In this document: piece after piece, positions 1 to 22,496 of the stretch
Layout of the letters: each line of letters begins with the position of its first letter
Position numbering within the stretch: position 1 is the stretch's first letter
UHGV virus genome: UHGV-1752853
Length of the DNA: 22,496 nt
Reading direction: 5' to 3' (one strand)
DNA from: a virus
Program-made: the position numbers and the translations under genes
Notes under the pieces: generated by a model
What the model was told of the DNA's origin: nothing
The model's database searches: none
The model's input: only the letters and a program-made list of their open reading frames with translations

Positions 1-83
1 ATCGCGGATTCAGGTGCTGGTACTGAATTCACCGGGAGGCACCCGGCACCATGCATCTGGTGAAATAAATGTGCATACGTAAT

Positions 84-108
84 GCCCCTCTTCGGAGGGG
101 CTTTTTTT
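84..108 (+). terminator. Rho-independent terminator-like hairpin (GCCCCTC-TTCG-GAGGGGC followed by T7)
   Basis: Perfect 7-bp GC-rich stem with 4-nt loop at 84-100 followed by TTTTTTT at 102-108; seen directly in sequence. Confidence 0.55.
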
Positions 109-192
109 CGAAAAAAGCACGCAATGGGCGTGCATTAGCATGAGATATTGAGGCTTTAAATTTTTTCGTGCGGGTTTTAACCCGGTTTCATG

Positions 193-220
193 AGGCTGCG
201 CAACTGCGTGGCCTTTTTTG
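193..220 (+). terminator. Second terminator-like hairpin upstream of the esterase gene
   Basis: AGGCTGCGC-AACT-GCGTGGCCT stem (two G-U pairs) followed by TTTTTTGTTTTT. Confidence 0.35.
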
Positions 221-283
221 TTTTTCTGGCTGCTGAAAGTGGCAGTCACAGTCCTTCATATCACCCGTGACCGGGGAGGAACA

Positions 284-2215
284 ATGACGTTTAAACATTA
301 TGATGTGGTCAGGGCAGGTTCAGCATCAGGGCTTGCTGAGCAGCTGGCACAGAAGATAAAAGAAGGGTGGCAACCGTATGGCAGTCCTGTGGCTGTCACA
401 CCAAACATCCTGATGCAGGCTGTTGCTGCAGAGGGTGATGTGAGCACGCCTGTGGTTGTTCCCGGCACGGGAGCCGGCGTAGCATCGGGAGTGACATCCG
501 GGGAGCCGGATTATTACTACGTGGTGGTACTCGCCGGACAGTCGAACGGGATGGCGTATGGTGAGGGTATTCCTCTTCCGGAGACTTACGACCGTCCTGA
601 CCCGCGTATCAAGCAACTGGCCAGACGCAGTACGGTAACGCCGGGTGGTGAAGCCTGTTCTTATAATGATGTCATTCAGGCAGACCACTGCCTGCATGAT
701 GTGCAGGATATGAGCAGCTTTAACCATCCGAAAGCTGATCTGAGCAAAGGGCAGTACGGGACTGTCGGTCAGGGACTGCATATTGCCAAAAAACTGCTGC
801 CTTACATTCCGCAGAATGCCGGGATACTTCTGGTTCCCTGCTGTCGTGGTGGTTCGGCATTCACCACCGGGGCTGATGGCTCATTCAGTGAGGCCAGAGG
901 TGCTTCTGCTGACTCTGCATGCTGGGGAGCCGGTAAACCCCTGTATCAGGACCTGGTAAGCCGCACCAGAGCGGCACTGGCGAAGAACCCGAAAAATAAA
1001 CTTCTGGCTGTGGTATGGATGCAGGGAGAGACAGACCTTGCATCAGGAAGTCAGCAGCATAATGGTTTATTCACTGCCATGGTTCAGCAGTTCAGAACAG
1101 ACCTGTCTTCAGTTGCAGCGCAGTGCGTGAGTGGAAATGCTGGCACGGTGCCGTGGATTTGTGGTGACACGACATATTACTGGAAGGCAACGTACGGTAC
1201 GCAGTATGACGCCTTATACAGCGCGTATAAAACGCTGTCAGCACAGCATATCTTCTTTGTTCCGTTCCTGACGGATGAGAATGGACAGAACACGCCAACG
1301 AATGCTCCGACGGAAGACCAGGATATTGTGGCTGTCGGGTATTACGGTGCGGCATCCAGAACAAACGGGAATTTCGTTGCGGCACAGCGCGAAAGTCATT
1401 TCAGCGCATGGGCACGCAGGGGCATCATTTCTGACCGTCTGGCCTCCGCTATTCTGCTCCATGCAGGGCGCACGGCTGAACTGATGGGCGGGCAGGTCGT
1501 GACACCACCGGATGAGAAGCCGTCACCTGACACCCCGTCAGCGGACGGGAAATCAATGACAACGCTGCTTTCTTACCGGGCATCGGAGTCAGGCGGAGCA
1601 CTGAAGTCACAGGGATGGGCGGCTGCCGGTGGGAGTGCCATTATTGTTGATGATGCCGGTGCCAGTGAAGGTAAGGCACTGAAACTGACCAAACAGACCG
1701 GAAGGTCATGGGCTGTACAGCATGATGCCGGTAATGGTGCCGACCTGCTGGAAAAAGGTGGCCTTGTCAGCTGTCGTTTTAAACTTGATGGCGCGCTTAC
1801 GGCTAATCAGTACGCACTGGCGCTGTACTGGCCGGTTTCTTCGCTGCCTCAGGGCGTCACACTGGAAGGTAATGCCGGTCATAACCTGCTGGCATCGTTT
1901 TACGTTCAGAGCGATGCCACAGACCTTAACGTGATGTACCACAAGGGTAATCCGGACCAGAACACGAAGCTGGGTTCATTCGGTGCATTTAATAACGAGT
2001 GGCATACGCTGGCATTCCGTTTTGCCGGTAACAACAGTATTGAGGTAACGCCGGTGATTGATGGTCAGGACGGAACACCGTTCATGCTGTCGCAGTCTCC
2101 GGTAGGGACACTGGCGGCAGACAAGTTACGCCTGACCGATATCACCAGTAATGCAACGTATCCGGTACTGATTGACAGCATTATGGTTGAAGTGAATAAC
2201 CTGTCAGCAGGATAA
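284..2215 (+). CDS. nanS-p: Prophage-encoded sialate 9-O-acetylesterase, NanS-p-like (N-terminal DUF1737-like domain plus SGNH-type esterase domain)
   Basis: ORF track 218-2215; start moved to ATG 284, which has a GGAGGA RBS at 275-280. N-terminus MTFKHYDVVRAG...KEGWQPYG and the esterase motif VVLAGQSNGMAYGEG are recognised from memory of Stx/lambdoid prophage NanS-p proteins. Position just upstream of the lysis cassette fits. Confidence 0.7.
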   Translation: MTFKHYDVVRAGSASGLAEQLAQKIKEGWQPYGSPVAVTPNILMQAVAAEGDVSTPVVVPGTGAGVASGVTSGEPDYYYVVVLAGQSNGMAYGEGIPLPETYDRPDPRIKQLARRSTVTPGGEACSYNDVIQADHCLHDVQDMSSFNHPKADLSKGQYGTVGQGLHIAKKLLPYIPQNAGILLVPCCRGGSAFTTGADGSFSEARGASADSACWGAGKPLYQDLVSRTRAALAKNPKNKLLAVVWMQGETDLASGSQQHNGLFTAMVQQFRTDLSSVAAQCVSGNAGTVPWICGDTTYYWKATYGTQYDALYSAYKTLSAQHIFFVPFLTDENGQNTPTNAPTEDQDIVAVGYYGAASRTNGNFVAAQRESHFSAWARRGIISDRLASAILLHAGRTAELMGGQVVTPPDEKPSPDTPSADGKSMTTLLSYRASESGGALKSQGWAAAGGSAIIVDDAGASEGKALKLTKQTGRSWAVQHDAGNGADLLEKGGLVSCRFKLDGALTANQYALALYWPVSSLPQGVTLEGNAGHNLLASFYVQSDATDLNVMYHKGNPDQNTKLGSFGAFNNEWHTLAFRFAGNNSIEVTPVIDGQDGTPFMLSQSPVGTLAADKLRLTDITSNATYPVLIDSIMVEVNNLSAG

Positions 2216-2350
2216 AAAAATCCCGCCAGTCGTGAGCAGATATATGACTGGCGGGTAATTATTTCCGATTTACCAGAAAAGCATAATGTTATATTCACTA
2301 CAGAGAATGATAGCTTTCTCGGACGCTTTTCTACCGGTAACGGTTACCTG

Positions 2351-2960
2351 GGTCAACATGACGGATAAATAATGATGTTTTTTCCGCTGATATTTATATC
2401 TTTCTGTACGGCACGCCATTCTGAAGCAGGCGCAGTTCATGACAGTAGTACAGATATTCAGCTGGAGACAGGCATCACCCGGTCAGGTATGTATAACGCT
2501 GAGCTGGCATCTGATTGTTGATATATTGGGAGGTCATTATGCGGGTAAGGATAAAAAAATGCCGCCGGGAAGAAGGTCAGGAACCGACGGCAATAAGTCA
2601 ACTAACTTAGCTTAACATGCAGAAACATTTAAAACTGGTTAATGCTTGCAGGTCAACAGAACGGAGGAATAATGACGTTTTTTCATCTGATATTTATGTC
2701 TTTCTGTGCTCCACGCCATTCTGAAGCTGGCGTCTGATTGTTGATATGGTGGATGGTTGTTACGACGGCGTGAGGATAAAAAATGCCGCCGGGAAAAGTG
2801 TCCTGAACCGGCGGCAAAGGTCATGCGATGGATATTGCCAATAAGGCTTAATAGGCCCGGTAATTTCTAATCAGAATGAATGTAACGGTCAATAACGGAG
2901 AGGAATAATGACATTTTTACAGCTGATATTACTGTATTTCTGTACGGCGGTGTGTGCGTT
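2351..2960. repeat. Three tandem diverged copies of a short module (GGTCAAC..ACGGAGGAATA-ATG followed by an MTFF.LIF..SFC-type ORF start); copies 1 and 2 are also followed by a GC-rich hairpin
   Basis: Module starts near 2351, 2651 and 2888. Copy 1 ORF 2371-2424 (17 codons), copy 2 ORF 2672-2737 (21 codons), copy 3 is the intact 72-codon ORF 2908-3126. Hairpins TGCCGCCGG/CCGACGGCA at 2560-2592 and TGCCGCCGG/CCGGCGGCA at 2784-2816, each preceded by an A-run. Confidence 0.6.
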
Positions 2961-3126
2961 ATATCTGCTGAGTGGGGGTTATAAGGTCATTCGTAATTAT
3001 GTCCGTCGAAAAATTGATGATGCGGCGGTGGCGAAGGTGAGAGCCTCTGCTGCGCCCGTGGTATCGTCAACAAATGCGGCAGTCACCACAAACACCGCAA
3101 ATCAGATGGCTGATACCGGCGCATAA
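2908..3126 (+). CDS. Small protein with N-terminal hydrophobic segment (72 aa), function unknown; intact copy of the triplicated module
   Basis: ORF track 2908-3126; RBS GGAGAGGA at 2897-2904; predicted single N-terminal transmembrane helix (FLQLILLYFCTAVCALYLL). Confidence 0.45.
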   Translation: MTFLQLILLYFCTAVCALYLLSGGYKVIRNYVRRKIDDAAVAKVRASAAPVVSSTNAAVTTNTANQMADTGA

Positions 3127-3209
3127 GCGTACCGCATCATGCTGTACCAGATTAAGGAACATGGCCGCTCTGAGTGGCCTTTTTTATGGACCACCCGCAG
3201 GGGATGTGG

Positions 3210-3431
3210 ATGGTGAGAATGAACATATCAGTAGTGGCGTCGGGGGTTTCTTACACCACATCCTTGGTCAGTGGTGGTTACTGGCTTCTGCAGTTACTGG
3301 ATGCGGTGAGTCCGTCCCAGTGGGCGGGGATAGGTGTCCTGTCGAGTGTGCTTCTGGGAATACTGACGTACCTGACGAATCTGTACTTCAGGATTAAGGA
3401 CGACAGGCGTAAGGCTGCAGGAGGAGAGTAA
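3210..3431 (+). CDS. S: Class II pinholin, phage 21 S21-like, with dual-start motif (Met-Val-Arg-Met)
   Basis: C-terminal two thirds ([52 protein letters not shown]) closely matches my recollection of S21. Starts at 3210 and 3219 reproduce the S21 71/68 antiholin/holin arrangement. The track ORF begins at 3174 but I prefer 3210. Confidence 0.8.
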
Positions 3432-3435
3432 TTCA

Positions 3436-3864
3436 ATGACTCAAAAACATGAACGGGTTGTTAAAGGAACCCGCAATTTTGATAAAAGAGATTTTACTGT
3501 TTCGACACCGGACAAAGACTGGGAATGTAACCGGCCATCCTTTGTTGTATCCGGTGATGGCGGGAAAATAATCATCTCAGAAAATGGCAAAGTAACGCCA
3601 CCATCACGCCGGCACAGCGAAGAACTTATCAGGTTTGCCATTGATTACCTGATGAATAATGAACAACAGGGTCTGATGAAGCGCATTGGTCGCTGCATGG
3701 GGTATCTGCAGGTTGCCGCAGAGATTGAAGCGCTGGCCAGTGGTGCAGACAGGGATGCAGTTGTGAGGGAGACTGTTCTTCGTGATTTTGATAACCCGCC
3801 CTTTAAAGACGTTCCTGCTTACTGGCTCCATCCGGGGCTGACTTATCTTAAAGGGCGTATATAA
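3436..3864 (+). CDS. Hypothetical protein (142 aa), unrecognised, inserted between holin and endolysin
   Basis: ORF track; ATG sits 5 nt after the holin stop, so likely co-translated with the late operon; AT-rich relative to flanking genes; no family recognised. Confidence 0.5.
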   Translation: MTQKHERVVKGTRNFDKRDFTVSTPDKDWECNRPSFVVSGDGGKIIISENGKVTPPSRRHSEELIRFAIDYLMNNEQQGLMKRIGRCMGYLQVAAEIEALASGADRDAVVRETVLRDFDNPPFKDVPAYWLHPGLTYLKGRI

Positions 3865-3873
3865 GCTGGCGCG

Positions 3874-4188
3874 TTATCTGTCGCCAGATAATCGACTGAA
3901 GATGCGTTCTTTTTGTAATCTGGCGTAATTATTGTCCCACTTGCAGGCAAGGTAACTTAATTCTTCATTCAACCAGTTATTTATATTGGTCTTAAGACGC
4001 AGAAGCATGGGCGGTGTTAATGCTCCGGACATAATACGGAGAGTGACAGATGTGAGATGTCCATACGGCTCAGCCTGAATGGCCTTTACTGCTTCGTGTT
4101 CTTGCGGGAGGAGTGAGAGGCACTCTGATTTTACCCGTTCATTTATGGCCTGCAGGCATAAATCATAATTATGTTGATCGTTATGCAT
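3874..4188 (-). CDS. Hypothetical protein (104 aa), unrecognised, convergent with the 142-aa ORF
   Basis: ORF track; strong SD (GAGGA, 6-nt spacer) upstream of ATG on the minus strand; AT-rich codons; hairpin GCTGGCG...CGCCAG at 3866-3887 between the convergent genes. Confidence 0.5.
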   Translation of the reverse strand: MHNDQHNYDLCLQAINERVKSECLSLLPQEHEAVKAIQAEPYGHLTSVTLRIMSGALTPPMLLRLKTNINNWLNEELSYLACKWDNNYARLQKERIFSRLSGDR

Positions 4189-4326
4189 GGTTAATCCTCT
4201 ACCGGAATTGTCAGATATATTTCAGCCATCAGGTACAACGCCAGTGTCCCACCACTGGCCACCACTGGCGGGCTGAAGACTTAACATATCCAGGGTTCAG
4301 AAACCTATAAATCCTGATAAATTTCC

Positions 4327-4860
4327 ATGAATACAAAAATCAGATACGGCCTGTCGGCTGCCGTTCTGGCACTGATTTCCGCAGGGGCTTCTGCGCCTGA
4401 AATCCTTGACCAGTTTCTGGATGAGAAAGAAGGCAACCACCTGACGGCATACCGTGACGGTACGGGTATCTGGACCATCTGCCGTGGCGCCACAATGGTG
4501 GACGGTAAGCCTGTCGTTCCTGGCATGAAGCTGACGAAGGAAAAATGCGACCGAGTGAACGCCATCGAACGGGATAAGGCGCTGGCGTGGGTGGAGAAAA
4601 ACATCAAAGTGCCACTGACTGAACCGCAGAAAGCGGGCATCGCGTCATTCTGTCCGTACAACATCGGGCCTTCGAAATGCTTCACCTCAACGTTTTACCG
4701 GAAACTGAACGCCGGAGACCGGAAAGGTGCATGTGCTGAAATCCGCCGATGGATATATGACGGCGGCAGGGACTGTCGGAACCGCTCAAATAACTGTTAC
4801 GGGCAGGTATCGCGGCGTGACCAGGAGAGCGCGCTGGCGTGCTGGAGTATCGACAGATAA
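4327..4860 (+). CDS. R: Endolysin, GH24 T4-lysozyme-like with N-terminal SAR/signal-like segment
   Basis: Catalytic-triad-like spacing E-x8-D-x5-T in EGNHLTAYRDGTGIWTICRGAT; weakly hydrophobic Gly/Ala/Ser-rich N-terminus (YGLSAAVLALISAGASA) typical of SAR endolysins paired with pinholins. Confidence 0.85.
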   Translation: MNTKIRYGLSAAVLALISAGASAPEILDQFLDEKEGNHLTAYRDGTGIWTICRGATMVDGKPVVPGMKLTKEKCDRVNAIERDKALAWVEKNIKVPLTEPQKAGIASFCPYNIGPSKCFTSTFYRKLNAGDRKGACAEIRRWIYDGGRDCRNRSNNCYGQVSRRDQESALACWSIDR

Positions 4861-4951
4861 GCAGAATGTTCTGCTGAAAAATGCCGTTGGCCAACGCGGA
4901 CGGATAACACGAAATCCTGCGAACTGGCAAAGCGTAAGTGAATAAAAGTAA

Positions 4952-4988
4952 AACCCCGATTGCGTCAACAGTCGGGGTTTTGTGTTTA
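4952..4988 (+). terminator. Terminator-like hairpin downstream of the endolysin
   Basis: AACCCCGA/TCGGGGTT 8-bp stem (4952-4959 and 4972-4979), 12-nt loop, followed by TTTGTGTTT. Confidence 0.4.
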
Positions 4989-5052
4989 TGGCAGTAGGTT
5001 ATGGGAGGCTGCCTTGATTGATTTTAGCAAACTGATTAGGGAGTTGCGACTC

Positions 5053-5148
5053 ATGACTGGTCAATTACCAAACTGGAAGTTTCTGCTGGTCTGGAGCATC
5101 CCGTTTTTATGGGTGGTATCCCAGTTAATTACCGCAATTAAGGGGTAA
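5053..5148 (+). CDS. Small hydrophobic peptide (31 aa), hypothetical
   Basis: ATG 5053 with AGGGAG upstream; sequence MTGQLPNWKFLLVWSIPFLWVVSQLITAIKG has one predicted TM helix; the track ORF 4960-5148 begins inside the terminator hairpin so the start was moved. Confidence 0.3.
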   Translation: MTGQLPNWKFLLVWSIPFLWVVSQLITAIKG

Positions 5149-5150
5149 AC

Positions 5151-5282
5151 ATGTCAGACAAACTCATAAAACTGGCGCAGGTCCTCTGTGTAATTGTCGG
5201 CATTTCATTGTCAGCAATGCTGGTTGCTCTTTTTCTTTCCACGGCCTGGCGAGTATTGACTTTATCCGGGCTGCTGGGGTGA
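5151..5282 (+). CDS. Small membrane protein (43 aa), hypothetical
   Basis: ATG 5151 with AAGGGG RBS 6 nt upstream; MSDKLIKLAQVLCVIVGISLSAMLVALFLSTAWRVLTLSGLLG; stop 5280-5282 directly precedes Rz; below the track length cutoff. Confidence 0.35.
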   Translation: MSDKLIKLAQVLCVIVGISLSAMLVALFLSTAWRVLTLSGLLG

Positions 5283-5289
5283 CGGTGAT

Positions 5290-5757
5290 ATGAACCGTGT
5301 TCTGTATGTGGTGCTTATTGCCCTGCTGCTTGGTTGTGGAGCGCTGTGGCTGGCAACAGACCATTACCGTGATAACGCCATGACCTACAAAGCGCAGCGC
5401 GATAACAAAGCCAGTGAACTGGAGAAAGCGAATGCAACCATTACTGATATGCAGCAGCGCCAGCGGGATGTTGCTGCACTCGATGCAAAATATACAAAGG
5501 AGTTAGCCGATGCGAGAGCTGAAAATGAAACTCTGCGCGCTGATGTTGCCGCTGGTCGCCGCAGCCTGCGGGTCAACGCCACCTGTGTGTCCACCACAGA
5601 TAAAACCACCGGCACCACCAGCATGGATAATGCAGCCCGCCCCCGACTGGCAGACACCGCTCAACGGAATTATTTCACCCTCAGAGAGCGACTGATGACG
5701 ATGCAGAAGCAACTGGAAGGGGCACAGCTCTACATCAATGAGCAATGCCTCAGATAA
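5290..5757 (+). CDS. Rz: Rz i-spanin (inner membrane spanin subunit)
   Basis: N-terminal TM followed by HYRDNAMTYKAQRD...DVAAGRR...RLADTAQRNYFTLRERL...YINEQC, recognised as lambda Rz-like. Confidence 0.85.
   Translation: MNRVLYVVLIALLLGCGALWLATDHYRDNAMTYKAQRDNKASELEKANATITDMQQRQRDVAALDAKYTKELADARAENETLRADVAAGRRSLRVNATCVSTTDKTTGTTSMDNAARPRLADTAQRNYFTLRERLMTMQKQLEGAQLYINEQCLR
5510..5695 (+). CDS. Rz1: Rz1 o-spanin (outer membrane lipoprotein), embedded in the +1 frame of Rz
   Basis: Lipobox LVAAAC followed by a proline-rich segment; the segment from PPAPPAWIMQPAPDWQTPLNGIISPSE onward resembles lambda Rz1; wholly embedded in Rz. Confidence 0.75.
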   Translation: MRELKMKLCALMLPLVAAACGSTPPVCPPQIKPPAPPAWIMQPAPDWQTPLNGIISPSESD

Positions 5758-6093
5758 AAACCGGTAAGGGATAATCCGCTTAAGATTTACCGGTGGCGAA
5801 GAGAGCCAAAGCATCAAATTACGCGATTACCTGTAGCAGTACAATATATTGTTTACGTTTTCTTATTAATTCCAGATGTATGTCTGTGCGCCGTGTCGTC
5901 GCCGTATTCCCGTATTAACAGAGACCGCAGCCCGACGGGGAGACTCTTCTGCGCGAGTGTGCGGGAATAATCAGAAACGATATACACCGGGTTTTACCGC
6001 GTGAACGGGACGCGGGTTTACCCCACATGGTCGTCCATCCGGTGCGATGGTGGAAGAAACCGGAACACTCAGTACTTGCATGGAAGGAATAAA

Positions 6094-6118
6094 AAAAGCC
6101 GCAGGTGGTATGCGGCAT
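6094..6118 (-). terminator. Minus-strand rho-independent terminator
   Basis: GCCGCA/TGCGGC 6-bp stem (6100-6118 on +) with a 7-nt loop; the A7 run at 6093-6099 becomes a U-run on the minus strand. Confidence 0.5.
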
Positions 6119-6121
6119 AAA

Positions 6122-6211
6122 ATGGCACGAATTGAAGAGTGGTTTATCTTAGCGTTTATATTTTTATCTTATATCTGTGCTGTTGTTCAATTCGTTATTT
6201 TTGTCGGCTGA
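6122..6211 (+). CDS. Candidate 29-aa hydrophobic peptide (possible type I toxin-like ORF)
   Basis: ATG 6122 to TGA 6209-6211; MARIEEWFILAFIFLSYICAVVQFVIFVG; no clear SD; start lies immediately 3' of the hairpin; speculative. Confidence 0.2.
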   Translation: MARIEEWFILAFIFLSYICAVVQFVIFVG

Positions 6212-6226
6212 TTCATCTGCTTATTT

Positions 6227-6275
6227 TTACGTGACTGCTGATTTTTCACGTAATGCATCAGATTAATTTAATCTG
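6227..6275. promoter_or_regulatory. Two adjacent dyad-symmetric elements (candidate operator sites or minus-strand promoter region)
   Basis: TTACGTGA-N11-TCACGTAA at 6227-6253 and perfect palindrome CAGATTAA-T-TTAATCTG at 6259-6275, in an AT-rich intergenic region. Confidence 0.3.
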
Positions 6276-6478
6276 CAGTTGTTATCATTTTTTCGGATAT
6301 TCCGTAATATTGAAGCATTTAATTATATTTATGTACATATTCAGGATGTGTGATTTTACATAACAGTGACAGTAGCTTCCGTTGCAATATGTGGCATGGT
6401 GGCAGATGTTATCACAAGTAATAATGACTCACGGTAAATTTTCATGCTAAATGTTAAATGATTATCTGTGAAATAATA

Positions 6479-6601
6479 ATGGATACCAGAGTTATTTTAG
6501 TCTTTTTTCCTGCTCTTTTATTTGTATCTACGGGGTCTTTCGATGAGATGGAACGTTACAAGGCTGCAAAGGAACATACGAATGGAGATGTGAGAAAATG
6601 A
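6479..6601 (+). CDS. Small ORF (40 aa) with hydrophobic N-terminus, stop overlapping the next start (ATGA)
   Basis: ATG 6479; MDTRVILVFFPALLFVSTGSFDEMERYKAAKEHTNGDVRK; TGA 6599-6601 overlaps ATG 6598 of the downstream ORF. Confidence 0.3.
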   Translation: MDTRVILVFFPALLFVSTGSFDEMERYKAAKEHTNGDVRK

Positions 6602-6846
6602 AATTCCAGCTGGCAAGAATTTATAAAGGTGATCTGTTTGCATGTTTTGGTATTGCAGTAAACGGTGAATTGCTGGAAGGACAATTGTCTTCCCGGATTA
6701 ATACTGAGGCGATAAACTTTCCTTCCGTTACGATCGAATTCCGACTGACCTGTGAAGAAATTGGAAACAGTATTGACATTAACGTGAACGAGATCCTGAC
6801 GAGTAAACACACGGATGAAAGATACCGGAGTTTGCCTCGTCAGTAG
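6598..6846 (+). CDS. Hypothetical acidic protein (82 aa), unrecognised
   Basis: ORF track; preferred over the overlapping minus-strand ORF 6556-6849, which has only a TTG start and no Met anywhere. Confidence 0.4.
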   Translation: MKFQLARIYKGDLFACFGIAVNGELLEGQLSSRINTEAINFPSVTIEFRLTCEEIGNSIDINVNEILTSKHTDERYRSLPRQ

Positions 6847-6858
6847 CAAACGGAGCGT

Positions 6859-7047
6859 TTATTTCATATTGGTTGATGAGAGCATTTTTCTGTCCGCACT
6901 CAGCCTCCGGCGACAGGCCTCAATGACCCATGCTGAAAAATTTCCCGACTCTTTTTTGTCAAGAGCGATATTGATCTGCTCAATCATATGATTCGGAAAA
7001 CGGATATTGCGGGTTGTGGTTCTGCGGGTCCGGTTTTTCGATGACAT
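6859..7047 (-). CDS. Ribbon-helix-helix (Arc/MetJ-like) DNA-binding protein (62 aa)
   Basis: AAGGA SD with 7-nt spacer before ATG on the minus strand; sequence RNIRFPNHMIEQINIALDKKESGNFSAWVIEACRRRL fits a beta-strand/helix/helix pattern resembling P22 Arc. Confidence 0.5.
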   Translation of the reverse strand: MSSKNRTRRTTTRNIRFPNHMIEQINIALDKKESGNFSAWVIEACRRRLSADRKMLSSTNMK

Positions 7048-7087
7048 TGTCTGTTCCTTTATTTCTGCATCCTGACGGAGATTTTAC

Positions 7088-7453
7088 ATGGCGGCATTAC
7101 CTGTACTCCAGAGCCGAATTAAACCCCTGAGCACCCGACGAATGAATGTCCTGCAGGGTGAAGACCGACGCATCAGTGGTCGGGCAAGAGTGAATCTCAA
7201 ACGCAGGATCTGGCAGAGGGATGGCGGTCGCTGTTGTCTTTGTGGGCGTGTTGCTGACCTGTGTGACAGTGAACTCGATCACCGCATTGCTCTTCAGTTC
7301 GGTGGTGGTAATGAGGAGGCCAATCTCTGGACACTCTGTACGGAATGCCATCGTCTGAAGTCAGCCCGTGAGATGGCGAGCGGTATGCCGGATCCGAGGT
7401 TGCCGGAAGTGTCGGGTAGTGCCGACAGAACCGACGACATCATAGGGCTCTGA
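7088..7453 (+). CDS. HNH endonuclease (terminase/cos-associated, HK97 gp74-like position)
   Basis: HNH/zinc motif CCLCGR...ELDHRIALQFGG...NLWTLCTECHRLKS; sits directly upstream of the cos-like region and small terminase. Confidence 0.85.
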   Translation: MAALPVLQSRIKPLSTRRMNVLQGEDRRISGRARVNLKRRIWQRDGGRCCLCGRVADLCDSELDHRIALQFGGGNEEANLWTLCTECHRLKSAREMASGMPDPRLPEVSGSADRTDDIIGL

Positions 7454-7738
7454 CCAGACCCCGGGGGGGAGCTTACGGCGAAAAAAAACGATCGCCACGG
7501 ACACCGCGCCCCCCCTCACGCAGAGAAAAAATTCCCGTTCAGAAGTTATAAACATGTTTATACCATACATGGCGCTTTTCTGCATTTTTTACTTTTAAAT
7601 TCATTGTGTTGCTGGAGAAAAATGTTTATACCCTGTCCCCGCAAAATGTTTACAGGGCAGCGGTAAACATTTCCCCTGTTGCATCCATTCTCACCGGGGT
7701 GATTGCTGAAATTTTTCTGTGTTTTTCCGGAGGGAGGA
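7454..7738. other. Putative cos region: G7/C7 dyad (candidate cosN) plus repeated ATGTTTAYA elements (candidate terminase-binding sites)
   Basis: GGGGGGG at 7463-7469 and CCCCCCC at 7509-7515 in inverted context; ATGTTTATACC at 7554-7564 and 7622-7632, ATGTTTACAGGG at 7646-7657, inverted GTAAACAT at 7663-7670; lies between the HNH and TerS genes. Confidence 0.5.
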
Positions 7739-8317
7739 ATGCTGACGACGCAAAAACGAAAATTTGCGCTGGCGCTGATGTCGGGTAAAAACCGAACGGC
7801 CTCCGCCATTGAAGCAGGCTATTCAGAAAAGTCAGCCAGGTGTAAAGGTTCACAACTGGCAAAAGATCCGGAAGTGCTCGCTTTTATTGCCCGTAAAAAA
7901 TGCGAGATGGTGGAGGTGGATGAGGTTCCTGTTTACCGGAAGAAAAAAACACAGACAGAGGATAACAACCGGTGCTCAGGGACAACAGAAAAGAAAACAC
8001 AGACCGCACCAGAGCCGGATAACGATAAAAGCCTGCCGCCAGTGCCTGCCGGTATACCAGGCGTTGATTACATGGAGGACGGCCTTCCTGACCCGGTGAA
8101 AGCCATGGGCAGGATCCTGGTGGAAAACCTCAGCGTTGATCCGAAACTGGCACTGGATGCGGCCTGGCGACTGGCGCAGTTCACGCACCACAAAAAAGGG
8201 GATGCCGGTAAAAAATCGGCAAAAGGTGAGGCGGCAAAAAAAGCGGCTAACCGTTTTGCCACACCTGCGCCGCCGCCCCGTCTGGTGGTGAATAACAATC
8301 GTGAGGGAAATGAATGA
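7739..8317 (+). CDS. Terminase small subunit, P27 family
   Basis: GGGAGGA RBS then ATG 7739; N-terminal KRKFALALMSGKNRTASAIEAGYSEKSA helix-turn-helix pattern typical of P27-family TerS; 4-nt overlap with TerL. Confidence 0.75.
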   Translation: MLTTQKRKFALALMSGKNRTASAIEAGYSEKSARCKGSQLAKDPEVLAFIARKKCEMVEVDEVPVYRKKKTQTEDNNRCSGTTEKKTQTAPEPDNDKSLPPVPAGIPGVDYMEDGLPDPVKAMGRILVENLSVDPKLALDAAWRLAQFTHHKKGDAGKKSAKGEAAKKAANRFATPAPPPRLVVNNNREGNE

Positions 8318-9966
8318 CACCTGTATGGAGCACGGCATGTCCGGACTGGGCGGCGCGTCTGAAAAAAGGGCAGTCGATAATTCCGGCCCCCATTTATCCG
8401 GACCAGGCCGCGCAGGCACTGGCGATTTTTAAACAACTGCGGATTGTTGATGCACCGGGCAGTCCGGCGTTCGGGCAGGCCTGTGCCCCGTGGGTGTTTG
8501 ACCTGGTGGCGGCCCTGTTTGGCTCCTGTGATGCGCAGACCGGTGTACGCCATATCAAGGAAGTGTTCATTCTGATACCCAAGAAAAACTCCAAATCCAC
8601 GCTGGCCGCCGGGATCATGATGACGGCGCTGTTACTGAACTGGCGGCAGGCGGCGGGCTACACCATTCTGGCACCGACCGTGGAGGTTGCCACCAATGCC
8701 TTCAATCCCGCCCGCGATATGGTTAAGTGGGATGATGATCTGGATGATCTCTGTCAGGTGCAGACGCATATCCGTACCATCACCCACAGGATGACGGACA
8801 CCACCCTGAAGGTGGTGGCTGCGGATCCGAATACAGTGTCCGGTATCAAGTCTGTGGGGACACTGATTGATGAACTGTGGCTGTTTGGCAAGCAGTACAA
8901 GGCAGAGGACATGTTACGTGAAGCCATTGGCGGACTTGCCTCCCGTCCGGAAGGGTTTGTGGTGTATACGACCACACAGTCGAATGAGCCACCCGCCGGG
9001 GTGTTCAGGCAGAAGCTGCAGTATGCCCGTGATGTCCGTGACGGAAAAATTCATGATCCGCACTTTCTGCCGGTGATTTTTGAGCATCCGCCGGAGATGG
9101 TGGCCAGCGGGGAGCACCTGCTGATGGAGAACCTTGCCATGGTGAACCCGAATCTGGGGTATTCCGTGGATGAATCCTTTCAATTCCGAAAGGCAAAGGA
9201 GACGGGTGAAGAGGCTTTTCTCGGATTTATGGCAAAACACGCCAATGTGGAAATCGGTCTTGCCCTGCGCTCTGACCGGTGGGCAGGAGCGGATTTCTGG
9301 GAGCAGCAGGGTCGGAAGATAAGTTTTGAGGATATCCTGGCACGTTCTGAAGTGATCACTGTGGGCATTGACGGTGGAGGGCTTGACGATCTGCTGGGGA
9401 TGTATGTCATCGGCAGGGACCGGGAGAGCCGTGAATGGCTGGGCTGGGGGCATGCCTGGGCGCATGAAACCGCGATGGACAGACGAAAGAGCGAGGCATC
9501 CCGTTTCCAGGATTTTGTGGCCTGTGGCGATATGACCCTTGTCCGGCGGGTCGGGGATGACACGGCGGAGGTGGCGGAATATGTCAGGCGTATCCATGAG
9601 GCCGGGTTACTTGATCGTATCGGCATCGATCCGTCCGGCGTCGGACAAATTCTGGATGCGCTGGTGGAGGCCGGCATTCCGGAAGAGGGGGTGGCGGGGA
9701 TAAGCCAGGGCTGGAAACTGGGCGGTGCCATCAAAACCGCGGAACGCAAACTGGCGGAAGGTGTGCTGGTGCATGGCTGGCAGCCGATGATGGCCTGGTG
9801 TGTGGGGAATGCCAGGGTGGAGCCCAGAGGTAACGCCATTCTCATCACAAAACAGGCCAGCGGGAAGGGGAAGATAGATCCGCTGATGGCGCTGTTCAAT
9901 GCGGTATCCCTGATGTCGCTGAATCCGGAGCCGAAAAAGAAAGAGTACAGGGCTTTTTTCATATGA
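8314..9966 (+). CDS. Terminase large subunit
   Basis: 550 aa; Walker A-like ILIPKKNSKSTLAAG; length and position follow TerS. Confidence 0.85.
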   Translation: MTPVWSTACPDWAARLKKGQSIIPAPIYPDQAAQALAIFKQLRIVDAPGSPAFGQACAPWVFDLVAALFGSCDAQTGVRHIKEVFILIPKKNSKSTLAAGIMMTALLLNWRQAAGYTILAPTVEVATNAFNPARDMVKWDDDLDDLCQVQTHIRTITHRMTDTTLKVVAADPNTVSGIKSVGTLIDELWLFGKQYKAEDMLREAIGGLASRPEGFVVYTTTQSNEPPAGVFRQKLQYARDVRDGKIHDPHFLPVIFEHPPEMVASGEHLLMENLAMVNPNLGYSVDESFQFRKAKETGEEAFLGFMAKHANVEIGLALRSDRWAGADFWEQQGRKISFEDILARSEVITVGIDGGGLDDLLGMYVIGRDRESREWLGWGHAWAHETAMDRRKSEASRFQDFVACGDMTLVRRVGDDTAEVAEYVRRIHEAGLLDRIGIDPSGVGQILDALVEAGIPEEGVAGISQGWKLGGAIKTAERKLAEGVLVHGWQPMMAWCVGNARVEPRGNAILITKQASGKGKIDPLMALFNAVSLMSLNPEPKKKEYRAFFI

Positions 9967-9992
9967 ACCCTGTTCACCCTGTAACCATCACG

Positions 9993-10013
9993 AACCGCTG
10001 CGGCGGTTTTTTT
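9993..10013 (+). terminator. Terminator-like hairpin between the terminase and the protease-capsid gene
   Basis: AACCGC-TGCG-GCGGTT stem-loop followed by TTTTTTTATTTT. Confidence 0.4.
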
Positions 10014-10030
10014 ATTTTCAGGAGGCTGAT

Positions 10031-11971
10031 GTGACGCTTAAACGGGCCTGTTCCCTGCTGACGGTGAAATCCTTCAGTGAGGATGAACGGGTGATCACCG
10101 GGATTGCATCAACGCCTTCTCCGGACAGGGATGGTGACATCCTGGAGCCGGAGGGGGCTGAATTCGGCAGTACAATCCCGTTTCTCTGGCAGCATGACCA
10201 TTCCCGCCCGGTGGGACAGTGTACGGTACGCCGGGTCAGAGAGGGGCTGGAAATCACGGCGGCACTGGTGAAGCCCGAACCGGGGATGCCGTCACAGCTG
10301 GCAGCCCGGCTGGATGAAGCCTGGGCCGCCATAAAAACCGGGCTGGTCAGGGGGCTTTCAGTGGGCTTCCGTGCCCATGAATACACTTTTCTTGACGGGG
10401 GTGGCCTGCATTTTCTGCGCTGGGAGATGATGGAGGTGTCTGCCGTCACCGTGCCCGCGAATGCGGAATGCACTATTCAGACCATTAAATCTTACGACCG
10501 ACCGCTTTCTGCCGCGTCCGGCAACCGGAAACCGGTGGTGAAAATCGCATCTTCTGCCGGCGTTCCGGCACAGTCAGCAACCGTTTTTCAGAAGGAAAAG
10601 ACAGGCATGAATATCGGTGAACAGATCAAAAGTTTCGAAAACAAACGTGCGGCACTGGTGGCAGCCCTGGATGACATCATGACGAAGGCCGCGAATGAGG
10701 GACGTACGCTGGATGCGGGCGAAGAGGAGAGCTACGACAATACGTCGGCGGAAATCAAGGCCGTGAATGCACACCTGAAACGTCTGCGTGACATGGAGGC
10801 GAACCTGGCCGCCACGGCCACGCCGGTGGAAAAGACGGCCGATGGCATGGTGAAAAGTGTGCAGCCGGCAGCGCCCGGCATCATCCGCGTGGAGCAGAAA
10901 CTGGATAAAGGGATCGGCTTTGCCCGTTTCGCCAAATCACTGGCGGCAGCCCGGGGTGTCCGTTCTGAGGCGCTGGAAGTGGCGCGTCGCCAGTATCCGG
11001 ATGACAGCCGCCTGCATCACGTCCTGAAATCTGCCATTGGTGCGGGCTCCACCACCGATCCCTCATGGGCAGGTAATCTGGTGGAGTATCAGGACTACGC
11101 GCAGGATTTTATTGCGTTCCTGCGTCCGCAGACCATCATCGGGCGTTTCGGGCAGGGGGGGCTACCGGCACTTCGCCAGGTGCCGTTCAATATCCGCGTG
11201 CATGCTCAGGTCTCCGGCGGGTCGGCCAGCTGGGTGGGGCAGGGTAAGGCAAAACCGCTGACAAAATTTGATTTTGAGTCCATCACATTTGGTCATGCGA
11301 AGGTGGCAGCCATTGCGGTGCTGACCGACGAGCTGATCCGTTTTGCCAGTCCGGCCGCAGATGCGCTGGTGCGTAATGCGCTGGCGGAGGCGGTGATAGC
11401 CCGTCTGGACACGGATTTTGTGGATCCCGGCAAGGCGGAGGTGGCAAATATTTCTCCTGCGTCGATCACCAGCGGTATCACTGCGGTGGCGTCAACAGGG
11501 ATCCCGGAAAGTGATGCGGAGGCGGCCTTCGGTCAGTTTGTGAAGGCGAACCTGCAGCCGACCGGTGCGGTGTGGCTGATGTCCAGCACGAATGCCCTGG
11601 CTCTGTCCATGCGCAAAAACGCGCTGGGCCAGAAGGAATATCCGGACATGACGCTGCTGGGCGGCACCTTCTGTGGCCTGCCGGTGATTGTCTCCCAGTA
11701 TGTGGGCAGTCAGCTGATCCTGGTGAACGCGCCGGATATTTATCTGGCGGATGACGGGGGGGGCGCGGTGGATATGTCCACCGAGGCCTCACTGGAGATG
11801 CAGGGTGAACCGACAGGGGACAGCACCACGCCGGTGCCGGTTGAACTGGTTTCCATGTTCCAGACCAACAGCGTGGCCATTCGTGCGGAACGCTGGATCA
11901 ACTGGCGTCGTCGCCGTACGGCAGCGGTGGCCGTGATTTCCGGGGTGAATTACGGCGCGGCGGCAGGCTGA
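10031..11971 (+). CDS. Fused HK97-family prohead protease and major capsid protein (with coiled-coil delta/scaffold segment)
   Basis: GTG start with AGGAGG RBS; N-terminal prohead-protease pattern (ITGIAS...GDILEPEGAEFG...PFLWQHD...LSVGF...VTVPAN), then a coiled-coil segment, then an HK97 MCP-like C-terminal half. Confidence 0.8.
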   Translation: MTLKRACSLLTVKSFSEDERVITGIASTPSPDRDGDILEPEGAEFGSTIPFLWQHDHSRPVGQCTVRRVREGLEITAALVKPEPGMPSQLAARLDEAWAAIKTGLVRGLSVGFRAHEYTFLDGGGLHFLRWEMMEVSAVTVPANAECTIQTIKSYDRPLSAASGNRKPVVKIASSAGVPAQSATVFQKEKTGMNIGEQIKSFENKRAALVAALDDIMTKAANEGRTLDAGEEESYDNTSAEIKAVNAHLKRLRDMEANLAATATPVEKTADGMVKSVQPAAPGIIRVEQKLDKGIGFARFAKSLAAARGVRSEALEVARRQYPDDSRLHHVLKSAIGAGSTTDPSWAGNLVEYQDYAQDFIAFLRPQTIIGRFGQGGLPALRQVPFNIRVHAQVSGGSASWVGQGKAKPLTKFDFESITFGHAKVAAIAVLTDELIRFASPAADALVRNALAEAVIARLDTDFVDPGKAEVANISPASITSGITAVASTGIPESDAEAAFGQFVKANLQPTGAVWLMSSTNALALSMRKNALGQKEYPDMTLLGGTFCGLPVIVSQYVGSQLILVNAPDIYLADDGGGAVDMSTEASLEMQGEPTGDSTTPVPVELVSMFQTNSVAIRAERWINWRRRRTAAVAVISGVNYGAAAG

Positions 11972-11996
11972 TGCGCTGACAGGGAGGGCGGGGCGG

Positions 11997-12263
11997 ATGA
12001 TGCCCCGCCGTACTGAGATGACCAGAATCAGATATCTGCAGATGACACATGACGCTGCGCCGGGGGATGTCCGTGATGTGGACGGGCGCTGCGCCCGTGT
12101 GCTTGTCCTGCTGGGGAAGGCGGAATATCTGCCCGCCGTGAAGCGTCCGCCCCGAAAACCACGCAGCCGGAGTACAGAACATGTGGAACCCGTTCAGGAA
12201 AAAATCGATCCCGCAACCGGTGAGTCAGCAGGGATGGAAGACCCTGCTGAGGTTTACCGGTGA
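11997..12263 (+). CDS. Hypothetical ORF (88 aa) overlapping the portal start in another frame
   Basis: ORF track; GGGAGGGCGGGG upstream; overlaps the portal frame by about 83 nt; may be a real small gene or a frameshifted N-terminus. Confidence 0.2.
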   Translation: MMPRRTEMTRIRYLQMTHDAAPGDVRDVDGRCARVLVLLGKAEYLPAVKRPPRKPRSRSTEHVEPVQEKIDPATGESAGMEDPAEVYR

Positions 12264-13530
12264 ATCTTATCCCGGAGCCTGGCAACGGGACGACGGAATA
12301 CATCAGGACACGGTACTGGCTTACCATGCCGTGTTTGCCTGTATCTCCCTGATTGCCGGTGATATTGCAAAAATGCGTCCCCGGGTCATGCACCGTGACC
12401 GGCACGGTGTGCCCTCTGAGGTCCGTACCGGCAGTGCGGCTGCGATATACCGCAGGCCCAACGCTTTTCAGAACCGTATTCAGTTTTTTGAACACTGGAT
12501 GAGTTCAAAGCTGTGTCACGGTAACACGGTGGCCCTGAAAATACGCAACAGCCGGGGAGAGACGGAGGCCCTGCGTCTGCTTGACTGGCACAGGGTGATG
12601 CCCCTGGTGGCGGATGACGGCTCCGTGTTTTATCAGATTTCACCCGACCGGATGGCGGGTCTGGGCAGTACGGTGACGGTACCGGCCCGGGAAATTATTC
12701 ATGACCGGTTTAACTGTTTTTTTCATCCGCTTGTGGGGCTGTCTCCCGTGTATGCGGCCGGGCTGGCAGCGATGAACGGACACTGGATCCAGCATAATTC
12801 GGCGTATTTTTTCCGCAACGGTGGCCGTCCCGGCGGAATTATTGAAGTGCCAGGCAGCATCACGACAGAAAACGCCCTTGAGCTGAAAGAGGCCTGGGAA
12901 CGTGGCTACAGCGGAGAGAATGCCGGGCGCACGGCCGTGCTGAGTGACGGGGCGAAGTATAACCCCGTGTCGGTGTCTGCCGTGGATGCGCAGACCGTGG
13001 AGCAGCTGAAGATGACGGCAGAAATTATCTGTTCGGTCTTCCATGTGCCGGCTTACAAGGCCGGGATGGGCAGTCTGCCCTCGTCAGACAACATTGAGGC
13101 GCTGGAGCAGCAGTATTACTCGCAGTGTCTCCAGACACTCATTGAGTCTGCTGAACTGCTGCTGGATGAGGCTTTTGGTCTGGAGGGTACATATTCGACG
13201 GAGTTTGACATCAGTGCCCTGCTGCGTATGGACACTGAACGCCGTATCAGAACGCTGGGCGAGGGGGTGAAAAACACCCTTCTCACGCCGAACGAGGCCC
13301 GCAGACGGGAAAATCTGCCGCCGCTGCCCGGGGGGGATGCGCTGTACCTGCAGCAGCAGAACTACAGTCTGGAGGCCCTTGCACGGCGTGATGCATCCGC
13401 AGATCCGTTTGCTTCCGGTAAGCAGACCAGCAGGCAGGAAGAGACGGCGTCTGACGTCGGGAGTAAGGCCATCAGTGAAACAGAGCGCGATGCCGTGAAG
13501 GCGATGTTCAGGGGGATAATGAGAAAATGA
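12181..13530 (+). CDS. Portal protein, HK97 family
   Basis: 449 aa; LAYHAVFACISLIAGDIA and downstream motifs resemble HK97-family portals. Confidence 0.8.
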   Translation: MWNPFRKKSIPQPVSQQGWKTLLRFTGESYPGAWQRDDGIHQDTVLAYHAVFACISLIAGDIAKMRPRVMHRDRHGVPSEVRTGSAAAIYRRPNAFQNRIQFFEHWMSSKLCHGNTVALKIRNSRGETEALRLLDWHRVMPLVADDGSVFYQISPDRMAGLGSTVTVPAREIIHDRFNCFFHPLVGLSPVYAAGLAAMNGHWIQHNSAYFFRNGGRPGGIIEVPGSITTENALELKEAWERGYSGENAGRTAVLSDGAKYNPVSVSAVDAQTVEQLKMTAEIICSVFHVPAYKAGMGSLPSSDNIEALEQQYYSQCLQTLIESAELLLDEAFGLEGTYSTEFDISALLRMDTERRIRTLGEGVKNTLLTPNEARRRENLPPLPGGDALYLQQQNYSLEALARRDASADPFASGKQTSRQEETASDVGSKAISETERDAVKAMFRGIMRK

Positions 13531-14606
13531 CGGAAAGGGAGTTATCCATTATCCGTGCGCTGGGTGAGGAGTTCCGGGCTGTGCTGGCGGACTTACAGCG
13601 CACATTTGAGGAGAAGATGGCCGCGCAGTCGCAGGCATTTGAAGAGAAGCTGGCGTCCCTGTCTGCGGTGCAGCAGAAAAGCGTGACGGCTGATGATATG
13701 CGTCCTGTGCTGCAGACGATGGTGGATGAGGCCGTGGGCACCATTCCGGTACCGCGCGACGGGCGTGATTACGATCCGGACGTGCTGCAGCAGGCGGTGC
13801 GGGAGGAGGTGCAGAAGGCAGTGTCAGAAATTCCGGTGCCTCAGGACGGTAAAAGTGTCACTGCGGATGATGTACGTCCGATGCTCGAGCAAATGGTGAA
13901 GAATGCAATGAGCCGGATACCGGTACCGCGCGACGGCCGCGATTACGATCCGGATGTACTGCAGAAGGCGGTGAATGACGCAGTCGCTAAAATTCCGGTA
14001 CCTGCAGACGGTAAAAGTATCACGCCTGACGATGTACAGCCCATGCTGTCGCAGATGGTGAATGACGCAGTGAGTCAGATCCCGGCACCGCGCGACGGCA
14101 GGAGTGTGACGGTTGACGATGTGCGTCCGGTGCTGCTGGCGATGGTGGATGAGGCCGTGAGCCGGTTACCTGTTCCGCAGGACGGGCGTGATGCTGCGGC
14201 CCTGGAAATACTGCCCGGTATTGATGAACAGAAACATTATCCGCGGGGGACTTATGCAACCCATCACGGCGGCCTGTGGCGTGCGTACGAAAAAACCTGC
14301 GGCATGCGCGGCTGGGAATGTCTTGTTGACGGCGTTGCCGGCGTGGACATTCAGCAGGACGGTGCGCGATGTTTCACCGTCACGCTGACGCGGTCCGGTG
14401 GCGAAAGGAACGTGAAGTCTTTCGCACTTCCGGTCATGCTTTACCGGGGCGTGTTTGCAGAGGGTGCAGAATACCAGCCGGGCGACATCGTCACCTGGGG
14501 GGGCTCACTGTGGCACTGCAATGCGCTGACGACGGACAGGCCCGGTGAAACCGGGACAACCGGCTGGACGCTGGCGGTGAAAAAAGGGCGGGATCTGAGG
14601 GGCTGA
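13527..14606 (+). CDS. Head-module protein with tandem ~40-aa repeats and C-terminal carbohydrate-binding-like (CBM5/12-like) motifs
   Basis: Repeats of IPVPRDGRDYDPDVLQ.AV... and IPVP.DGKS.T.DDV.PML.QMV across about 13680-14190; C-terminal YQPGDIVTWGGSLWHCNALTTDRPGE resembles the chitin-binding-domain consensus. Confidence 0.55.
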   Translation: MTERELSIIRALGEEFRAVLADLQRTFEEKMAAQSQAFEEKLASLSAVQQKSVTADDMRPVLQTMVDEAVGTIPVPRDGRDYDPDVLQQAVREEVQKAVSEIPVPQDGKSVTADDVRPMLEQMVKNAMSRIPVPRDGRDYDPDVLQKAVNDAVAKIPVPADGKSITPDDVQPMLSQMVNDAVSQIPAPRDGRSVTVDDVRPVLLAMVDEAVSRLPVPQDGRDAAALEILPGIDEQKHYPRGTYATHHGGLWRAYEKTCGMRGWECLVDGVAGVDIQQDGARCFTVTLTRSGGERNVKSFALPVMLYRGVFAEGAEYQPGDIVTWGGSLWHCNALTTDRPGETGTTGWTLAVKKGRDLRG

Positions 14607-14935
14607 TGATGACAGAACTGGTCACGCCGGAAGCGGCGAAAATGCATCTGCGCATTGATGACAGTGAGGGGGAGGCGGATCTGCTGCTGAAAATTCAGGG
14701 GAGCAGCGCAGTCCTGCTTTCCTGGCTGCAGGAGGGCAGGCGTCTGGTGGTGAACGATGATGGTGAACTGATCGAGGGTGAGGCGCTGAGCCGGGTACAG
14801 ACGGCCCTGCTGTTCCTGCTGGGATATCTGGACAGGAACCGGGGCGGGGAGGAAGAGGAGAAGCTGATGCGCGGGGAACTGCCCCTGTCGGTCACGATGC
14901 TGATCCATGATCTCCGTAAGCCTGTCATTGTGTGA
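14606..14935 (+). CDS. Head-tail connector (gp6-like) protein
   Basis: N-terminal VTPEAAKMHLRIDDSEGEADLL resembles the gp6-like connector family; start overlaps the upstream stop. Confidence 0.65.
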   Translation: MMTELVTPEAAKMHLRIDDSEGEADLLLKIQGSSAVLLSWLQEGRRLVVNDDGELIEGEALSRVQTALLFLLGYLDRNRGGEEEEKLMRGELPLSVTMLIHDLRKPVIV

Positions 14936-15039
14936 CAGCGTCAGAAAGTCCCCTCATTTTTACTTTTCGGGGGCGTGTATGGCATGTGCGGGCTGCGTCA
15001 GGCAGCGGGAATGGGTGAAACAGTGGACGAGGATAGCGT

Positions 15040-15231
15040 ATGAACGGGCAACAGGAAAACGAACTCATCAGTGTACTGAGGGCGCTGGCAGCCGCCCAGA
15101 TAAAACAGGCGGAGGCCATCAACAGGCTGGCGGAGGCGGATGAGACCCTGTACTCACTCATCGCCCGCACGCTGGCGGACGAGACGGAGGAAGAGCCGGA
15201 GACGTATCTTGACGGAACGCCACGGAGGTGA
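15040..15231 (+). CDS. Small hypothetical protein (63 aa)
   Basis: ORF track; GAGGA RBS 7 nt upstream; acidic C-terminus. Confidence 0.4.
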   Translation: MNGQQENELISVLRALAAAQIKQAEAINRLAEADETLYSLIARTLADETEEEPETYLDGTPRR

Positions 15232-15233
15232 AC

Positions 15234-15566
15234 ATGGAGTTTTCATCACTGCGCCACCGTATTACGCTGCAGCGACGGACGGGTGTCCAGTCACCGGTGA
15301 CCGGTGCCATGGAATACCACTGGTCGGATGTGGCGACGCTGTGGGCACAGGTGGTTCCGGTCTCCGTCAGGGAATTCATTGCCGCCCAGGCGGTGAACAA
15401 TGAAATTACCGTCAGGATGGTGATCCGCTGGCGGGCGGATATCAGTGACAGGGATCGGGTGTTGTTTCGCGGGAAGCTGTACAGCATTGAAGGTATTCTT
15501 CCCGATCCGGTCAGCGGCAGGGAATACCTGACGCTGGCCTGCAGTGAGGGAGTGAAGGATGGCTGA
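15234..15566 (+). CDS. Head closure / head-tail adaptor protein
   Basis: GGAGG RBS then ATG 15234; SSLRHRITLQRR... resembles head-tail adaptor proteins; order after the connector. Confidence 0.65.
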   Translation: MEFSSLRHRITLQRRTGVQSPVTGAMEYHWSDVATLWAQVVPVSVREFIAAQAVNNEITVRMVIRWRADISDRDRVLFRGKLYSIEGILPDPVSGREYLTLACSEGVKDG

Positions 15567-16113
15567 TGGCATTACGATGAAAATGGAGGGACTGGATGCC
15601 CTTGCAGGAAAACTGTCCGCGCTGTCAGGTGTAGCGGAGAGTAAGGCCGGGCGCTTTGCCCTGCGGAAGGCGGCGAATGTGATTCGTGACCGTGCAAGGG
15701 CAAATGCGGCCCGAGTGGATGATCCACAGACGCCGGAGGCCATACACCAGAATATCGTGGCCCGGTTCAGCAACAAAAGATACCGGCAGACCGGGGAGCT
15801 GGCTTTTCGGATCGGCGTGCTGGGTGGCGCCCGCCGGACGCTGAGTGCGGCAGCTGCGCGGAAGGCCGGACAACGGCAGAAACGTCAGGGAACCGCCACG
15901 CTGGCGTCGCAGGGAGAGCTTCCCGGCTCAGGAAAAGGTAACCCGGGCGGGGATACCTGGTACTGGCGTTTTCTGGAGTTCGGCACGGAGCATGCTGAAG
16001 CCAGATCGTTCATGCGGCCTGCCATGAATGGTGCGGATGCAGAAGTCGTCAGCACGTTTGTGAATGAATTTGAGAAAGCGGTTGACCGGGCCATCAGGAG
16101 GATGTCGCGATGA
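15559..16113 (+). CDS. HK97 gp10-like tail component protein
   Basis: Size, position and GRFALRKAANVIRDRARANAA / WYWRFLEFGTEHAEARSFMRPA motifs. Confidence 0.6.
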   Translation: MADGITMKMEGLDALAGKLSALSGVAESKAGRFALRKAANVIRDRARANAARVDDPQTPEAIHQNIVARFSNKRYRQTGELAFRIGVLGGARRTLSAAAARKAGQRQKRQGTATLASQGELPGSGKGNPGGDTWYWRFLEFGTEHAEARSFMRPAMNGADAEVVSTFVNEFEKAVDRAIRRMSR

Positions 16114-16478
16114 TGATTAATCCGCTGTTCAGCGTCTGTGCCTCCTGTCCGGAGGTGACCGCACTGATTGGCAGTGATCCGGTCAGGCTGTATGCCTTTG
16201 GCAGCCAGGACGATGAGGTGATTTATCCGTACGTGACCTGGCAGAACACCGGCGGTGAGCCGGCGCTTTACCTGGGGAGCCGTCCTGATATTGACCGCTG
16301 GGCGGTGCAGATTGACGTCTGGGCCTCCACAGCGGATGAGGCGCTTGCCGTCGCGACGGCACTGCGTGATGCGATTGAAACGCAGGCCTGCATCACCCGC
16401 TGGGGCGGCCAGAGCAGGGATCCGGAAACGCGCAGTTACCGGTTCTCTTTTGATGCGGACTGGCTGGTCAGCCGTTAA
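16110..16478 (+). CDS. Tail completion protein (DUF3168-like)
   Basis: Position and size; ATGA overlap with the upstream gene. Confidence 0.5.
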   Translation: MMINPLFSVCASCPEVTALIGSDPVRLYAFGSQDDEVIYPYVTWQNTGGEPALYLGSRPDIDRWAVQIDVWASTADEALAVATALRDAIETQACITRWGGQSRDPETRSYRFSFDADWLVSR

Positions 16479-16500
16479 TGTCCGTGATGTTCGTACAGTC

Positions 16501-16529
16501 AGCCCGCCATTGTGCGGGTTTCTTTTTTT
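16501..16529 (+). terminator. Terminator/attenuator-like hairpin upstream of the major tail gene
   Basis: AGCCCGC-CATTGT-GCGGGTT stem followed by TCTTTTTTTC. Confidence 0.35.
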
Positions 16530-16545
16530 CAGGAGAAAATGAACC

Positions 16546-17064
16546 ATGTCAGTTGTCACCCAGGGCACGCAGTTCTATGTGCTCAATAACGGCAAAGTCA
16601 GTGAAATTGAATGTATCACGTCGTTTTCCCCGGGCAGTAACCCGGCCGACCAGATAGAGGATACCTGTCTGAGTGAGACCAGCACGCGGACCTATAAAAA
16701 GGGGCTGCGCACGCCGGGTGAGGCCACGGTGGGGCTCAATGCCGATCCGGCCAATGCCAGCCATATCATGCTCAGTAATCTTGCTGAGTCCAGTGACCAG
16801 ACGGTGCTGACCTTTGCCGTGGGCTGGTCCGACGGTACGGAGGCCCCCACAGCCTCCACGGAGGCCGATGCCGTAAATGGTATGGCCCTGCCGGACACCC
16901 GGACCTGGTATGTGTTCCAGGGCTACGTGTCGGATTTTCCGTTTGACTTTCAGGCTAACAGCGTGGTGCAGACATCAGCCACCATTCAGCGTTCCGGTCA
17001 GGGGGTGTGGGTGCCGAAACAGCAGACGGTTACTCCCGGTCCGGCAGCCGCCGTGACGACCTGA
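16546..17064 (+). CDS. Major tail protein
   Basis: AGGAG RBS; 172 aa; position immediately upstream of the G/GT chaperone pair. Confidence 0.65.
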
Positions 17065-17109
17065 TGCGTGTTCAGGACAACGTGTCCGATTTTCAGAGAG
17101 GAAAAAACC

Positions 17110-17448
17110 ATGCAGTTAACCAGAGAAAACCTTCAGAACCCCTGCCTGTTTGCCGGGCGTCCGGTCCGCAGGACCATCACATGGAAACAGGGGGGCAGGG
17201 AACTGACCGCCACCACCTGGATCCGTCCGCGGAGTTATCAGGATATTGTTCTGGAAACAGAGGCGGGAAAGGAGAACACGATAGCCGTGCGTATTGCCCG
17301 TTCGGTCTGTGATGAGCAGGGTGAACCGGTGTTCACGGTGGCTGACATCACCGGAGAGGCCTGTCCGGAGCGGGGGCCCCTGGATGCAGGACTGACCGTC
17401 GCCCTGCTGCAGGCAATAAGTGATGTTTATCTGGGAAAGACGGACTGA
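17110..17448 (+). CDS. Tail assembly chaperone G
   Basis: AGAGAGGA RBS then ATG 17110; canonical lambda-type slippery heptamer G GGA AAG at 17433-17439 near the 3' end. Confidence 0.75.
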   Translation: MQLTRENLQNPCLFAGRPVRRTITWKQGGRELTATTWIRPRSYQDIVLETEAGKENTIAVRIARSVCDEQGEPVFTVADITGEACPERGPLDAGLTVALLQAISDVYLGKTD

Positions 17449-17744
17449 GTCCGGAGGACGAGTTCTGGTGTGAGCTGGTGCTGAACGGCATTGGTGGCCG
17501 TACCATTGCGGAGGCGTAGGCACGCCTGAGTTTTCCGGAATACCGTCTCTGGCTGCGGTACCGGCAGAAATACGGCAGTCTGAACCCGATGCTCAGGGCG
17601 GAATGGTGTGCCGGACTGCTGGCCAGCGTGACGGCCAATATGTGGCGAAGCTCACAGATTCCGCCGTTCCGTCTGACGGATTTCACGCCACATATTGATG
17701 AACCTCCCGTTTCGCTGGAAGAGGCCATGGAATGGTGGGATTAG
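17433..17744 (+). pseudogene. T-domain (-1 frameshift extension of G) interrupted by an in-frame TAG at 17517-17519
   Basis: The -1 frame from the slippery site reads GKDGLSPEDEFWCELVLNGIGGRTIAEA-stop, then continues ARLSFPEYRLWLRYRQKYGSLNPMLRAEWCAGLLASVTANMWRS...EEAMEWWD to TAG 17742-17744; pattern resembles phage minor tail protein T. Confidence 0.5.
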
Positions 17745-17834
17745 AAATGGACAGGATGATAAAGATCAGTTAAGCATGCAAATGCTGAACTAAAAATAAT
17801 CGTTTTTATGTAATGCATGGAGTAATGACACACT

Positions 17835-18443
17835 ATGACAGCAAATAAAACATATCTCGCGATCCTGGCGTTCTGTTTATTTGCCTCAGCGCAGTCTTTC
17901 GCTGCTGCTGGCGACAGCACCCTGTCGGCGGCTTATGCCGGGATTTATACAGGGAAATATCTGCAGGATATCGGGCGAAGTGACCGGCTTGCGGAAGGCG
18001 TTAACGTCAAATACCGTTATGAAGCAGATGATGCCTGGGGGGTTATCGGCGCGTTGACGTATGCCAGAGGAACTCCGGCTTTTTCGGTGACGGGGATTAC
18101 TGATCTCGGTGTGGCAGAAGGGGATGAGAAGACCAGACTGGAATACCTGAGTATTCAGGCCGGCCCTGCGTACCGGTTTAATGAATTTTTCAGTGCATAT
18201 GCAATGACCGGGGTAGCCACCACAAAATATGACGGCAGTGCGCATTTGTATGGAGTTGATGCTTCGGGGAAAAGTTTTTCCTGGTACGGAAAGGATTCGG
18301 AGAGAAAAACGAACCTGGCCTACAGTGTGGGACTGCAGTTTAATCCGCTGAAAGAACTGGCGGTGGATGTGTCATTTGAAGGTTCGGGTTTTGACAGCTG
18401 GAAAACATCGGGAATTAATGCCGGTCTTGGCTGGAGCTTCTGA
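17835..18443 (+). CDS. Ail/Lom/OmpX-family outer membrane beta-barrel protein (moron)
   Basis: Signal peptide MTANKTYLAILAFCLFASAQSFAAAG; alternating amphipathic strands; C-terminal GLGWSF ending in Phe; AT-rich upstream region; followed by terminators. Confidence 0.7.
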   Translation: MTANKTYLAILAFCLFASAQSFAAAGDSTLSAAYAGIYTGKYLQDIGRSDRLAEGVNVKYRYEADDAWGVIGALTYARGTPAFSVTGITDLGVAEGDEKTRLEYLSIQAGPAYRFNEFFSAYAMTGVATTKYDGSAHLYGVDASGKSFSWYGKDSERKTNLAYSVGLQFNPLKELAVDVSFEGSGFDSWKTSGINAGLGWSF

Positions 18444-18478
18444 CGGCACTCGTCGATATCGTAACAGGACGTGTACAG

Positions 18479-18534
18479 GGTCACCTCAGGGTGGCCTTTC
18501 TTTTTTTGTCACACCGCCGGCGGGCGTTTTTTTT
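18479..18534 (+). terminator. Tandem intrinsic terminators downstream of the Ail/Lom-like gene
   Basis: GGTCACC-TCAG-GGTGGCC followed by TTTCTTTTTTT (18479-18508); CGCC-GGCG-GGCG followed by T8 (18513-18534). Confidence 0.5.
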
Positions 18535-18546
18535 CGGGAGGCACCG

Positions 18547-21213
18547 ATGGCAGGAAAATCCCTCGGAACGCTGACGCTGGATCTGATTGCCAGGACCGCC
18601 GGTTTTGCGTCAGGGATGAGCCAGGCAGAACGGAGTTCCGCGAAATGGCGTAAGAAAATTGTGGCGGATGTGGATGCGGTGGCCACCGCCTTTGCGGCTG
18701 CTTCTTCCGCAGCGGTGGCCACGGCCGCAGGCGTGGGAGCGTATGGTTTTAATCTGCTGAAGAGCTCGTCGTCACAGATTGCGGAAGCAAAACGGCTTTC
18801 GGATGCACTGGGCATGTCCACACAGGCACTGCTGTCCTGGCAGTATGCAGCCGGAAAGGCGGGGGTGTCCGGAGAGCAGATCGCCGACATTTTTAAGGAT
18901 CTCGGTGACAAAATTGGTGATGCGGCGCTGAACAAATCCGGGGAAGCGGTGGATGCCCTGGATGCGCTGGGGCTGTCGGCGGAAAAACTGAAGTGGGTCT
19001 CACCGGATGAGCAGCTGCTGGCCATCAGCGATGCGCTGAAAAAAATCGGTACCACGTCAGAGAAAACGACGATCCTTGAGAGTCTGGGTAACGACCTGTC
19101 CAGAATGCTGCCACTGCTGGAGCAGGGCGGTGAAAAACTCCGTCAGTACATGGCGGCAGCGCAGACGTTCGGTGTGGCCCCTGATGATGCGGATATTGAG
19201 AAGCTGGTCAGGACGAACGCCCTGTTTGAGGACATGGCGTCTCAGGTGGATGGTGTGAAAATCGCGCTGGCCACCGGGCTGGCGGATGTCGACCTGTCCG
19301 GCGTGCAGAATGCCATCACGGAGATCGGTGAGACGCTCAGGGACCCGCAGGTTCTGCAGGGGCTGACAAATCTGGTGCAGGGGGCGGCAGATCTGGCCGG
19401 GTGGCTGATAAAGGTGGCGGCTGCGGCCGGTAATATTGCGGCCCTGACCCGGCAGGGGATAGCACAGAATGCCGGTGGTGCCCTGAAAACGGAGGCCAGT
19501 GCGGCGGATATCCGGGCCCGTATAGCGGAGCTTGAGAAACAGCAGCAGGAAAACGTTTATCCGGTAAAACGGTGGATGAATGTTGCCGGACGGATGCTGC
19601 AGCGAAAGGACGGCAGTCCGGAGGATGAGCTGGCGCTGCTGAAAGGGCGTCTCCCCCTGGCAGAGAAGCTGGACAGGGAGGTCAGGCCGGCCATTGACCT
19701 TGCTCTTCCCGCAACAGAGAAGACCGTGAATACCGGGACGATCAGGCAGGACTATCGTCTGGCACCGGGGCAGAGTAACGGCAAAACCTCTGCCTCTCAG
19801 GCGGACAGGGATGCGAAGAAGGTCCTGAACAGCTTCAGGCAGATGGAGGACTCGTATCAGCGGCAGATTGCGCTGGCTGACACCACAGGGGAACGGACAA
19901 AGGCGCTCACGGAGCTGGAGAAACTTCAGTACGAGATGGCCTCAGGAAAGCTCACGAATCTGAATGAGGCGCAGAAAACCCGGCTGACGCAGCTGGCGAC
20001 AGAGCTGGACCAGCTGAATGCACAGAAAAAGGCCATGGAGGAGCAGAAGCAGCTTCAGGCCTTCACGGCCGGCCAGCAGGCGCAGACCCGTAACGCACAG
20101 GACATGCTGGACACGGAATTTGTCGGGGCAGGTGAGGGGGAGCAGCTACGGTCGCGGATACGTGAGCTGCTGGACATTCAGCGTTCGTATTATGACCAGC
20201 TGGAGACGCTTCGGCAGCGTCAGGAAAGCGGGGATATCACCCGGACGCTGTATGAAGGGGAGACGGCGGTCCTGAAGCAGGAGTTCGAAAAACGGCTCCG
20301 GATGCAGCAGGACTATTACCGCAGACTGGATGCGCTGAATGATGACTGGCTGAGCGGGGCCGGTGATGCGCTGAAGGATTACGTGACGGAGGCGGACAAC
20401 AATGCCGCGATGGCGAAGAGCGCGGTGACCAGTGTGCTGGGCACCACGGAAAACAGCGTGTCGGCGATGCTGGATGACATCATCAGGGGAACCAAAAGTG
20501 CCGGTGATGCCGTGAAAGATGTGGTGGAGGACCTGGGCAATGCCATCATCACCGAACTGGAGAACATCGCGGCGAAGAAAATCGTGGCCGGCCTTTTCGG
20601 CGGGCTGGCGGGAGAGAGCAACATCGCCGGAAGCGGCGATCTGCTTTCGCTGCTGACGGGTGCAGGCAGTAACGGTGACAGCAGCGCGGGCAGTGCGGTG
20701 GCAGGGGCGACGTCTTCCCTGACGGACAGTGACATGCTGTCCGGGCTGAAGGCGGTACTGAACACCTCCCTGACGGATGAACTGGGCTCGCTGCTGTCGT
20801 CGCTGGGCAGCTCGCTGTCGGGGATGCTGTCCGGTCTGTCCGGGAGCGGAGGCGGTTTTCTGTCCCTGCTGGGGATGGCGCATGACGGTATCGACAGTGT
20901 GCCGGCCACGGGGACCTGGCTGCTGGAAAAAGGAGAACGGGTTATTTCCGGCAGAACATCGAAAAAACTGGATGCGACCCTGAGCGCCGTCCATTCGGCG
21001 GCGGGGAACCGTTCAGGTGGACAGAATTTTTCATATTCTCCGGTCATTAATGTGAACGGCGATCCGGATGCGCGGACGCTGAAAATGCTGGAGCAGGCGG
21101 TGCAGCAGGGGGCGAAACGGGGATATCAGATGGTGGCTGAGAGTCTGAGCACCGGCAGTGGTGCCGTGCATTCTGCGGTGAACACCCGTTACGCCAGACG
21201 CAGGAGCGGATGA
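18547..21213 (+). CDS. Tail tape measure protein
   Basis: 888 aa from ATG 18547 (the track ORF starts upstream at 18367, within the terminators); long alpha-helical/coiled-coil composition; Gly/Ser-rich C-terminal region. Confidence 0.85.
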   Translation: MAGKSLGTLTLDLIARTAGFASGMSQAERSSAKWRKKIVADVDAVATAFAAASSAAVATAAGVGAYGFNLLKSSSSQIAEAKRLSDALGMSTQALLSWQYAAGKAGVSGEQIADIFKDLGDKIGDAALNKSGEAVDALDALGLSAEKLKWVSPDEQLLAISDALKKIGTTSEKTTILESLGNDLSRMLPLLEQGGEKLRQYMAAAQTFGVAPDDADIEKLVRTNALFEDMASQVDGVKIALATGLADVDLSGVQNAITEIGETLRDPQVLQGLTNLVQGAADLAGWLIKVAAAAGNIAALTRQGIAQNAGGALKTEASAADIRARIAELEKQQQENVYPVKRWMNVAGRMLQRKDGSPEDELALLKGRLPLAEKLDREVRPAIDLALPATEKTVNTGTIRQDYRLAPGQSNGKTSASQADRDAKKVLNSFRQMEDSYQRQIALADTTGERTKALTELEKLQYEMASGKLTNLNEAQKTRLTQLATELDQLNAQKKAMEEQKQLQAFTAGQQAQTRNAQDMLDTEFVGAGEGEQLRSRIRELLDIQRSYYDQLETLRQRQESGDITRTLYEGETAVLKQEFEKRLRMQQDYYRRLDALNDDWLSGAGDALKDYVTEADNNAAMAKSAVTSVLGTTENSVSAMLDDIIRGTKSAGDAVKDVVEDLGNAIITELENIAAKKIVAGLFGGLAGESNIAGSGDLLSLLTGAGSNGDSSAGSAVAGATSSLTDSDMLSGLKAVLNTSLTDELGSLLSSLGSSLSGMLSGLSGSGGGFLSLLGMAHDGIDSVPATGTWLLEKGERVISGRTSKKLDATLSAVHSAAGNRSGGQNFSYSPVINVNGDPDARTLKMLEQAVQQGAKRGYQMVAESLSTGSGAVHSAVNTRYARRRSG

Positions 21214-21228
21214 GGAGAATGATGGCGA

Positions 21229-21642
21229 ATGACAATAACAACGTCGGTTAACTGGCCGGAGAGTCTTCCGCTGCCGCTGGCTGACGGATACACACAGACT
21301 CCGGTGAGTCCGGTCATGCGGACGGAGCTTGGCAGCGGACGGGCCATCATGCGCCGCCGTTTTGTCTCCACGCCGGTGATGATTTCCGTCAGCTGGCTGC
21401 TGAGTGAGGCGCAGGCCGGGACATTTGAGGATTTTTATTACAACACGCTGGCAGACGGGGTGCGGTGGTTCCGTATTGCCCTGCGTCTGCCGGGCAAGGC
21501 AGATGATGAAACGGTGGCAGCCCGTTTCACGGATATCTGGGATGCAGTCACCCTGACGGGTGGGGTGTGGTGGGAATATTCTGCCACTCTGGAAATACGG
21601 GAGCGGTATGTGGTGACCCGGGACAGGGGAGGCATGTCATGA
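21229..21642 (+). CDS. Minor tail protein (post-TMP, distal tail), family uncertain
   Basis: GAGGAG RBS; 137 aa; position immediately after TMP; contains a DGYTQ motif reminiscent of lambda M-like proteins. Confidence 0.45.
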   Translation: MTITTSVNWPESLPLPLADGYTQTPVSPVMRTELGSGRAIMRRRFVSTPVMISVSWLLSEAQAGTFEDFYYNTLADGVRWFRIALRLPGKADDETVAARFTDIWDAVTLTGGVWWEYSATLEIRERYVVTRDRGGMS

Positions 21643-22157
21643 CATCGCAGGCACTCAGCAGACTGTATGCCAGCGGCGGTGAGGAGGTGCTGCTCCACAC
21701 CCTTGAGATTGACACCGGCGGAACGTCGATATACCGCCGCCTGTGGCTGGTACAGTCCTTTGAGGATATCACGGCCATGGTGGACGGCGCTCAGAGAACA
21801 TTCACCGCCTGCGCGATGGAGCTTTCGCTGCCGCCGTCAGACAGTGAGGGCACACAGTCCGTGCAGTTCACGGTGTGTAATATTGACGGTTCTGTACAGC
21901 GTTATATCCGGGAAGCGTCTGACTGGTACTCAGGGGATAACCGGGCCGGTACCTTCCCGTGCCTGCGGTACCGGGGATATCTTGCCTCTGACCTGACTGC
22001 ACCGGCAGCGGGCCCCTTTGAGTTTTACATCAACACGGTGGCCTGTACCTCACGGAGCGCCACCATCACTGCCACGTATGCGGACATACTGAACACATCA
22101 TGGCCGCGCGGGCGTTACAAATCCACAGACTATCCGGGACTGATTTACGCATCATGA
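21639..22157 (+). CDS. Minor tail protein (post-TMP), family uncertain
   Basis: GGGAGG RBS; ATGA overlap with the upstream gene; 172 aa. Confidence 0.45.
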   Translation: MTSQALSRLYASGGEEVLLHTLEIDTGGTSIYRRLWLVQSFEDITAMVDGAQRTFTACAMELSLPPSDSEGTQSVQFTVCNIDGSVQRYIREASDWYSGDNRAGTFPCLRYRGYLASDLTAPAAGPFEFYINTVACTSRSATITATYADILNTSWPRGRYKSTDYPGLIYAS

Positions 22158-22411
22158 CAGACACGTCTTTTCTGCTGACCGCACGTTACACCCCGCGCGG
22201 GCGGCAGTTTCCCCGCGTTGACTGCTGGGGGTATGTGCTGGAGGTGCGCAGACAGCTGGGCTTCCCGCCGCTGCCTGAACTGGCTGGGGTGTTCCGGGAT
22301 GAGGCAGACACTGCAGCACGCCGGGTGATGCCGCAGCTGACGACGTGTGAGGCTCAGGAGGGGGCGCTGGCGTTGTGTTTTGTGTCCGGTCTGCTGACGC
22401 ATGTGGGGTGA
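22154..22411 (+). pseudogene. NlpC/P60-type phage tail/cell-wall peptidase gene, 3'-truncated by IS insertion
   Basis: ARYTPRGRQFPRVDCWGYVLEVRRQLG matches the N-terminal catalytic-Cys region of phage NlpC/P60 peptidases; the ORF ends in the TGA that is the first triplet of the IS terminal repeat, after only 85 codons. Confidence 0.5.
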
Positions 22412-22496
22412 ACCGCCCCGGGAATCCTGGAGACTAAACTTCCTGAGAAAGAGGTAAACAGGATGACTAAAAATACTCGTTTTTCCCCCGAAGTCC
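22409..22496 (+). mobile_element. Left end of an IS3-family insertion sequence (IS629-like), continuing beyond the window
   Basis: Terminal sequence TGAACCGCCCCGGGAATCCTGGAGACTAAACT followed by orfA start MTKNTRFSPEV..., recognised from memory as IS629/IS1203-type. Confidence 0.7.
22463..22496 (+). CDS. IS3-family transposase OrfA, N-terminal fragment (partial at window edge)
   Basis: ATG 22463 with AAGAGG RBS; MTKNTRFSPEV. Confidence 0.7.
   Translation, partial: MTKNTRFSPEV

Follow-up and report, generated by a model that had tools for sequence, protein, structure and literature searches.

Three tandem minus-strand cassettes with the features of small RNA genes at the esterase-holin junction of a lambdoid prophage

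The stretch of DNA analysed here (virus genome UHGV-1752853, 22,496 nt, henceforth the window) comprises the late region of a lambdoid prophage. Between the stop codon of its esterase gene and the DUF1378 gene ahead of the holin lies a junction interval of 690 bp which, going by its likeness to loci already described in E. coli, is best read as a stacked, copy-number-variable version of the known PasA/PasC-type prophage small RNA (sRNA) locus. We propose that this interval holds three tandem sRNA gene cassettes on the minus strand and that the short open reading frames (ORFs) it also contains are debris; the probability of this reading, with the units as functional sRNA genes, we put at about 60%. 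The cassettes share one anatomy, this anatomy is conserved across cassette types that are otherwise unrelated, and the number of cassettes varies among relatives.

The 3′ part of an STnc100/PasD-like sRNA, clipped by the window edge (positions 1–113, plus strand; Rfam RF02076, 77.9 bits, E 2.3e-15), lies upstream of the called gene of a NanS-p-like sialate O-acetylesterase of 643 aa (284–2215, plus strand), in which Pfam DUF1737, SASA and DUF6645 were recognized. The TAA stop codon of the esterase (2213–2215) sits inside an A-run that is, on the minus strand, the T-run of the first unit. To the right of the interval is the intact DUF1378 gene (2908–3126, plus strand), whose 72-aa product has an N-terminal transmembrane helix and matches PF07125 (1.5e-26) and phrog_494 (3.4e-27); at 92.7 bits against a PF07125 gathering cutoff of 25 it belongs to the family, which as phrog_494 is a PHROG of unknown function. 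It is followed by the gene calls of a P21-type class II holin (pinholin; 3186–3431, plus strand; PF04971, 8.4e-28), a lysozyme (4327–4860; PF00959) and Rz (5290–5757). Two ORFs lacking a Pfam match lie between pinholin and lysozyme, one on the plus strand (3436–3864, phrog_1085) and one on the minus strand (3874–4188, phrog_1853); both PHROGs are of unknown function, and each match covers only the C-terminal part of a longer profile. A terminator-like hairpin on the plus strand (3163–3179, GGCCGCTCTGAGTGGCC followed by T6) is found between the DUF1378 stop and the pinholin starts, overlapping the upstream GTG/ATG starts of the holin ORF. In their structural genes, the window and a prophage of E. 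coli O158:H23 CFIAFB20140388 share 93% identity. The DNA of the interval itself had almost no megablast match in the phage collection or in complete E. coli genomes, more distant blastn searches with it gave partial relatives only, and Rfam at a permissive threshold returned nothing meaningful for 2150–3250.

The preliminary description of this region had reported a triplicated start module, with two decayed gene copies and an intact one. Alignment bears out three direct copies of a 62-nt module (2351–2412, 2651–2712 and 2887–2948), with an identity to copy 1 of 82% for copy 2 and 74% for copy 3; between the first two, the likeness extends over 82 nt at 85%. What the module is has to be restated. 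On the minus strand, the invariant GGTCAA at its left end reads TTGACC, the −35 box of a predicted promoter, and it is this promoter, together with a terminator, that is kept everywhere, whereas the ORF is not. Read on the minus strand, i.e. convergent with the phage late operon, every unit follows the same plan: TTGACC, 17 nt, TAGAAA (units 1 and 3) or TTTAAA (unit 2), a body of ~68–110 nt, a GC stem of 9–10 bp and T6–7. Each cassette would thus be provided with a sigma-70-type promoter and an intrinsic terminator of its own.

Unit 1 (2214–2356, minus strand) has its −35 box at 2356–2351, the −10-like TAGAAA at 2333–2328 and a predicted start at ~2321; with a terminator stem at 2255–2246 / 2231–2222 and T7 at 2220–2214, the predicted RNA is ~108 nt long. 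Its fold has −30.5 kcal/mol (z −3.3), and a homologue is found on an E. coli plasmid (L010). In unit 2 (2553–2656, minus strand) the −35 box is at 2656–2651, the −10-like TTTAAA at 2633–2628, the predicted start at ~2621, the stem at 2592–2584 / 2568–2560 and T7 at 2559–2553, for a predicted RNA of ~69 nt; its homologues are the first unit of another relative (L011) and the second unit on the L010 plasmid. For unit 3 (2778–2892, minus strand) the corresponding elements are 2892–2887 (−35), 2869–2864 (−10-like TAGAAA), ~2857 (predicted start), 2816–2808 / 2792–2784 (stem) and 2783–2778 (T6), and the predicted RNA is ~80 nt. Among the 4–5 homologues of the unit 3 type, four of them from E. coli, the stretch between the hexamer and the predicted start is variable and conservation begins at the predicted +1, with GCCTATTAA.CCTTATTGG, and two pairs of the terminator stem show compensatory changes.

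An A-run followed by a 9-bp GC stem had been noticed behind two of the module copies. These repeats are indeed present, at 2554–2593 and 2778–2817, and are 85% identical, but there are three such units and not two: a further A-run with a 10-bp stem, overlooked earlier, lies at 2214–2255 and abuts the esterase stop codon, so that a terminator is found to the left of every start module. The suggestion that the stems would work as intrinsic terminators on the minus strand holds up, each being followed there by T6–7 and having a predicted stability of −15 to −20 kcal/mol, even though the loops of units 1 and 2 (14–15 nt) are longer than typical. That the hairpins act instead as attenuators on the plus strand, terminating or processing the late transcript itself, is very improbable. 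A T-rich stretch does follow the hairpin at 2222–2255, and a terminator scan calls it on both strands, but in plus-strand order hairpins 2 and 3 come after an A-run with no T-run behind, and only on the minus strand do T-runs follow their stems. Furthermore, the unit 2 stem contains one G-U pair that is valid only in the minus-strand RNA and becomes a C-A mismatch in plus-strand RNA, and Q-modified polymerase reads through terminators.

The pattern TTGACM-N17-TWDAAA occurs three times in the 22.5 kb against 0.01 expected, a count that is not an independent test since the pattern was derived from the same copies; all three sites are on the minus strand, one per unit, and the stem and T-run come 68–108 nt after each of them. 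A generic promoter scan does not call the unit promoters, whose −10-like hexamers do not have the consensus T as their sixth base; it likewise misses the promoters of PasA and PasC.

To place the units in a wider setting, we collected esterase-to-DUF1378 junctions from IMG/VR contigs, E. coli genomes and metagenomes. All of them follow one plan, with promoter and terminator kept in every unit of every relative, while the bodies sort into five or more types that cannot be aligned with one another. The Sp15 prophage of strain Sakai provides a further body type, in which TTGACA-17-TTAAAA is followed by CCGCCAGCG…CGCTGGCGG and T8. When 16 units from other genomes were aligned, TTGAC, the T-run, parts of the stem and four positions of the −10 region (a G and three A's) proved invariant, while the bodies differ. 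A covariance model built from these 16 units (R1), none of them from the window, recovered units 3, 2 and 1 at full length on the minus strand with E-values of 1.6e-12, 6.4e-10 and 1.7e-7, those of units 2 and 3 partly reflecting plain homology because the training set holds homologues of both. The same model also found the Sakai Sp15 junction, on which it had not been trained (E 3.4e-5), and four units in the relative L084.

Other searches for relatives were less productive: a protein-based scan of genome contigs found nothing, a degenerate DNA pattern gave six matches in genome contigs, all by chance, the 39 matches to CACGCYATTMTGAAGC among viral contigs were all chance matches as well, and a hairpin pattern had no match in viral contigs. 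On plasmid unnamed2 of E. coli O158:H23 (L010, 3440–4010) there is a 440-bp relic of units 1 and 2, 74% identical, located between an IS3 pseudogene and a truncated aminotransferase gene. Elsewhere in the window, downstream of Rz, the minus strand at 6086–6190 has a further unit of promoter and terminator, reading TTGAAC, 17 nt, GATAAAAAT, then GCCGCATACCACCTGCGGC and T7 (R1 E 0.007), and an analogous unit exists in Sakai Sp9 (L042, ~5650–5750, minus strand). Nearby, ~5930–6040 on the minus strand is homologous to the region of EcOnc12, an abundant Hfq-bound peak downstream of Rz/Rz1 in Sakai Sp9 (L042, 5523–5570).

The short ORFs that gave the repeat its first interpretation look quite different once they are read in register. 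Copy 1 had been described as starting at 2371 and as frameshifted by an extra T, stopping after 17 codons. There is no ATG at that position and no extra T; the ATG is at 2372, and the ORF (2372–2521, plus strand), which shares the frame of copy 2, is 49 codons long, the figure of 17 having arisen because the copy was read one base out of register. Copy 2 (ATG 2672; 2672–2737, plus strand) does end after 21 codons, and copy 3 is, as described, the intact 72-aa ORF of the DUF1378 gene. Of this family copy 3 is a full member, while copies 1 and 2 have only its first 13–14 codons and diverge after codon 14. Past this point the 49-codon ORF continues into unrelated sequence, possibly a decayed esterase 3′ end, for which the best match is only suggestive (the esterase end of L086, 35% identity over 23 aa, E 5–10). 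Behind the 21-codon ORF comes an esterase 3′ relic (2725–2777) ending in GACGGCGTGAGGATAAAAAA; it is clear only for its last ~20 nt before hairpin 2, and there GACGGCGTGAGGATAAAAAA agrees with the genuine end of the esterase in the L011 and L085 alleles. The extra units therefore carry a DUF1378 5′ stub by the promoter and, in unit 2, also an esterase 3′ stub by the terminator.

Could the short ORFs be translated, as leader peptides of the form MTFF.LIF..SFC that tune DUF1378 and the holin, or as small membrane proteins in their own right? A strong Shine-Dalgarno sequence at copy 2 (GGAGGAATAATG) and the hydrophobic N-terminus common to the three copies would fit, and we nonetheless consider this quite improbable. 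The 49-aa ORF has no Pfam or PHROG match and, among 5.8 billion protein clusters, no homologue but itself. Copies 1 and 2 differ at six codons, and at five of these the encoded amino acid differs too. Length and end point of the ORF also differ from one relative to the next: 49 and 21 codons in the window, 18 in L011 and 27 in E. coli A8 (L087), whose DUF1378 stubs are truncated elsewhere, a stop at codon 5 in the L010 homologue of the 49-codon ORF, and no ATG at all in the extra unit of L084, which has nevertheless kept TTGACA and its terminator. On the reading proposed here, the 49- and 21-codon ORFs are recombination by-products. In E. coli A8 the truncated stub lies in a two-unit array and has been annotated as a 27-aa "hypothetical protein" (WP_122998027.1; L087, 1427–1510); given its position inside an array, it is probably not a gene.

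The preliminary description also suspected that the junction had been remodelled by repeated recombination, and this is well supported by the DUF1378 5′ relics in units 1 and 2, the esterase 3′ relic in unit 2, and the existence of relatives with one, three or four units. This three-unit sequence recurs, at 99.9–100% identity, in six independent assemblies, and the array is thus not an assembly artefact. Among close relatives there is one unit in L007, three in the window and four in L084 and L082. L007 encodes an identical DUF1378 protein behind a single unit of a different type, and its homology to the window (97.5%) restarts exactly at 2888, inside the −35 box. The flanks of L084 and L082 are 97–99% identical to the window, and their fourth unit lies between the esterase stop and unit 1, bounded by a 15-nt repeat (AAAAAAATCCCGCCA). 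Two units are found in E. coli A8 and on the cM8a plasmid. Stacked arrays arose independently, with different breakpoints. Within the window, copy 2 corresponds to copy 1 minus ~77 nt, lost between the microhomologies (short direct repeats) GAAGCAGGCG and GAGCTGGCAT.

Judging from these alignments, the conserved flanks behave as recombination anchors around variable bodies, which is why the "start module" appeared as the best-conserved part of the repeat. Cassettes would have been stacked by recombination between a left flank made of the esterase 3′ end and terminator and a right flank made of the promoter and DUF1378 5′ end; the module would then be a −35 box plus a DUF1378 5′ stub that was carried along with each cassette.

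The main competing view is that all of this is neutral, i.e. debris of recombination between prophages in which the signals are intact only through recency and nothing beyond at most unit 3 is functional. This is a possibility to be taken seriously, albeit one we rate as doubtful. It would agree with the gene stubs in units 1 and 2, with the confinement of the array to one closely related set of contigs and a few E. coli variants, and with the Hfq-CRAC list of Sakai (PMC4104026 Table S2), which has no peak at the analogous Sp15 junction (2922031–2922167), of the same architecture, and lists none at any DUF1378-type junction. Set against it, the bodies of units 1–3 have greatly diverged, yet every unit retains its promoter elements (−35 box and A-rich hexamer, 17 nt apart) and its terminator elements (stem and T-run). 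The IS-flanked plasmid relic of L010, which is unlikely to be under selection, has TTGTTC in place of one −35 box and an interruption in one T-run. The independent origin of stacked arrays with different breakpoints argues against neutrality too.

Hfq sRNAs are in fact known from this very position. PasA and PasC of EPEC E2348/69, validated by Pearl Mizrahi 2021, are encoded on the strand opposite to the esterase, in the space that separates it from the following gene (PMC8550237), at NC_011601 743499 to 743415 (minus strand, with a minor form ending at 743264) and 1290909 to 1290832 (minus strand), respectively (PMC8550237 Table S6). The Hfq-bound EcOnc52 of EHEC Sakai (1181998–1182075, minus strand; Tree 2014, PMC4104026 Table S2) overlaps the end of esterase ECs_1088. 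Zhu, Shabalina & Storz 2026 give the gene order as esterase, PasA/PasC, holin, lysozyme, with PasD/STnc100 upstream of the esterase (bioRxiv 10.64898/2026.05.13.724894). The units of the window likewise lie between a SASA/NanS-p esterase and a holin, on the opposite strand, as do PasA, PasC, EcOnc51 and EcOnc52, and the order STnc100/PasD-like sRNA, esterase, units matches the PasD2-esterase-PasA order of E2348/69 (PMC8550237 Table S6; bioRxiv 10.64898/2026.05.13.724894).

The resemblance extends to the anatomy of the genes. The known RNAs are ~65–85 nt long with a GC stem and a poly-U tail, comparable to the window units, which have their 3′ stem-loop and poly-U on the minus strand as PasA and PasC do. 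The esterase stop codon is the end point of PasC, of EcOnc52 and of the long, 236-nt form of PasA, and unit 1 abuts it in the manner of PasC and EcOnc52; the major PasA, of 85 nt, has a terminator of its own and ends there, ~150 nt away. TTGACA-17-TCAGAA is found upstream of both PasA and PasC, and TTGACA-17-TGAAAA in the EcOnc52-type unit; as a match of motifs, the window units appear to share this TTGACA-17-T.RAAA geometry, with ~6 nt from hexamer to +1. The reported 5′ end of PasC is 7 nt past the hexamer, an agreement that is suggestive and not proof, given that the 5′ end of PasA may arise by processing (Zhu et al., bioRxiv 10.64898/2026.05.13.724894).

The RNA sequences are another matter. 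The bodies of PasA and PasC and the PasA seed GCCAGCACCU are absent from the window units, BLAST gave no cross-match beyond the T-run, and the best hit in the window of a covariance model built from Pas sequences only (R2) was not significant (E 2.6). Judged by sequence, as in the blastn survey of the preprint, and by seed, the three RNAs have therefore not been filed as PasA or PasC. The layout differs as well: the window has three different cassettes in tandem, the extra ones with gene stubs, and a DUF1378 gene after the array, whereas the PasA and PasC loci have no DUF1378 gene and pas copies have been described as never in tandem, the closest pair being 22 kb apart (bioRxiv 10.64898/2026.05.13.724894). 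Prophage PP2 of E2348/69 (L012, 2363–2635) carries, in tandem behind PasA, an EcOnc52-like unit that has a TTGACA box and a terminator of its own; the 236-nt "minor" PasA form ends at this second terminator, and a two-unit array is thus already present in a reference strain.

Other phage sRNAs are more distant. The anti-sRNAs AgvB and AsxR and the "convergent sRNAs at the moron site" (Tree 2014, PMC4104026) are likewise short, independently transcribed, located downstream of pR′ and convergent with the late operon, and there too related cassettes have variable 5′ parts and conserved 3′ ends (Tree 2014, PMC4104026). They lie, however, before the esterase (after stx or the moron), measure 51–60 nt and are unrelated in sequence to the window units. 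If the window units are sRNA genes, their tandem arrangement would differ from that of bacterial sibling sRNAs. OmrA/OmrB, PrrF1/PrrF2 and the Qrr RNAs are also adjacent genes, each with its own promoter and terminator, but these siblings are close paralogues that arose by duplication, while the bodies in the window are largely unrelated and their units were apparently joined by recombination between conserved flanks.

If they behave like PasA, PasC and EcOnc52, the cassettes would each be transcribed in the lysogen into a small Hfq-type regulatory RNA of ~108, 69 or 80 nt, and these RNAs may act in trans on mRNAs of the host or the phage. When the translation-start regions of the window were searched for such trans targets, nothing rose above shuffled controls. 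The RNAs would also be perfectly antisense to late transcripts running from the esterase into DUF1378 and the holin. It is conceivable, but unlikely, that this is their main role, and that they form a cis-antisense lock akin to a type I toxin-antitoxin system, pairing with leaky late transcripts upstream of DUF1378 and the holin to silence them in the lysogen, more units making a tighter lock. By construction the RNAs are fully complementary to the late mRNA between esterase and DUF1378. Transcription is predicted to diverge from just upstream of a small membrane-protein gene, the predicted ribosome-binding region of DUF1378 overlapping the unit 3 promoter, a layout that resembles tisB/istR-1 or zorO/orzO. 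In addition, the RIL-seq partners of PasA include the esterase 3′ region (PMC8550237, supplementary file 9). Yet the lack of DUF1378 at the PasA and PasC loci means that the RNA is not tied to this gene, the predicted RNAs overlap only the upstream leader of the read-through transcript and not the ribosome-binding site or coding sequence of DUF1378, and no outstanding pairing was seen with any start region in the window.

Taken as sRNA cassettes, the three units add to a locus whose position, strand, promoter geometry and terminator were known; what appears to be new here, on the evidence of the sequences, is that several unrelated cassettes stand in tandem and in variable copy number. More tentatively, the esterase-holin junction of lambdoid prophages might be a platform through whose conserved flanks unrelated regulatory sRNA genes are swapped and stacked, with arrays of one to four units selected to widen or tune the sRNA repertoire of the lysogen or to tighten an antisense lock on the lysis genes; as a general statement this is speculative. 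Where short "hypothetical proteins" have been annotated at this junction, as with the 27-aa CDS of E. coli A8, they are probably recombination stubs and not genes. In pathogenic E. coli, prophage sRNAs (PasA-D, AgvB, AsxR and StxS) rewire the regulation of the host. If the cassettes are expressed, the sRNA types of the esterase-holin junction would far outnumber the two found by BLAST, they could be stacked in tandem, unlike those of the recent Pas survey (bioRxiv 10.64898/2026.05.13.724894), and the conserved flanks would explain their exchange between phages.

Follow-up and report, generated by a model that had tools for sequence, protein, structure and literature searches.

In the Qin prophage of Escherichia coli K-12, the gene ydfR lies between the S21-type holin gene essQ and the lysozyme gene rrrQ. 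Its product, a 103-residue protein of the DUF1327 family (PF07041), reportedly binds the catalytic half of RNase E via residues 1–72, and possibly RNA; in the same report, SlyX is the second protein that binds RNase E (PMC13232886). A DUF1327 gene occupies the same position in H-19B and PhiR5_1. The Stx2-converting phage 86 carries a pair of genes, orf5 and orf6, which are annotated as encoding a ‘YdfR family protein’ (gp05) and a ‘hypothetical protein’ (gp06); the first 74 residues of gp05 share 47% identity with YdfR. A literature search found no functional statement on orf5 or orf6, nor on any gene lying between S and R of Stx phages.

The window analyzed here is a 22,496-nucleotide stretch of the viral genome UHGV-1752853, in which positions 3432–4326 separate a holin gene from an endolysin gene and carry the same pair as phage 86, in the same order. 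The pair is also present in a prophage of E. coli O104:H4 str. 2011C-3493 and in strain 55989. Neither gene is new as a sequence; together they form a catalogued but unstudied module, of which the window holds a shortened version. The first-pass annotation of this DNA had taken it that an S21 holin gene is followed directly by the endolysin gene, a premise that is not general, as the Qin, H-19B, and PhiR5_1 arrangements demonstrate. The two open reading frames that it had placed in this segment, ORF-A (3436–3864, plus strand, 142 aa) and ORF-B (3874–4188, minus strand, 104 aa), were both recovered, together with all of the features ascribed to them.

The gene upstream of the module (3210–3431, plus strand) encodes an S21-type (class II) holin (PF04971, E = 1.5e-27). 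Its open frame extends from a GTG at 3174, and the sequence M-V-R-M suggests that dual starts at ATG 3210 and ATG 3219 are probably used; on identical contigs the gene is called with 70–81 aa. The downstream gene (4327–4860, plus strand) encodes a 177-residue endolysin (PF00959, Phage_lysozyme, E = 2.6e-26; PHROG 7, endolysin) with dN/dS values of 0.05–0.16. Given its Ala/Gly/Ser-rich, weakly hydrophobic N-terminus and an E-x8-D-x5-T spacing, this protein fits the R21-like SAR type. The lower G+C content noted earlier for the intervening segment was borne out (45.9%, compared with 55.3% for the window, 53.5% for the holin gene, and 55.2% for the endolysin gene), and third-position G+C is 0.43–0.44 in the module genes versus 0.64–0.65 in the flanks. 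The drop is real but moderate. Apart from two sub-threshold matches outside the module, no known RNA family was matched between positions 2200 and 5400.

Coding sequences and domain composition

The ATG of ORF-A lies ∼4–5 nt past the holin stop codon (3429–3431), as had been noted, and ORF-A and ORF-B converge with their stop codons 9 nt apart. Both frames are open and of constant length in relatives down to 25–40% identity, and dN/dS is mostly 0.17–0.53. Constant open frames in distant relatives, combined with ratios well below 1, mark both as more than chance ORFs and show, at the level of coding sequence, that ORF-A and ORF-B are two genuine genes under purifying selection.

ORF-A matches PHROG 1085 (E = 7.5e-76), the function of which is listed as unknown, only across profile positions 167–296 of 296, and falls in a 97%-identical cluster of 142-residue proteins (P0015). 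Alignment with the 268-residue form revealed that 126 codons are missing in frame. The first 15 codons of ORF-A (3436–3480, plus strand; MTQKHERVVKGTRNF) can be aligned with phage 86 gp05, with LH50-c, and with K-12 YdfR, which starts MTQDYELVVKGVRNF, and they are the remnant of a YdfR/DUF1327 N-terminus that is followed by the deletion junction. The remainder aligns, across the 126-codon gap, with the C-terminal extension of the family proteins. ORF-A scores 14.1 bits against DUF1327 itself, below the Pfam gathering cut-off of 25, with residues 1–28 matching positions 1–29 of 93; descent from the YdfR family is indicated by the same slot, the same start, and the alignable residues 1–15. The earlier statement that neither protein could be recognized holds insofar as no characterized homologue of either was found, including by the profile and structure searches that the first-pass annotation had proposed, but it does not extend to the ancestry of ORF-A, which arose by in-frame deletion from a ‘YdfR family’ fusion. 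Neither of the outcomes named there as overturning the reading was therefore obtained.

The constant part of the family is a C-terminal domain of ∼115 residues (3517–3864, plus strand) with three short strands and three to four helices. It contains the invariant motifs GRCMG-LQVAAEIE and DFDNPPFK...W..PG..YLK, and its dN/dS is 0.17–0.40. In relatives, this domain follows one of three N-terminal arrangements: a YdfR/DUF1327 domain in the 268-residue form, a coiled coil in the 213-residue form, and both in the 329-residue form. Short forms include an independent 129-residue protein (L010) and a 107-residue Salmonella protein that consists of the C-domain only (P0140). Judged by these alignments, ORF-A belongs to a modular fusion family with a constant C-domain and variable N-modules, and the window copy is a cut-down member. 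A relationship of the coiled-coil N-module to SlyX was considered on the basis of a weak Pfam match in one member (E = 0.17) and was not supported by BLASTP and phmmer comparisons with K-12 SlyX. The AF2 model of ORF-A has a mean pLDDT of 68.8, with values above 80 across residues 30–110 and low confidence for the conserved tail DFDNPPFK...YLKGRI. No PDB match to the C-domain was obtained by fold (Foldseek) or by profile against PDB sequences, and it corresponds to no Pfam family.

ORF-B is predicted to be a soluble five-helix protein, the AF2 model of which has a pLDDT of 90.9. Residues 1–102 match PHROG 1853 (E = 9.1e-46), again a family with function listed as unknown. Relatives fall into 14 clusters in a collection of 5.8 billion proteins, and a second collection of 1.84 billion yielded 21 representatives. 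The dN/dS of ORF-B is 0.09–0.53, mostly 0.22–0.53, and its length is constant in homologues down to 25% identity. No match to the fold was obtained in the PDB or BFVD with Foldseek (run against the PDB for both models and against BFVD for ORF-B, with nothing at E < 0.7), and a profile search against PDB sequences returned only noise.

Neither protein has a recognizable DNA-binding fold by the fold searches, and the pI values are 6.1 for the C-domain of ORF-A and 6.9 for ORF-B. Searches of Pfam, NCBIfam, and PADLOC with single proteins and whole alignments gave no significant family match indicating a function for either; in PADLOC-DB 2.0.0 (library of 2023), ORF-A, ORF-B, and phage 86 gp05 had no match at E ≤ 1. 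Consistent with the earlier reading, transmembrane segments are lacking, the maximal 19-residue Kyte-Doolittle means being 0.76 for ORF-A and 1.13 for ORF-B as compared with 1.67 for the holin.

Distribution and gene order of the pair

All ∼50 Escherichia-type loci have the order holin, A, convergent B, endolysin. In the Salmonella-type loci, by contrast, the pair lies upstream of the holin gene, in the order Q, A, convergent B, holin, lysozyme; here, B homologues of 25–50% identity are convergent with, or overlap, A homologues of 36–40% identity. Among the loci examined, B was never found apart from the 3′ end of an A gene. The holins that accompany the pair belong to three families (PF04971, PF16080, and PF05106), and toxin-antitoxin morons, HicAB and ParE, lie near the module in Salmonella loci.

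A carriers far outnumber B carriers: among 5426 complete E. coli genomes, DNA of the A domain is present in 787 (∼14%) and that of B in 95. The A-only loci L064 and L013 retain remnants of the 3′ end of B or of its upstream region, which indicates that B was deleted there. In L060, an intact B adjoins a decayed 70-residue A remnant, and in L042 a class-IV-like A is combined with a class-III B, so that classes of A and B recombine, which argues against tight cognate specificity. A scan of GTDB representatives with the B alignment returned no locus, whereas the A alignment returned Escherichia and Shigella loci only; a scan of IMG/VR with Salmonella-type B proteins gave no match.

That the segment is variable cargo of distinct composition, as had been suggested, is supported by GenBank phage records that match the endolysin, as only 4 of the 184 contain ORF-B and 5 the A C-domain. 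The A-only loci look like B deletions rather than loci into which B was never inserted. As regards moron character, the composition of the module differs from that of its flanks, B-less relatives keep remnants of B, and the slot between holin and endolysin genes is usually filled by a ydfR-type gene.

Synonymous divergence between the window and phage 86 is 0.20 for B and 0.49 for A but 1.34 for the endolysin gene and 1.51 for the holin gene. The spacer between ORF-B and the endolysin gene (4189–4326), which would hold the minus-strand expression signals of ORF-B as well as the plus-strand translation start region of the endolysin, is identical to that of phage 86 at 115 of 128 aligned bases, despite the divergence of the adjoining endolysin gene. 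These distances show the module to be far closer to phage 86 than its flanks are, as expected of mosaic accessory cargo.

The palindrome and translation signals upstream of ORF-B

ORF-B has a Shine-Dalgarno sequence of its own, as had been proposed: AGAGGA at 4195–4200 on the minus strand, 6 nt from the ATG, within which GAGGA is invariant in 13 distinct relatives. Farther upstream, a palindrome, CGCCAGTG ... CACTGGCG, which may be operator-like or form a hairpin, spans positions 4239–4270 and ends 50 nt upstream of the ORF-B ATG. An alignment of 13 distinct versions of the upstream region was used for comparison. In relatives, the palindrome has the form CGCCAGTG-N6-CACTGGCG, and in the window the loop is widened from 6 to 16 nt. 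Across all Escherichia-type loci, and in L071 and L072 of the Salmonella type, it lies 49–51 nt from the ORF-B ATG, with a variable loop sequence. In L068 it reads CGTCAGTG-N8-CACTGGCG and lies farther upstream, ∼82 nt from the ATG, and in L067 it is symmetrically changed to GCCAGA-N6-TCTGGC, ∼66 nt upstream of the ATG. Hairpin z-scores were −2.7 (L072), −2.8 (L071), and −1.4 (window), and the pattern of mismatches favors neither strand as an RNA hairpin.

A direct repeat described previously in this region, CCACCACTGG ×2, is indeed present at 4249–4258 and 4259–4268, inside the palindrome, but it proved to be a lineage-specific 10-bp tandem duplication and not a conserved signal. Two copies were found only in the window and two identical contigs; all other relatives have a single copy, including L006, the ORF-B of which is identical. 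The duplication as such was accordingly rejected as a regulatory element. Judging from this distribution, it is recent, and the conserved element is the surrounding palindrome.

No consensus sigma-70 promoter for B was found between positions 2800 and 5000, and a manual search for sigma-70, extended −10, sigma-54, and LexA-box patterns gave weak candidates, none of them convincing. No terminator was found between A and B or downstream of B.

Possible roles of the module and comparison with known systems

The locus is very probably a mosaic accessory module of two genes that belongs to the late region, close to the lysis genes, in lambda-like prophages of Escherichia, Shigella, and Salmonella. 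How it might work is far less certain, and none of the roles suggested in the first-pass annotation (lysis timing, exclusion or defense, toxin-immunity) received direct support. In the mechanism proposed here, which taken alone is doubtful, A would be a late-expressed protein and B an antisense-encoded antagonist under separate control. A would be produced only once Q-dependent late transcription passes through the holin gene. B would be transcribed from its own signals, head-on to the late transcript, in the lysogen or in early infection, and its transcription might be controlled by a protein that binds the palindrome; this role is assigned to neither A nor B, because neither is basic or has a recognizable DNA-binding fold. 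With so short a gap between the stop codons and no terminator, convergence would lead to mutual interference between expression of A and B. B would thereby antagonize or regulate A, acting as a safety catch for an effector of the late phase. Prophages in which late transcription is tight could do without B, which would account for its frequent deletion. As a whole, module identity and antagonist mechanism together constitute our best explanation, held tentatively and with clearly less than even confidence. The constant adjacency of A and B could reflect shared descent rather than function.

A wider form of this proposal, which we regard as unlikely, would make the A C-domain and B an unrecognized effector-antagonist pair of lambdoid late operons, conserved between Escherichia and Salmonella prophages. 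Its two folds would be orphans, opposing transcription would form part of the switch, and the palindrome would serve as its dedicated operator. The N-modules (YdfR/DUF1327 or coiled coil) would then target the effector to a host machine, for example RNase E.

The bor gene of lambda is an antisense moron of the late region that is expressed in the lysogen. By analogy, A and B may be functionally independent and neighbors by history only, A being a late accessory of the YdfR slot and B a lysogen-expressed moron with a role in exclusion, defense, or host fitness. This reading, a possible one if not a likely one, would accommodate the many A carriers that lack B, the recombination of classes in L042, the intact B beside a decayed A in L060, the separate ribosome-binding site and conserved upstream region of B, and the low G+C of the module relative to its flanks. 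Like lambdoid morons such as bor, B is small, lies on the strand opposite to the late operon, differs in composition from its surroundings, and varies in its presence between related phages. It departs from them in that no promoter or terminator was found for it and in that the junctions examined show loss of B from A+B loci and not gain. Moreover, B is not free-standing; it is always found at the 3′ end of A, down to 25–50% identity and even after the shift of the pair from downstream to upstream of the holin gene. The lack of a terminator separating A from B and the absence of a PADLOC match also count against independence.

Regulation of lysis, in which A, alone or with B, would tune holin triggering or endolysin release and so set lysis timing, is distinctly improbable. 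In Escherichia as in Salmonella prophages, the module always adjoins the holin gene within the late operon, and the ribosome-binding site of A lies inside the holin gene, with the start of A immediately beyond the holin stop. To our knowledge, however, characterized antiholins and endolysin regulators reside in the membrane or the periplasm, whereas A and B have neither membrane segments nor signal sequences. The pair also occurs with different holin families, most phages that share this endolysin lack the module, and B is antisense to the lysis genes.

Even less probable is a toxin-antitoxin or abortive-infection defense pair carried by the prophage. As in type II toxin-antitoxin systems, both proteins are small and soluble and one of the genes is preceded by a palindrome, and the HicAB and ParE morons near Salmonella loci imply that the region accepts such cargo. 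Unlike in those systems, the genes are convergent in every locus, with no co-transcription; no known toxin or antitoxin family, fold, Pfam, NCBIfam, or PADLOC model is matched; and either partner may occur alone, as in the many A-only loci or, for B, next to the decayed A of L060. In addition, A is part of the late transcription unit, which is silent in lysogens.

Finally, the suggestion that the segment is decaying debris, with A a functionless deletion remnant and B a chance ORF, can draw on the 126 codons lost from A and on the RefSeq pseudogene flag of its O104:H4 homologue but is highly improbable and already largely refuted, given that the dN/dS values of both genes are far under 1, that the deletion is in frame, that a second independent short form and C-domain-only Salmonella forms exist, that B is confidently modeled and keeps its length to 25% identity, and that the flagged O104:H4 ORF is intact on inspection.

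The slot beside the holin gene emerges as a site for modular accessory genes in prophages of the Stx type and their relatives; examples are Stx2 phage 86 and a prophage of the O104:H4 outbreak strain. Some 14% of complete E. coli genomes carry a member of the A-domain family, to which no function, fold relative, or Pfam family could be assigned. With its conserved convergent partner and the conserved palindrome, it offers a concrete and inexpensive entry point for experiments, consisting of two small soluble proteins and a single DNA site. If the pair were to control a late-phase activity or lysis, this would have consequences for phage release and, where Stx phages are concerned, for the release of toxin.

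Among described systems, K-12 YdfR shares with ORF-A its slot and an N-terminus corresponding to residues 1–15, but YdfR lacks the A C-domain, whereas ORF-A has this domain and almost no DUF1327. The RNase E binding reported for YdfR cannot be transferred to ORF-A. The closest counterpart is the orf5/orf6 pair of phage 86, with 83% identity for B, 78% for the A C-domain, and 90% for the spacer between B and the endolysin gene. The two loci differ in that gp05 is a 268-residue protein with a full DUF1327 domain and the window A is 126 codons shorter, in that the palindrome of the window carries the 10-bp duplication, and in that the flanking holin and endolysin genes have diverged (dS 1.3–1.5) around the shared module.

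Two ORFs between the holin and endolysin genes

Two convergent ORFs described in the first-pass annotation were found at exactly the positions it gave: ORF-A at 3436-3864 (+ strand, 142 aa) and ORF-B at 3874-4188 (- strand, 104 aa). The gene 5' of ORF-A encodes an S21-type holin (Pfam PF04971, E 1.5e-27); ORF-A starts 4 nt past the holin stop codon, and its ribosome-binding site, GGAGGAG, lies within the holin gene. An AGAGGA motif is present 5' of ORF-B, its end 6 nt from the ATG. The Phage_lysozyme protein encoded 3' of the module (4327-4860) has an N-terminus, MNTKIRYGLSAAVLALISAGASAPE, and an E-x8-D-x5-T spacing that fit an R21-like SAR endolysin. The segment 3432-4326 has a G+C content of 45.9%, compared with 55.3% for the window, and its third-position G+C is 0.43-0.44, compared with 0.64-0.65 in the holin and endolysin genes. 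No hydrophobic segment was found in either the ORF-A or the ORF-B protein.

The module had been regarded as an insertion on the premise that an S21-type holin is directly followed by the endolysin. This premise is not general, as K-12 Qin (essQ-ydfR-rrrQ), H-19B (a 400-bp gap with an unannotated DUF1327 ORF) and PhiR5_1 (a gene for DUF1327 plus a coiled coil) all have a gene between the two. The junction between holin and endolysin serves as a modular site for accessory genes, its basic occupant being a ydfR-type gene.

Gene order in the window is SASA esterase, DUF1378, holin, A, B, endolysin, Rz, HNH and terminase. The holin frame contains M-V-R-M (ATG 3210 and ATG 3219), resembling the S21 dual-start holin/antiholin motif. 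Just 5' of the holin start, on the late strand, is a terminator-like hairpin (3163-3188; GGCCGCTCTGAGTGGCC followed by T6), and a similar hairpin and T-run precede the holin in Salmonella loci L072 and L074. Further upstream, three diverged direct copies (2351-2412, 2651-2712 and 2887-2948; 74-85% identical) comprise the ribosome-binding site and first codons of the DUF1378 gene. The third is part of the intact gene (2908-3126); the other two, located in a stretch of lower G+C (2216-2907, 43%), look like decayed partial paralogues. Between endolysin and Rz, a hydrophobic 43-aa ORF (5151-5282) may encode a small membrane protein conserved in the lysis cassette, since a 43-45-aa gene is called in this position in L004, L010, L065 and L071. 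A sub-threshold Rfam match to sar antisense RNA just 3' of the endolysin gene (4950-4982, - strand; 22.3 bits against a gathering score of 43, E 0.31) is probably due to chance.

A modular ORF-A family and a small ORF-B family

The match of ORF-A to PHROG 1085 (E 7.5e-76) was strong but confined to the final 130 of the 296 profile positions, and residues 1-28 resembled the start of DUF1327 at a sub-threshold score. When ORF-A was aligned to the 268-aa "YdfR family protein" of the Stx2-converting phage 86 (gp05) and E. coli LH50-c, residues 1-15 corresponded to the YdfR N-terminus (K-12 YdfR, MTQDYELVVKGVRNF; ORF-A, MTQKHERVVKGTRNF) and residues ∼16-142 to the C-terminal part, with 126 codons absent in frame after residue 15.

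Across 94 related clusters, the constant part of the family is a C-terminal domain of ∼115 aa with the invariant motifs GRCMG-LQVAAEIE and DFDNPPFK...W..PG..YLK. What precedes it differs: DUF1327 in the 268-aa form, a coiled coil in the 213-aa form (the most frequent) and the two together in the 329-aa form (Stx2_95). Almost nothing precedes it in the window (142 aa), in L010 (129 aa, where the junction differs) or in Salmonella P0140 (107 aa). A profile search added members from Salmonella enterica prophages, at 36-45% identity; all members are annotated as hypothetical, and none has a Pfam domain. The AF2 model of ORF-A, for which the PDB held no match, was good for the core only (pLDDT >80 at residues 30-110), with three short strands and three to four helices. 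In E. coli O104:H4 2011C-3493 (L002:2542-3348), RefSeq labels the YdfR-family gene a pseudogene "missing C-terminus." Because the 268-codon ORF is intact and differs from gp05 by one residue, this label seems to be an annotation artefact arising from the C-terminal extension.

ORF-B belongs to PHROG 1853, a very small family represented by 14 clusters among 5.8 billion proteins and by 21 representatives at 50% identity among 1.84 billion. Its length is constant (104-107 aa) down to 25% identity. The confident AF2 model (pLDDT 90.9, five helices) had no match in the PDB or BFVD, and profile searches of the PDB and Pfam returned noise only.

Linkage, exchange and the region upstream of ORF-B

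In ∼50 Escherichia-type loci recovered via B, the order was always holin, N-terminal module plus A C-domain, convergent B and endolysin, with the A and B stops 10-16 nt apart. More telling evidence of linkage comes from distant B homologues (25-50% identical; P0109, P0112, P0122 and a Salmonella Dublin gene), each convergent with or overlapping an A homologue of 36-40% identity. These pairs are upstream of the holin (Q, A, convergent B, holin, lysozyme) and accompany other holin families (PF16080 and PF05106). The convergent pair has thus persisted through extensive sequence divergence and a shift to the other side of the holin; it remains holin-adjacent and inside the late operon.

The linkage is asymmetric, as A often occurs without B. 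One A-only locus, L064 (3580-3685), retains the last codons of B, with a junction at GATAA microhomology, and another, L013 (1800-1900), retains part of the region upstream of B; these remnants argue that B was deleted at both. Exceptions are L060, with an intact B beside a decayed 70-aa A remnant, and L042, which combines A and B from different classes. In one Salmonella lineage (L076:4180-4440), an 86-aa antisense ORF overlaps the A 3' end; at 18% identity it is not a B homologue, and it could be either another antisense gene or an ORF present by chance.

Pairwise Nei-Gojobori dN/dS was 0.17-0.40 for the A C-domain, 0.09-0.53 (mostly 0.22-0.53) for ORF-B and 0.05-0.16 for the endolysin; ORF-A and ORF-B are both under selection. 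Between the window and phage 86, dS was 0.49 for the A C-domain and 0.20 for ORF-B, compared with 1.34 for the endolysin and 1.51 for the holin. Together with the 90% identity of the B-endolysin spacer to phage 86, this contrast indicates that the module was exchanged much more recently than the surrounding lysis genes, which, with its composition, supports the earlier suggestion of variable cargo. Among 50,697 GenBank phage records, B was present in 4 and the A domain in 5, and an endolysin-containing query matched 184; of 5426 complete E. coli genomes, 787 contained A-domain DNA and 95 contained B DNA. The window itself shares only ∼81% identity with E. coli Stx phages, across a third of its length, and an identical ORF-B is encoded on at least 20 public contigs (metagenomes and NCBI assemblies). 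Its host probably belongs to an Escherichia lineage that the set of complete E. coli genomes covers poorly.

The 138-bp B-endolysin spacer is highly conserved. A palindrome, CGCCAGTG-N5/6-CACTGGCG, ends 49-51 nt before the B ATG in every Escherichia-type locus as well as in L071 and L072. Versions located further upstream occur in L068 (CGTCAGTG-N8-CACTGGCG) and in L067, which has the most distant B (GCCAGA-N6-TCTGGC). As an RNA hairpin, the palindrome was more stable than shuffled sequence in L071 (z -2.8) and L072 (z -2.7). The loop sequence varies between loci. Single mismatches occur in both arms and favour neither strand; the arms, which are nearly invariant, would suit a protein-binding site no less than an RNA hairpin. 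The repeat noted previously, two copies of CCACCACTGG, is present at 4249-4268 and is a 10-bp tandem duplication of one palindrome arm. Apart from the window, two identical contigs alone have it, and L006 lacks it despite an identical ORF-B. Searches upstream of B identified neither a consensus sigma-70 promoter nor an Rfam family.

Possible function of the pair

Public records already contain these sequences (phage 86 orf5/orf6, O104:H4, PHROGs 1085 and 1853), with no function given, and a literature search found no paper discussing the genes. The convergent arrangement shared by Escherichia and Salmonella, like the conserved palindrome, seems not to have been reported before, and the window contributes a shortened A variant and the duplicated palindrome arm. 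The pairing and palindrome define an experimentally tractable pair.

Comparison of both proteins with PADLOC, Pfam, NCBIfam and the PDB, and of ORF-B with BFVD, gave no link to a characterised family. From anatomy, a four-part model is tentatively favoured. A would be a late-phase protein. B would be expressed from signals of its own, controlled by the palindrome and opposed to the late transcript; it would antagonise or regulate A, and it would be dispensable where late transcription is tightly controlled. In the leading alternative, B would be a moron independent of A and expressed in the lysogen. A lysis-timing or a toxin-antitoxin/defence role is possible, but both proteins are soluble, the genes are convergent, varied holin families accompany the pair and loss of either gene occurs. 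That the pair is a new effector-antagonist switch in late operons is considered rather unlikely.

A kinship of the coiled-coil module with SlyX, the other RNase E binder in PMC13232886, was suspected and, when checked, was unsupported. The one piece of experimental evidence close to these genes is for K-12 YdfR, residues 1-72 of which reportedly interact with the catalytic half of RNase E; YdfR may also be an RNA-binding protein (PMC13232886). ORF-A retains just 15 of those 72 residues, and RNase E binding is therefore not transferable to it from YdfR.

What the first reader, a model, noticed from the sequence alone, without database searches (positions are those of the whole stretch)
5758..7087. 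AT-rich moron island between the spanins and the HNH/cos/terminase block
This 1.3-kb interval is markedly AT-rich compared with flanking phage genes. It contains a minus-strand gene for a 62-aa Arc/MetJ-like ribbon-helix-helix protein with a good RBS, and two + strand small ORFs linked by an ATGA stop-start overlap (40 aa with hydrophobic N-terminus, then an 82-aa acidic protein). It also holds palindromic candidate operator sites and a minus-strand intrinsic terminator. The arrangement looks like an independently regulated accessory module in the position where lambda carries bor. I recognise none of the proteins except the RHH fold pattern.
Basis: partly seen in the sequence, partly recalled or inferred. 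Interest (0 to 1): 0.7.

Follow-up and report, generated by a model that had tools for sequence, protein, structure and literature searches.

The report
Mosaic gap between phage lysis and packaging genes
The AT-rich stretch is real, but it is a patchwork rather than one accessory module: a known uncharacterised prophage gene (ylcI), a small late gene that normally sits next to the phage DNA-cutting and packaging genes, and two conserved non-coding elements that look like RNA.

Summary
The window is the late region of an E. coli lambdoid prophage (Stx-phage-like late region) with an HNH-TerS-TerL packaging block. Only 6120-6858 is AT-rich (GC 0.36, against 0.55 for the window).

- **62-aa minus-strand ORF.** It is a YlcI/YnfO (DUF3950) protein, a known but uncharacterised family also found in K-12 DLP12 and Qin. 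A ribbon-helix-helix fold is plausible but not proven.
- **82-aa ORF.** It is a real gene. It belongs to an unnamed Enterobacterales phage family (phrog_10235, about 230 clusters). In 80 of 80 IMG/VR loci this family lies on the late strand next to, or a few kb from, an HNH gene, and TerS-TerL follow in 67 of them. In about 60 loci it abuts or overlaps HNH. That makes it a late gene of the packaging block, not a lysogen-expressed moron.
- **40/47-aa ORF.** It is not conserved.
- **Palindromes.** They occur at chance frequency and are not conserved.
- **Minus-strand terminator.** It is real. It belongs to a roughly 105-nt block that recurs in other prophages with unrelated flanks and carries a promoter-like -35/-10 pair. 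This is a candidate 65-nt sRNA.
- **5887-6075.** This is a structured plus-strand RNA element with covariation, widespread in lambdoid phages and absent from Rfam.

The reading as a single regulated module does not.

The parts
5887..6075 (+). Conserved GC-rich structured RNA element of lambdoid phages. It has a 5' domain at 5894-5982 and a hairpin at 6038-6043 / 6059-6064.
   Evidence: It follows Rz in mEp460, PhiR40_1, 4A7, Stx phages and many E. coli prophages. No frame is open in all copies. Six variable pairs in the 5' domain are kept in 77-78 of 78 sequences (five in all 78) through G-C/G-U or A-U/G-U changes, which pair only on the plus strand. Pair 6041-6061 reads GC 42, UA 23, GU 9. 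No Rfam match.
6091..6116 (-). Intrinsic terminator on the minus strand (GCCGCA-TACCACC-TGCGGC followed by T7).
   Evidence: Found by the terminator scan. The stem is invariant and indels are confined to the loop across 10 copies from unrelated contexts.
6091..6195 (-). Compact conserved block, a candidate sRNA gene. The -35-like hexamer is at 6190-6185 and the -10-like hexamer at 6168-6163. The inferred start is near 6156 and the end near 6091, giving about 65 nt.
   Evidence: A block of about 105 nt is 82-89% identical in about 20 other complete E. coli genomes, two of them on plasmids. In the eight copies inspected both flanks differ, seven lie in the same post-lysis prophage slot, and none has a ylcI homologue in the locus held. 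The alignment keeps TTGA(AC/TT), a 16-nt variable spacer, GATAA(A/G) or TATAAA, an invariant ATT(C/T)GTGCCATTT, and the terminator. Transcription has not been shown.
6122..6211 (+). Small hydrophobic ORF (MARIEEWFILAFIFLSYICAVVQFVIFVG, 29 aa; an upstream in-frame ATG is at 6110). It overlaps the candidate sRNA on the opposite strand.
   Evidence: An ORF of 18-30 aa starting MA(R/Q)IEE and continuing hydrophobic is present in every copy. Indels change the frame after about 6 codons in three lineages, and the SD spacing is poor. No family match. Coding status is doubtful.
6206..6457 (.). AT-rich spacer holding the two palindromes (6227-6253 and 6259-6275).
   Evidence: GC is about 0.32. It is found only in the two versions of this locus and has no match among phage records. 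The palindromes are at chance level and not conserved.
6458..6601 (+). ORF47/ORF40 (alternative start 6479). Probably not a conserved gene.
   Evidence: In the 83%-identical version both ATGs are lost and one-base deletions (two or three, depending on the copy) shift the frame. No family match.
6598..6846 (+). ORF82, a member of an uncharacterised Enterobacterales phage family (phrog_10235) linked to the HNH-terminase block.
   Evidence: phrog_10235 E=2.8e-21. An exhaustive search found 22 representative clusters and a profile search 232 clusters. dN/dS is 0.30 against the sister version. AlphaFold block-mean pLDDT is 81-93 over residues 1-60, a beta-rich fold. Synteny holds in 80 of 80 loci. 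No Pfam, PDB, BFVD or PADLOC match.
6859..7047 (-). ylcI/ynfO-family gene (DUF3950), probably a ribbon-helix-helix protein.
   Evidence: PF13132 scores 68.6 bits against a cut-off of 25. NF041551 scores 34.3 against 30. phrog_949 E=2.9e-31. There are 725 clusters, those with a source name almost all labelled E. coli. Residues 1-49 are nearly invariant and the tail is hypervariable. dN/dS is 0.07 at dS 0.83. The RHH evidence is weak.
7088..7453 (+). HNH endonuclease, the first gene of the packaging block (context; the usual direct neighbour of ORF82 homologues).
   Evidence: PF01844 scores 27.6 bits against a cut-off of 21.4. RefSeq annotates homologous loci as HNH endonuclease followed by terminase small and large subunits.

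Best explanation
The interval is a mosaic junction inside the late operon of an E. coli lambdoid prophage with an HNH-TerS-TerL packaging block. It is not a single accessory cassette. Five things lie here, from left to right.

1. **A structured plus-strand RNA element (5887-6075).** It is shared by many lambdoid phages and is carried on the Q-antiterminated late transcript. Its role is unknown; RNA processing or stability is a guess.
2. **A self-contained minus-strand unit (about 6195-6091).** It has a promoter-like -35/-10 pair and a strong intrinsic terminator. It most likely makes an sRNA of about 65 nt that is antisense to the late transcript.
3. **A locus-specific AT-rich spacer.** It holds a non-conserved small ORF.
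4. **ORF82.** This is a genuine late gene, read from pR' like its neighbours. Its family is a habitual partner of the HNH endonuclease and terminase genes, so it most likely acts with or alongside the cos-cleavage and packaging machinery, or at least in the same late programme.
5. **ylcI.** This is a strongly constrained DUF3950 protein, probably a dimeric RHH DNA binder. It is transcribed against the late operon and here has been recombined in between ORF82 and HNH. Its transcript converges on ORF82 (stop codons 12 bp apart). Nothing stops it before the 6116-6098 terminator, so antisense overlap of the kind reported for ybcW-ylcI in K-12 is expected.

**Shown:** family memberships, synteny, purifying selection, RNA covariation, and the terminator and its conservation.

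**Inferred:** all transcription, the sRNA, the RHH fold, and any packaging role.
For: **Late-operon context**
- STnc100/tR' lies at 1-113. Lysozyme, Rz, HNH, TerS and TerL are all on the plus strand.
- All four terminator-like sites in 5600-7700 are on the minus strand, so nothing stops the plus-strand read-through.

**Mosaicism**
- Each segment has a different distribution among 249 related loci.
- Two versions of the locus exist, A at 99% and B at 83% identity. They are joined to HNH-type or Nu1/gpA-type packaging genes.

**ORF82**
-. Homologues in Klebsiella phage KpF5 and in Klebsiella prophages sit 3-9 nt upstream of HNH.

**ylcI**
-. A convergent ybcW-ylcI excludon is listed for K-12 (PMC12288877).

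**sRNA unit**
-.

**RNA element**
-.
Against: - No expression data were available for any part.
- The -10 of the candidate sRNA promoter (GATAAA) lacks the final T, and the consensus scan did not call it.
- Folding energies of the unit are unremarkable: z = -1.5 and -1.75.
- HK97 itself, the phage in which the HNH protein's packaging role was defined, has no ORF82 homologue. The family is therefore not essential to HNH-terminase packaging.
- Its fold matches nothing known, so the packaging link rests on synteny alone.
- In the B version ORF82 is frameshifted to 55 aa, and ylcI is frameshifted in one genome. The module may therefore be decaying in cryptic prophages.
- RHH is not supported at significance by any sequence or fold search.
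Confidence: 0.6

Rival explanations
1. This is a single independently regulated moron: the RHH protein represses or regulates a two-gene plus-strand operon (ORF40-ORF82) through the palindromes, and the module is expressed from the prophage like lambda bor.
For: - The composition is AT-rich.
- This is the slot where bor and other accessory genes sit.
- One gene is on the minus strand and there is a minus-strand terminator.
- The cargo at this position varies between phages.
Against: - ORF82 homologues occur without ylcI in 79 of 80 loci and belong to the late packaging block.
- ylcI occurs with many different cargoes.
- ORF40 is not conserved.
- The palindromes are at chance level and not conserved.
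- There is no plus-strand promoter or terminator.
Confidence: 0.12
2. The conserved 105-nt block is a type I toxin-antitoxin-like pair. A small hydrophobic peptide (MARIEE followed by a membrane segment) is translated from the plus strand. Its ribosome-binding region and first 12 or so codons are covered by a minus-strand antisense RNA that ends at the 6116-6098 terminator.
For: - Every copy keeps an ORF of 18-30 aa with a charged start and a hydrophobic tail.
- The candidate antisense RNA overlaps its 5' end.
- The block moves as a unit and also occurs on plasmids.
Against: - The reading frame is not conserved beyond codon 6 in three lineages.
- T-rich DNA gives hydrophobic ORFs by default.
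- SD spacing is poor for both candidate ATGs.
- Conservation stops at the terminator tail, so no plus-strand promoter belongs to the block.
- No match to known type I toxin families.
Confidence: 0.1
3. The AT-rich part is decaying, non-functional filler in a cryptic prophage. The terminator and ORFs are remnants with no current role.
For: - In version B ORF82 is frameshifted (55 aa) and ORF40 has been lost.
- ylcI is frameshifted in STEC299.
- The full locus is rare: 4 of 5426 complete E. coli genomes cover at least 80% of it.
- Several loci that carry it are truncated prophages next to host genes (L006 and L007).
Against: - In the window ORF82 is intact, has the family's conserved residues and gives a confident fold.
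- dN/dS is 0.30 for ORF82 and 0.07 for ylcI.
- The 105-nt block is conserved across unrelated flanks.
Confidence: 0.1
4. ORF82 and YlcI form a toxin-antitoxin-like pair, with YlcI as an RHH antitoxin and ORF82 as a small toxin.
For: - YlcI gives a weak PHROG hit to a HicB-like antitoxin (E=0.011).
- ParD2 antitoxin is among the top, non-significant, fold matches.
- The two genes are adjacent.
Against: - The genes are convergent, not in an operon.
- They co-occur in only 1 of 80 ORF82-family loci.
- ylcI is usually found without ORF82.
- No PADLOC or TA family match.
Confidence: 0.02

Closest known systems
YlcI (DLP12) and YnfO (Qin) of E. coli K-12: DUF3950, NCBIfam NF041551, phrog_949
   Same: The 62-aa ORF passes both curated cut-offs. 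It is 77% identical to K-12 YlcI. It has the same place and orientation: on the minus strand, immediately ahead of the first packaging gene and after the variable post-lysis cargo.
   Different: Here it is followed by an HNH-type packaging block rather than a Nu1-type (nohD) block, only 40 bp from the HNH start. Its C-terminal tail differs, as tails do throughout the family. No function is known for any member.
The lambda bor and DLP12 borD-ybcV-ybcW accessory (moron) slot between Rz and cos
   Same: The position is the same. Cargo is variable and compositionally odd, and there are minus-strand genes within the late operon.
   Different: No bor homologue is present. ORF82 is on the late strand without its own promoter or terminator, and it is syntenic with the packaging genes in other genera. 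At most the spacer and the sRNA-like unit behave like inserted cargo.
HK97 gp74-type HNH endonuclease plus terminase cos-packaging module (established knowledge: HNH proteins work with terminase in cos cleavage)
   Same: The window has HNH-TerS-TerL. ORF82 homologues sit inside this block in 80 of 80 loci, and about 60 abut or overlap HNH.
   Different: HK97 has no ORF82 homologue. No biochemical role for such a small partner has been described to my knowledge. In the window ylcI separates ORF82 from HNH by 241 bp.
Arc/Mnt/CopG/ParD ribbon-helix-helix DNA-binding proteins
   Same: The pattern is a basic arm, then NIRFP (strand), helix, G-x-x-S loop and helix. AlphaFold predicts helices at 19-30 and 37-59. 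hhalign puts TRNIRFP on Arc QFNLRWP in register. The top fold hits are the RHH antitoxin ParD2 and the TCP DNA-binding domain, which as I recall is RHH-like.
   Different: No significant sequence or fold score was obtained: hhalign P=0.037, Foldseek E>=3, and no HMMER hits. The model has low confidence (pLDDT 64.6).
Prophage-encoded Hfq-type sRNAs of pathogenic E. coli (Esr41, AgvB, AsxR, Pas sRNAs, STnc100)
   Same: The candidate is short, has a promoter-like pair and an intrinsic terminator with a long U tail, lies in a lambdoid prophage, and is patchily distributed (background in bioRxiv 10.64898/2026.05.13.724894).
   Different: It matches none of the Rfam models for those RNAs. It lies downstream of Rz, not near Q, the esterase or holin genes. 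It is rare, in about 24 of 5426 genomes. No expression evidence exists.

Membership tests
YlcI/YnfO (DUF3950) | Match to Pfam PF13132 and NCBIfam NF041551 above the curated cut-offs | tested here: met
   PF13132 scores 68.6 bits (cut-off 25), E=4.1e-19. NF041551 scores 34.3 bits (cut-off 30).
YlcI/YnfO (DUF3950) | Small protein encoded on the strand opposite the late genes, just upstream of the first packaging gene of a lambdoid prophage | tested here: met
   In the window ylcI is at 7047..6859 and HNH starts at 7088. The layout is the same in DLP12 (ylcI, then nohD) and in RM10042.
Ribbon-helix-helix (Arc/MetJ/CopG) superfamily | Significant sequence or profile similarity to an RHH family | tested here: not met
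   No PDB hit by phmmer or by profile at E<=10. No RHH Pfam family hit in any of 24 members. hhalign against Arc+Mnt gives P=0.037, probability 1.4%, although the alignment is in the expected register.
Ribbon-helix-helix (Arc/MetJ/CopG) superfamily | Strand-helix-helix fold | tested here: inconclusive
   The single-sequence AlphaFold model (pLDDT 64.6) has helices at 19-30 and 37-59 with an extended N-terminus. The best Foldseek hits are TCP-domain and ParD2 proteins, but E>=3.
Ribbon-helix-helix (Arc/MetJ/CopG) superfamily | Dimer that binds operator DNA through the paired N-terminal strands | not testable with these tools
   Needs EMSA or footprinting, or a dimer-DNA structure. The proposed operators are at chance level.
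phrog_10235 (ORF82 family) | HMM match and shared conserved core (Q4, A6, Y9, F14, A20-V21, G23, L25, F48) | tested here: met
   E=2.8e-21 over residues 1-63. The invariant columns are listed in the 66-sequence alignment.
phrog_10235 (ORF82 family) | Lies on the late strand within the HNH-TerS-TerL block | tested here: met
   True in 80 of 80 IMG/VR loci. In the window the strand is the same and HNH starts 241 bp downstream, but ylcI lies between them.
Moron (established definition: an extra transcription unit inserted between genes that are adjacent in related phages, with its own promoter and terminator, expressed from the prophage, often of deviant composition) | Deviant base composition | tested here: met
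   GC is 0.33-0.36 against 0.55.
Moron (established definition: an extra transcription unit inserted between genes that are adjacent in related phages, with its own promoter and terminator, expressed from the prophage, often of deviant composition) | Own promoter upstream and own terminator downstream of the ORF40-ORF82 pair | tested here: not met
   No plus-strand sigma-70-like site and no plus-strand terminator-like site in 5600-7700. The consensus scan is strict, so weak promoters are not excluded.
Moron (established definition: an extra transcription unit inserted between genes that are adjacent in related phages, with its own promoter and terminator, expressed from the prophage, often of deviant composition) | Absent from related phages, whose flanking genes are then adjacent | tested here: inconclusive
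   This holds for the spacer and for the 105-nt unit. It does not hold for ORF82, which is a regular neighbour of HNH in related phages.
Moron (established definition: an extra transcription unit inserted between genes that are adjacent in related phages, with its own promoter and terminator, expressed from the prophage, often of deviant composition) | Expressed in the lysogen | not testable with these tools
   Needs RNA-seq of a lysogen.
Type I toxin-antitoxin | Small hydrophobic toxin ORF conserved as a reading frame | tested here: inconclusive
   An ORF of 18-30 aa is present in all copies, but the frame shifts after about codon 6 in three lineages.
Type I toxin-antitoxin | Antisense RNA with its own promoter and terminator overlapping the toxin's translation start | tested here: inconclusive
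   The terminator is certain. The promoter is inferred only from conserved TTGA-16 nt-(G/T)ATAA(A/G).
Known RNA families (Rfam 15) | Covariance-model match for 5887-6075 or 6091-6195 | tested here: not met
   At gathering threshold the whole window gives only STnc100 at 1-113. At E<=5 the interval 5600-7700 gives only a chance snoRNA hit.

The most novel reading that the evidence does not exclude
At least one of three unannotated features is a new functional element.

1. The ORF82 family (phrog_10235) is an unrecognised small protein partner of HNH-endonuclease/terminase cos-packaging machines in Enterobacterales phages.
2. The 5887-6075 element is a new conserved structured RNA of the lambdoid late transcript. 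It was retrieved from more than 120 IMG/VR contigs, recurs in many complete E. coli genomes, and is absent from Rfam.
3. The 105-nt block is a new prophage sRNA, or a type I TA-like antisense pair, that guards a late-strand peptide.
Probability: 0.3. Interest if true: 0.6.

Novelty: new member of a known kind. Interest (0 to 1): 0.4.

Why it matters
**As posed, the finding is largely ordinary.** The gap between lysis and packaging genes in lambdoid prophages is a known site of mosaic cargo, and its one clearly folded regulator-like gene is the already catalogued YlcI/YnfO family.

**Three by-products are more useful.**
- A small protein family is tied to the HNH-terminase genes in 80 of 80 loci. 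This gives a concrete candidate for an extra component or modulator of cos-type packaging.
- A structured RNA element with covariation sits in the late transcript of a very large number of E. coli prophages and has no Rfam entry.
- A compact terminator-bearing unit recurs with unrelated flanks. It is a cheap target for a Northern blot.

None of these bears directly on virulence or defence as far as the data show.

Tried and rejected
**ORF82**
- Pfam, NCBIfam and PADLOC scans gave nothing.
- Foldseek of the confident ORF82 model against the PDB and BFVD gave no hit better than E=0.2.
- A word-indexed protein search with ORF82 alone found only its two near-identical clusters. The exhaustive search and the profile search were needed to find the family.
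- One 955-aa hit with seven matched stretches (P0015) is a low-complexity repeat protein and was discarded.
- HK97 was checked for an ORF82 or ylcI homologue next to gp74 and has neither.

**ORF40/47, the small hydrophobic ORF and the minus-strand ORFs**
- Pfam (ORF47, the 54-aa 6047 ORF and the 67-aa minus ORF) and NCBIfam and PHROG (all of these) gave nothing. PADLOC, run on ORF47 and the small ORF, also gave nothing.
- tblastn of the small hydrophobic peptide against phage records gave nothing.

**YlcI**
- Searches against PDB sequences, with the single protein and with a profile, gave nothing.

**The AT-rich core**
- blastn of the core against phage records found no match.

**The 105-nt block**
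- A pattern scan found 0 hits in GTDB species representatives, 1 in IMG/VR and 2 in metagenomes. It is rare.
- RNA folding of the unit on either strand is not significantly better than shuffles.

**The GC-rich element**
- The idea that it encodes the inconsistently annotated 'hypothetical proteins' of mEp460, 4A7 and PhiR40_1 was rejected. No frame is open across copies.

**Literature**
- Searches for YlcI, YnfO or DUF3950 function, for the block's sequence, and for sRNAs in this position found nothing relevant apart from the ybcW-ylcI excludon listing.
Full report
**Context**

The window is the late region of a lambdoid prophage.
- It opens with the 3' part of STnc100, the short pR'-tR' transcript.
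- It continues on the plus strand through a large ORF at 218-2215 (syntenic loci carry a SASA-family esterase there), a lysozyme (4327-4860), and Rz (5290-5757) with an embedded Rz1.
- After the interval in question come an HNH endonuclease (7088-7453), TerS (7703-8317), TerL (8314-9966) and the downstream head and tail ORFs.
- Near-identical copies are labelled E. coli. RefSeq genomes with an 83%-identical version annotate the same gene order.

**The observation**

- GC falls from 0.553 (window) to 0.413 over 5758-7087. The AT-rich part is only 6120-6858 (0.364; core 6120-6597 is 0.331). The segment 5758-6119 is 0.494.
- The palindromes are not evidence of anything. Perfect inverted repeats of that size are as frequent in dinucleotide shuffles (12 against 8.4 +/- 2.8; in the core 4 against 3.6 +/- 1.9). 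In the sister version of the locus both left arms carry three substitutions without compensation.

**The 62-aa protein**

- It is a YlcI/YnfO protein: PF13132 at 68.6 bits against a cut-off of 25, NF041551 at 34.3 against 30, and phrog_949 at E=2.9e-31.
- The family has 725 clusters at 90% identity; those that carry a source name are almost all labelled E. coli.
- In K-12 DLP12 the order is rzpD, borD(-), ybcV(-), ybcW, ylcI(-), nohD. In many Shiga-toxin-type prophages it is Rz, a 74-aa ORF, a TonB-family ORF, ylcI(-), HNH, terminase. So ylcI is a fixed neighbour of the packaging genes and the cargo to its left varies.
- Residues 1-49 are almost invariant and the C-terminal tail is hypervariable.
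- Between the two versions of this locus, codons 1-49 have dS 0.83 and dN/dS 0.07. The conservation is therefore on the protein.
- The ribbon-helix-helix idea fits the pattern of basic arm, NIRFP, helix, GxxS loop, helix. It also fits the predicted helices at 19-30 and 37-59, an in-register hhalign alignment to Arc/Mnt (P=0.037), a weak HicB-like PHROG hit, and the fact that the best, non-significant, fold hits are ParD2 and TCP-domain DNA binders.
- No search reaches significance. I treat RHH as likely but unproven. No paper in the library gives a function. K-12 ybcW-ylcI is listed as a convergent 'excludon' in RNA-seq data (PMC12288877).

**The 82-aa ORF**

- On its own it looked like an orphan, with two clusters in 5.8 billion proteins. 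It nevertheless matches phrog_10235 (E=2.8e-21).
- tblastn found 42% and 29% identical homologues in a Klebsiella and a Yersinia phage. An exhaustive phmmer search found 22 representative clusters. A profile search found 232 clusters; the source names cover at least ten Enterobacterales genera, including Klebsiella, Raoultella, Citrobacter, Enterobacter, Serratia, Salmonella and E. coli, and all are 'hypothetical' with no Pfam domain.
- Against the sister version, codons 1-53 give dN/dS 0.30.
- With a 66-sequence alignment AlphaFold gives block-mean pLDDT of 81-93 over residues 1-60, a four-stranded beta fold with two short helices. It matches nothing in the PDB or BFVD.
- The informative result is synteny. 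I fetched 80 IMG/VR loci using ORF82 similarity alone. In every one the gene lies on the same strand as, and within a few kb of, an HNH gene, and TerS and TerL follow in 67 of the 80 (several of the rest have little sequence downstream).
  - In about 60 loci HNH starts between -12 and +28 nt from the ORF82-family stop codon.
  - In 8 loci the order is HNH, ORF82, and in the 7 with enough downstream sequence TerS follows.
  - In 19 loci one or both genes of a glycosyltransferase pair (phrog_1579 and phrog_854) appear, either between ORF82 and HNH or just before ORF82 (examples).
  - Only one of the 80 has ylcI nearby.
- HK97 itself lacks the gene.
- ORF82 is therefore a late-operon gene of the packaging block in a subset of HNH-type phages. 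It is not a partner of ylcI and not a typical lysogen-expressed moron. In the window the usual ORF82-HNH contact has been interrupted by ylcI.
- What the protein does is unknown. A role with or beside HNH and terminase is the best guess, and it rests on synteny only.

**The 40/47-aa ORF**

In the 83% version both candidate ATGs are gone and one-base deletions (two in most copies, three in STEC299) shift the frame. It has no family match. I do not count it as a gene.

**The terminator and its surroundings**

- A distant blastn search of 6080-6600 against complete E. coli genomes showed that only the first 100 nt or so recur elsewhere. About 20 further genomes and two plasmids carry them. I inspected eight of these copies: seven lie between the lysis and terminase genes of other prophages and one on a plasmid, and the sequence on both sides is unrelated to the window's.
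- On the minus strand the alignment of ten copies reads as follows: conserved CG(A/T)(A/G)TTGA(AC/TT), a 16-nt variable spacer, (G/T)ATAA(A/G), a variable stretch of about 30 nt, an invariant ATT(C/T)GTGCCATTT, then the hairpin GCCGCA-loop-TGCGGC and a T-run. Indels occur only in the loop.
- That is the conservation pattern of a small gene with its own promoter and terminator. It predicts an RNA of about 65 nt, from near 6156 to near 6091.
- The eight other copies I inspected have no ylcI homologue in the locus held. The terminator is therefore not simply 'the ylcI terminator', although in the window it would also stop ylcI read-through.
- On the plus strand the same block holds a short ORF, MA(R/Q)IEE followed by a hydrophobic tail, 18-30 aa in every copy. 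The frame is not conserved, the SD spacing is poor and conservation stops at the terminator tail. A type I toxin-antitoxin reading is possible but less likely than a plain sRNA.
- Folding energies are unremarkable. Rfam has no match. The block is rare.

**The GC-rich segment 5887-6075**

- It recurs downstream of Rz in mEp460, PhiR40_1, 4A7, Stx phages and many E. coli prophages. Depositors annotate it inconsistently as small proteins on either strand. RefSeq annotates nothing there.
Together with the other loci in hand it gave 78 unique variants. No reading frame is open in all copies.
- In the 5' domain (5894-5982) six base pairs vary. Five are kept in 78 of 78 sequences and the sixth in 77, always through changes that pair only on the plus strand (U-G/U-A, C-G/U-G).
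- In the hairpin 6038-6043 / 6059-6064 the pair 6041-6061 is G-C in 42 sequences, U-A in 23 and G-U in 9, with three non-pairs and one gap.
- This is a structured RNA on the late transcript. I could not find it in Rfam or in the papers searched.

**Synthesis**

- Each segment has its own distribution among 249 related loci.
  - The GC-rich element is very common.
  - ylcI is common.
  - The ORF82 family is moderately common and tied to HNH.
  - The 105-nt unit is rare but autonomous.
  - The AT spacer and ORF40 are private to this locus.
- All terminator-like sites in 5600-7700 are on the minus strand. The Q-modified late transcript should therefore read straight through on the plus strand, carrying the structured element and ORF82.
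- ylcI and the candidate sRNA are read against it. The ylcI and ORF82 stop codons are 12 bp apart with no terminator between them, so antisense overlap is expected.
The reading as one regulated cassette, with an RHH regulator, two cargo genes and operators, is not supported.

**Limits**

- There are no expression data.
- The sRNA promoter, the RHH fold and any packaging role of ORF82 are inferences.
- In the B version ORF82 and sometimes ylcI are frameshifted, so parts of this locus may be decaying in cryptic prophages.

Noticed in passing
window 1-113: This is the 3' part of STnc100 (RF02076, 77.9 bits), cut off by the window edge. It marks the pR'/tR' start of the late operon.
   Followed up: no
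L031:5324-7356, L034:5573-7614, L028:5208-6668 and 19 of the 80 loci L169-L248: A glycosyltransferase pair lies between or next to ORF82 homologues and the HNH-terminase genes in prophages of Enterobacteriaceae, Serratia and Citrobacter. The pair is a 485-aa GT2-like protein (phrog_1579) and a 197-aa 'glucosyltransferase' (phrog_854). A glycosyltransferase in a packaging or head module is unusual and its target is unknown.
   Followed up: partly
L002:3329-3655 (E. coli RM10042) and many other E. coli genomes: In most E. coli relatives a 108-aa 'TonB family protein' occupies the slot that ORF82 and the AT-rich spacer fill here. A near-consensus minus-strand promoter-like site (TTCACA-16-TATAAT) lies inside it at L002:3483-3456.
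   Followed up: no
P0008 (124 aa) and window 6047-6064: One ORF82-family protein from elsewhere starts MVEETG, the same residues encoded by ATGGTGGAAGAAACCGGA in the loop and 3' arm of the 6038-6064 hairpin. In some phage the GC-rich element therefore probably lies close upstream of an ORF82 homologue, and gene callers start the ORF inside the element.
   Followed up: no
L042:2501-2582 (plasmid pCRST010, NZ_AP045769.1) and NZ_CP051728.1: Copies of the 105-nt terminator-bearing block occur on two large E. coli plasmids. On pCRST010, the only one inspected, it sits among IS elements and TA-gene fragments, next to a partial DUF1378 prophage gene.
   Followed up: partly
window 5758-5886: The 129 bp just after Rz, including the hairpin ACCGGTAA...TTACCGGT at 5760-5794, match 11 of the ORF82-family IMG/VR loci. 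They do not match the A or B versions of the AT-rich locus. This marks another mosaic joint at 5886/5887.
   Followed up: no
window 5510-5695: An Rz1-type lipoprotein ORF is embedded in Rz in the +1 frame (61 aa, lipobox-like LVAAAC). The spanin pair is therefore complete.
   Followed up: no
P0002 and P0170: Source names assign near-identical E. coli prophage proteins to 'Veillonella sp.' (MAG) and 'Staphylococcus aureus'. This is most likely contamination or mis-binning in those assemblies.
   Followed up: no
L027:3438-4073 (Yersinia phage vB_YenS-P840 ORF71): Here the ORF82-family core is the N-terminal third of a 211-aa protein encoded directly after the HNH gene at the right end of the genome. 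This suggests the core can act as a domain.
   Followed up: no

Follow-up and report, generated by a model that had tools for sequence, protein, structure and literature searches.

Lambdoid prophages of EHEC encode Hfq-binding 'anti-sRNAs', AgvB and AsxR (EcOnc01-03) (Tree et al. 2014, PMC4104026). These RNAs are 51-60 nt long, combine a conserved 3' region with a variable 5' end, close with a Rho-independent terminator and occupy moron sites (PMC4104026). Other sRNAs of E. coli lambdoid prophages include STnc100, the Pas sRNAs, Esr41, svsR, DicF and IpeX. Pas and STnc100 belong to the esterase/holin region (bioRxiv 10.64898/2026.05.13.724894), and svsR to the 3' end of cI (PMC12803456). In the papers on prophage sRNAs consulted here we found no examination for sRNAs of the interval between the lysis genes and cos/terminase.

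In the type I toxin-antitoxin pairs SymR/symE and Sok/hok, the antisense RNA lies over the start of the toxin message. Type I loci also occur in lambdoid prophages, hokW-sokW being the instance drawn here from PMC8621323. The earlier note on the DNA considered here proposed an arrangement of this kind for a short hydrophobic open reading frame (ORF) in the interval downstream of the lysis genes.

The window, that is, the whole stretch of 22,496 nucleotides that was analysed (UHGV virus genome UHGV-1752853), comes from a lambdoid prophage of E. coli and represents its late region. The locus in it resembles AgvB and AsxR in being a candidate short RNA gene with a Rho-independent terminator, a conserved 3' part and a variable 5' end, placed as a moron in the late region and oriented against the late transcript, with related but non-identical copies across prophages. 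It differs from them in that the Rfam models RF02702 (AgvB) and RF02703 (AsxR) are unmatched even at E<=10, in that it lies downstream of Rz near cos/terminase whereas AgvB and AsxR lie downstream of PR'/stx, and in that no convergent partner sRNA is evident. With type I loci (hok/sok including hokW-sokW, symE/symR, ibs/sib) it shares a short hydrophobic ORF, an opposite candidate terminated RNA over the start codon and a prophage location, but neither frame nor length of the ORF is conserved and there is no toxin promoter, 5' UTR, Shine-Dalgarno sequence (SD) or family match. Pfam, PHROGs and Rfam gave no similarity to the known type I families (Hok/Gef, Ldr, Ibs, TisB, ShoB, Zor, DinQ; Sok RNA).

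STnc100, Pas, Esr41, svsR, DicF and IpeX are base-pairing sRNAs of E. coli lambdoid prophages, as the candidate product of this locus may be; they sit at other loci and none matches its site. The svsR and Pas sRNAs were set aside as its identity, both being located elsewhere in the prophage. No sequence relation to AgvB/AsxR, Sok, Esr41, STnc100, svsR or the Pas sRNAs was found. The reading we favour, at a little under even confidence, is that a conserved module of ~115 bp is a previously undescribed, self-contained leftward sRNA gene, a moron with a predicted product of ~65-85 nt, and that the ORF opposite it is a compositional by-product. Should such an RNA exist, the few sRNA families that temperate phages carry into E. 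coli would gain a new one.

Setting and relatives of the locus

The genes and features of the window are collected in Table 1. An AT-rich island extends over ~6100-6850, with 30-40% G+C compared with ~52% around it, and the module occupies the left edge of this island. The host is taken to be E. coli because the ORF has a 54-aa upstream extension whose exact sequence is recorded as an E. coli hypothetical protein; in an exact look-up of the peptide this extension was the only match.

Table 1. Positions of genes and sequence elements in the window
Feature	Positions	Strand	Remarks
STnc100	1-113		Window start; sole Rfam match in the whole window at gathering thresholds
Esterase	218-2215
Lysozyme	4327-4860
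Rz	5290-5757
Rz1	5510-5695
T-tail of terminator (TTTTTTTAT)	6089-6097	-	Left boundary of module; run of 5-8 A in all 19 variants
Intrinsic-terminator hairpin	6098-6116	-	GCCGCA-UACCACC-UGCGGC; scan and RNAalifold
Core next to terminator (CUCUUCAAUUCGUGCCAUUUUAU)	6117-6139	-	4-5 of 5 groups agree per column; predicted unpaired
ORF of 29 codons	6122-6211	+	ATG 6122 to TGA 6211
10-nt perfect inverted repeat, ACGAATTGAA / TTCAATTCGT	6127-6136 / 6186-6195		Links core to TTGA block
Indel-prone, poorly conserved stretch	6140-6157	-	1- and 2-nt indels between and within groups
A/T block (ATAAGATAAAAATAT)	6158-6172	-	Candidate -10 TAAAAA at 6166-6161; 4-5 of 5 groups agree per column
Variable 11-nt stretch of fixed length	6173-6183	-	Candidate promoter spacer; 2-3 of 5 groups agree per column, no indels
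TTGA block	6184-6205	-	TTGAAC 6190-6185, candidate -35, and ~15 nt upstream; TTGA invariant in all variants
Promoter proposed in the earlier note, TTACGT-N18-TAAAAA	6224-6253	-	Not supported
DUF3950 ribbon-helix-helix (RHH) gene	7047-6859	-
HNH	7088-7453
Small terminase	7703-8317
Large terminase	8314-9966

Nineteen distinct relatives were found. Apart from those on two plasmids, all come from lambdoid prophages of E. coli, and together they fall into five sequence groups: G1 is the window's type; G2 is that of strain A34; G3 includes M3, M8, SCU-111 and viral contigs; G4 includes A8, ECOR29 and others; and G5 consists of the two plasmids. ECOR29 appears, from its name, to be part of the ECOR reference collection.

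The stretch is rare. It was found in 23 of 5426 complete E. coli genomes, at 1-3 places per genome; four of the 23 match the full query at ~92%, the others only ~6089-6172 or 6089-6207, and the best match in complete RefSeq genomes has 87-92% identity. The phage collection held no copy, PLSDB gave one E. coli plasmid, and the GTDB representative genomes yielded no true match, only a chance one. IMG/VR contained four true matches with one search pattern, two further patterns giving chance matches only. Three metagenomic contigs added two new variants inside G3 and G4 and one sequence identical to an IMG/VR copy, but no new group. Further relatives from draft genomes were gathered through the 54-aa extension protein, a homology search with which led to three relatives of G1 type. 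Since the family is small and young, some of the conservation described below could reflect recent shared ancestry.

In every chromosomal copy the module has the lysis cassette on one side and the packaging genes on the other, but its surroundings differ. In A34 (G2) the module follows directly after Rz, the ORF being 42 nt away from Rz/Rz1. In some relatives it lies upstream of a minus-strand DUF1398 gene or of a gene for a protein of 193 aa. In three lambda-type relatives (L003, L009, L022) it stands ~135 nt from a site that we take, by the sequence of the lambda ends, to be cosQ/cosN, followed by the plus-strand Nu1 gene; in these three no minus-strand gene lies upstream of the module and no external minus-strand promoter is available.

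These contexts bear on several other identities. A leader or attenuator of the DUF1398 or 193-aa gene was rejected: the module persists in relatives from which the cargo gene has been deleted, and the cargo genes have promoter-like sites of their own after the terminator. A cos-related DNA site was likewise discarded, the distance to cos ranging from ~60 nt to >1 kb across contexts. With one copy per locus (nhmmer) and the few places per genome given above, the module is not a repeat or MITE.

A conserved leftward terminator and the module behind it

The terminator that the earlier note had placed on the minus strand was confirmed as an intrinsic one, with the stem GCCGCATACCACCTGCGGC at 6116-6098 followed by the tail TTTTTTTATT (T7). 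The hairpin has six pairs, five of them G-C, and a 7-nt loop. It ranks best among the four terminator-like sites in 5600-7200, where 1.2 +/- 1.0 were expected, and it was also detected at the homologous place in L002, L003 and L004. It is not a terminator on the plus strand, because there the hairpin comes after a run of A and is not followed by one of T. In the RNAalifold consensus it is the only helix (-10.15 kcal/mol). All six stem pairs are invariant in 15 sequences and the loop alone varies; covariation is absent from the stem because the stem never varies. The terminator is the only strand-specific element of the locus and stands at a sharp edge of the module. A leftward terminator conserved in this way implies minus-strand transcription arriving from the right.

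Homology between the five groups is confined to ~115 bp, from 6089 to ~6205, where it decays, and the flanks are otherwise unrelated. Its onset coincides within 2 nt with the end of the T-tail in at least four unrelated left contexts. The T-tail, the hairpin stem and the adjoining core are the most conserved parts. Within the core, the 13-nt AUUCGUGCCAUUU is invariant save for one C-to-U change in A34/G2; the ATG of the ORF, read on the plus strand, also falls within the core. This core is a candidate seed and Hfq-site region, and the indel-prone stretch beside it is the predicted variable 5' part of the RNA. In the TTGA block, whose conservation between groups spans 6184-6196, the TTGAAC of the window reads TTGATT in the other groups.

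The same arrangement is seen inside the window's own group. Within G1 the module is 91.5-99% identical as against 58-92% for the flanks. The A/T block is 95-100% and the TTGA block 95.5-100% identical, whereas the 11-nt stretch between them is only 55-82% identical in three diverged G1 relatives, in which the adjacent blocks reach 95-100%; the near-identical relative L035 has 0 of 11 differences there. The G1 differences pile up between two conserved blocks, a pattern that looks like that of a promoter, not of codons.

These block patterns weigh on the possibility that the element is a bare insulating leftward terminator to which a 3'-UTR relic of an ancestral minus-strand gene is still attached, of recent ancestry and making no functional RNA of its own. 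The terminator alone has independent support, the promoter discussed below is sub-threshold, and the family is narrow and recent, all of which suit such a relic; so does the relE/parE pseudogene that lies ~110-150 nt upstream on the same strand in the two plasmids, and the window itself has the RHH gene upstream on the minus strand. That gene, however, is 740 nt off and missing from G2-G5, and the module is found next to cos without any upstream minus-strand gene. Upstream of the hairpin ~90 nt are conserved in blocks, clearly above the flanks within G1, and a relic would not preserve, between two such blocks, a stretch that varies in sequence yet not in length. We regard a relic as rather unlikely.

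Structure beyond the terminator was not supported by RNAalifold or by shuffles, the fold z-score being about -2.0. For the 10-nt inverted repeat, 78.7% of cells pair across the groups, with some changes that are G-U-compatible on the minus strand, but the pairing is matched by 75 of 500 shuffles; it was therefore dismissed as RNA structure or as evidence for a strand, being indistinguishable from shuffled sequence. The stem would, besides, require a longer RNA than the one predicted. No Rfam family matched 5000-7600 (2.6 kb) at E<=1, and 6060-6300 searched at E<=10 returned only terminator-driven noise (Arrc14, E 0.49; CyaR, E 9.2).

The 29-codon open reading frame

The ORF itself was found as the earlier note had described it, from ATG to TGA on the plus strand, with the peptide MARIEEWFILAFIFLSYICAVVQFVIFVG. 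The peptide is hydrophobic (GRAVY 1.8), yet neither this property nor the length sets the ORF apart. At least 29 codons followed an ATG in 21% of local dinucleotide shuffles (P = 0.21; median 13), and the other two plus-strand frames across the same stretch are likewise hydrophobic (GRAVY 1.3-1.6), because the plus strand is 47% T. Reading the sequence 5-10 nt upstream of the ATG at 6122 revealed no SD; the sole SD-like motif, AGGTGG at 6103-6108, lies within the hairpin loop, 13 nt from the ATG. The promoter scan gave no plus-strand promoter for the ORF. Since the flanks upstream of the A-run are unrelated between groups, no plus-strand promoter, 5' UTR or SD is conserved.

Comparison of the groups speaks against a protein. 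From the shared ATG the frame stays open for 29, 29, 29, 29 and 35 codons in G1, 30 in G2, 18-27 in G3, 21 in G4 and 18 in G5, that is, for 18-35 codons overall and at least 18 in every variant. All variants retain the ATG together with the initial 4-6 codons (MARIEE or MARISG). Indels between groups are of 1, 1, 1 and 2 nt and never of 3, and G1 reads the conserved block GTTT(A/G)TATTTTTATCT in another frame than G3/G5 do. Even within G3, a close group, a 2-nt indel and the gain or loss of a stop produce unrelated C-terminal halves. Changes in the ORF within G1 comprise ~9 non-synonymous, including one lost stop, as against 2-3 synonymous, and they are distributed 3:4:5 over the codon positions, without third-position bias. 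By frame, length and substitutions across the groups, coding constraint is absent on either strand. Three peptide variants gave 0 Pfam families at E<=1, and the ORF peptide gave 0 matching families in PHROGs. The ORF is not conserved as a protein and is probably not a gene; most likely it is a by-product of the T-rich complement.

On the type I reading, a membrane toxin of 29-30 aa would be made from a rightward transcript and its translation would be blocked by a minus-strand RNA over the start codon. As a general account of the family this reading is not supported, given the lack of conserved frame and length, of third-position bias and of a family match. A narrower version would confine the pair to the window's lineage (G1, perhaps G2) and treat the frame-shifted versions of the other groups as decayed copies. 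In the five G1 variants the ORF is indeed intact, at 29 aa in all but one of 35 aa; the amino acid changes among them are all hydrophobic-to-hydrophobic, and a charged N-terminus precedes ~22 hydrophobic residues. An antisense RNA as predicted would extend over the ATG and the upstream hairpin, whose loop holds the AGGTGG, in a geometry like that of SymR/symE or Sok/hok, and through the 10-nt inverted repeat the mRNA could form a fold that encloses the start. Against this narrower version stand the substitution counts within G1 itself, the unremarkable length of an ORF all of whose frames are hydrophobic, and the internal variation of G3; there is no properly spaced SD, no Pfam match to Hok/Ldr/Ibs/TisB-type families and no Rfam match to Sok RNA, and the promoter from which the antisense RNA was to start is not conserved. 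We consider the narrower version very unlikely. In genome scanning, a type I toxin-antitoxin locus should not be called just because, in T-rich DNA, a terminator faces a hydrophobic mini-ORF.

The ORF could also be conceived as a small late membrane peptide acting on its own, as an accessory to lysis or the envelope whose hydrophobic tail is under loose constraint, produced from the Q-antiterminated late transcript after the lysis genes and having nothing to do with the terminator. Its position directly downstream of Rz/Rz1, closest in A34, is consistent with this, as are the ATG and initial codons retained in every variant and the annotation of the 54-aa extension as a hypothetical protein in E. 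coli records. That extension is, however, broken in STEC299 by a 4-nt deletion. Coding constraint is as absent for such a peptide as for a toxin, the SD is missing, and the conservation of the A-run and hairpin upstream as a unit is explained only by the minus-strand reading. A free-standing late peptide is thus highly improbable.

Candidate promoter and predicted RNA

A minus-strand promoter proposed in the earlier note was to drive an antisense RNA of ~120 nt over the whole ORF. Its -35, TTACGT, is present at 6253-6248, but the hexamer 18 nt downstream is TAAAAA (6229-6224) and not TAAAAT. The promoter is not reported by the consensus scan, which gave a single site elsewhere in 5600-7200, with 3.7 expected. 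Both hexamers fall within an 8-nt inverted repeat, TTACGTGA/TCACGTAA; in the closest relatives the -10 has mutated to TCAAAA or TTAAAA, and the whole segment is missing in G2-G5. Because this promoter is not conserved, neither is a ~120-nt RNA over the whole ORF. A small minus-strand RNA ending at the 6116-6098 terminator, the most conserved part of the module, is nonetheless plausible, only not from that promoter. Comparing a handful of relatives in this way dismissed the coding reading and shifted the candidate promoter.

Because no external minus-strand source lies next to cos, transcription that reaches the terminator should start inside the module. The candidate there is TTGAAC (6190-6185), N18, TAAAAA (6166-6161) on the minus strand, which agrees with the consensus at 8 of 12 positions and, as in most groups, lacks the -7 T. 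The consensus scan does not report it. With a position weight matrix, TTGAnn-N18-TAAAAA ranks first or tied first on the minus strand, at the homologous position, in G2, G3 and G5; in G1 it comes second to third. Its 4-8 bits are no better than those of plus-strand look-alikes in this AT-rich DNA, such as ATGGCA-N17-TATCTT at 7.6-8.0 bits. In G4 a better site, TTAACA-N18-TACAAT (10 of 12), is present within the module, ~20 nt farther upstream. A sigma-54 promoter was rejected on reading the sequence: TGGCACG fits the -24 element, but the -12 TTGC is missing at the required spacing. Any promoter of this kind would sit inside the ORF, and the RNA would then cover only the first 11-22 codons and the start region.

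For the sRNA gene that we favour, the following course may be envisaged. The module would be a small 'moron'-type transcription unit on the minus strand, flanked by the lysis cassette and the packaging genes. Leftward transcription would begin at a weak sigma-70-type promoter inside it and end at the intrinsic terminator, 6116-6089, to give an RNA of ~65 nt (~85 nt in G4). The layout of this RNA would be that of Hfq-type base-pairing sRNAs, with a 5' end that varies, a 3' core (...CUCUUCAAUUCGUGCCAUUUUAU) that is conserved and unpaired, and then the terminator hairpin and a U7 tail. In Hfq-type sRNAs a U-tail of at least 6 closes the Rho-independent terminator, and a U-rich single strand precedes it (Otaka 2011; Ishikawa 2012; both cited in PMC4104026). 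In the predicted RNA, a U-rich AUUUUAU stands immediately 5' of the 6-bp G+C-rich stem with its U7 tail, which suggests that the RNA may depend on Hfq.

The predicted RNA would presumably act by base pairing; its targets would be host or phage mRNAs in trans, or else, in cis, the overlapping late transcript that runs rightward. A search of E. coli genomes at BLAST sensitivity found no extended complementary locus, targets of the core sought in the sequences collected here were matched only at chance level, and the neighbouring cargo gene showed no pairing in its start region. The further step, that the module makes a working regulatory RNA of an undescribed family, either a host-reprogramming sRNA or anti-sRNA beside cos or the antitoxin of a new type I pair, we consider quite unlikely. 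In the antitoxin variant, confined to the window's lineage, the 29-aa membrane peptide would be made only from the late transcript, and its expression would be tied to prophage induction.

Left flank and a probable internal breakpoint of the module

Immediately to the left of the conserved non-coding module lies a G+C-rich segment (5883-6065); about 1970 of 5426 complete E. coli genomes carry it, as do many Stx phages. Its counterpart in the relatives comprises the spacer downstream of Rz and the 3' end of a DUF1398 (ybcV-like) gene lying on the minus strand. This gene is mostly absent from the window, so 5883-6065 is a deletion remnant abutting the module. Mosaic copies occur in two relatives, in which sequence of the window's own type (G1) on the left is fused to a body of the G3 type (Table). 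These mosaics point to a recombination breakpoint within the module, near window 6120-6133.

Table. Features in the window and in loci carrying related modules (L-numbers, own coordinates)
Feature	Location	Strand	Remarks
STnc100 prophage sRNA, 3' part	window 1-113	+	RF02076, 77.9 bits; truncated by window start
AT-rich island	window 6100-6850		30-40% G+C
Short perfect inverted repeat	window 6227-6253		TTACGTGA/TCACGTAA
Short perfect palindrome	window 6259-6275		CAGATTAA-T-TTAATCTG
47-aa ORF	window 6458-6601	+	inside AT-rich island; overlaps 82-aa ORF
82-aa ORF	window 6598-6846	+	matches PHROG 10235 (function-unknown family); overlaps 47-aa ORF
DUF3950 / YlcI-YnfO-type ribbon-helix-helix gene	window 6859-7047	-	Pfam E = 4e-19; PHROG 949
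Mosaic module copies	L006 3674-3802; L024 2504-2633		G1-type left flank + 'ATAAAATGG' fused to G3-type body
Promoter-like sites	L004 2343-2404; L003 2372-2401	-	TTTACA-N18-TAACAT or TAAGAT
Plasmid module copies	L005 2501-2622; L028 2501-2622		plasmids pCRST010, pSCU-111-1

Setting of the module in phages and plasmids

In three G3 relatives (L003, L009 and L022), the stretch within about 135 nt to the right of the module brings GGGTCCTCC...CACGGGGCGG together with a cos/Nu1 region like that of lambda, the cos being recognised by its resemblance to the lambda sequence. The module is therefore the final element at the right end of these phage genomes. Some relatives carry a DUF1398 cargo gene downstream of the module's terminator; the promoter-like sites fall between that terminator and the start of the gene, at an equal position in G3 and G4, and are likely the gene's own promoter.

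The plasmid copies are flanked by a DUF1378 fragment on one side and by a relE/parE (and CopG) pseudogene on the opposite side. Both plasmids are large and of the conjugative type, and IS debris surrounds the module copies.

Right of the module and the window start

The two short inverted repeats are probably without function, since one arm of each is disrupted among the closest relatives. Part of the AT-rich island, about 6445-6720, is missing from one G1 relative (L035). The ribbon-helix-helix gene and the 82-aa ORF are convergent; in the E. coli strain STEC299 the former is present as a pseudogene with a frameshift. At the start of the window, the STnc100 part is directly upstream of an esterase-like ORF of 665 aa (218-2215).

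What the first reader, a model, noticed from the sequence alone, without database searches (positions are those of the whole stretch)
9993..16529. Intrinsic terminator-like hairpins embedded within the late structural operon
Hairpins followed by U-runs occur between TerL and the protease-capsid gene (9993-10013) and immediately upstream of the major tail gene (16501-16529), in addition to those flanking the Lom-like moron. They may set relative expression levels under Q-dependent antitermination or mark module boundaries from recombination.
Basis: seen in the sequence. Interest (0 to 1): 0.2.

Follow-up and report, generated by a model that had tools for sequence, protein, structure and literature searches.

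The report
Internal terminator hairpins in phage late operon
Two small hairpin-plus-U-run signals sit just upstream of the capsid and tail-tube genes of a lambda-like prophage; they are real, conserved, terminator-type elements of a kind already annotated in phage HK97, so the finding is sound but ordinary.

Summary
Both hairpins exist at the stated coordinates. Site 1 is 9992-10009 plus a T-run (dG -10.8 kcal/mol). Site 2 is 16501-16520 plus a T-run (dG -11.0). Each lies in a 64-67 nt gap on the coding strand and abuts the Shine-Dalgarno sequence of the protease-capsid gene or the tail-tube gene.

A strict terminator filter finds 3 such sites on the + strand of 7000-22496, against 0.2 expected. 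All three are intergenic.

Relatives keep a hairpin plus T-run at both positions, with different stem sequences and compensatory pair changes. For the capsid site this holds down to 35% protein identity in gamma- and betaproteobacterial relatives. Alphaproteobacterial relatives lack it.

The HK97 GenBank record annotates "putative terminator" at the equivalent places, and lambda has one between D and E. A phage L genome paper says the roles of such intra-operon terminators are unknown.

Best reading: intrinsic terminators that stop RNA polymerase not modified by Q and are read through during lytic growth. Tuning expression by partial termination fits poorly, because both sites precede the most abundant proteins. 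Mosaic joints lie elsewhere, not at the hairpins. An RNA-stability or translation role remains possible.

The parts
8314..9966 (+). Large terminase subunit gene (TerL), upstream of site 1
   Evidence: PF03354 and PF20441; ORF coordinates
9992..10018 (+). Site 1: 7-bp stem (GAACCGC/GCGGTTT), tetraloop TGCG, then a T-rich tract. Terminator-like hairpin 25 nt after the TerL stop
   Evidence: (dG -10.8, z -3.2). Conserved in relatives with compensatory pairs
10020..10033 (+). Shine-Dalgarno AGGAGG (10020-10025) and GTG start of the protease-capsid gene, directly abutting the T-tract
   Evidence: The same GTG is the annotated start in the relative LC567821
10031..11971 (+). Fused prohead protease and major capsid protein gene
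   Evidence: PF04586 + PF05065
11987..12009 (+). GC-rich 9-bp hairpin just after the capsid stop, with no T-run. A related but different element, not a canonical terminator
   Evidence: -24 kcal/mol. JLK-2012 has a hairpin of different sequence at the same place. Some relatives add a T-run there
16110..16478 (+). Tail terminator/completion protein gene, upstream of site 2
   Evidence: PF11367, phrog_78
16501..16529 (+). Site 2: 7-bp stem (AGCCCGC/GCGGGTT), loop CATTGT, then TCTTTTTTT. Terminator-like hairpin 22 nt after the upstream stop
   Evidence: (dG -11.0, z -3.4). All 46 distinct upstream sequences from 80 viral loci plus the window keep a hairpin plus T-run, and one pair covaries GC/CG
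16531..16548 (+). Shine-Dalgarno AGGAG (16531-16535) and ATG start (16546) of the tail tube gene
16546..17064 (+). Major tail (tail tube) protein gene
   Evidence: PF16460, E 9e-67
18477..18507 (+). Third co-oriented canonical terminator, between lom (ends 18443) and the tape measure start (ATG 18548). A weak second stem plus T8 follows at 18515-18534
   Evidence: Present in L001, which lacks lom

Best explanation
The two elements are genuine Rho-independent terminators, co-oriented with the late operon of a lambdoid, HK97-like prophage. RNA polymerase that was loaded with the Q antiterminator at the late promoter reads through them during lytic growth, so they do not block virion gene expression. 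Polymerase that did not pass through Q loading stops at them before it reaches the capsid and tail-tube genes; such polymerase could start at spurious or moron promoters, or arrive by read-through in the lysogen. They therefore act as insulators that keep structural gene expression strictly Q-dependent.

Shown here: the canonical terminator anatomy, the orientation, the intergenic placement clear of the terminating ribosome, and the conservation of pairing and T-tract.

Inferred: that they terminate at all, that Q overrides them, and that insulation is the selected benefit.
For: 1. Anatomy: 7-bp GC-rich stems, 4-6 nt loops and a T-tract immediately 3' of the stem.

2. Enrichment: 3 strict sites against 0.195 expected, all on the + strand and intergenic.

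3. Conservation with changed stems. At the tail site 93.6% of cells are paired and pair 34/44 is GC in 21 and CG in 15 sequences. At the capsid site 94.6% are paired and pair 23/37 is CG in 15 and AU in 5. The T-tract is nearly invariant.

4. Depth: the capsid-site hairpin plus T-run is present in prophages of Enterobacterales, Marinobacter, Hydrocarboniphaga and Snodgrassella, and in Pseudomonas phage PAJU2 and Moraxella phage Mcat1, at 35-77% capsid identity.

5. Precedent: the HK97 record annotates 'putative terminator' at the syntenic sites, before the protease/capsid genes, before the major tail gene and before the tape measure gene. Lambda has one between D and E.

6. Q context: JLK-2012 has an annotated Q gene and both hairpins. 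Stx phages are Q-controlled (PMC7547250).

7. Contrast: P2 and Mu use late activators rather than processive antitermination (established knowledge). P2 shows no canonical terminator before its capsid gene, and the strict scan finds no clean intergenic one inside the late operons of either phage. The hairpins seen there have no T-run or only a short one (4 T).

8. Literature: the phage L genome paper offers this same explanation for intra-operon terminators (PMC8022706).
Against: There are no transcript 3'-end data for this or any close relative; the Sakai Term-seq tables were not available.

The Q gene itself lies outside the window.

No sigma-70-like promoter was found on the + strand upstream of either site, so the transcription to be blocked is hypothetical.

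Insulation alone does not easily explain why the sites that recur across deep divergence are those flanking the two most abundant proteins. That placement fits an RNA-level role at least as well.

The P2/Mu contrast rests on two genomes, and my strict filter missed the terminators annotated at the ends of the P2 operons.
Confidence: 0.55

Rival explanations
1. The hairpins act mainly at the RNA level. With the hairpins downstream of the same genes, they bracket the capsid and tail-tube cistrons. They could protect processed mRNA segments from exonucleases or from 5'-end-dependent RNase E attack. The U-tract next to the Shine-Dalgarno sequence could serve as an S1-binding translation enhancer. 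On this view terminator activity is incidental and harmless because Q overrides it.
For: The hairpins recur on both sides of the most highly expressed genes. Sites occur before and after capsid and before and after tail tube in relatives and in HK97. Lambda E is bracketed as well. A conserved hairpin without a U-run follows the capsid gene in the window and in JLK-2012. The stem end is always 20-25 nt from the start codon, so the U-tract abuts the SD. Conservation down to 35% protein identity argues for a direct fitness effect.
Against: A stabilising hairpin does not need a U-tract, yet the U-tract is nearly invariant at both sites. P2 has no hairpin before its capsid gene. Alphaproteobacterial relatives express a homologous capsid gene without any hairpin. 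No processing site or RNase data exist. At 7 bp the stems are too short for RNase III.
Confidence: 0.25
2. They are partial terminators (attenuators). Even under Q they drop a fraction of transcripts, which tunes the stoichiometry of late proteins.
For: The phage L paper lists this as one possibility. The terminators before the tape measure gene and, in relatives, after the capsid and tail tube genes are placed the right way round for it.
Against: Both hairpins of this finding lie between a low-copy gene and a high-copy gene (TerL then capsid; tail terminator then tail tube). Polarity would therefore lower exactly the products needed most. From established knowledge of lambda, late-gene yields are set mainly by translation initiation on an essentially equimolar transcript; this is recalled, not tested here.
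Confidence: 0.1
3. They are scars or linker sequences that mark recombination joints between modules, with no function of their own.
For: TerL and capsid identities are discordant among relatives. TerL is 82% against 65% with the same capsid type, and 25% TerL against about 50% capsid in PAJU2 and Marinobacter. Exchanges near this junction have therefore occurred.
Against: Where the joint can be resolved, it lies about 800 nt upstream inside terL, not at the hairpin. The window/Stx-phage joint is near 12124. Both flanks of the tail site are homologous in all 80 viral loci. Compensatory changes and an invariant T-tract indicate selection on structure.
Confidence: 0.05

Closest known systems
Putative intra-operon terminators annotated in the late operon of phage HK97 (GenBank NC_002167)
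   Same: Same syntenic positions: before the protease/capsid genes, before the major tail subunit gene (6692-6719, ACCCGCC AGAT GGCGGGT TTTCTTTTT then CCAGGAGA ATG), and before the tape measure gene after a moron. Same hairpin, T-run, SD, start layout.
   Different: The stem sequences differ. HK97 has separate protease and capsid genes and the order TerL, portal, protease, capsid, so its head-side terminator follows portal rather than TerL. HK97 also has T-run terminators right after the capsid and tail genes, where the window has a U-less hairpin or none.
Lambda D|E intergenic hairpin and the Q-overridden terminators of the lambda late operon (tR' and those around lom)
   Same: A GC hairpin plus T-run lies immediately upstream of the major capsid gene E (GGCCGC CTGT GCGGC TTTTTTT). 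Another hairpin follows E (7163-7180). Late transcription is made terminator-resistant by Q (PMC7547250).
   Different: Lambda has no gap or hairpin before its tail tube gene V (U ends 8947, V starts 8955). The lambda head genes are not homologous to the fused protease-capsid here.
Intra-operon terminators of P22-like phage L
   Same: Predicted Rho-independent terminators inside a single-promoter, antiterminated late operon. [quoted passage not shown]
   Different: [quoted passage not shown] It is a podovirus with unrelated structural genes.
Moron terminators (promoter, gene, terminator cassettes such as lom)
   Same: The hairpin at 18477-18498 follows the lom-like gene as in a classical moron.
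   Different: Sites 1 and 2 have no extra gene or promoter attached. They lie between core structural genes, so they are not moron parts.

Membership tests
Rho-independent (intrinsic) transcription terminator | GC-rich stem of about 5-12 bp with a short loop | tested here: met
   7-bp stems with 4 and 5 GC pairs and loops of 4 and 6 nt; dG -10.8 and -11.0 kcal/mol, z about -3.2 and -3.4
Rho-independent (intrinsic) transcription terminator | U-tract immediately 3' of the stem | tested here: met
   GCGGTTTTTTTATTTT and GCGGGTTTCTTTTTTT. The T-tract is nearly invariant in relatives
Rho-independent (intrinsic) transcription terminator | Co-oriented with the transcription unit and clear of the terminating ribosome | tested here: met
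   On the + strand, starting 25 and 22 nt after the upstream stop codons. No A-run upstream, so not bidirectional
Rho-independent (intrinsic) transcription terminator | Produces RNA 3' ends / releases RNA polymerase | not testable with these tools
   No 3'-end data are available. The Sakai Term-seq supplements are not held
Intra-operon terminators of Q-antiterminated lambdoid late operons (HK97 type) | Lies inside a late operon downstream of a Q gene and late promoter | tested here: inconclusive
   Q lies outside the window. The window has the late-region order: esterase, lysis genes, HNH, terminase, head, tail. The relative JLK-2012 has an annotated Q upstream of the homologous start of the window
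Intra-operon terminators of Q-antiterminated lambdoid late operons (HK97 type) | Same syntenic positions as the annotated HK97 sites | tested here: met
   HK97 sites before the major tail gene, before the tape measure gene and before the protease/capsid genes
Intra-operon terminators of Q-antiterminated lambdoid late operons (HK97 type) | Read through by Q-modified polymerase but not by unmodified polymerase | not testable with these tools
   Needs transcription assays
Moron cassette | An extra, dispensable gene with its own promoter placed immediately before the terminator | tested here: not met
   Sites 1 and 2 follow TerL and the tail terminator gene directly. No + strand promoter-like site was found. 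Only 18477-18498 follows a moron gene, lom
RNase III processing site (T7 type) | Extended duplex of about 20 bp | tested here: not met
   Stems are 7 bp
Curated RNA family (Rfam 15) | Match at the gathering score | tested here: not met
   The only hit in the window is STnc100 at 1-113

The most novel reading that the evidence does not exclude
The hairpin plus U-tract modules may be dual-purpose elements. They would be selected mainly because they bracket, and boost or protect, the mRNA segments for the two most abundant virion proteins, through a protective hairpin and an S1-binding U-tract next to the SD. They could also prevent leaky capsid synthesis in lysogens, where capsid proteins can trigger abortive-infection sensors. 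Either reading would explain why a terminator-shaped element has stayed directly upstream of the capsid gene across gamma- and betaproteobacterial phages down to 35% protein identity.
Probability: 0.2. Interest if true: 0.45.

Novelty: new member of a known kind. Interest (0 to 1): 0.2.

Why it matters
On its own this is routine annotation. It adds two (really three) internal terminators to the map of a lambdoid late operon and explains the only sizeable intergenic gaps in the structural region.

The wider pattern is modestly useful. Terminator-shaped elements sit at fixed places, directly before the capsid gene, the tail-tube gene and the tape-measure gene, in many phages. The literature states that their role is unknown (PMC8022706). 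The comparative set assembled here shows conservation with compensatory changes, presence in gamma- and betaproteobacterial hosts and absence in alphaproteobacterial relatives. It gives a concrete, testable system for that question. It also matters for engineering prophages or expressing these genes without Q.

Tried and rejected
- Rfam at gathering thresholds found nothing at either site; the only hit was STnc100 at 1-113.
- The tool's loose terminator scan was not enriched in the tail half of the window (7 against 8.7), so a stricter filter was written. A first RNAfold-based filter was too permissive and was dropped.
- I looked for 3'-end data. The EHEC Sakai Term-seq paper has no supplements held and was done on lysogens.
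- The HnrS sRNA paper says only that the sRNA lies 'within the late genes', without coordinates. An sRNA ending at site 1 was considered and set aside, because no promoter-like sequence lies upstream.
- The HK97/HK022 genome paper is not held. The epsilon34 and Hfq-CLIP papers added nothing. Searches on lambda ribosome profiling and ONT-cappable-seq gave nothing directly relevant.
- The module-boundary idea was tested by protein-identity discordance and sliding-window nucleotide identity, and rejected for the resolvable cases.
- The relatives YYZ-2008 and JLK-2012 carry no regulatory annotation at these sites.
- My strict filter misses stems with bulges and stems whose A:T base pairs use up the T-run. 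It missed the lambda D|E hairpin at first and the P2 operon-end terminators. The negative result for P2 and Mu is therefore only suggestive.
Full report
**What is there**

The window is the late region of a lambdoid, HK97-like prophage. All the listed genes are on the + strand, in this order:

| Coordinates | Gene |
|---|---|
| 218-2215 | esterase-like ORF |
| between these | lysis genes |
| 7088-7453 | HNH endonuclease |
| 7703-8317 | TerS |
| 8314-9966 | TerL |
| 10031-11971 | fused prohead protease and major capsid protein |
| 11997-12263 | small conserved ORF |
| 12181-14606 | portal |
| 14606-16478 | adaptor, head closure, neck and tail-terminator genes |
| 16546-17064 | tail tube |
| 17068-17448 | tail assembly chaperone |
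| 17835-18443 | Lom-like moron |
| from 18548 | tape measure |

Most structural genes overlap or abut. The sizeable gaps are few.

**The observation**

At 9992-10009 a 7-bp stem (GAACCGC/GCGGTTT, loop TGCG) is followed by TTTTATTTT, then AGGAGG, then the GTG start of the protease-capsid gene.

At 16501-16520 a 7-bp stem (AGCCCGC/GCGGGTT, loop CATTGT) is followed by TCTTTTTTT, then AGGAG, then the ATG of the tail tube gene.

- The local folds are -10.8 and -11.0 kcal/mol, with z = -3.2 and -3.4 against dinucleotide shuffles.
- Each hairpin survives when the whole intergenic region is folded.
- These energies are somewhat weaker than those of the terminator-like hairpins near the start of the window (-14 to -16 kcal/mol), but they are not weak.
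- The hairpins begin 25 and 22 nt after the upstream stop codons, so a terminating ribosome would not cover them.

**Chance**

The tool's permissive scan is not enriched in the tail half of the window (7 found, 8.7 expected). I therefore used a stricter definition: a perfect stem of at least 6 bp with at least 4 GC pairs, a loop of 3-8 nt, and at least 6 T in 8.

On the + strand of 7000-22496 this gives three sites: the two of the finding and 18477-18498 after lom. The expectation is 0.195, and none of 200 shuffles reached three. All three are intergenic and co-oriented with the operon.

The region upstream of lom has no canonical terminator, so 'flanking the moron' is only half right.

**Conservation at the tail site**

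- Eighty viral contigs encoding relatives of the tail tube protein (71-85% identity), together with the window, gave 46 distinct upstream sequences. Every one has a hairpin, a T-run, an SD and a start.
- The stems fall into CCCGC/GCGGG and CCGGC/GCCGG types. In an alignment of 38 distinct sequences, 93.6% of cells are paired. The varying pair is GC in 21 and CG in 15, with no broken pairs apart from two rows that the aligner placed one column out of register.
- The Stx1 phage and JLK-2012 have a non-homologous, lambda-V-like tail tube. They still carry a hairpin plus T-run directly upstream of it.

**Conservation at the capsid site**

- Close relatives are nearly identical in sequence.
- A scan of species-representative genomes gave 29 loci at 35-79% capsid identity.
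- Nearly all gamma- and betaproteobacterial relatives have a hairpin plus T-run about 40 nt before the start, with stems that differ in sequence and length. These are prophages of Kluyvera, Enterobacter, Citrobacter, Pantoea, Erwinia, Rouxiella, Marinobacter, Hydrocarboniphaga and Snodgrassella, plus Pseudomonas phage PAJU2 and Moraxella phage Mcat1.
- In the alignment, 94.6% of cells are paired and one pair is CG in 15 and AU in 5 sequences.
- The alphaproteobacterial relatives have no such element.

**A recurring map**

Across the Enterobacterales loci, strict terminators recur at the same places:

- about -40 from the capsid start;
- just after the capsid gene, in some loci;
- 20-25 nt before an ORF of 160-172 aa (the tail tube);
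- after that ORF, in some loci;
- before the tape measure gene.

**What is known**

- The HK97 GenBank record annotates 'putative terminator' inside the late operon at 3309-3335 (before the protease/capsid genes), 5192-5213 (after capsid), 6692-6719 (before the major tail gene), 7443-7462 (after it) and 8398-8422 (before the tape measure gene), among others. The HK97 site before the tail gene has the same layout as site 2.
- Lambda has a hairpin plus T-run between D and E, and another hairpin after E.
[quoted passage not shown] It offers partial termination, or stopping transcription that started without antitermination (PMC8022706).

The finding is therefore a new instance of a documented kind of element.

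**Late-operon context**

- The Q gene is not in the window.
- The window starts with the 3' part of an STnc100-like sRNA element and an esterase gene.
- In JLK-2012 the homologous stretch lies downstream of an annotated Q-like antiterminator. JLK-2012 also carries both hairpins.
- Stx phages, which share the TerL-capsid module at 82-90% identity, are controlled by Q antitermination from PR' (PMC7547250).

**Mechanism**

The best reading is that these are real intrinsic terminators. Q-modified polymerase ignores them, and any other polymerase stops at them. This makes structural gene expression strictly Q-dependent.

Arguments in favour:

- The U-tract is nearly invariant, although a stabilising hairpin would not need one.
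- The same operon has a conserved U-less hairpin after the capsid gene, so U-less hairpins are available where termination is not wanted.
- P2 and Mu do not use processive antitermination. P2 shows no canonical terminator before its capsid gene, and the strict scan finds no clean intergenic one inside the late operons of either phage. The hairpins seen there have no T-run or only a short one (4 T). This contrast is small and my filter is imperfect.

Arguments against:

- No promoter-like sequence was found upstream.
- Insulation alone does not explain why the recurrent sites bracket the two most abundant proteins.

**Rival explanations**

- An RNA-level role (segment stabilisation, or a U-tract translation enhancer next to the SD) explains the bracketing and the fixed 20-25 nt spacing to the start codon. 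It remains a serious alternative, and the two roles could coexist.
- Tuning by partial termination is unlikely for these two sites, because they precede the high-copy genes and follow low-copy ones.
- The module-boundary idea was tested. TerL and capsid identities are discordant among relatives. Where the joint is resolvable, it lies about 800 nt upstream inside terL. The joint with Stx phages lies near 12124. The hairpin region itself is among the better conserved parts of the gap.

**Verdict**

The terminator interpretation is reasonable. The specific functional suggestions, expression tuning and module marks, are the weaker options. The feature is ordinary for lambdoid phages. Its only wider interest is the unresolved question of why such elements are kept at these exact positions.

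Noticed in passing
window 1-215: The window opens with the 3' part (model positions 95-206) of the Rfam sRNA STnc100 (77.9 bits). It ends in a strong terminator at 84-101, and a second terminator follows at 192-215. A 665-aa esterase-like ORF (phrog_143) comes next. In JLK-2012 the homologous stretch lies downstream of Q, tRNAs and tciA/B.
   Followed up: partly
window 11987-12009: A 9-bp GC hairpin (about -24 kcal/mol) with no T-run lies right after the capsid stop. The ATG codons at 11997/12000 of a small conserved ORF (phrog_829) lie in its loop, and a GGGAGGG lies in its 5' arm. JLK-2012 has a hairpin of different sequence at the same place. It may be an mRNA 3' stabiliser or a translational control element.
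   Followed up: partly
window 12181-14606: The portal region is two ORFs (449 aa with PF04860, then 359 aa matching the C-terminal part of the portal family phrog_2271 plus a weak CBM_5_12 hit). The two ORFs overlap by 4 nt. In YYZ-2008 the same region is annotated as one 2586-nt portal gene. Other relatives annotate two 'portal protein' genes.
   Followed up: no
window 2351-2948: Three direct copies (74-85% identity, spacing 300 and 236 nt) cover the ribosome site and first about 15 codons of the small membrane-protein gene at 2908-3126. The two upstream copies look like truncated duplicates. Each is followed by a minus-strand terminator-like hairpin (2592-2560 and 2816-2784).
   Followed up: partly
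window 3163-3179: A fourth co-oriented terminator-like hairpin (GGCCGCTCTGAGTGGCC followed by TTTTTT) lies inside the late operon, immediately before or overlapping the start of a holin-like ORF (GTG 3174, ATG 3186).
   Followed up: no
window 18444-18547 and L001 9488-9610: The E. coli O158 relative lacks lom but keeps the last few bases of it (TTCTGACGGCA) and the same downstream terminator, with wobble pairs changed to Watson-Crick. Either lom was deleted there, or the terminator belongs to the junction before the tape measure gene rather than to the moron. A second weak stem plus T8 (18515-18534) lies just before the tape measure SD.
   Followed up: partly
L167/L168, L170/L172 (about 800 nt upstream of the capsid start): Among Enterobacterales prophages the N-terminal two thirds of TerL comes in two types (about 40% nucleotide identity), joined to a shared C-terminal third and capsid gene. 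This is a mosaic joint inside terL.
   Followed up: partly
window 4949-4982: A 14-bp palindromic hairpin (TAAAACCCCGATTG...CAGTCGGGGTTTTG) lies after the 4327-4860 ORF in the lysis region. It is flanked by A and T runs and so looks like a bidirectional terminator.
   Followed up: no

What the first reader, a model, noticed from the sequence alone, without database searches (positions are those of the whole stretch)
13527..14606. Head-module protein combining tandem repeats with carbohydrate-binding-like C-terminal motifs
The 359-aa protein is encoded between the portal and head-tail connector genes. It has about 3.5 tandem ~40-aa repeats, visible as DNA direct repeats across about 13680-14190. 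Its C-terminal region carries two motifs resembling the CBM5/12 chitin-binding consensus (HYPRGTYATHHGGLWRAYE and YQPGDIVTWGGSLWHCNALTTDRPGE). A capsid-associated protein with glycan-binding modules could mediate adherence of virions to surfaces or mucus. The repeat number may vary between prophage copies.
Basis: partly seen in the sequence, partly recalled or inferred. Interest (0 to 1): 0.5.

Follow-up and report, generated by a model that had tools for sequence, protein, structure and literature searches.

The report
Portal-linked repeat protein with chitin-binding-like fold
The gene is real and encodes a widespread but unstudied phage head-module protein made of a long helix, six short repeats and an end domain folded like two chitin-binding modules; it is genetically tied to the portal, and nothing yet shows that it coats the capsid or binds sugars.

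Summary
The 359-aa ORF (13527-14606, +) is real and lies between the portal and the Ad1 head-tail adaptor of a lambdoid, Stx-phage-like prophage. The repeat description needs correcting. There are six units of 25-29 aa (nt 13677-14186) in two alternating types, not 3.5 units of 40 aa.

Repeat number does vary between relatives (245+54n aa).

The protein belongs to a large uncharacterised family (PHROG 1289; 5558 cluster representatives) always encoded just after the portal. Databases call it "portal protein" because a one-base difference in a G-run (G5 or G6) fuses it in frame to the portal in about a third of E. coli relatives.

The C-domain is the most conserved segment of the whole head-tail module, which is unlike an adhesin. 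The most likely reading is a portal-associated minor virion protein. An external fibre remains a live rival. This is an ordinary member of a poorly understood family.

The parts
13527..14606 (+). Gene X: 359-aa protein of the PHROG 1289 family, usually annotated 'phage portal protein'
   Evidence: ORF. phrog_1289 E 4.4e-144 and phrog_2271 E 1.1e-217, matching the C-terminal half of an 859-position portal+X profile. No PF04860 match on X itself.
13527..13676 (+). N-terminal segment (aa 1-50): one long alpha-helix, poorly conserved in sequence
   Evidence: AF2 full-length model has a helix at 3-50 with pLDDT 74-83. No BLASTP similarity to distant homologues, whose C-domains are 53-55% identical.
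13677..14186 (+). Six tandem units of 25-29 aa (aa 51-220), types A,B,A,B,A,A; each is a 13-18-aa helix plus a 12-aa IPVPxDG-containing linker; strongly acidic spacer
   Evidence: Unit table and identities. DNA repeats D1/D2. AF2 helices at 55-71, 84-100, 113-129, 142-154, 167-183 and 196-213, with pLDDT mostly below 50 across the repeat region. N-part pI 4.5.
14187..14606 (+). Conserved C-terminal all-beta domain (aa 221-359)
14226..14327 (+).
   Evidence: hhalign of unit 1 against unit 2: P 7.8e-5, 34 aligned columns. Not detected by Pfam.
14454..14579 (+).
   Evidence: Pfam PF02839 at aa 310-340: 23.9 bits for the whole protein, 27.0 bits for the domain alone, cut-off 26.2. PDB sequence hits to chitinase ChBD1 2rts and the Anabaena CIS protein All3316.
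13510..13530 (+). Portal/X junction: AGGGGG (Shine-Dalgarno-like, five G) 11 nt upstream of the X ATG; the portal stop overlaps the X start (ATGA); X is in the -1 frame relative to the portal
   Evidence: Sequence. The same G5 junction is in L001-L033. A G6 version in L034-L038 fuses the two ORFs. IMG/VR holds 76 G5 and 41 G6 loci.
12181..13530 (+). Portal protein (449 aa), the upstream partner gene
   Evidence: PF04860 at 3.8e-78, full-length match.
14606..14935 (+). Head-tail adaptor Ad1, downstream neighbour; its start overlaps the X stop by 1 nt
   Evidence: phrog_40 E 1.7e-18. ORF coordinates.
10031..11971 (+). Prohead protease / major capsid protein fusion, the head type with which X was found in both distant loci where the capsid gene could be seen
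   Evidence: PF04586 plus PF05065. The same arrangement occurs in the distant loci L039 and L041.

Best explanation
Gene X encodes a conserved partner of the portal in one large lineage of HK97-like siphophage head modules, the type with a protease-capsid fusion.

It is built like a thin fibre:
- an N-terminal 50-aa helix;
- a copy-number-variable, acidic spacer of helix-plus-linker units;
- a strongly conserved C-terminal beta-domain made of two diverged CBM5/12-like units around a beta-hairpin insert.

It is normally translated as a separate protein from its own ribosome-binding site, which sits inside the last codons of the portal gene.

I think it most likely sits at the portal vertex as a low-copy minor virion protein. 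Its N-terminus would lie next to the portal's C-terminal crown, on the inner side of the capsid. The conserved C-domain would engage a partner that is the same in all these phages, either a phage component or a universal polymer such as the peptidoglycan glycan chain after ejection. A host-specific surface glycan is less likely.

Shown: the anatomy, the fold, family membership, conserved synteny, variable repeat number, the G5/G6 split-or-fused polymorphism, and purifying selection.

Inferred: the location at the portal, the interior side, and the nature of the ligand.
For: 1. Synteny (portal, then X, then Ad1) is kept from E. coli prophages to Halomonas, a metagenome phage and a Rhizobium phage. 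In the Halomonas and metagenome loci, TerL, the protease-MCP fusion and a small ORF also lie upstream. In EBPR siphovirus 3, X likewise directly follows the portal.

2. In-frame fusions to the portal C-terminus occur in three settings:
- the E. coli G6 clade, including phages 2851, YYZ-2008 and vB_EcoS-705R7;
- a 1237-aa portal-X protein with more than 20 repeats (P0131);
- Moraxella phage Mcat9, whose 479-aa portal ends in unit 2 alone.

3. The C-domain shows the same purifying selection in fused and split lineages (dN/dS 0.18-0.19).

4. The C-domain is 53-55% identical to distant homologues. The same comparisons give portal 40-49%, capsid 41-46%, Ad1 30% and tail tube 41-45%. This implies a conserved partner.

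5. The canonical chitin-binding aromatic pair is missing.

6. From established structures of SPP1, P22, T4 and HK97-type portals, the portal C-terminus (crown) faces the capsid interior. The gene position matches that of the portal-bound internal proteins SPP1 gp7 and Mu F. Both points rest on my own knowledge and were not tested here.
Against: - Portal fusions are rare in the family (2 of the 150 best cluster representatives). The Mcat9-type architecture has essentially no relatives.
- All fused forms keep the internal ribosome-binding site and ATG, so free X may still be made and the fusion may merely be tolerated.
- Tight gene overlap is general in this operon: X also overlaps Ad1.
- The build resembles external phage fibres rather than known internal proteins. 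It has an acidic helical stalk (pI 4.5), true collagen-like G-x-D runs in homologues such as P0136, and an end domain resembling those of tail fibres.
- No virion proteomics or structure was found for any family member.
Confidence: 0.4

Rival explanations
1. External head or neck fibre / decoration protein. X would be a parallel trimer anchored on the outside of the capsid or collar. Its tandem CBM5/12-like end would bind a polysaccharide and help virions adhere to cells, surfaces or mucus.
For: - The architecture is fibre-like: a long N-terminal helix, a repeat stalk and a beta-domain at the end.
- Homologues carry collagen-like (G-x-D)n runs before and after the C-domain, which implies parallel trimers.
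- Structural neighbours include tail-fibre proteins of phages 7-7-1, A-1(L), Milano and Pa193, and BFVD 'collagen triple helix repeat' / CBM5/12 proteins.
- Copy-number variation of the stalk is typical of exposed fibres.
- Pfam CBM_5_12 is at or just above threshold.
Against: - The ligand-binding aromatic pair is absent.
- The C-domain is the most conserved part of the module across phages of unrelated hosts and habitats, whereas adhesin tips usually diverge fastest.
- No decoration-family hit was found.
- Fusion to the portal C-terminus, which is interior, is incompatible with an exterior position unless the fused copies are baggage.
Confidence: 0.3
2. Assembly-only factor. X would be an acidic, helical, scaffold-like adaptor that ties the portal to the protease-capsid fusion subunits while the procapsid nucleates. 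It would then be degraded or expelled and be absent from mature virions.
For: - The N-terminal part is acidic and alpha-helical, like scaffolding proteins.
- In the two distant loci where the capsid gene could be seen (L039, L041), X sits in a head module with the protease-MCP fusion, which lacks a separate scaffold gene.
- A conserved C-domain would fit a conserved phage partner.
- The model tolerates both portal fusion and variable linker length.
Against: - A compact, highly conserved beta-domain and collagen-like segments are not scaffold features.
- The capsid fusion already carries a coiled-coil linker that could act as a delta domain (translation).
- There is no direct evidence.
Confidence: 0.15
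3. The G-run is a programmed -1 frameshift or switch site. One gene pair would then make both a plain portal and a portal-X isoform, and the mixture would be functional.
For: - G5 (split) and G6 (fused) forms both circulate: 76 and 41 IMG/VR loci.
- Two identical 609-nt flank haplotypes carry both states.
- A -1 slip of tRNA-Gly on G-GGG would join the frames in G5 forms. The next codon is the rare ATA.
Against: - There is no X-XXY-YYZ heptamer.
- There is no stable downstream RNA structure (z = -0.96).
- One relative has the run interrupted (AGGGAG, L001).
- Distant homologues overlap the portal in the +1 frame without a G-run.
- G6 forms are mostly one clade, so this looks like an ordinary indel in the ribosome-binding site.
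Confidence: 0.05

Closest known systems
PHROG 1289 / PHROG 2271 'portal protein' family, e.g. BP-4795 ORF59 (split) and the 859-aa portal of phage 2851 (fused)
   Same: Direct homologues with the same helix / repeat / C-domain build and the same position between portal and Ad1. C-domain identity is 67-70%.
   Different: The window copy has six repeat units, whereas E. coli relatives form a 245+54n aa series. The name 'portal protein' is an annotation carry-over from fused forms: X itself has no portal domain.
CBM5/CBM12 chitin-binding modules (Pfam PF02839), e.g. Serratia ChiB CBM5, Streptomyces ChiC ChBD, Pyrococcus ChBD1
   Different: The exposed aromatic pair after the third strand (WW/YW) is A-L here and variable in the family. 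The Pfam score straddles the cut-off. The two units are separated by a 40-aa beta insert. The protein is cytoplasmically made and virion-associated rather than part of a secreted enzyme.
SPP1 gp7 / Mu gpF (MuF) portal-bound minor head proteins
   Same: The gene lies immediately after the portal and is occasionally fused to it. The logic is modular, with an N-terminal part plus a variable C-terminal module. This comparison rests on my own knowledge of that family.
   Different: There is no sequence or profile similarity to Phage_Mu_F. The fold and composition differ.
Phage fibres with collagen-like shafts and CBM5/12-like end domains, and head fibres or decorations such as phi29 gp8.5 and SPP1 gp12
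   Same: Elongated repeat stalk, collagen-like triplets in homologues, and a small beta end domain.
   Different: The window copy has no collagen run. The gene sits in the head module beside the portal. The end domain is highly conserved rather than variable.
P22 portal C-terminal barrel
   Same: In the fused forms, a long helical extension follows the portal crown.
   Different: The extension is not homologous to the barrel. It is usually a separate polypeptide, is interrupted by proline-rich linkers, and ends in a beta-domain.

Membership tests
CBM5/12 (Pfam PF02839 CBM_5_12) | Profile score at or above Pfam's gathering cut-off (26.2 bits) | tested here: inconclusive
   Whole protein 23.9 bits. 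C-terminal 145 aa alone 27.0 bits. Close homologue P0009 28.1 bits; E. coli homologues 19.9-20.0 bits. Only unit 2 is detected.
CBM5/12 (Pfam PF02839 CBM_5_12) | Small three-stranded antiparallel beta fold of about 45 residues | tested here: met
CBM5/12 (Pfam PF02839 CBM_5_12) | Surface-exposed aromatic pair (WW/YW) that stacks on the polysaccharide | tested here: not met
   In the alignment to chitinase ChBD1 (2rts), the Y-W pair aligns to A-L. The family consensus at these positions is 'x' with no aromatic conservation, in both units.
CBM5/12 (Pfam PF02839 CBM_5_12) | Binding to chitin or cellulose | not testable with these tools
   Needs pull-down of the recombinant C-domain with chitin, cellulose or peptidoglycan.
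Phage portal protein (PF04860), the name databases give it | Portal wing/stem/clip/crown domain | tested here: not met
   No PF04860 match on X at E<=1. The neighbouring ORF 12181-13530 carries the complete domain.
PHROG 1289 (stand-alone X family) | Full-length profile match and position after the portal | tested here: met
   E 4.4e-144. Synteny conserved in near and distant loci.
Capsid decoration proteins (lambda gpD / SHP, Dec, Hoc, Soc, pb10, gp12-like) | Similarity to a known decoration family, and binding to the capsid exterior | tested here: not met
SPP1 gp7 / MuF minor head proteins (PF04233) | MuF domain | tested here: not met
   No Phage_Mu_F hit. Only the gene position is shared.
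Collagen-like phage fibre | Run of several G-x-y triplets | tested here: not met
   The window protein has only single D-G-(K/R)-(D/S) turns. Homologue P0136 has eight consecutive G-x-D triplets, and others have runs after the C-domain.

The most novel reading that the evidence does not exclude
X defines a very large, unrecognised class of portal-crown-tethered internal fibres in HK97-like siphophages. It would be a trimeric, thin, beads-on-a-string protein stored on the portal axis. At infection it would leave through the tail and use its tandem CBM5/12-like module to hold the peptidoglycan glycan strand. That would make it the first 'inner core / ejection' protein for this phage type. The one-base G-run would toggle between a free and a portal-fused form.
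Probability: 0.15. Interest if true: 0.65.

Novelty: new member of a known kind. Interest (0 to 1): 0.35.

Why it matters
- The family is very large: 5558 cluster representatives at 50% identity. It is present in long-tailed Stx1/Stx2c-converting phages of EHEC and is systematically mislabelled 'portal protein'.
- Its C-domain is the most conserved piece of the head-tail module, yet no function, location or structure is known.
- Knowing whether it sits inside at the portal crown or outside as a fibre would fill a gap in how this common head type assembles or infects.
- It would also correct annotation. PGAP flags the ancestral split form as a 'frameshifted' pseudogene.
- For the specific finding, the result is mostly clarifying. 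The fold resemblance is real, the sugar-binding and mucus-adherence story is unsupported, and the window copy is an ordinary family member.

Tried and rejected
- Tandem Repeats Finder found nothing in the repeat region because the copies are too diverged. The repeat finder and a protein-level split were used instead.
- The search for related loci on genome contigs returned no relatives, because the back-translated patterns were too window-specific.
- NCBIfam gave no meaningful hit.
- PF28083 (QatB), TetR_C_35 and DUF4244, listed for homologues, are faint repeat-driven matches below cut-off and were dismissed.
- A DNA-binding role for the C-domain was rejected: its median pI is 6.2 with net charge about -1.
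- Programmed frameshifting has no supporting RNA structure or heptamer and is not conserved.
- A search for more Mcat9-type portals ending in a single CBM-like unit found one fragment only.
- The afdb50 fold library was unavailable.
- Five literature searches found no paper on this protein, its location or its virion proteomics.
- ORFs on the opposite strand under X (13508-13744, 14020-14259, 14441-14908) are mechanical and have no support.

Full report
**What is there**

The window is the late region of a lambdoid, Stx-phage-like prophage. In order it carries:
- a NanS-p-type sialate O-acetylesterase;
- a lysis cassette;
- an HNH endonuclease, TerS and TerL;
- a prohead-protease / major-capsid fusion (10031-11971);
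- the portal (12181-13530);
- the ORF in question (13527-14606, here called X);
- the Ad1 adaptor (14606-14935), then the head-closure protein, a gp10-like protein, the tail terminator, the tail tube, a chaperone and the tape measure.

X is a 359-aa ORF with an ATG start. An AGGGGG Shine-Dalgarno-like run lies 11 nt upstream. The portal stop overlaps the X start (ATGA), and X is in the -1 frame relative to the portal.

**The repeats**

The geometry differs from the description.
- At protein level there are six units of 29, 29, 29, 25, 29 and 29 aa (aa 51-220).
- Each ends in I-P-V-P-x-D-G.
- There are two alternating types, A (KSVTxDDVRPML...) and B (RDYDPDVLQ...), so the apparent super-unit is 54-58 aa.
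- Only 3 of 20000 shuffles of the protein contain three or more P.P..G motifs, against six observed.
- AF2 on the full protein gives a 48-residue N-terminal helix, then six 13-18-residue helices separated by 12-residue linkers, with pLDDT mostly below 50 across this repeat region. This is a beads-on-a-string stalk that is either flexible or needs oligomerisation to order.

**The C-terminal domain**

Residues 215-359, modelled with 72 diverse homologues, give a confident all-beta model (pLDDT 93.2).
- Foldseek against the PDB and BFVD agrees. It shows no solved structure of the whole domain.
- Pfam CBM_5_12 hits unit 2 (aa 310-340) at 23.9 bits for the whole protein and 27.0 bits for the domain alone, against a cut-off of 26.2. 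A close homologue scores 28.1 bits.
- Unit 1 (aa 234-267) is not found by Pfam. It aligns to unit 2 profile-to-profile at P 7.8e-5, while both controls against the middle segment fail.

However, the exposed aromatic pair that binds chitin in canonical modules aligns to A-L here and is not aromatic anywhere in the family consensus. The fold is shared; the known binding site is not.

**The family**

The C-domain alone retrieves 5558 cluster representatives at E<=1e-3 and 328 at E<=1e-30. The domain is almost always at the C-terminus of a 170-550-aa protein.
- Members share the N-terminal helix.
- They carry from zero to more than twenty helix-linker repeats.
- Some carry true collagen-like (G-x-D)n runs before or after the C-domain, which implies parallel trimers.
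- PHROGs holds the family as phrog_1289 (stand-alone) and phrog_2271 (an 859-position portal+X profile), both labelled 'portal protein'.
- X directly follows the portal in every locus examined, and Ad1 follows X wherever it could be identified. These include a Halomonas prophage, a metagenome phage, Rhizobium phage RHph_X2_26 and EBPR siphovirus 3.
- No paper on the protein was found.

**Copy number**

Among E. coli relatives, X length follows 245+54n aa: 245, 299, 353, 407, 461, 515 and 569. P0006 is identical to the window protein except for an in-register deletion of one 29-aa unit.

**Why it is called 'portal protein'**

- The window, 30 IMG/VR loci and phages BP-4795, 1717, Stx1_14040 and Lys8385Vzw have AGGGGGAT (G5) and two ORFs.
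- Many E. coli O157-type contigs and phages 2851, YYZ-2008 and vB_EcoS-705R7 have AGGGGGGAT (G6). This puts X in frame with the portal as one protein of about 860 aa.
- IMG/VR holds 76 G5 and 41 G6 loci.
- G6 is mostly one clade, and two flank haplotypes carry both states.
- One relative has AGGGAG instead. Distant homologues overlap the portal by 11 nt in the other frame with no G-run.

The simplest reading is that the run is X's ribosome-binding site and that a one-base insertion created a tolerated fusion. I found no heptamer and no downstream RNA structure that would suggest programmed frameshifting. PGAP treats the fused form as the norm and flags a split one as 'frameshifted', which looks backwards.

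**Function**

Two observations argue against a habitat-specific adhesin.
- The binding-site aromatics are missing.
- The C-domain is the most conserved piece of the module. It is 53-55% identical to the Halomonas and metagenome homologues, against 40-49% for the portal, 41-46% for the capsid, 30% for Ad1 and 41-45% for the tail tube. Within E. coli prophages dN/dS is about 0.18, the same in fused and split lineages.

A domain that conserved should recognise something common to all these phages.

The only positional clue is fusion to the portal C-terminus, seen in three settings: the E. coli G6 clade, P0131 and Moraxella Mcat9. From established portal structures, that end is in the crown, inside the capsid. 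I therefore favour a portal-associated minor virion protein on the inner side, at confidence 0.4. A sub-hypothesis is that it is ejected and binds peptidoglycan.

The caveats are real.
- Fusions are rare and keep the internal start site.
- The Mcat9 type has no relatives.
- The acidic helical stalk, the collagen-like runs in homologues and the fibre-like structural neighbours all look like an external fibre.

That rival gets 0.3, a scaffold-like assembly adaptor 0.15, and a frameshift-controlled portal isoform 0.05.

**Verdict**

The CBM5/12 resemblance is genuine at the fold level and borderline at the profile level. The interpretation as a glycan-binding capsid decoration is not supported. 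The window copy is an ordinary member (98% identical to database entries) of a very large, uncharacterised, mis-annotated family. The interest lies in the family rather than in this locus.

Noticed in passing
window 13510-13530, and L001-L164: A one-base G-run length difference (G5 or G6) at the portal/X junction decides whether the two genes are separate or fused. Both states are common in E. coli prophages and in named Stx phages. PGAP annotates a split form as a 'frameshifted' pseudogene, although the split form appears ancestral.
   Followed up: yes
window 218-2215 (+): A 665-aa ORF with DUF1737 + SASA (sialate O-acetylesterase) + DUF6645. This looks like a NanS-p-type esterase, which to my knowledge is typical of Stx prophages. 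It is a mucin-sugar-related enzyme in the same prophage and is unrelated to X.
   Followed up: partly
window 10031-11971 (+): The prohead protease (Peptidase_S78) and the HK97-type major capsid protein are one 646-aa fusion ORF with a coiled-coil linker. The same fusion accompanies X in the two distant loci where the capsid gene was visible (L039, L041).
   Followed up: partly
window 7088-7453 (+), 7703-9966 (+): An HNH endonuclease gene lies just upstream of TerS/TerL. To my knowledge this arrangement is seen in HK97-like cos-packaging phages.
   Followed up: no
window 15040-15231 (+): A small 63-aa ORF lies between Ad1 and the head-closure gene. An ORF at the same position is annotated as a hypothetical protein in the E. 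coli relative L001 (5509-5700).
   Followed up: no
window 16546-17064 (+), compared with L034-L038 and L043: The window's tail tube protein (172 aa) lacks the C-terminal Ig-like domain carried by the 238-aa major tail proteins of the E. coli O157-type relatives.
   Followed up: no
L166 (Moraxella phage Mcat9) 2726-4165: The 479-aa portal ends in a single CBM5/12-like unit homologous to unit 2 of X, joined by a linker of about 25 aa, and there is no separate X gene. Only one related fragment exists in the protein database, so this may be a deletion remnant.
   Followed up: partly
P0199 (4341 aa): A giant protein with 32 matches to the unit-2 region (query residues 91-141) of the X C-domain. It is presumably a fibre or adhesin built of many CBM5/12-like units.
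   Followed up: no

Follow-up and report, generated by a model that had tools for sequence, protein, structure and literature searches.

The tail assembly chaperone cassette of a lambdoid prophage was found to carry an amber codon within the -1 frame that encodes the T domain of the G/GT pair, and a second tail gene further downstream on the same DNA is interrupted by an insertion sequence. With a probability of about 0.9, the locus represents the G/GT cassette of an HK022/HK97-type lambdoid prophage, probably of Escherichia, which has lost its GT product by this amber mutation and a further tail gene by the IS insertion, and which is undergoing decay. The analysis covers the virus genome UHGV-1752853, a stretch of 22,496 nucleotides called the window in the following, and the features on which the argument is built are collected in Table 1. 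The start of the tape measure gene given there was taken from gene calls on near-identical contigs and from the presence of a GGGAGG ribosome-binding site upstream of it.

Table 1. Features of the tail gene region, numbered from the first nucleotide of the window
Feature	Position	Strand	Remarks
Major tail tube gene, upstream of G	16546..17064	+	PF16460, 9e-67
Gene G (tail assembly chaperone)	17110..17448	+	112 aa, intact; PF16459 (Phage_TAC_13), PHROG 1749
Slippery heptamer G GGA AAG, -1 programmed frameshift	17433..17439	+	in phase with G; conserved in homologues
T-domain frame (-1 relative to G), pseudogene	17439..17744	+	100 codons in relatives; natural stop TAG 17742-17744; PF06223, PHROG 337
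Premature amber TAG (from CAG, Gln)	17517..17519	+	C-to-T transition at 17517, directly 3' of GIGGRTIAEA
Tape measure gene, downstream of G/GT	18547..21213	+	888 aa; PF09718
Minor tail gene, cut to 85 aa	22154..22411	+	124 aa in intact relatives (L044 13626-14000)
Left end of IS3-family element, inside the minor tail gene	22409..22496	+	window ends within the element

Direct reading of gene G gave an uninterrupted frame of 112 codons, starting with the ATG at 17110 and ending with the TGA at 17446-17448. Its product matches the Phage_TAC_13 family PF16459 (6.8e-24, 84.5 bits, with a cut-off of 28.8 bits) and the tail assembly chaperones of PHROG 1749 (4e-24), and a protein identical to it is listed in 79 blocks of a public assembly collection. 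The heptamer GGGAAAG near the end of G is positioned in the phase of this gene (CUG GGA AAG) and thus conforms to the X XXY YYZ pattern, followed by a spacer of 6 nt (ACGGAC), such that the stop codon starts 7 nt past the heptamer end. Counted irrespective of phase and place, GGGAAAG occurs no more often in the window than expected (2 copies as compared to 3.4), and hence the case for a programmed frameshift rests on phase, position and conservation. Indeed, the position and the phase of the G/T junction heptamer are conserved among 34 homologous loci, with GGGAAAG in 31 of them, GGGAAAA in two and AAAAAAG in one, and GGGAAAG is also present at this junction in both E. coli relatives (O158 and A34). 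The slippery sequence of lambda G/GT is likewise GGGAAAG (PMC3296357, Table 1). The other copy in the window is located within G at 17265-17271 and shares the phase of the functional heptamer; slippage by -1 there would lead to termination after about 14 codons, and the E. coli O158 relative has this copy too.

The -1 frame, when read from 17439, gives DGLSPEDEFWCELVLNGIGGRTIAEA up to the TAG at T-frame codon 27, which would be codon 137 of the fusion. Past this amber, 74 open and homologous codons (ARLSFPEYRLW...EEAMEWWD) follow until the natural terminator of the frame. With the stop replaced by Gln, the T frame matches PF06223 (Phage_tail_T, Minor tail protein T) with 8e-9 and 36.2 bits, at a cut-off of 25.9 bits, and PHROG 337 with 2e-20, and the PF06223 match spans T-frame residues 31-98, wholly downstream of the TAG. 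By alignment, the T frame is 98% identical to the intact T of the contig L044 and 63% identical to HK022 gp14. The motif GIGGRTIAEA that immediately precedes the amber is invariant in homologues, and the truncated product retains the invariant EFWCELV..GIGGRTIAEA motif and, with it, the 26 residues of T that are most conserved. In the initial annotation, made from the sequence without database searches, a slippery heptamer had been placed 7 nt ahead of the G stop and a TAG in a T-like frame that runs on for 74 codons to 17744; the coordinates of both proved to be right, and the identity of the T domain is now confirmed by PF06223 and PHROG 337. The locus hence combines an upstream chaperone ORF, a conserved in-phase heptamer, T-domain homology in the -1 frame and the lambda-type position of the pair between the tail tube and tape measure genes with a -1 frame that is interrupted at codon 27 of 100. 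It is a member of the G/GT type by descent and a pseudogene as to the GT product.

Relatives at several distances reveal the codon from which the amber was derived. CAG occupies the site in 12 near-identical metagenome or genome contigs (L033-L035, L037-L042, L044, L046 and L048), and the closest relatives, with identity above 99.9%, differ at the site only by C versus T at 17517. Over 13,880 nt, the closest contig, L044 (SRR8849263), differs from the window by four SNPs (at 14488, 17517 (C/T), 17730 and 18527) and one in-frame 9-bp indel. The codon is CAG in E. coli O158:H23 and AAG in E. coli A34. Gln is encoded at the site in 29 of 30 loci of GTDB representative genomes and Lys in the remaining one, in a set that is biased towards Gln by one of its six search patterns (GRTIAEAQ); it contains no close relative, its best match being 70% identical (Franconibacter), and was used only for conservation at the site. 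In the cultured phages, the residue at this position is Arg in HK022, Lys in D3, and Gln in KpF5 and vB_EcoS-716R3. A sense codon is thus present in 48 of 48 homologous loci outside the TAG lineage (12 contigs, 30 GTDB loci, two E. coli and four phages). The presence of CAG in near-identical relatives and the lack of a stop in any of these 48 loci indicate that the amber arose by a single C-to-T transition, converting CAG to TAG. This bears out the nonsense mutation postulated in the initial annotation, according to which a stop at the same place in intact homologous phages would speak against it: no such stop was observed in the 48 loci, including those of the functional phages HK022, D3 and KpF5.

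A second lesion is located at the right end of the window, which follows L044 up to 22408 and diverges thereafter, reading TGAACCGCCCCGGG... 3' of this position. In L044, the 124-aa gene is uninterrupted and is followed by a 916-aa J-like gene, and the intact 124-aa protein exhibits a weak match to PHROG 329 (minor tail protein). When 22409-22496 is extended by 64 nt from L045, the resulting 152 nt (L045 14575-14726) show 100% identity to an element annotated as IS3 family transposase with programmed frameshift, which occurs in multiple copies in E. coli and was found at 23,486 places in 3,644 of 5,426 genomes. Judged by this identity, the right-end sequence is an IS3-family insertion, of which 88 nt, from one end only, lie within the window. 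The truncated junction protein is present in six contigs. The TAG contigs L045 and L047 contain the IS junction, the contig that is the source of L036 stops 28 nt inside the IS, just where L047 does, and contigs of several assemblies break at this multi-copy repeat, while the CAG contigs that reach the junction site (L044 and L046) read through it without any insertion. The IS insertion represents a further, independent block in the tail-tip genes, which is probably polar. The suggestion of a defective prophage, made at the outset from the amber codon, hence gains support from the independent disruption, on these contigs, of a tail gene further downstream by an IS3-family element.

Three further assemblies contain the TAG allele. 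L036 (Logan assembly of ERR528744) is identical to the window over 6.3 kb and L045 (ENA ERZ27294087) over 14.7 kb with the TAG included, and L047 (Logan assembly of SRR31374167) contains the TAG plus three further SNPs as compared to the window. The repeated occurrence of TAG, in one case together with three extra SNPs, thus establishes it as a heritable allele that has been sampled repeatedly. The private coding changes of the TAG lineage comprise one nonsense and two nonsynonymous changes (I321 versus T in a 359-aa gene adjoining the portal gene, and K98E in T), to which L047 adds V91I in T. Two of the six other changes lie in the 222 nt 3' of the TAG; such changes downstream of the TAG fit relaxed constraint, although they are too few for a firm argument. 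In a sister lineage (identity above 99.5%; L033, L037, L038, L039 and L041), TCG has changed to TAG at window positions 14888-14890, which cuts the head-tail adaptor from 109 to 94 aa and gives this prophage family another amber allele of independent origin. For three contigs of this lineage, L033, L039 and L041 (samples CUNN23-1, HOLS23-1 and RAYM19-1), the prophage segment measures exactly 12,556 bp in each, which suggests that one strain, or one segment delimited by repeats, is shared by the samples. An exact-pattern scan of the JGI metagenome collection revealed one contig, with CAG, which is the same as L037, and neither allele turned up when IMG/VR viral contigs were scanned likewise.

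The consequences of the amber can be predicted from the lambda system, where the tape measure protein is the binding partner of gpG and of the G portion of gpGT, the major tail (tube) protein is bound or recruited by the T domain, which starts the polymerisation of this protein, and gpG and gpGT are both needed, at a ratio of about 30:1 (PMC5009743; PMC3296357). By analogy, most ribosomes on an intact cassette would complete G and a few per cent would slip by -1 at G GGA AAG, generating a fusion of about 210 aa whose T domain would bind the tail tube protein and whose G part would bind the tape measure. On the amber allele, the frameshifted ribosomes would halt after 136 aa, and the resulting product would lack 74 T residues out of 100 and with them the Pfam T domain in its entirety, with the synthesis of G unaffected. 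With G normal and functional GT absent, assembly of the tail shaft should fail if GT acts here as it does in lambda. With the amber in the T frame and the IS in the downstream minor tail gene, the prophage has most likely lost the ability to form tails on its own and is decaying by mutation. Beyond the IS, the other tail genes could still be intact, and GT could be provided in trans by another lambdoid prophage residing in the same host.

Other explanations of the TAG have been weighed against this loss of GT. That it is a sequencing or assembly error for a true CAG is highly improbable: a one-base difference from very close relatives, with metagenome assemblies as sources, would be in line with such an error, but the T at 17517 recurs in three other assemblies obtained under different accessions and with different assemblers, one of which has three other SNPs of its own, and the TAG co-segregates with the IS junction and two other private SNPs. 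The alternative of an error, which had been left open initially, is hence discarded. Translation of a genuine amber as Gln, either by a host suppressor or by a near-cognate tRNA-Gln, would yield some wild-type GT and leave the phage functional, perhaps with a lower GT:G ratio. This is regarded as quite unlikely, and its narrower version, in which UAG is partly decoded so as to furnish the exact wild-type GT at a reduced level, as very unlikely. With Gln as the ancestral residue, insertion of Gln by a supE-type suppressor would restore the wild-type protein, and some coliforms isolated from nature have been reported to carry amber suppressors; a literature search on natural amber suppressors in E. 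coli gave nothing usable. None of the 22 0-frame plus-strand genes in the window uses TAG as terminator (17 TGA and five TAA), and the sister lineage has its own in-frame amber in the head-tail adaptor, such that the lack of TAG terminators, the second amber allele and the persistence of both alleles across samples could hint at a host that tolerates or suppresses UAG. However, TAG constitutes about 8% of stop codons in E. coli, and at this usage its absence from 22 genes has a probability of about 0.16, which is not significant; moreover, the natural terminator of the T frame is itself TAG, and the amber of the sister lineage would require Ser and not Gln. No tRNA gene was detected in the window by ARAGORN, and basal readthrough multiplied by a few-per-cent frameshift would leave negligible GT. 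Both substitutions 3' of the TAG are nonsynonymous, and as a further tail gene of these contigs is disrupted by an IS, restoration of GT would not rescue the prophage. If true, readthrough would be a sign of natural amber suppression in a gut Escherichia lineage.

A recoded genetic code, with TAG as a normal sense codon for Gln as in some gut phages, would account for a TAG at a position that is Gln in relatives, but its probability is practically negligible: this TAG is the only one in frame, the 22 other genes are full-length under code 11 without internal stops, and near-identical relatives use CAG. Furthermore, the window encodes no suppressor tRNA with a CUA anticodon, which sets it apart from recoded or suppressing phages, and the setting is that of an enterobacterial lambdoid prophage. 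It is also hardly credible that the allele is adaptive, with a function for the truncated G-T' of 136 aa or for a T fragment initiated, for example, at the ATG at 17589 (51 aa). The retention of EFWCELV..GIGGRTIAEA in the truncated product and the persistence of the TAG allele in several samples would agree with a functional fragment, but no Shine-Dalgarno-like sequence is present 5' of this ATG, gene callers predict no gene in the post-amber stretch on TAG contigs, and persistence is accounted for by vertical inheritance of the prophage in a bacterial lineage. The T domain of lambda, moreover, acts when tethered to G in the fusion (PMC5009743).

With loss of GT by a nonsense mutation as the preferred reading, the appropriate annotation of the T ORF is that of a pseudogene within a G/GT frameshift cassette, rather than that of an absent gene or of a small ORF in its own right, and the prophage is to be scored as defective on account of two independent tail-gene lesions. 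The TAG allele offers a clean and datable instance of early prophage decay, with the nearest intact allele only four SNPs away over 13.9 kb and the defective one having reached several metagenome samples. Beyond annotation, its importance is slight.

The window as a whole is a lambdoid late region. Besides the tail genes, it contains genes for a NanS-p-type esterase, a lysozyme, the Rz lysis protein, an HNH endonuclease, TerS and TerL and, in the head and connector module, an HK97-like protease-capsid fusion, a portal, a head-tail connector, and head-closure and tail-completion proteins, with HK97 gp10-like and gp17-like proteins among those encoded. The esterase (DUF1737, SASA and DUF6645; 218-2215) is located upstream of the lysis cassette and shows about 82% identity to many E. 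coli prophages. Such esterases are typically encoded downstream of stx in Stx-converting prophages and their lambdoid relatives. The portal gene (12181-13530) is followed by a 359-aa ORF (13527-14606) that matches C-terminal parts of portal-protein PHROGs and shows a weak CBM_5_12 match; the portal and the homologue of this ORF in E. coli O158 are both annotated as portal protein by RefSeq, and the two ORFs may represent a portal that is split or extended. An outer-membrane protein of the Ail/Lom family is encoded at 17835-18443 (with flanks, 17745-18546; PF06316, 4e-29), between T and the tape measure gene. Its gene has a lower GC content, 47-50% as compared to about 59% in the flanks, and a terminator-like hairpin at 18477-18498 follows it; a promoter scan between T and this gene revealed no sigma-70 consensus. 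The same slot is occupied by the classic HK97 gp15 moron (PMC3594210), and by another small gene in Klebsiella phage KpF5 and Escherichia phage vB_EcoS-716R3. Among 5,426 complete E. coli genomes, the head-tail module was found in one, that of O158:H23 CFIAFB20140388, with 93% identity over 93% of window positions 8300-22408. A megablast of 17050-17800 against 50,697 phage records gave no match, and cultured relatives were found by protein-level search only. The host is probably Escherichia, as judged by the identity of about 82-93% to E. coli prophages and by the 100% identical IS.

Comparison with known systems places the cassette close to lambda G/GT in gene position, heptamer and T family, by which this likeness was judged. 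In lambda, the pair occupies the same slot between the major tail and tape measure genes with the same GGGAAAG near the end of G (PMC3296357; PMC5009743), and the -1 ORF likewise encodes a PF06223 minor tail protein T domain, whereas G of the window belongs to a different TAC Pfam family (PF16459) and its T frame is interrupted by the amber. The closest T domains of cultured phages are those of HK022 (gp13/gp14) and of the Klebsiella phages Kp4882-1 and KpF5, with 62-64% identity by tblastn (62% for HK022). HK022 gp14 is annotated as a frameshift product, the HK022 group has GGGAAAG at the same position, and the head genes of the window are HK97-like, in keeping with the HK97/HK022 group. In contrast to the window with its TAG, the T frame of these phages is open and encodes R or Q at the site, and the G ORF of HK022 runs 144 nt beyond the heptamer as compared to 6 nt in the window. 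The prophage of E. coli O158:H23 CFIAFB20140388 (NZ_CP076709.1, positions 1-13572) exhibits the same G/T layout with CAG at the site, but has neither the amber nor an Ail/Lom gene in the slot that separates T from the tape measure gene, and its 124-aa tail gene is intact. Defective or cryptic lambdoid prophages of E. coli are marked by point mutations and IS elements, and the window, a 22.5-kb part of a prophage of lambdoid type with a NanS-p-type esterase and a lysis cassette, similarly combines a nonsense mutation in a late gene with an IS3-family insertion in a tail gene. Decay of lambdoid prophages by nonsense mutation and IS insertion is a well-known phenomenon, encountered here in a prophage module that is itself rare.
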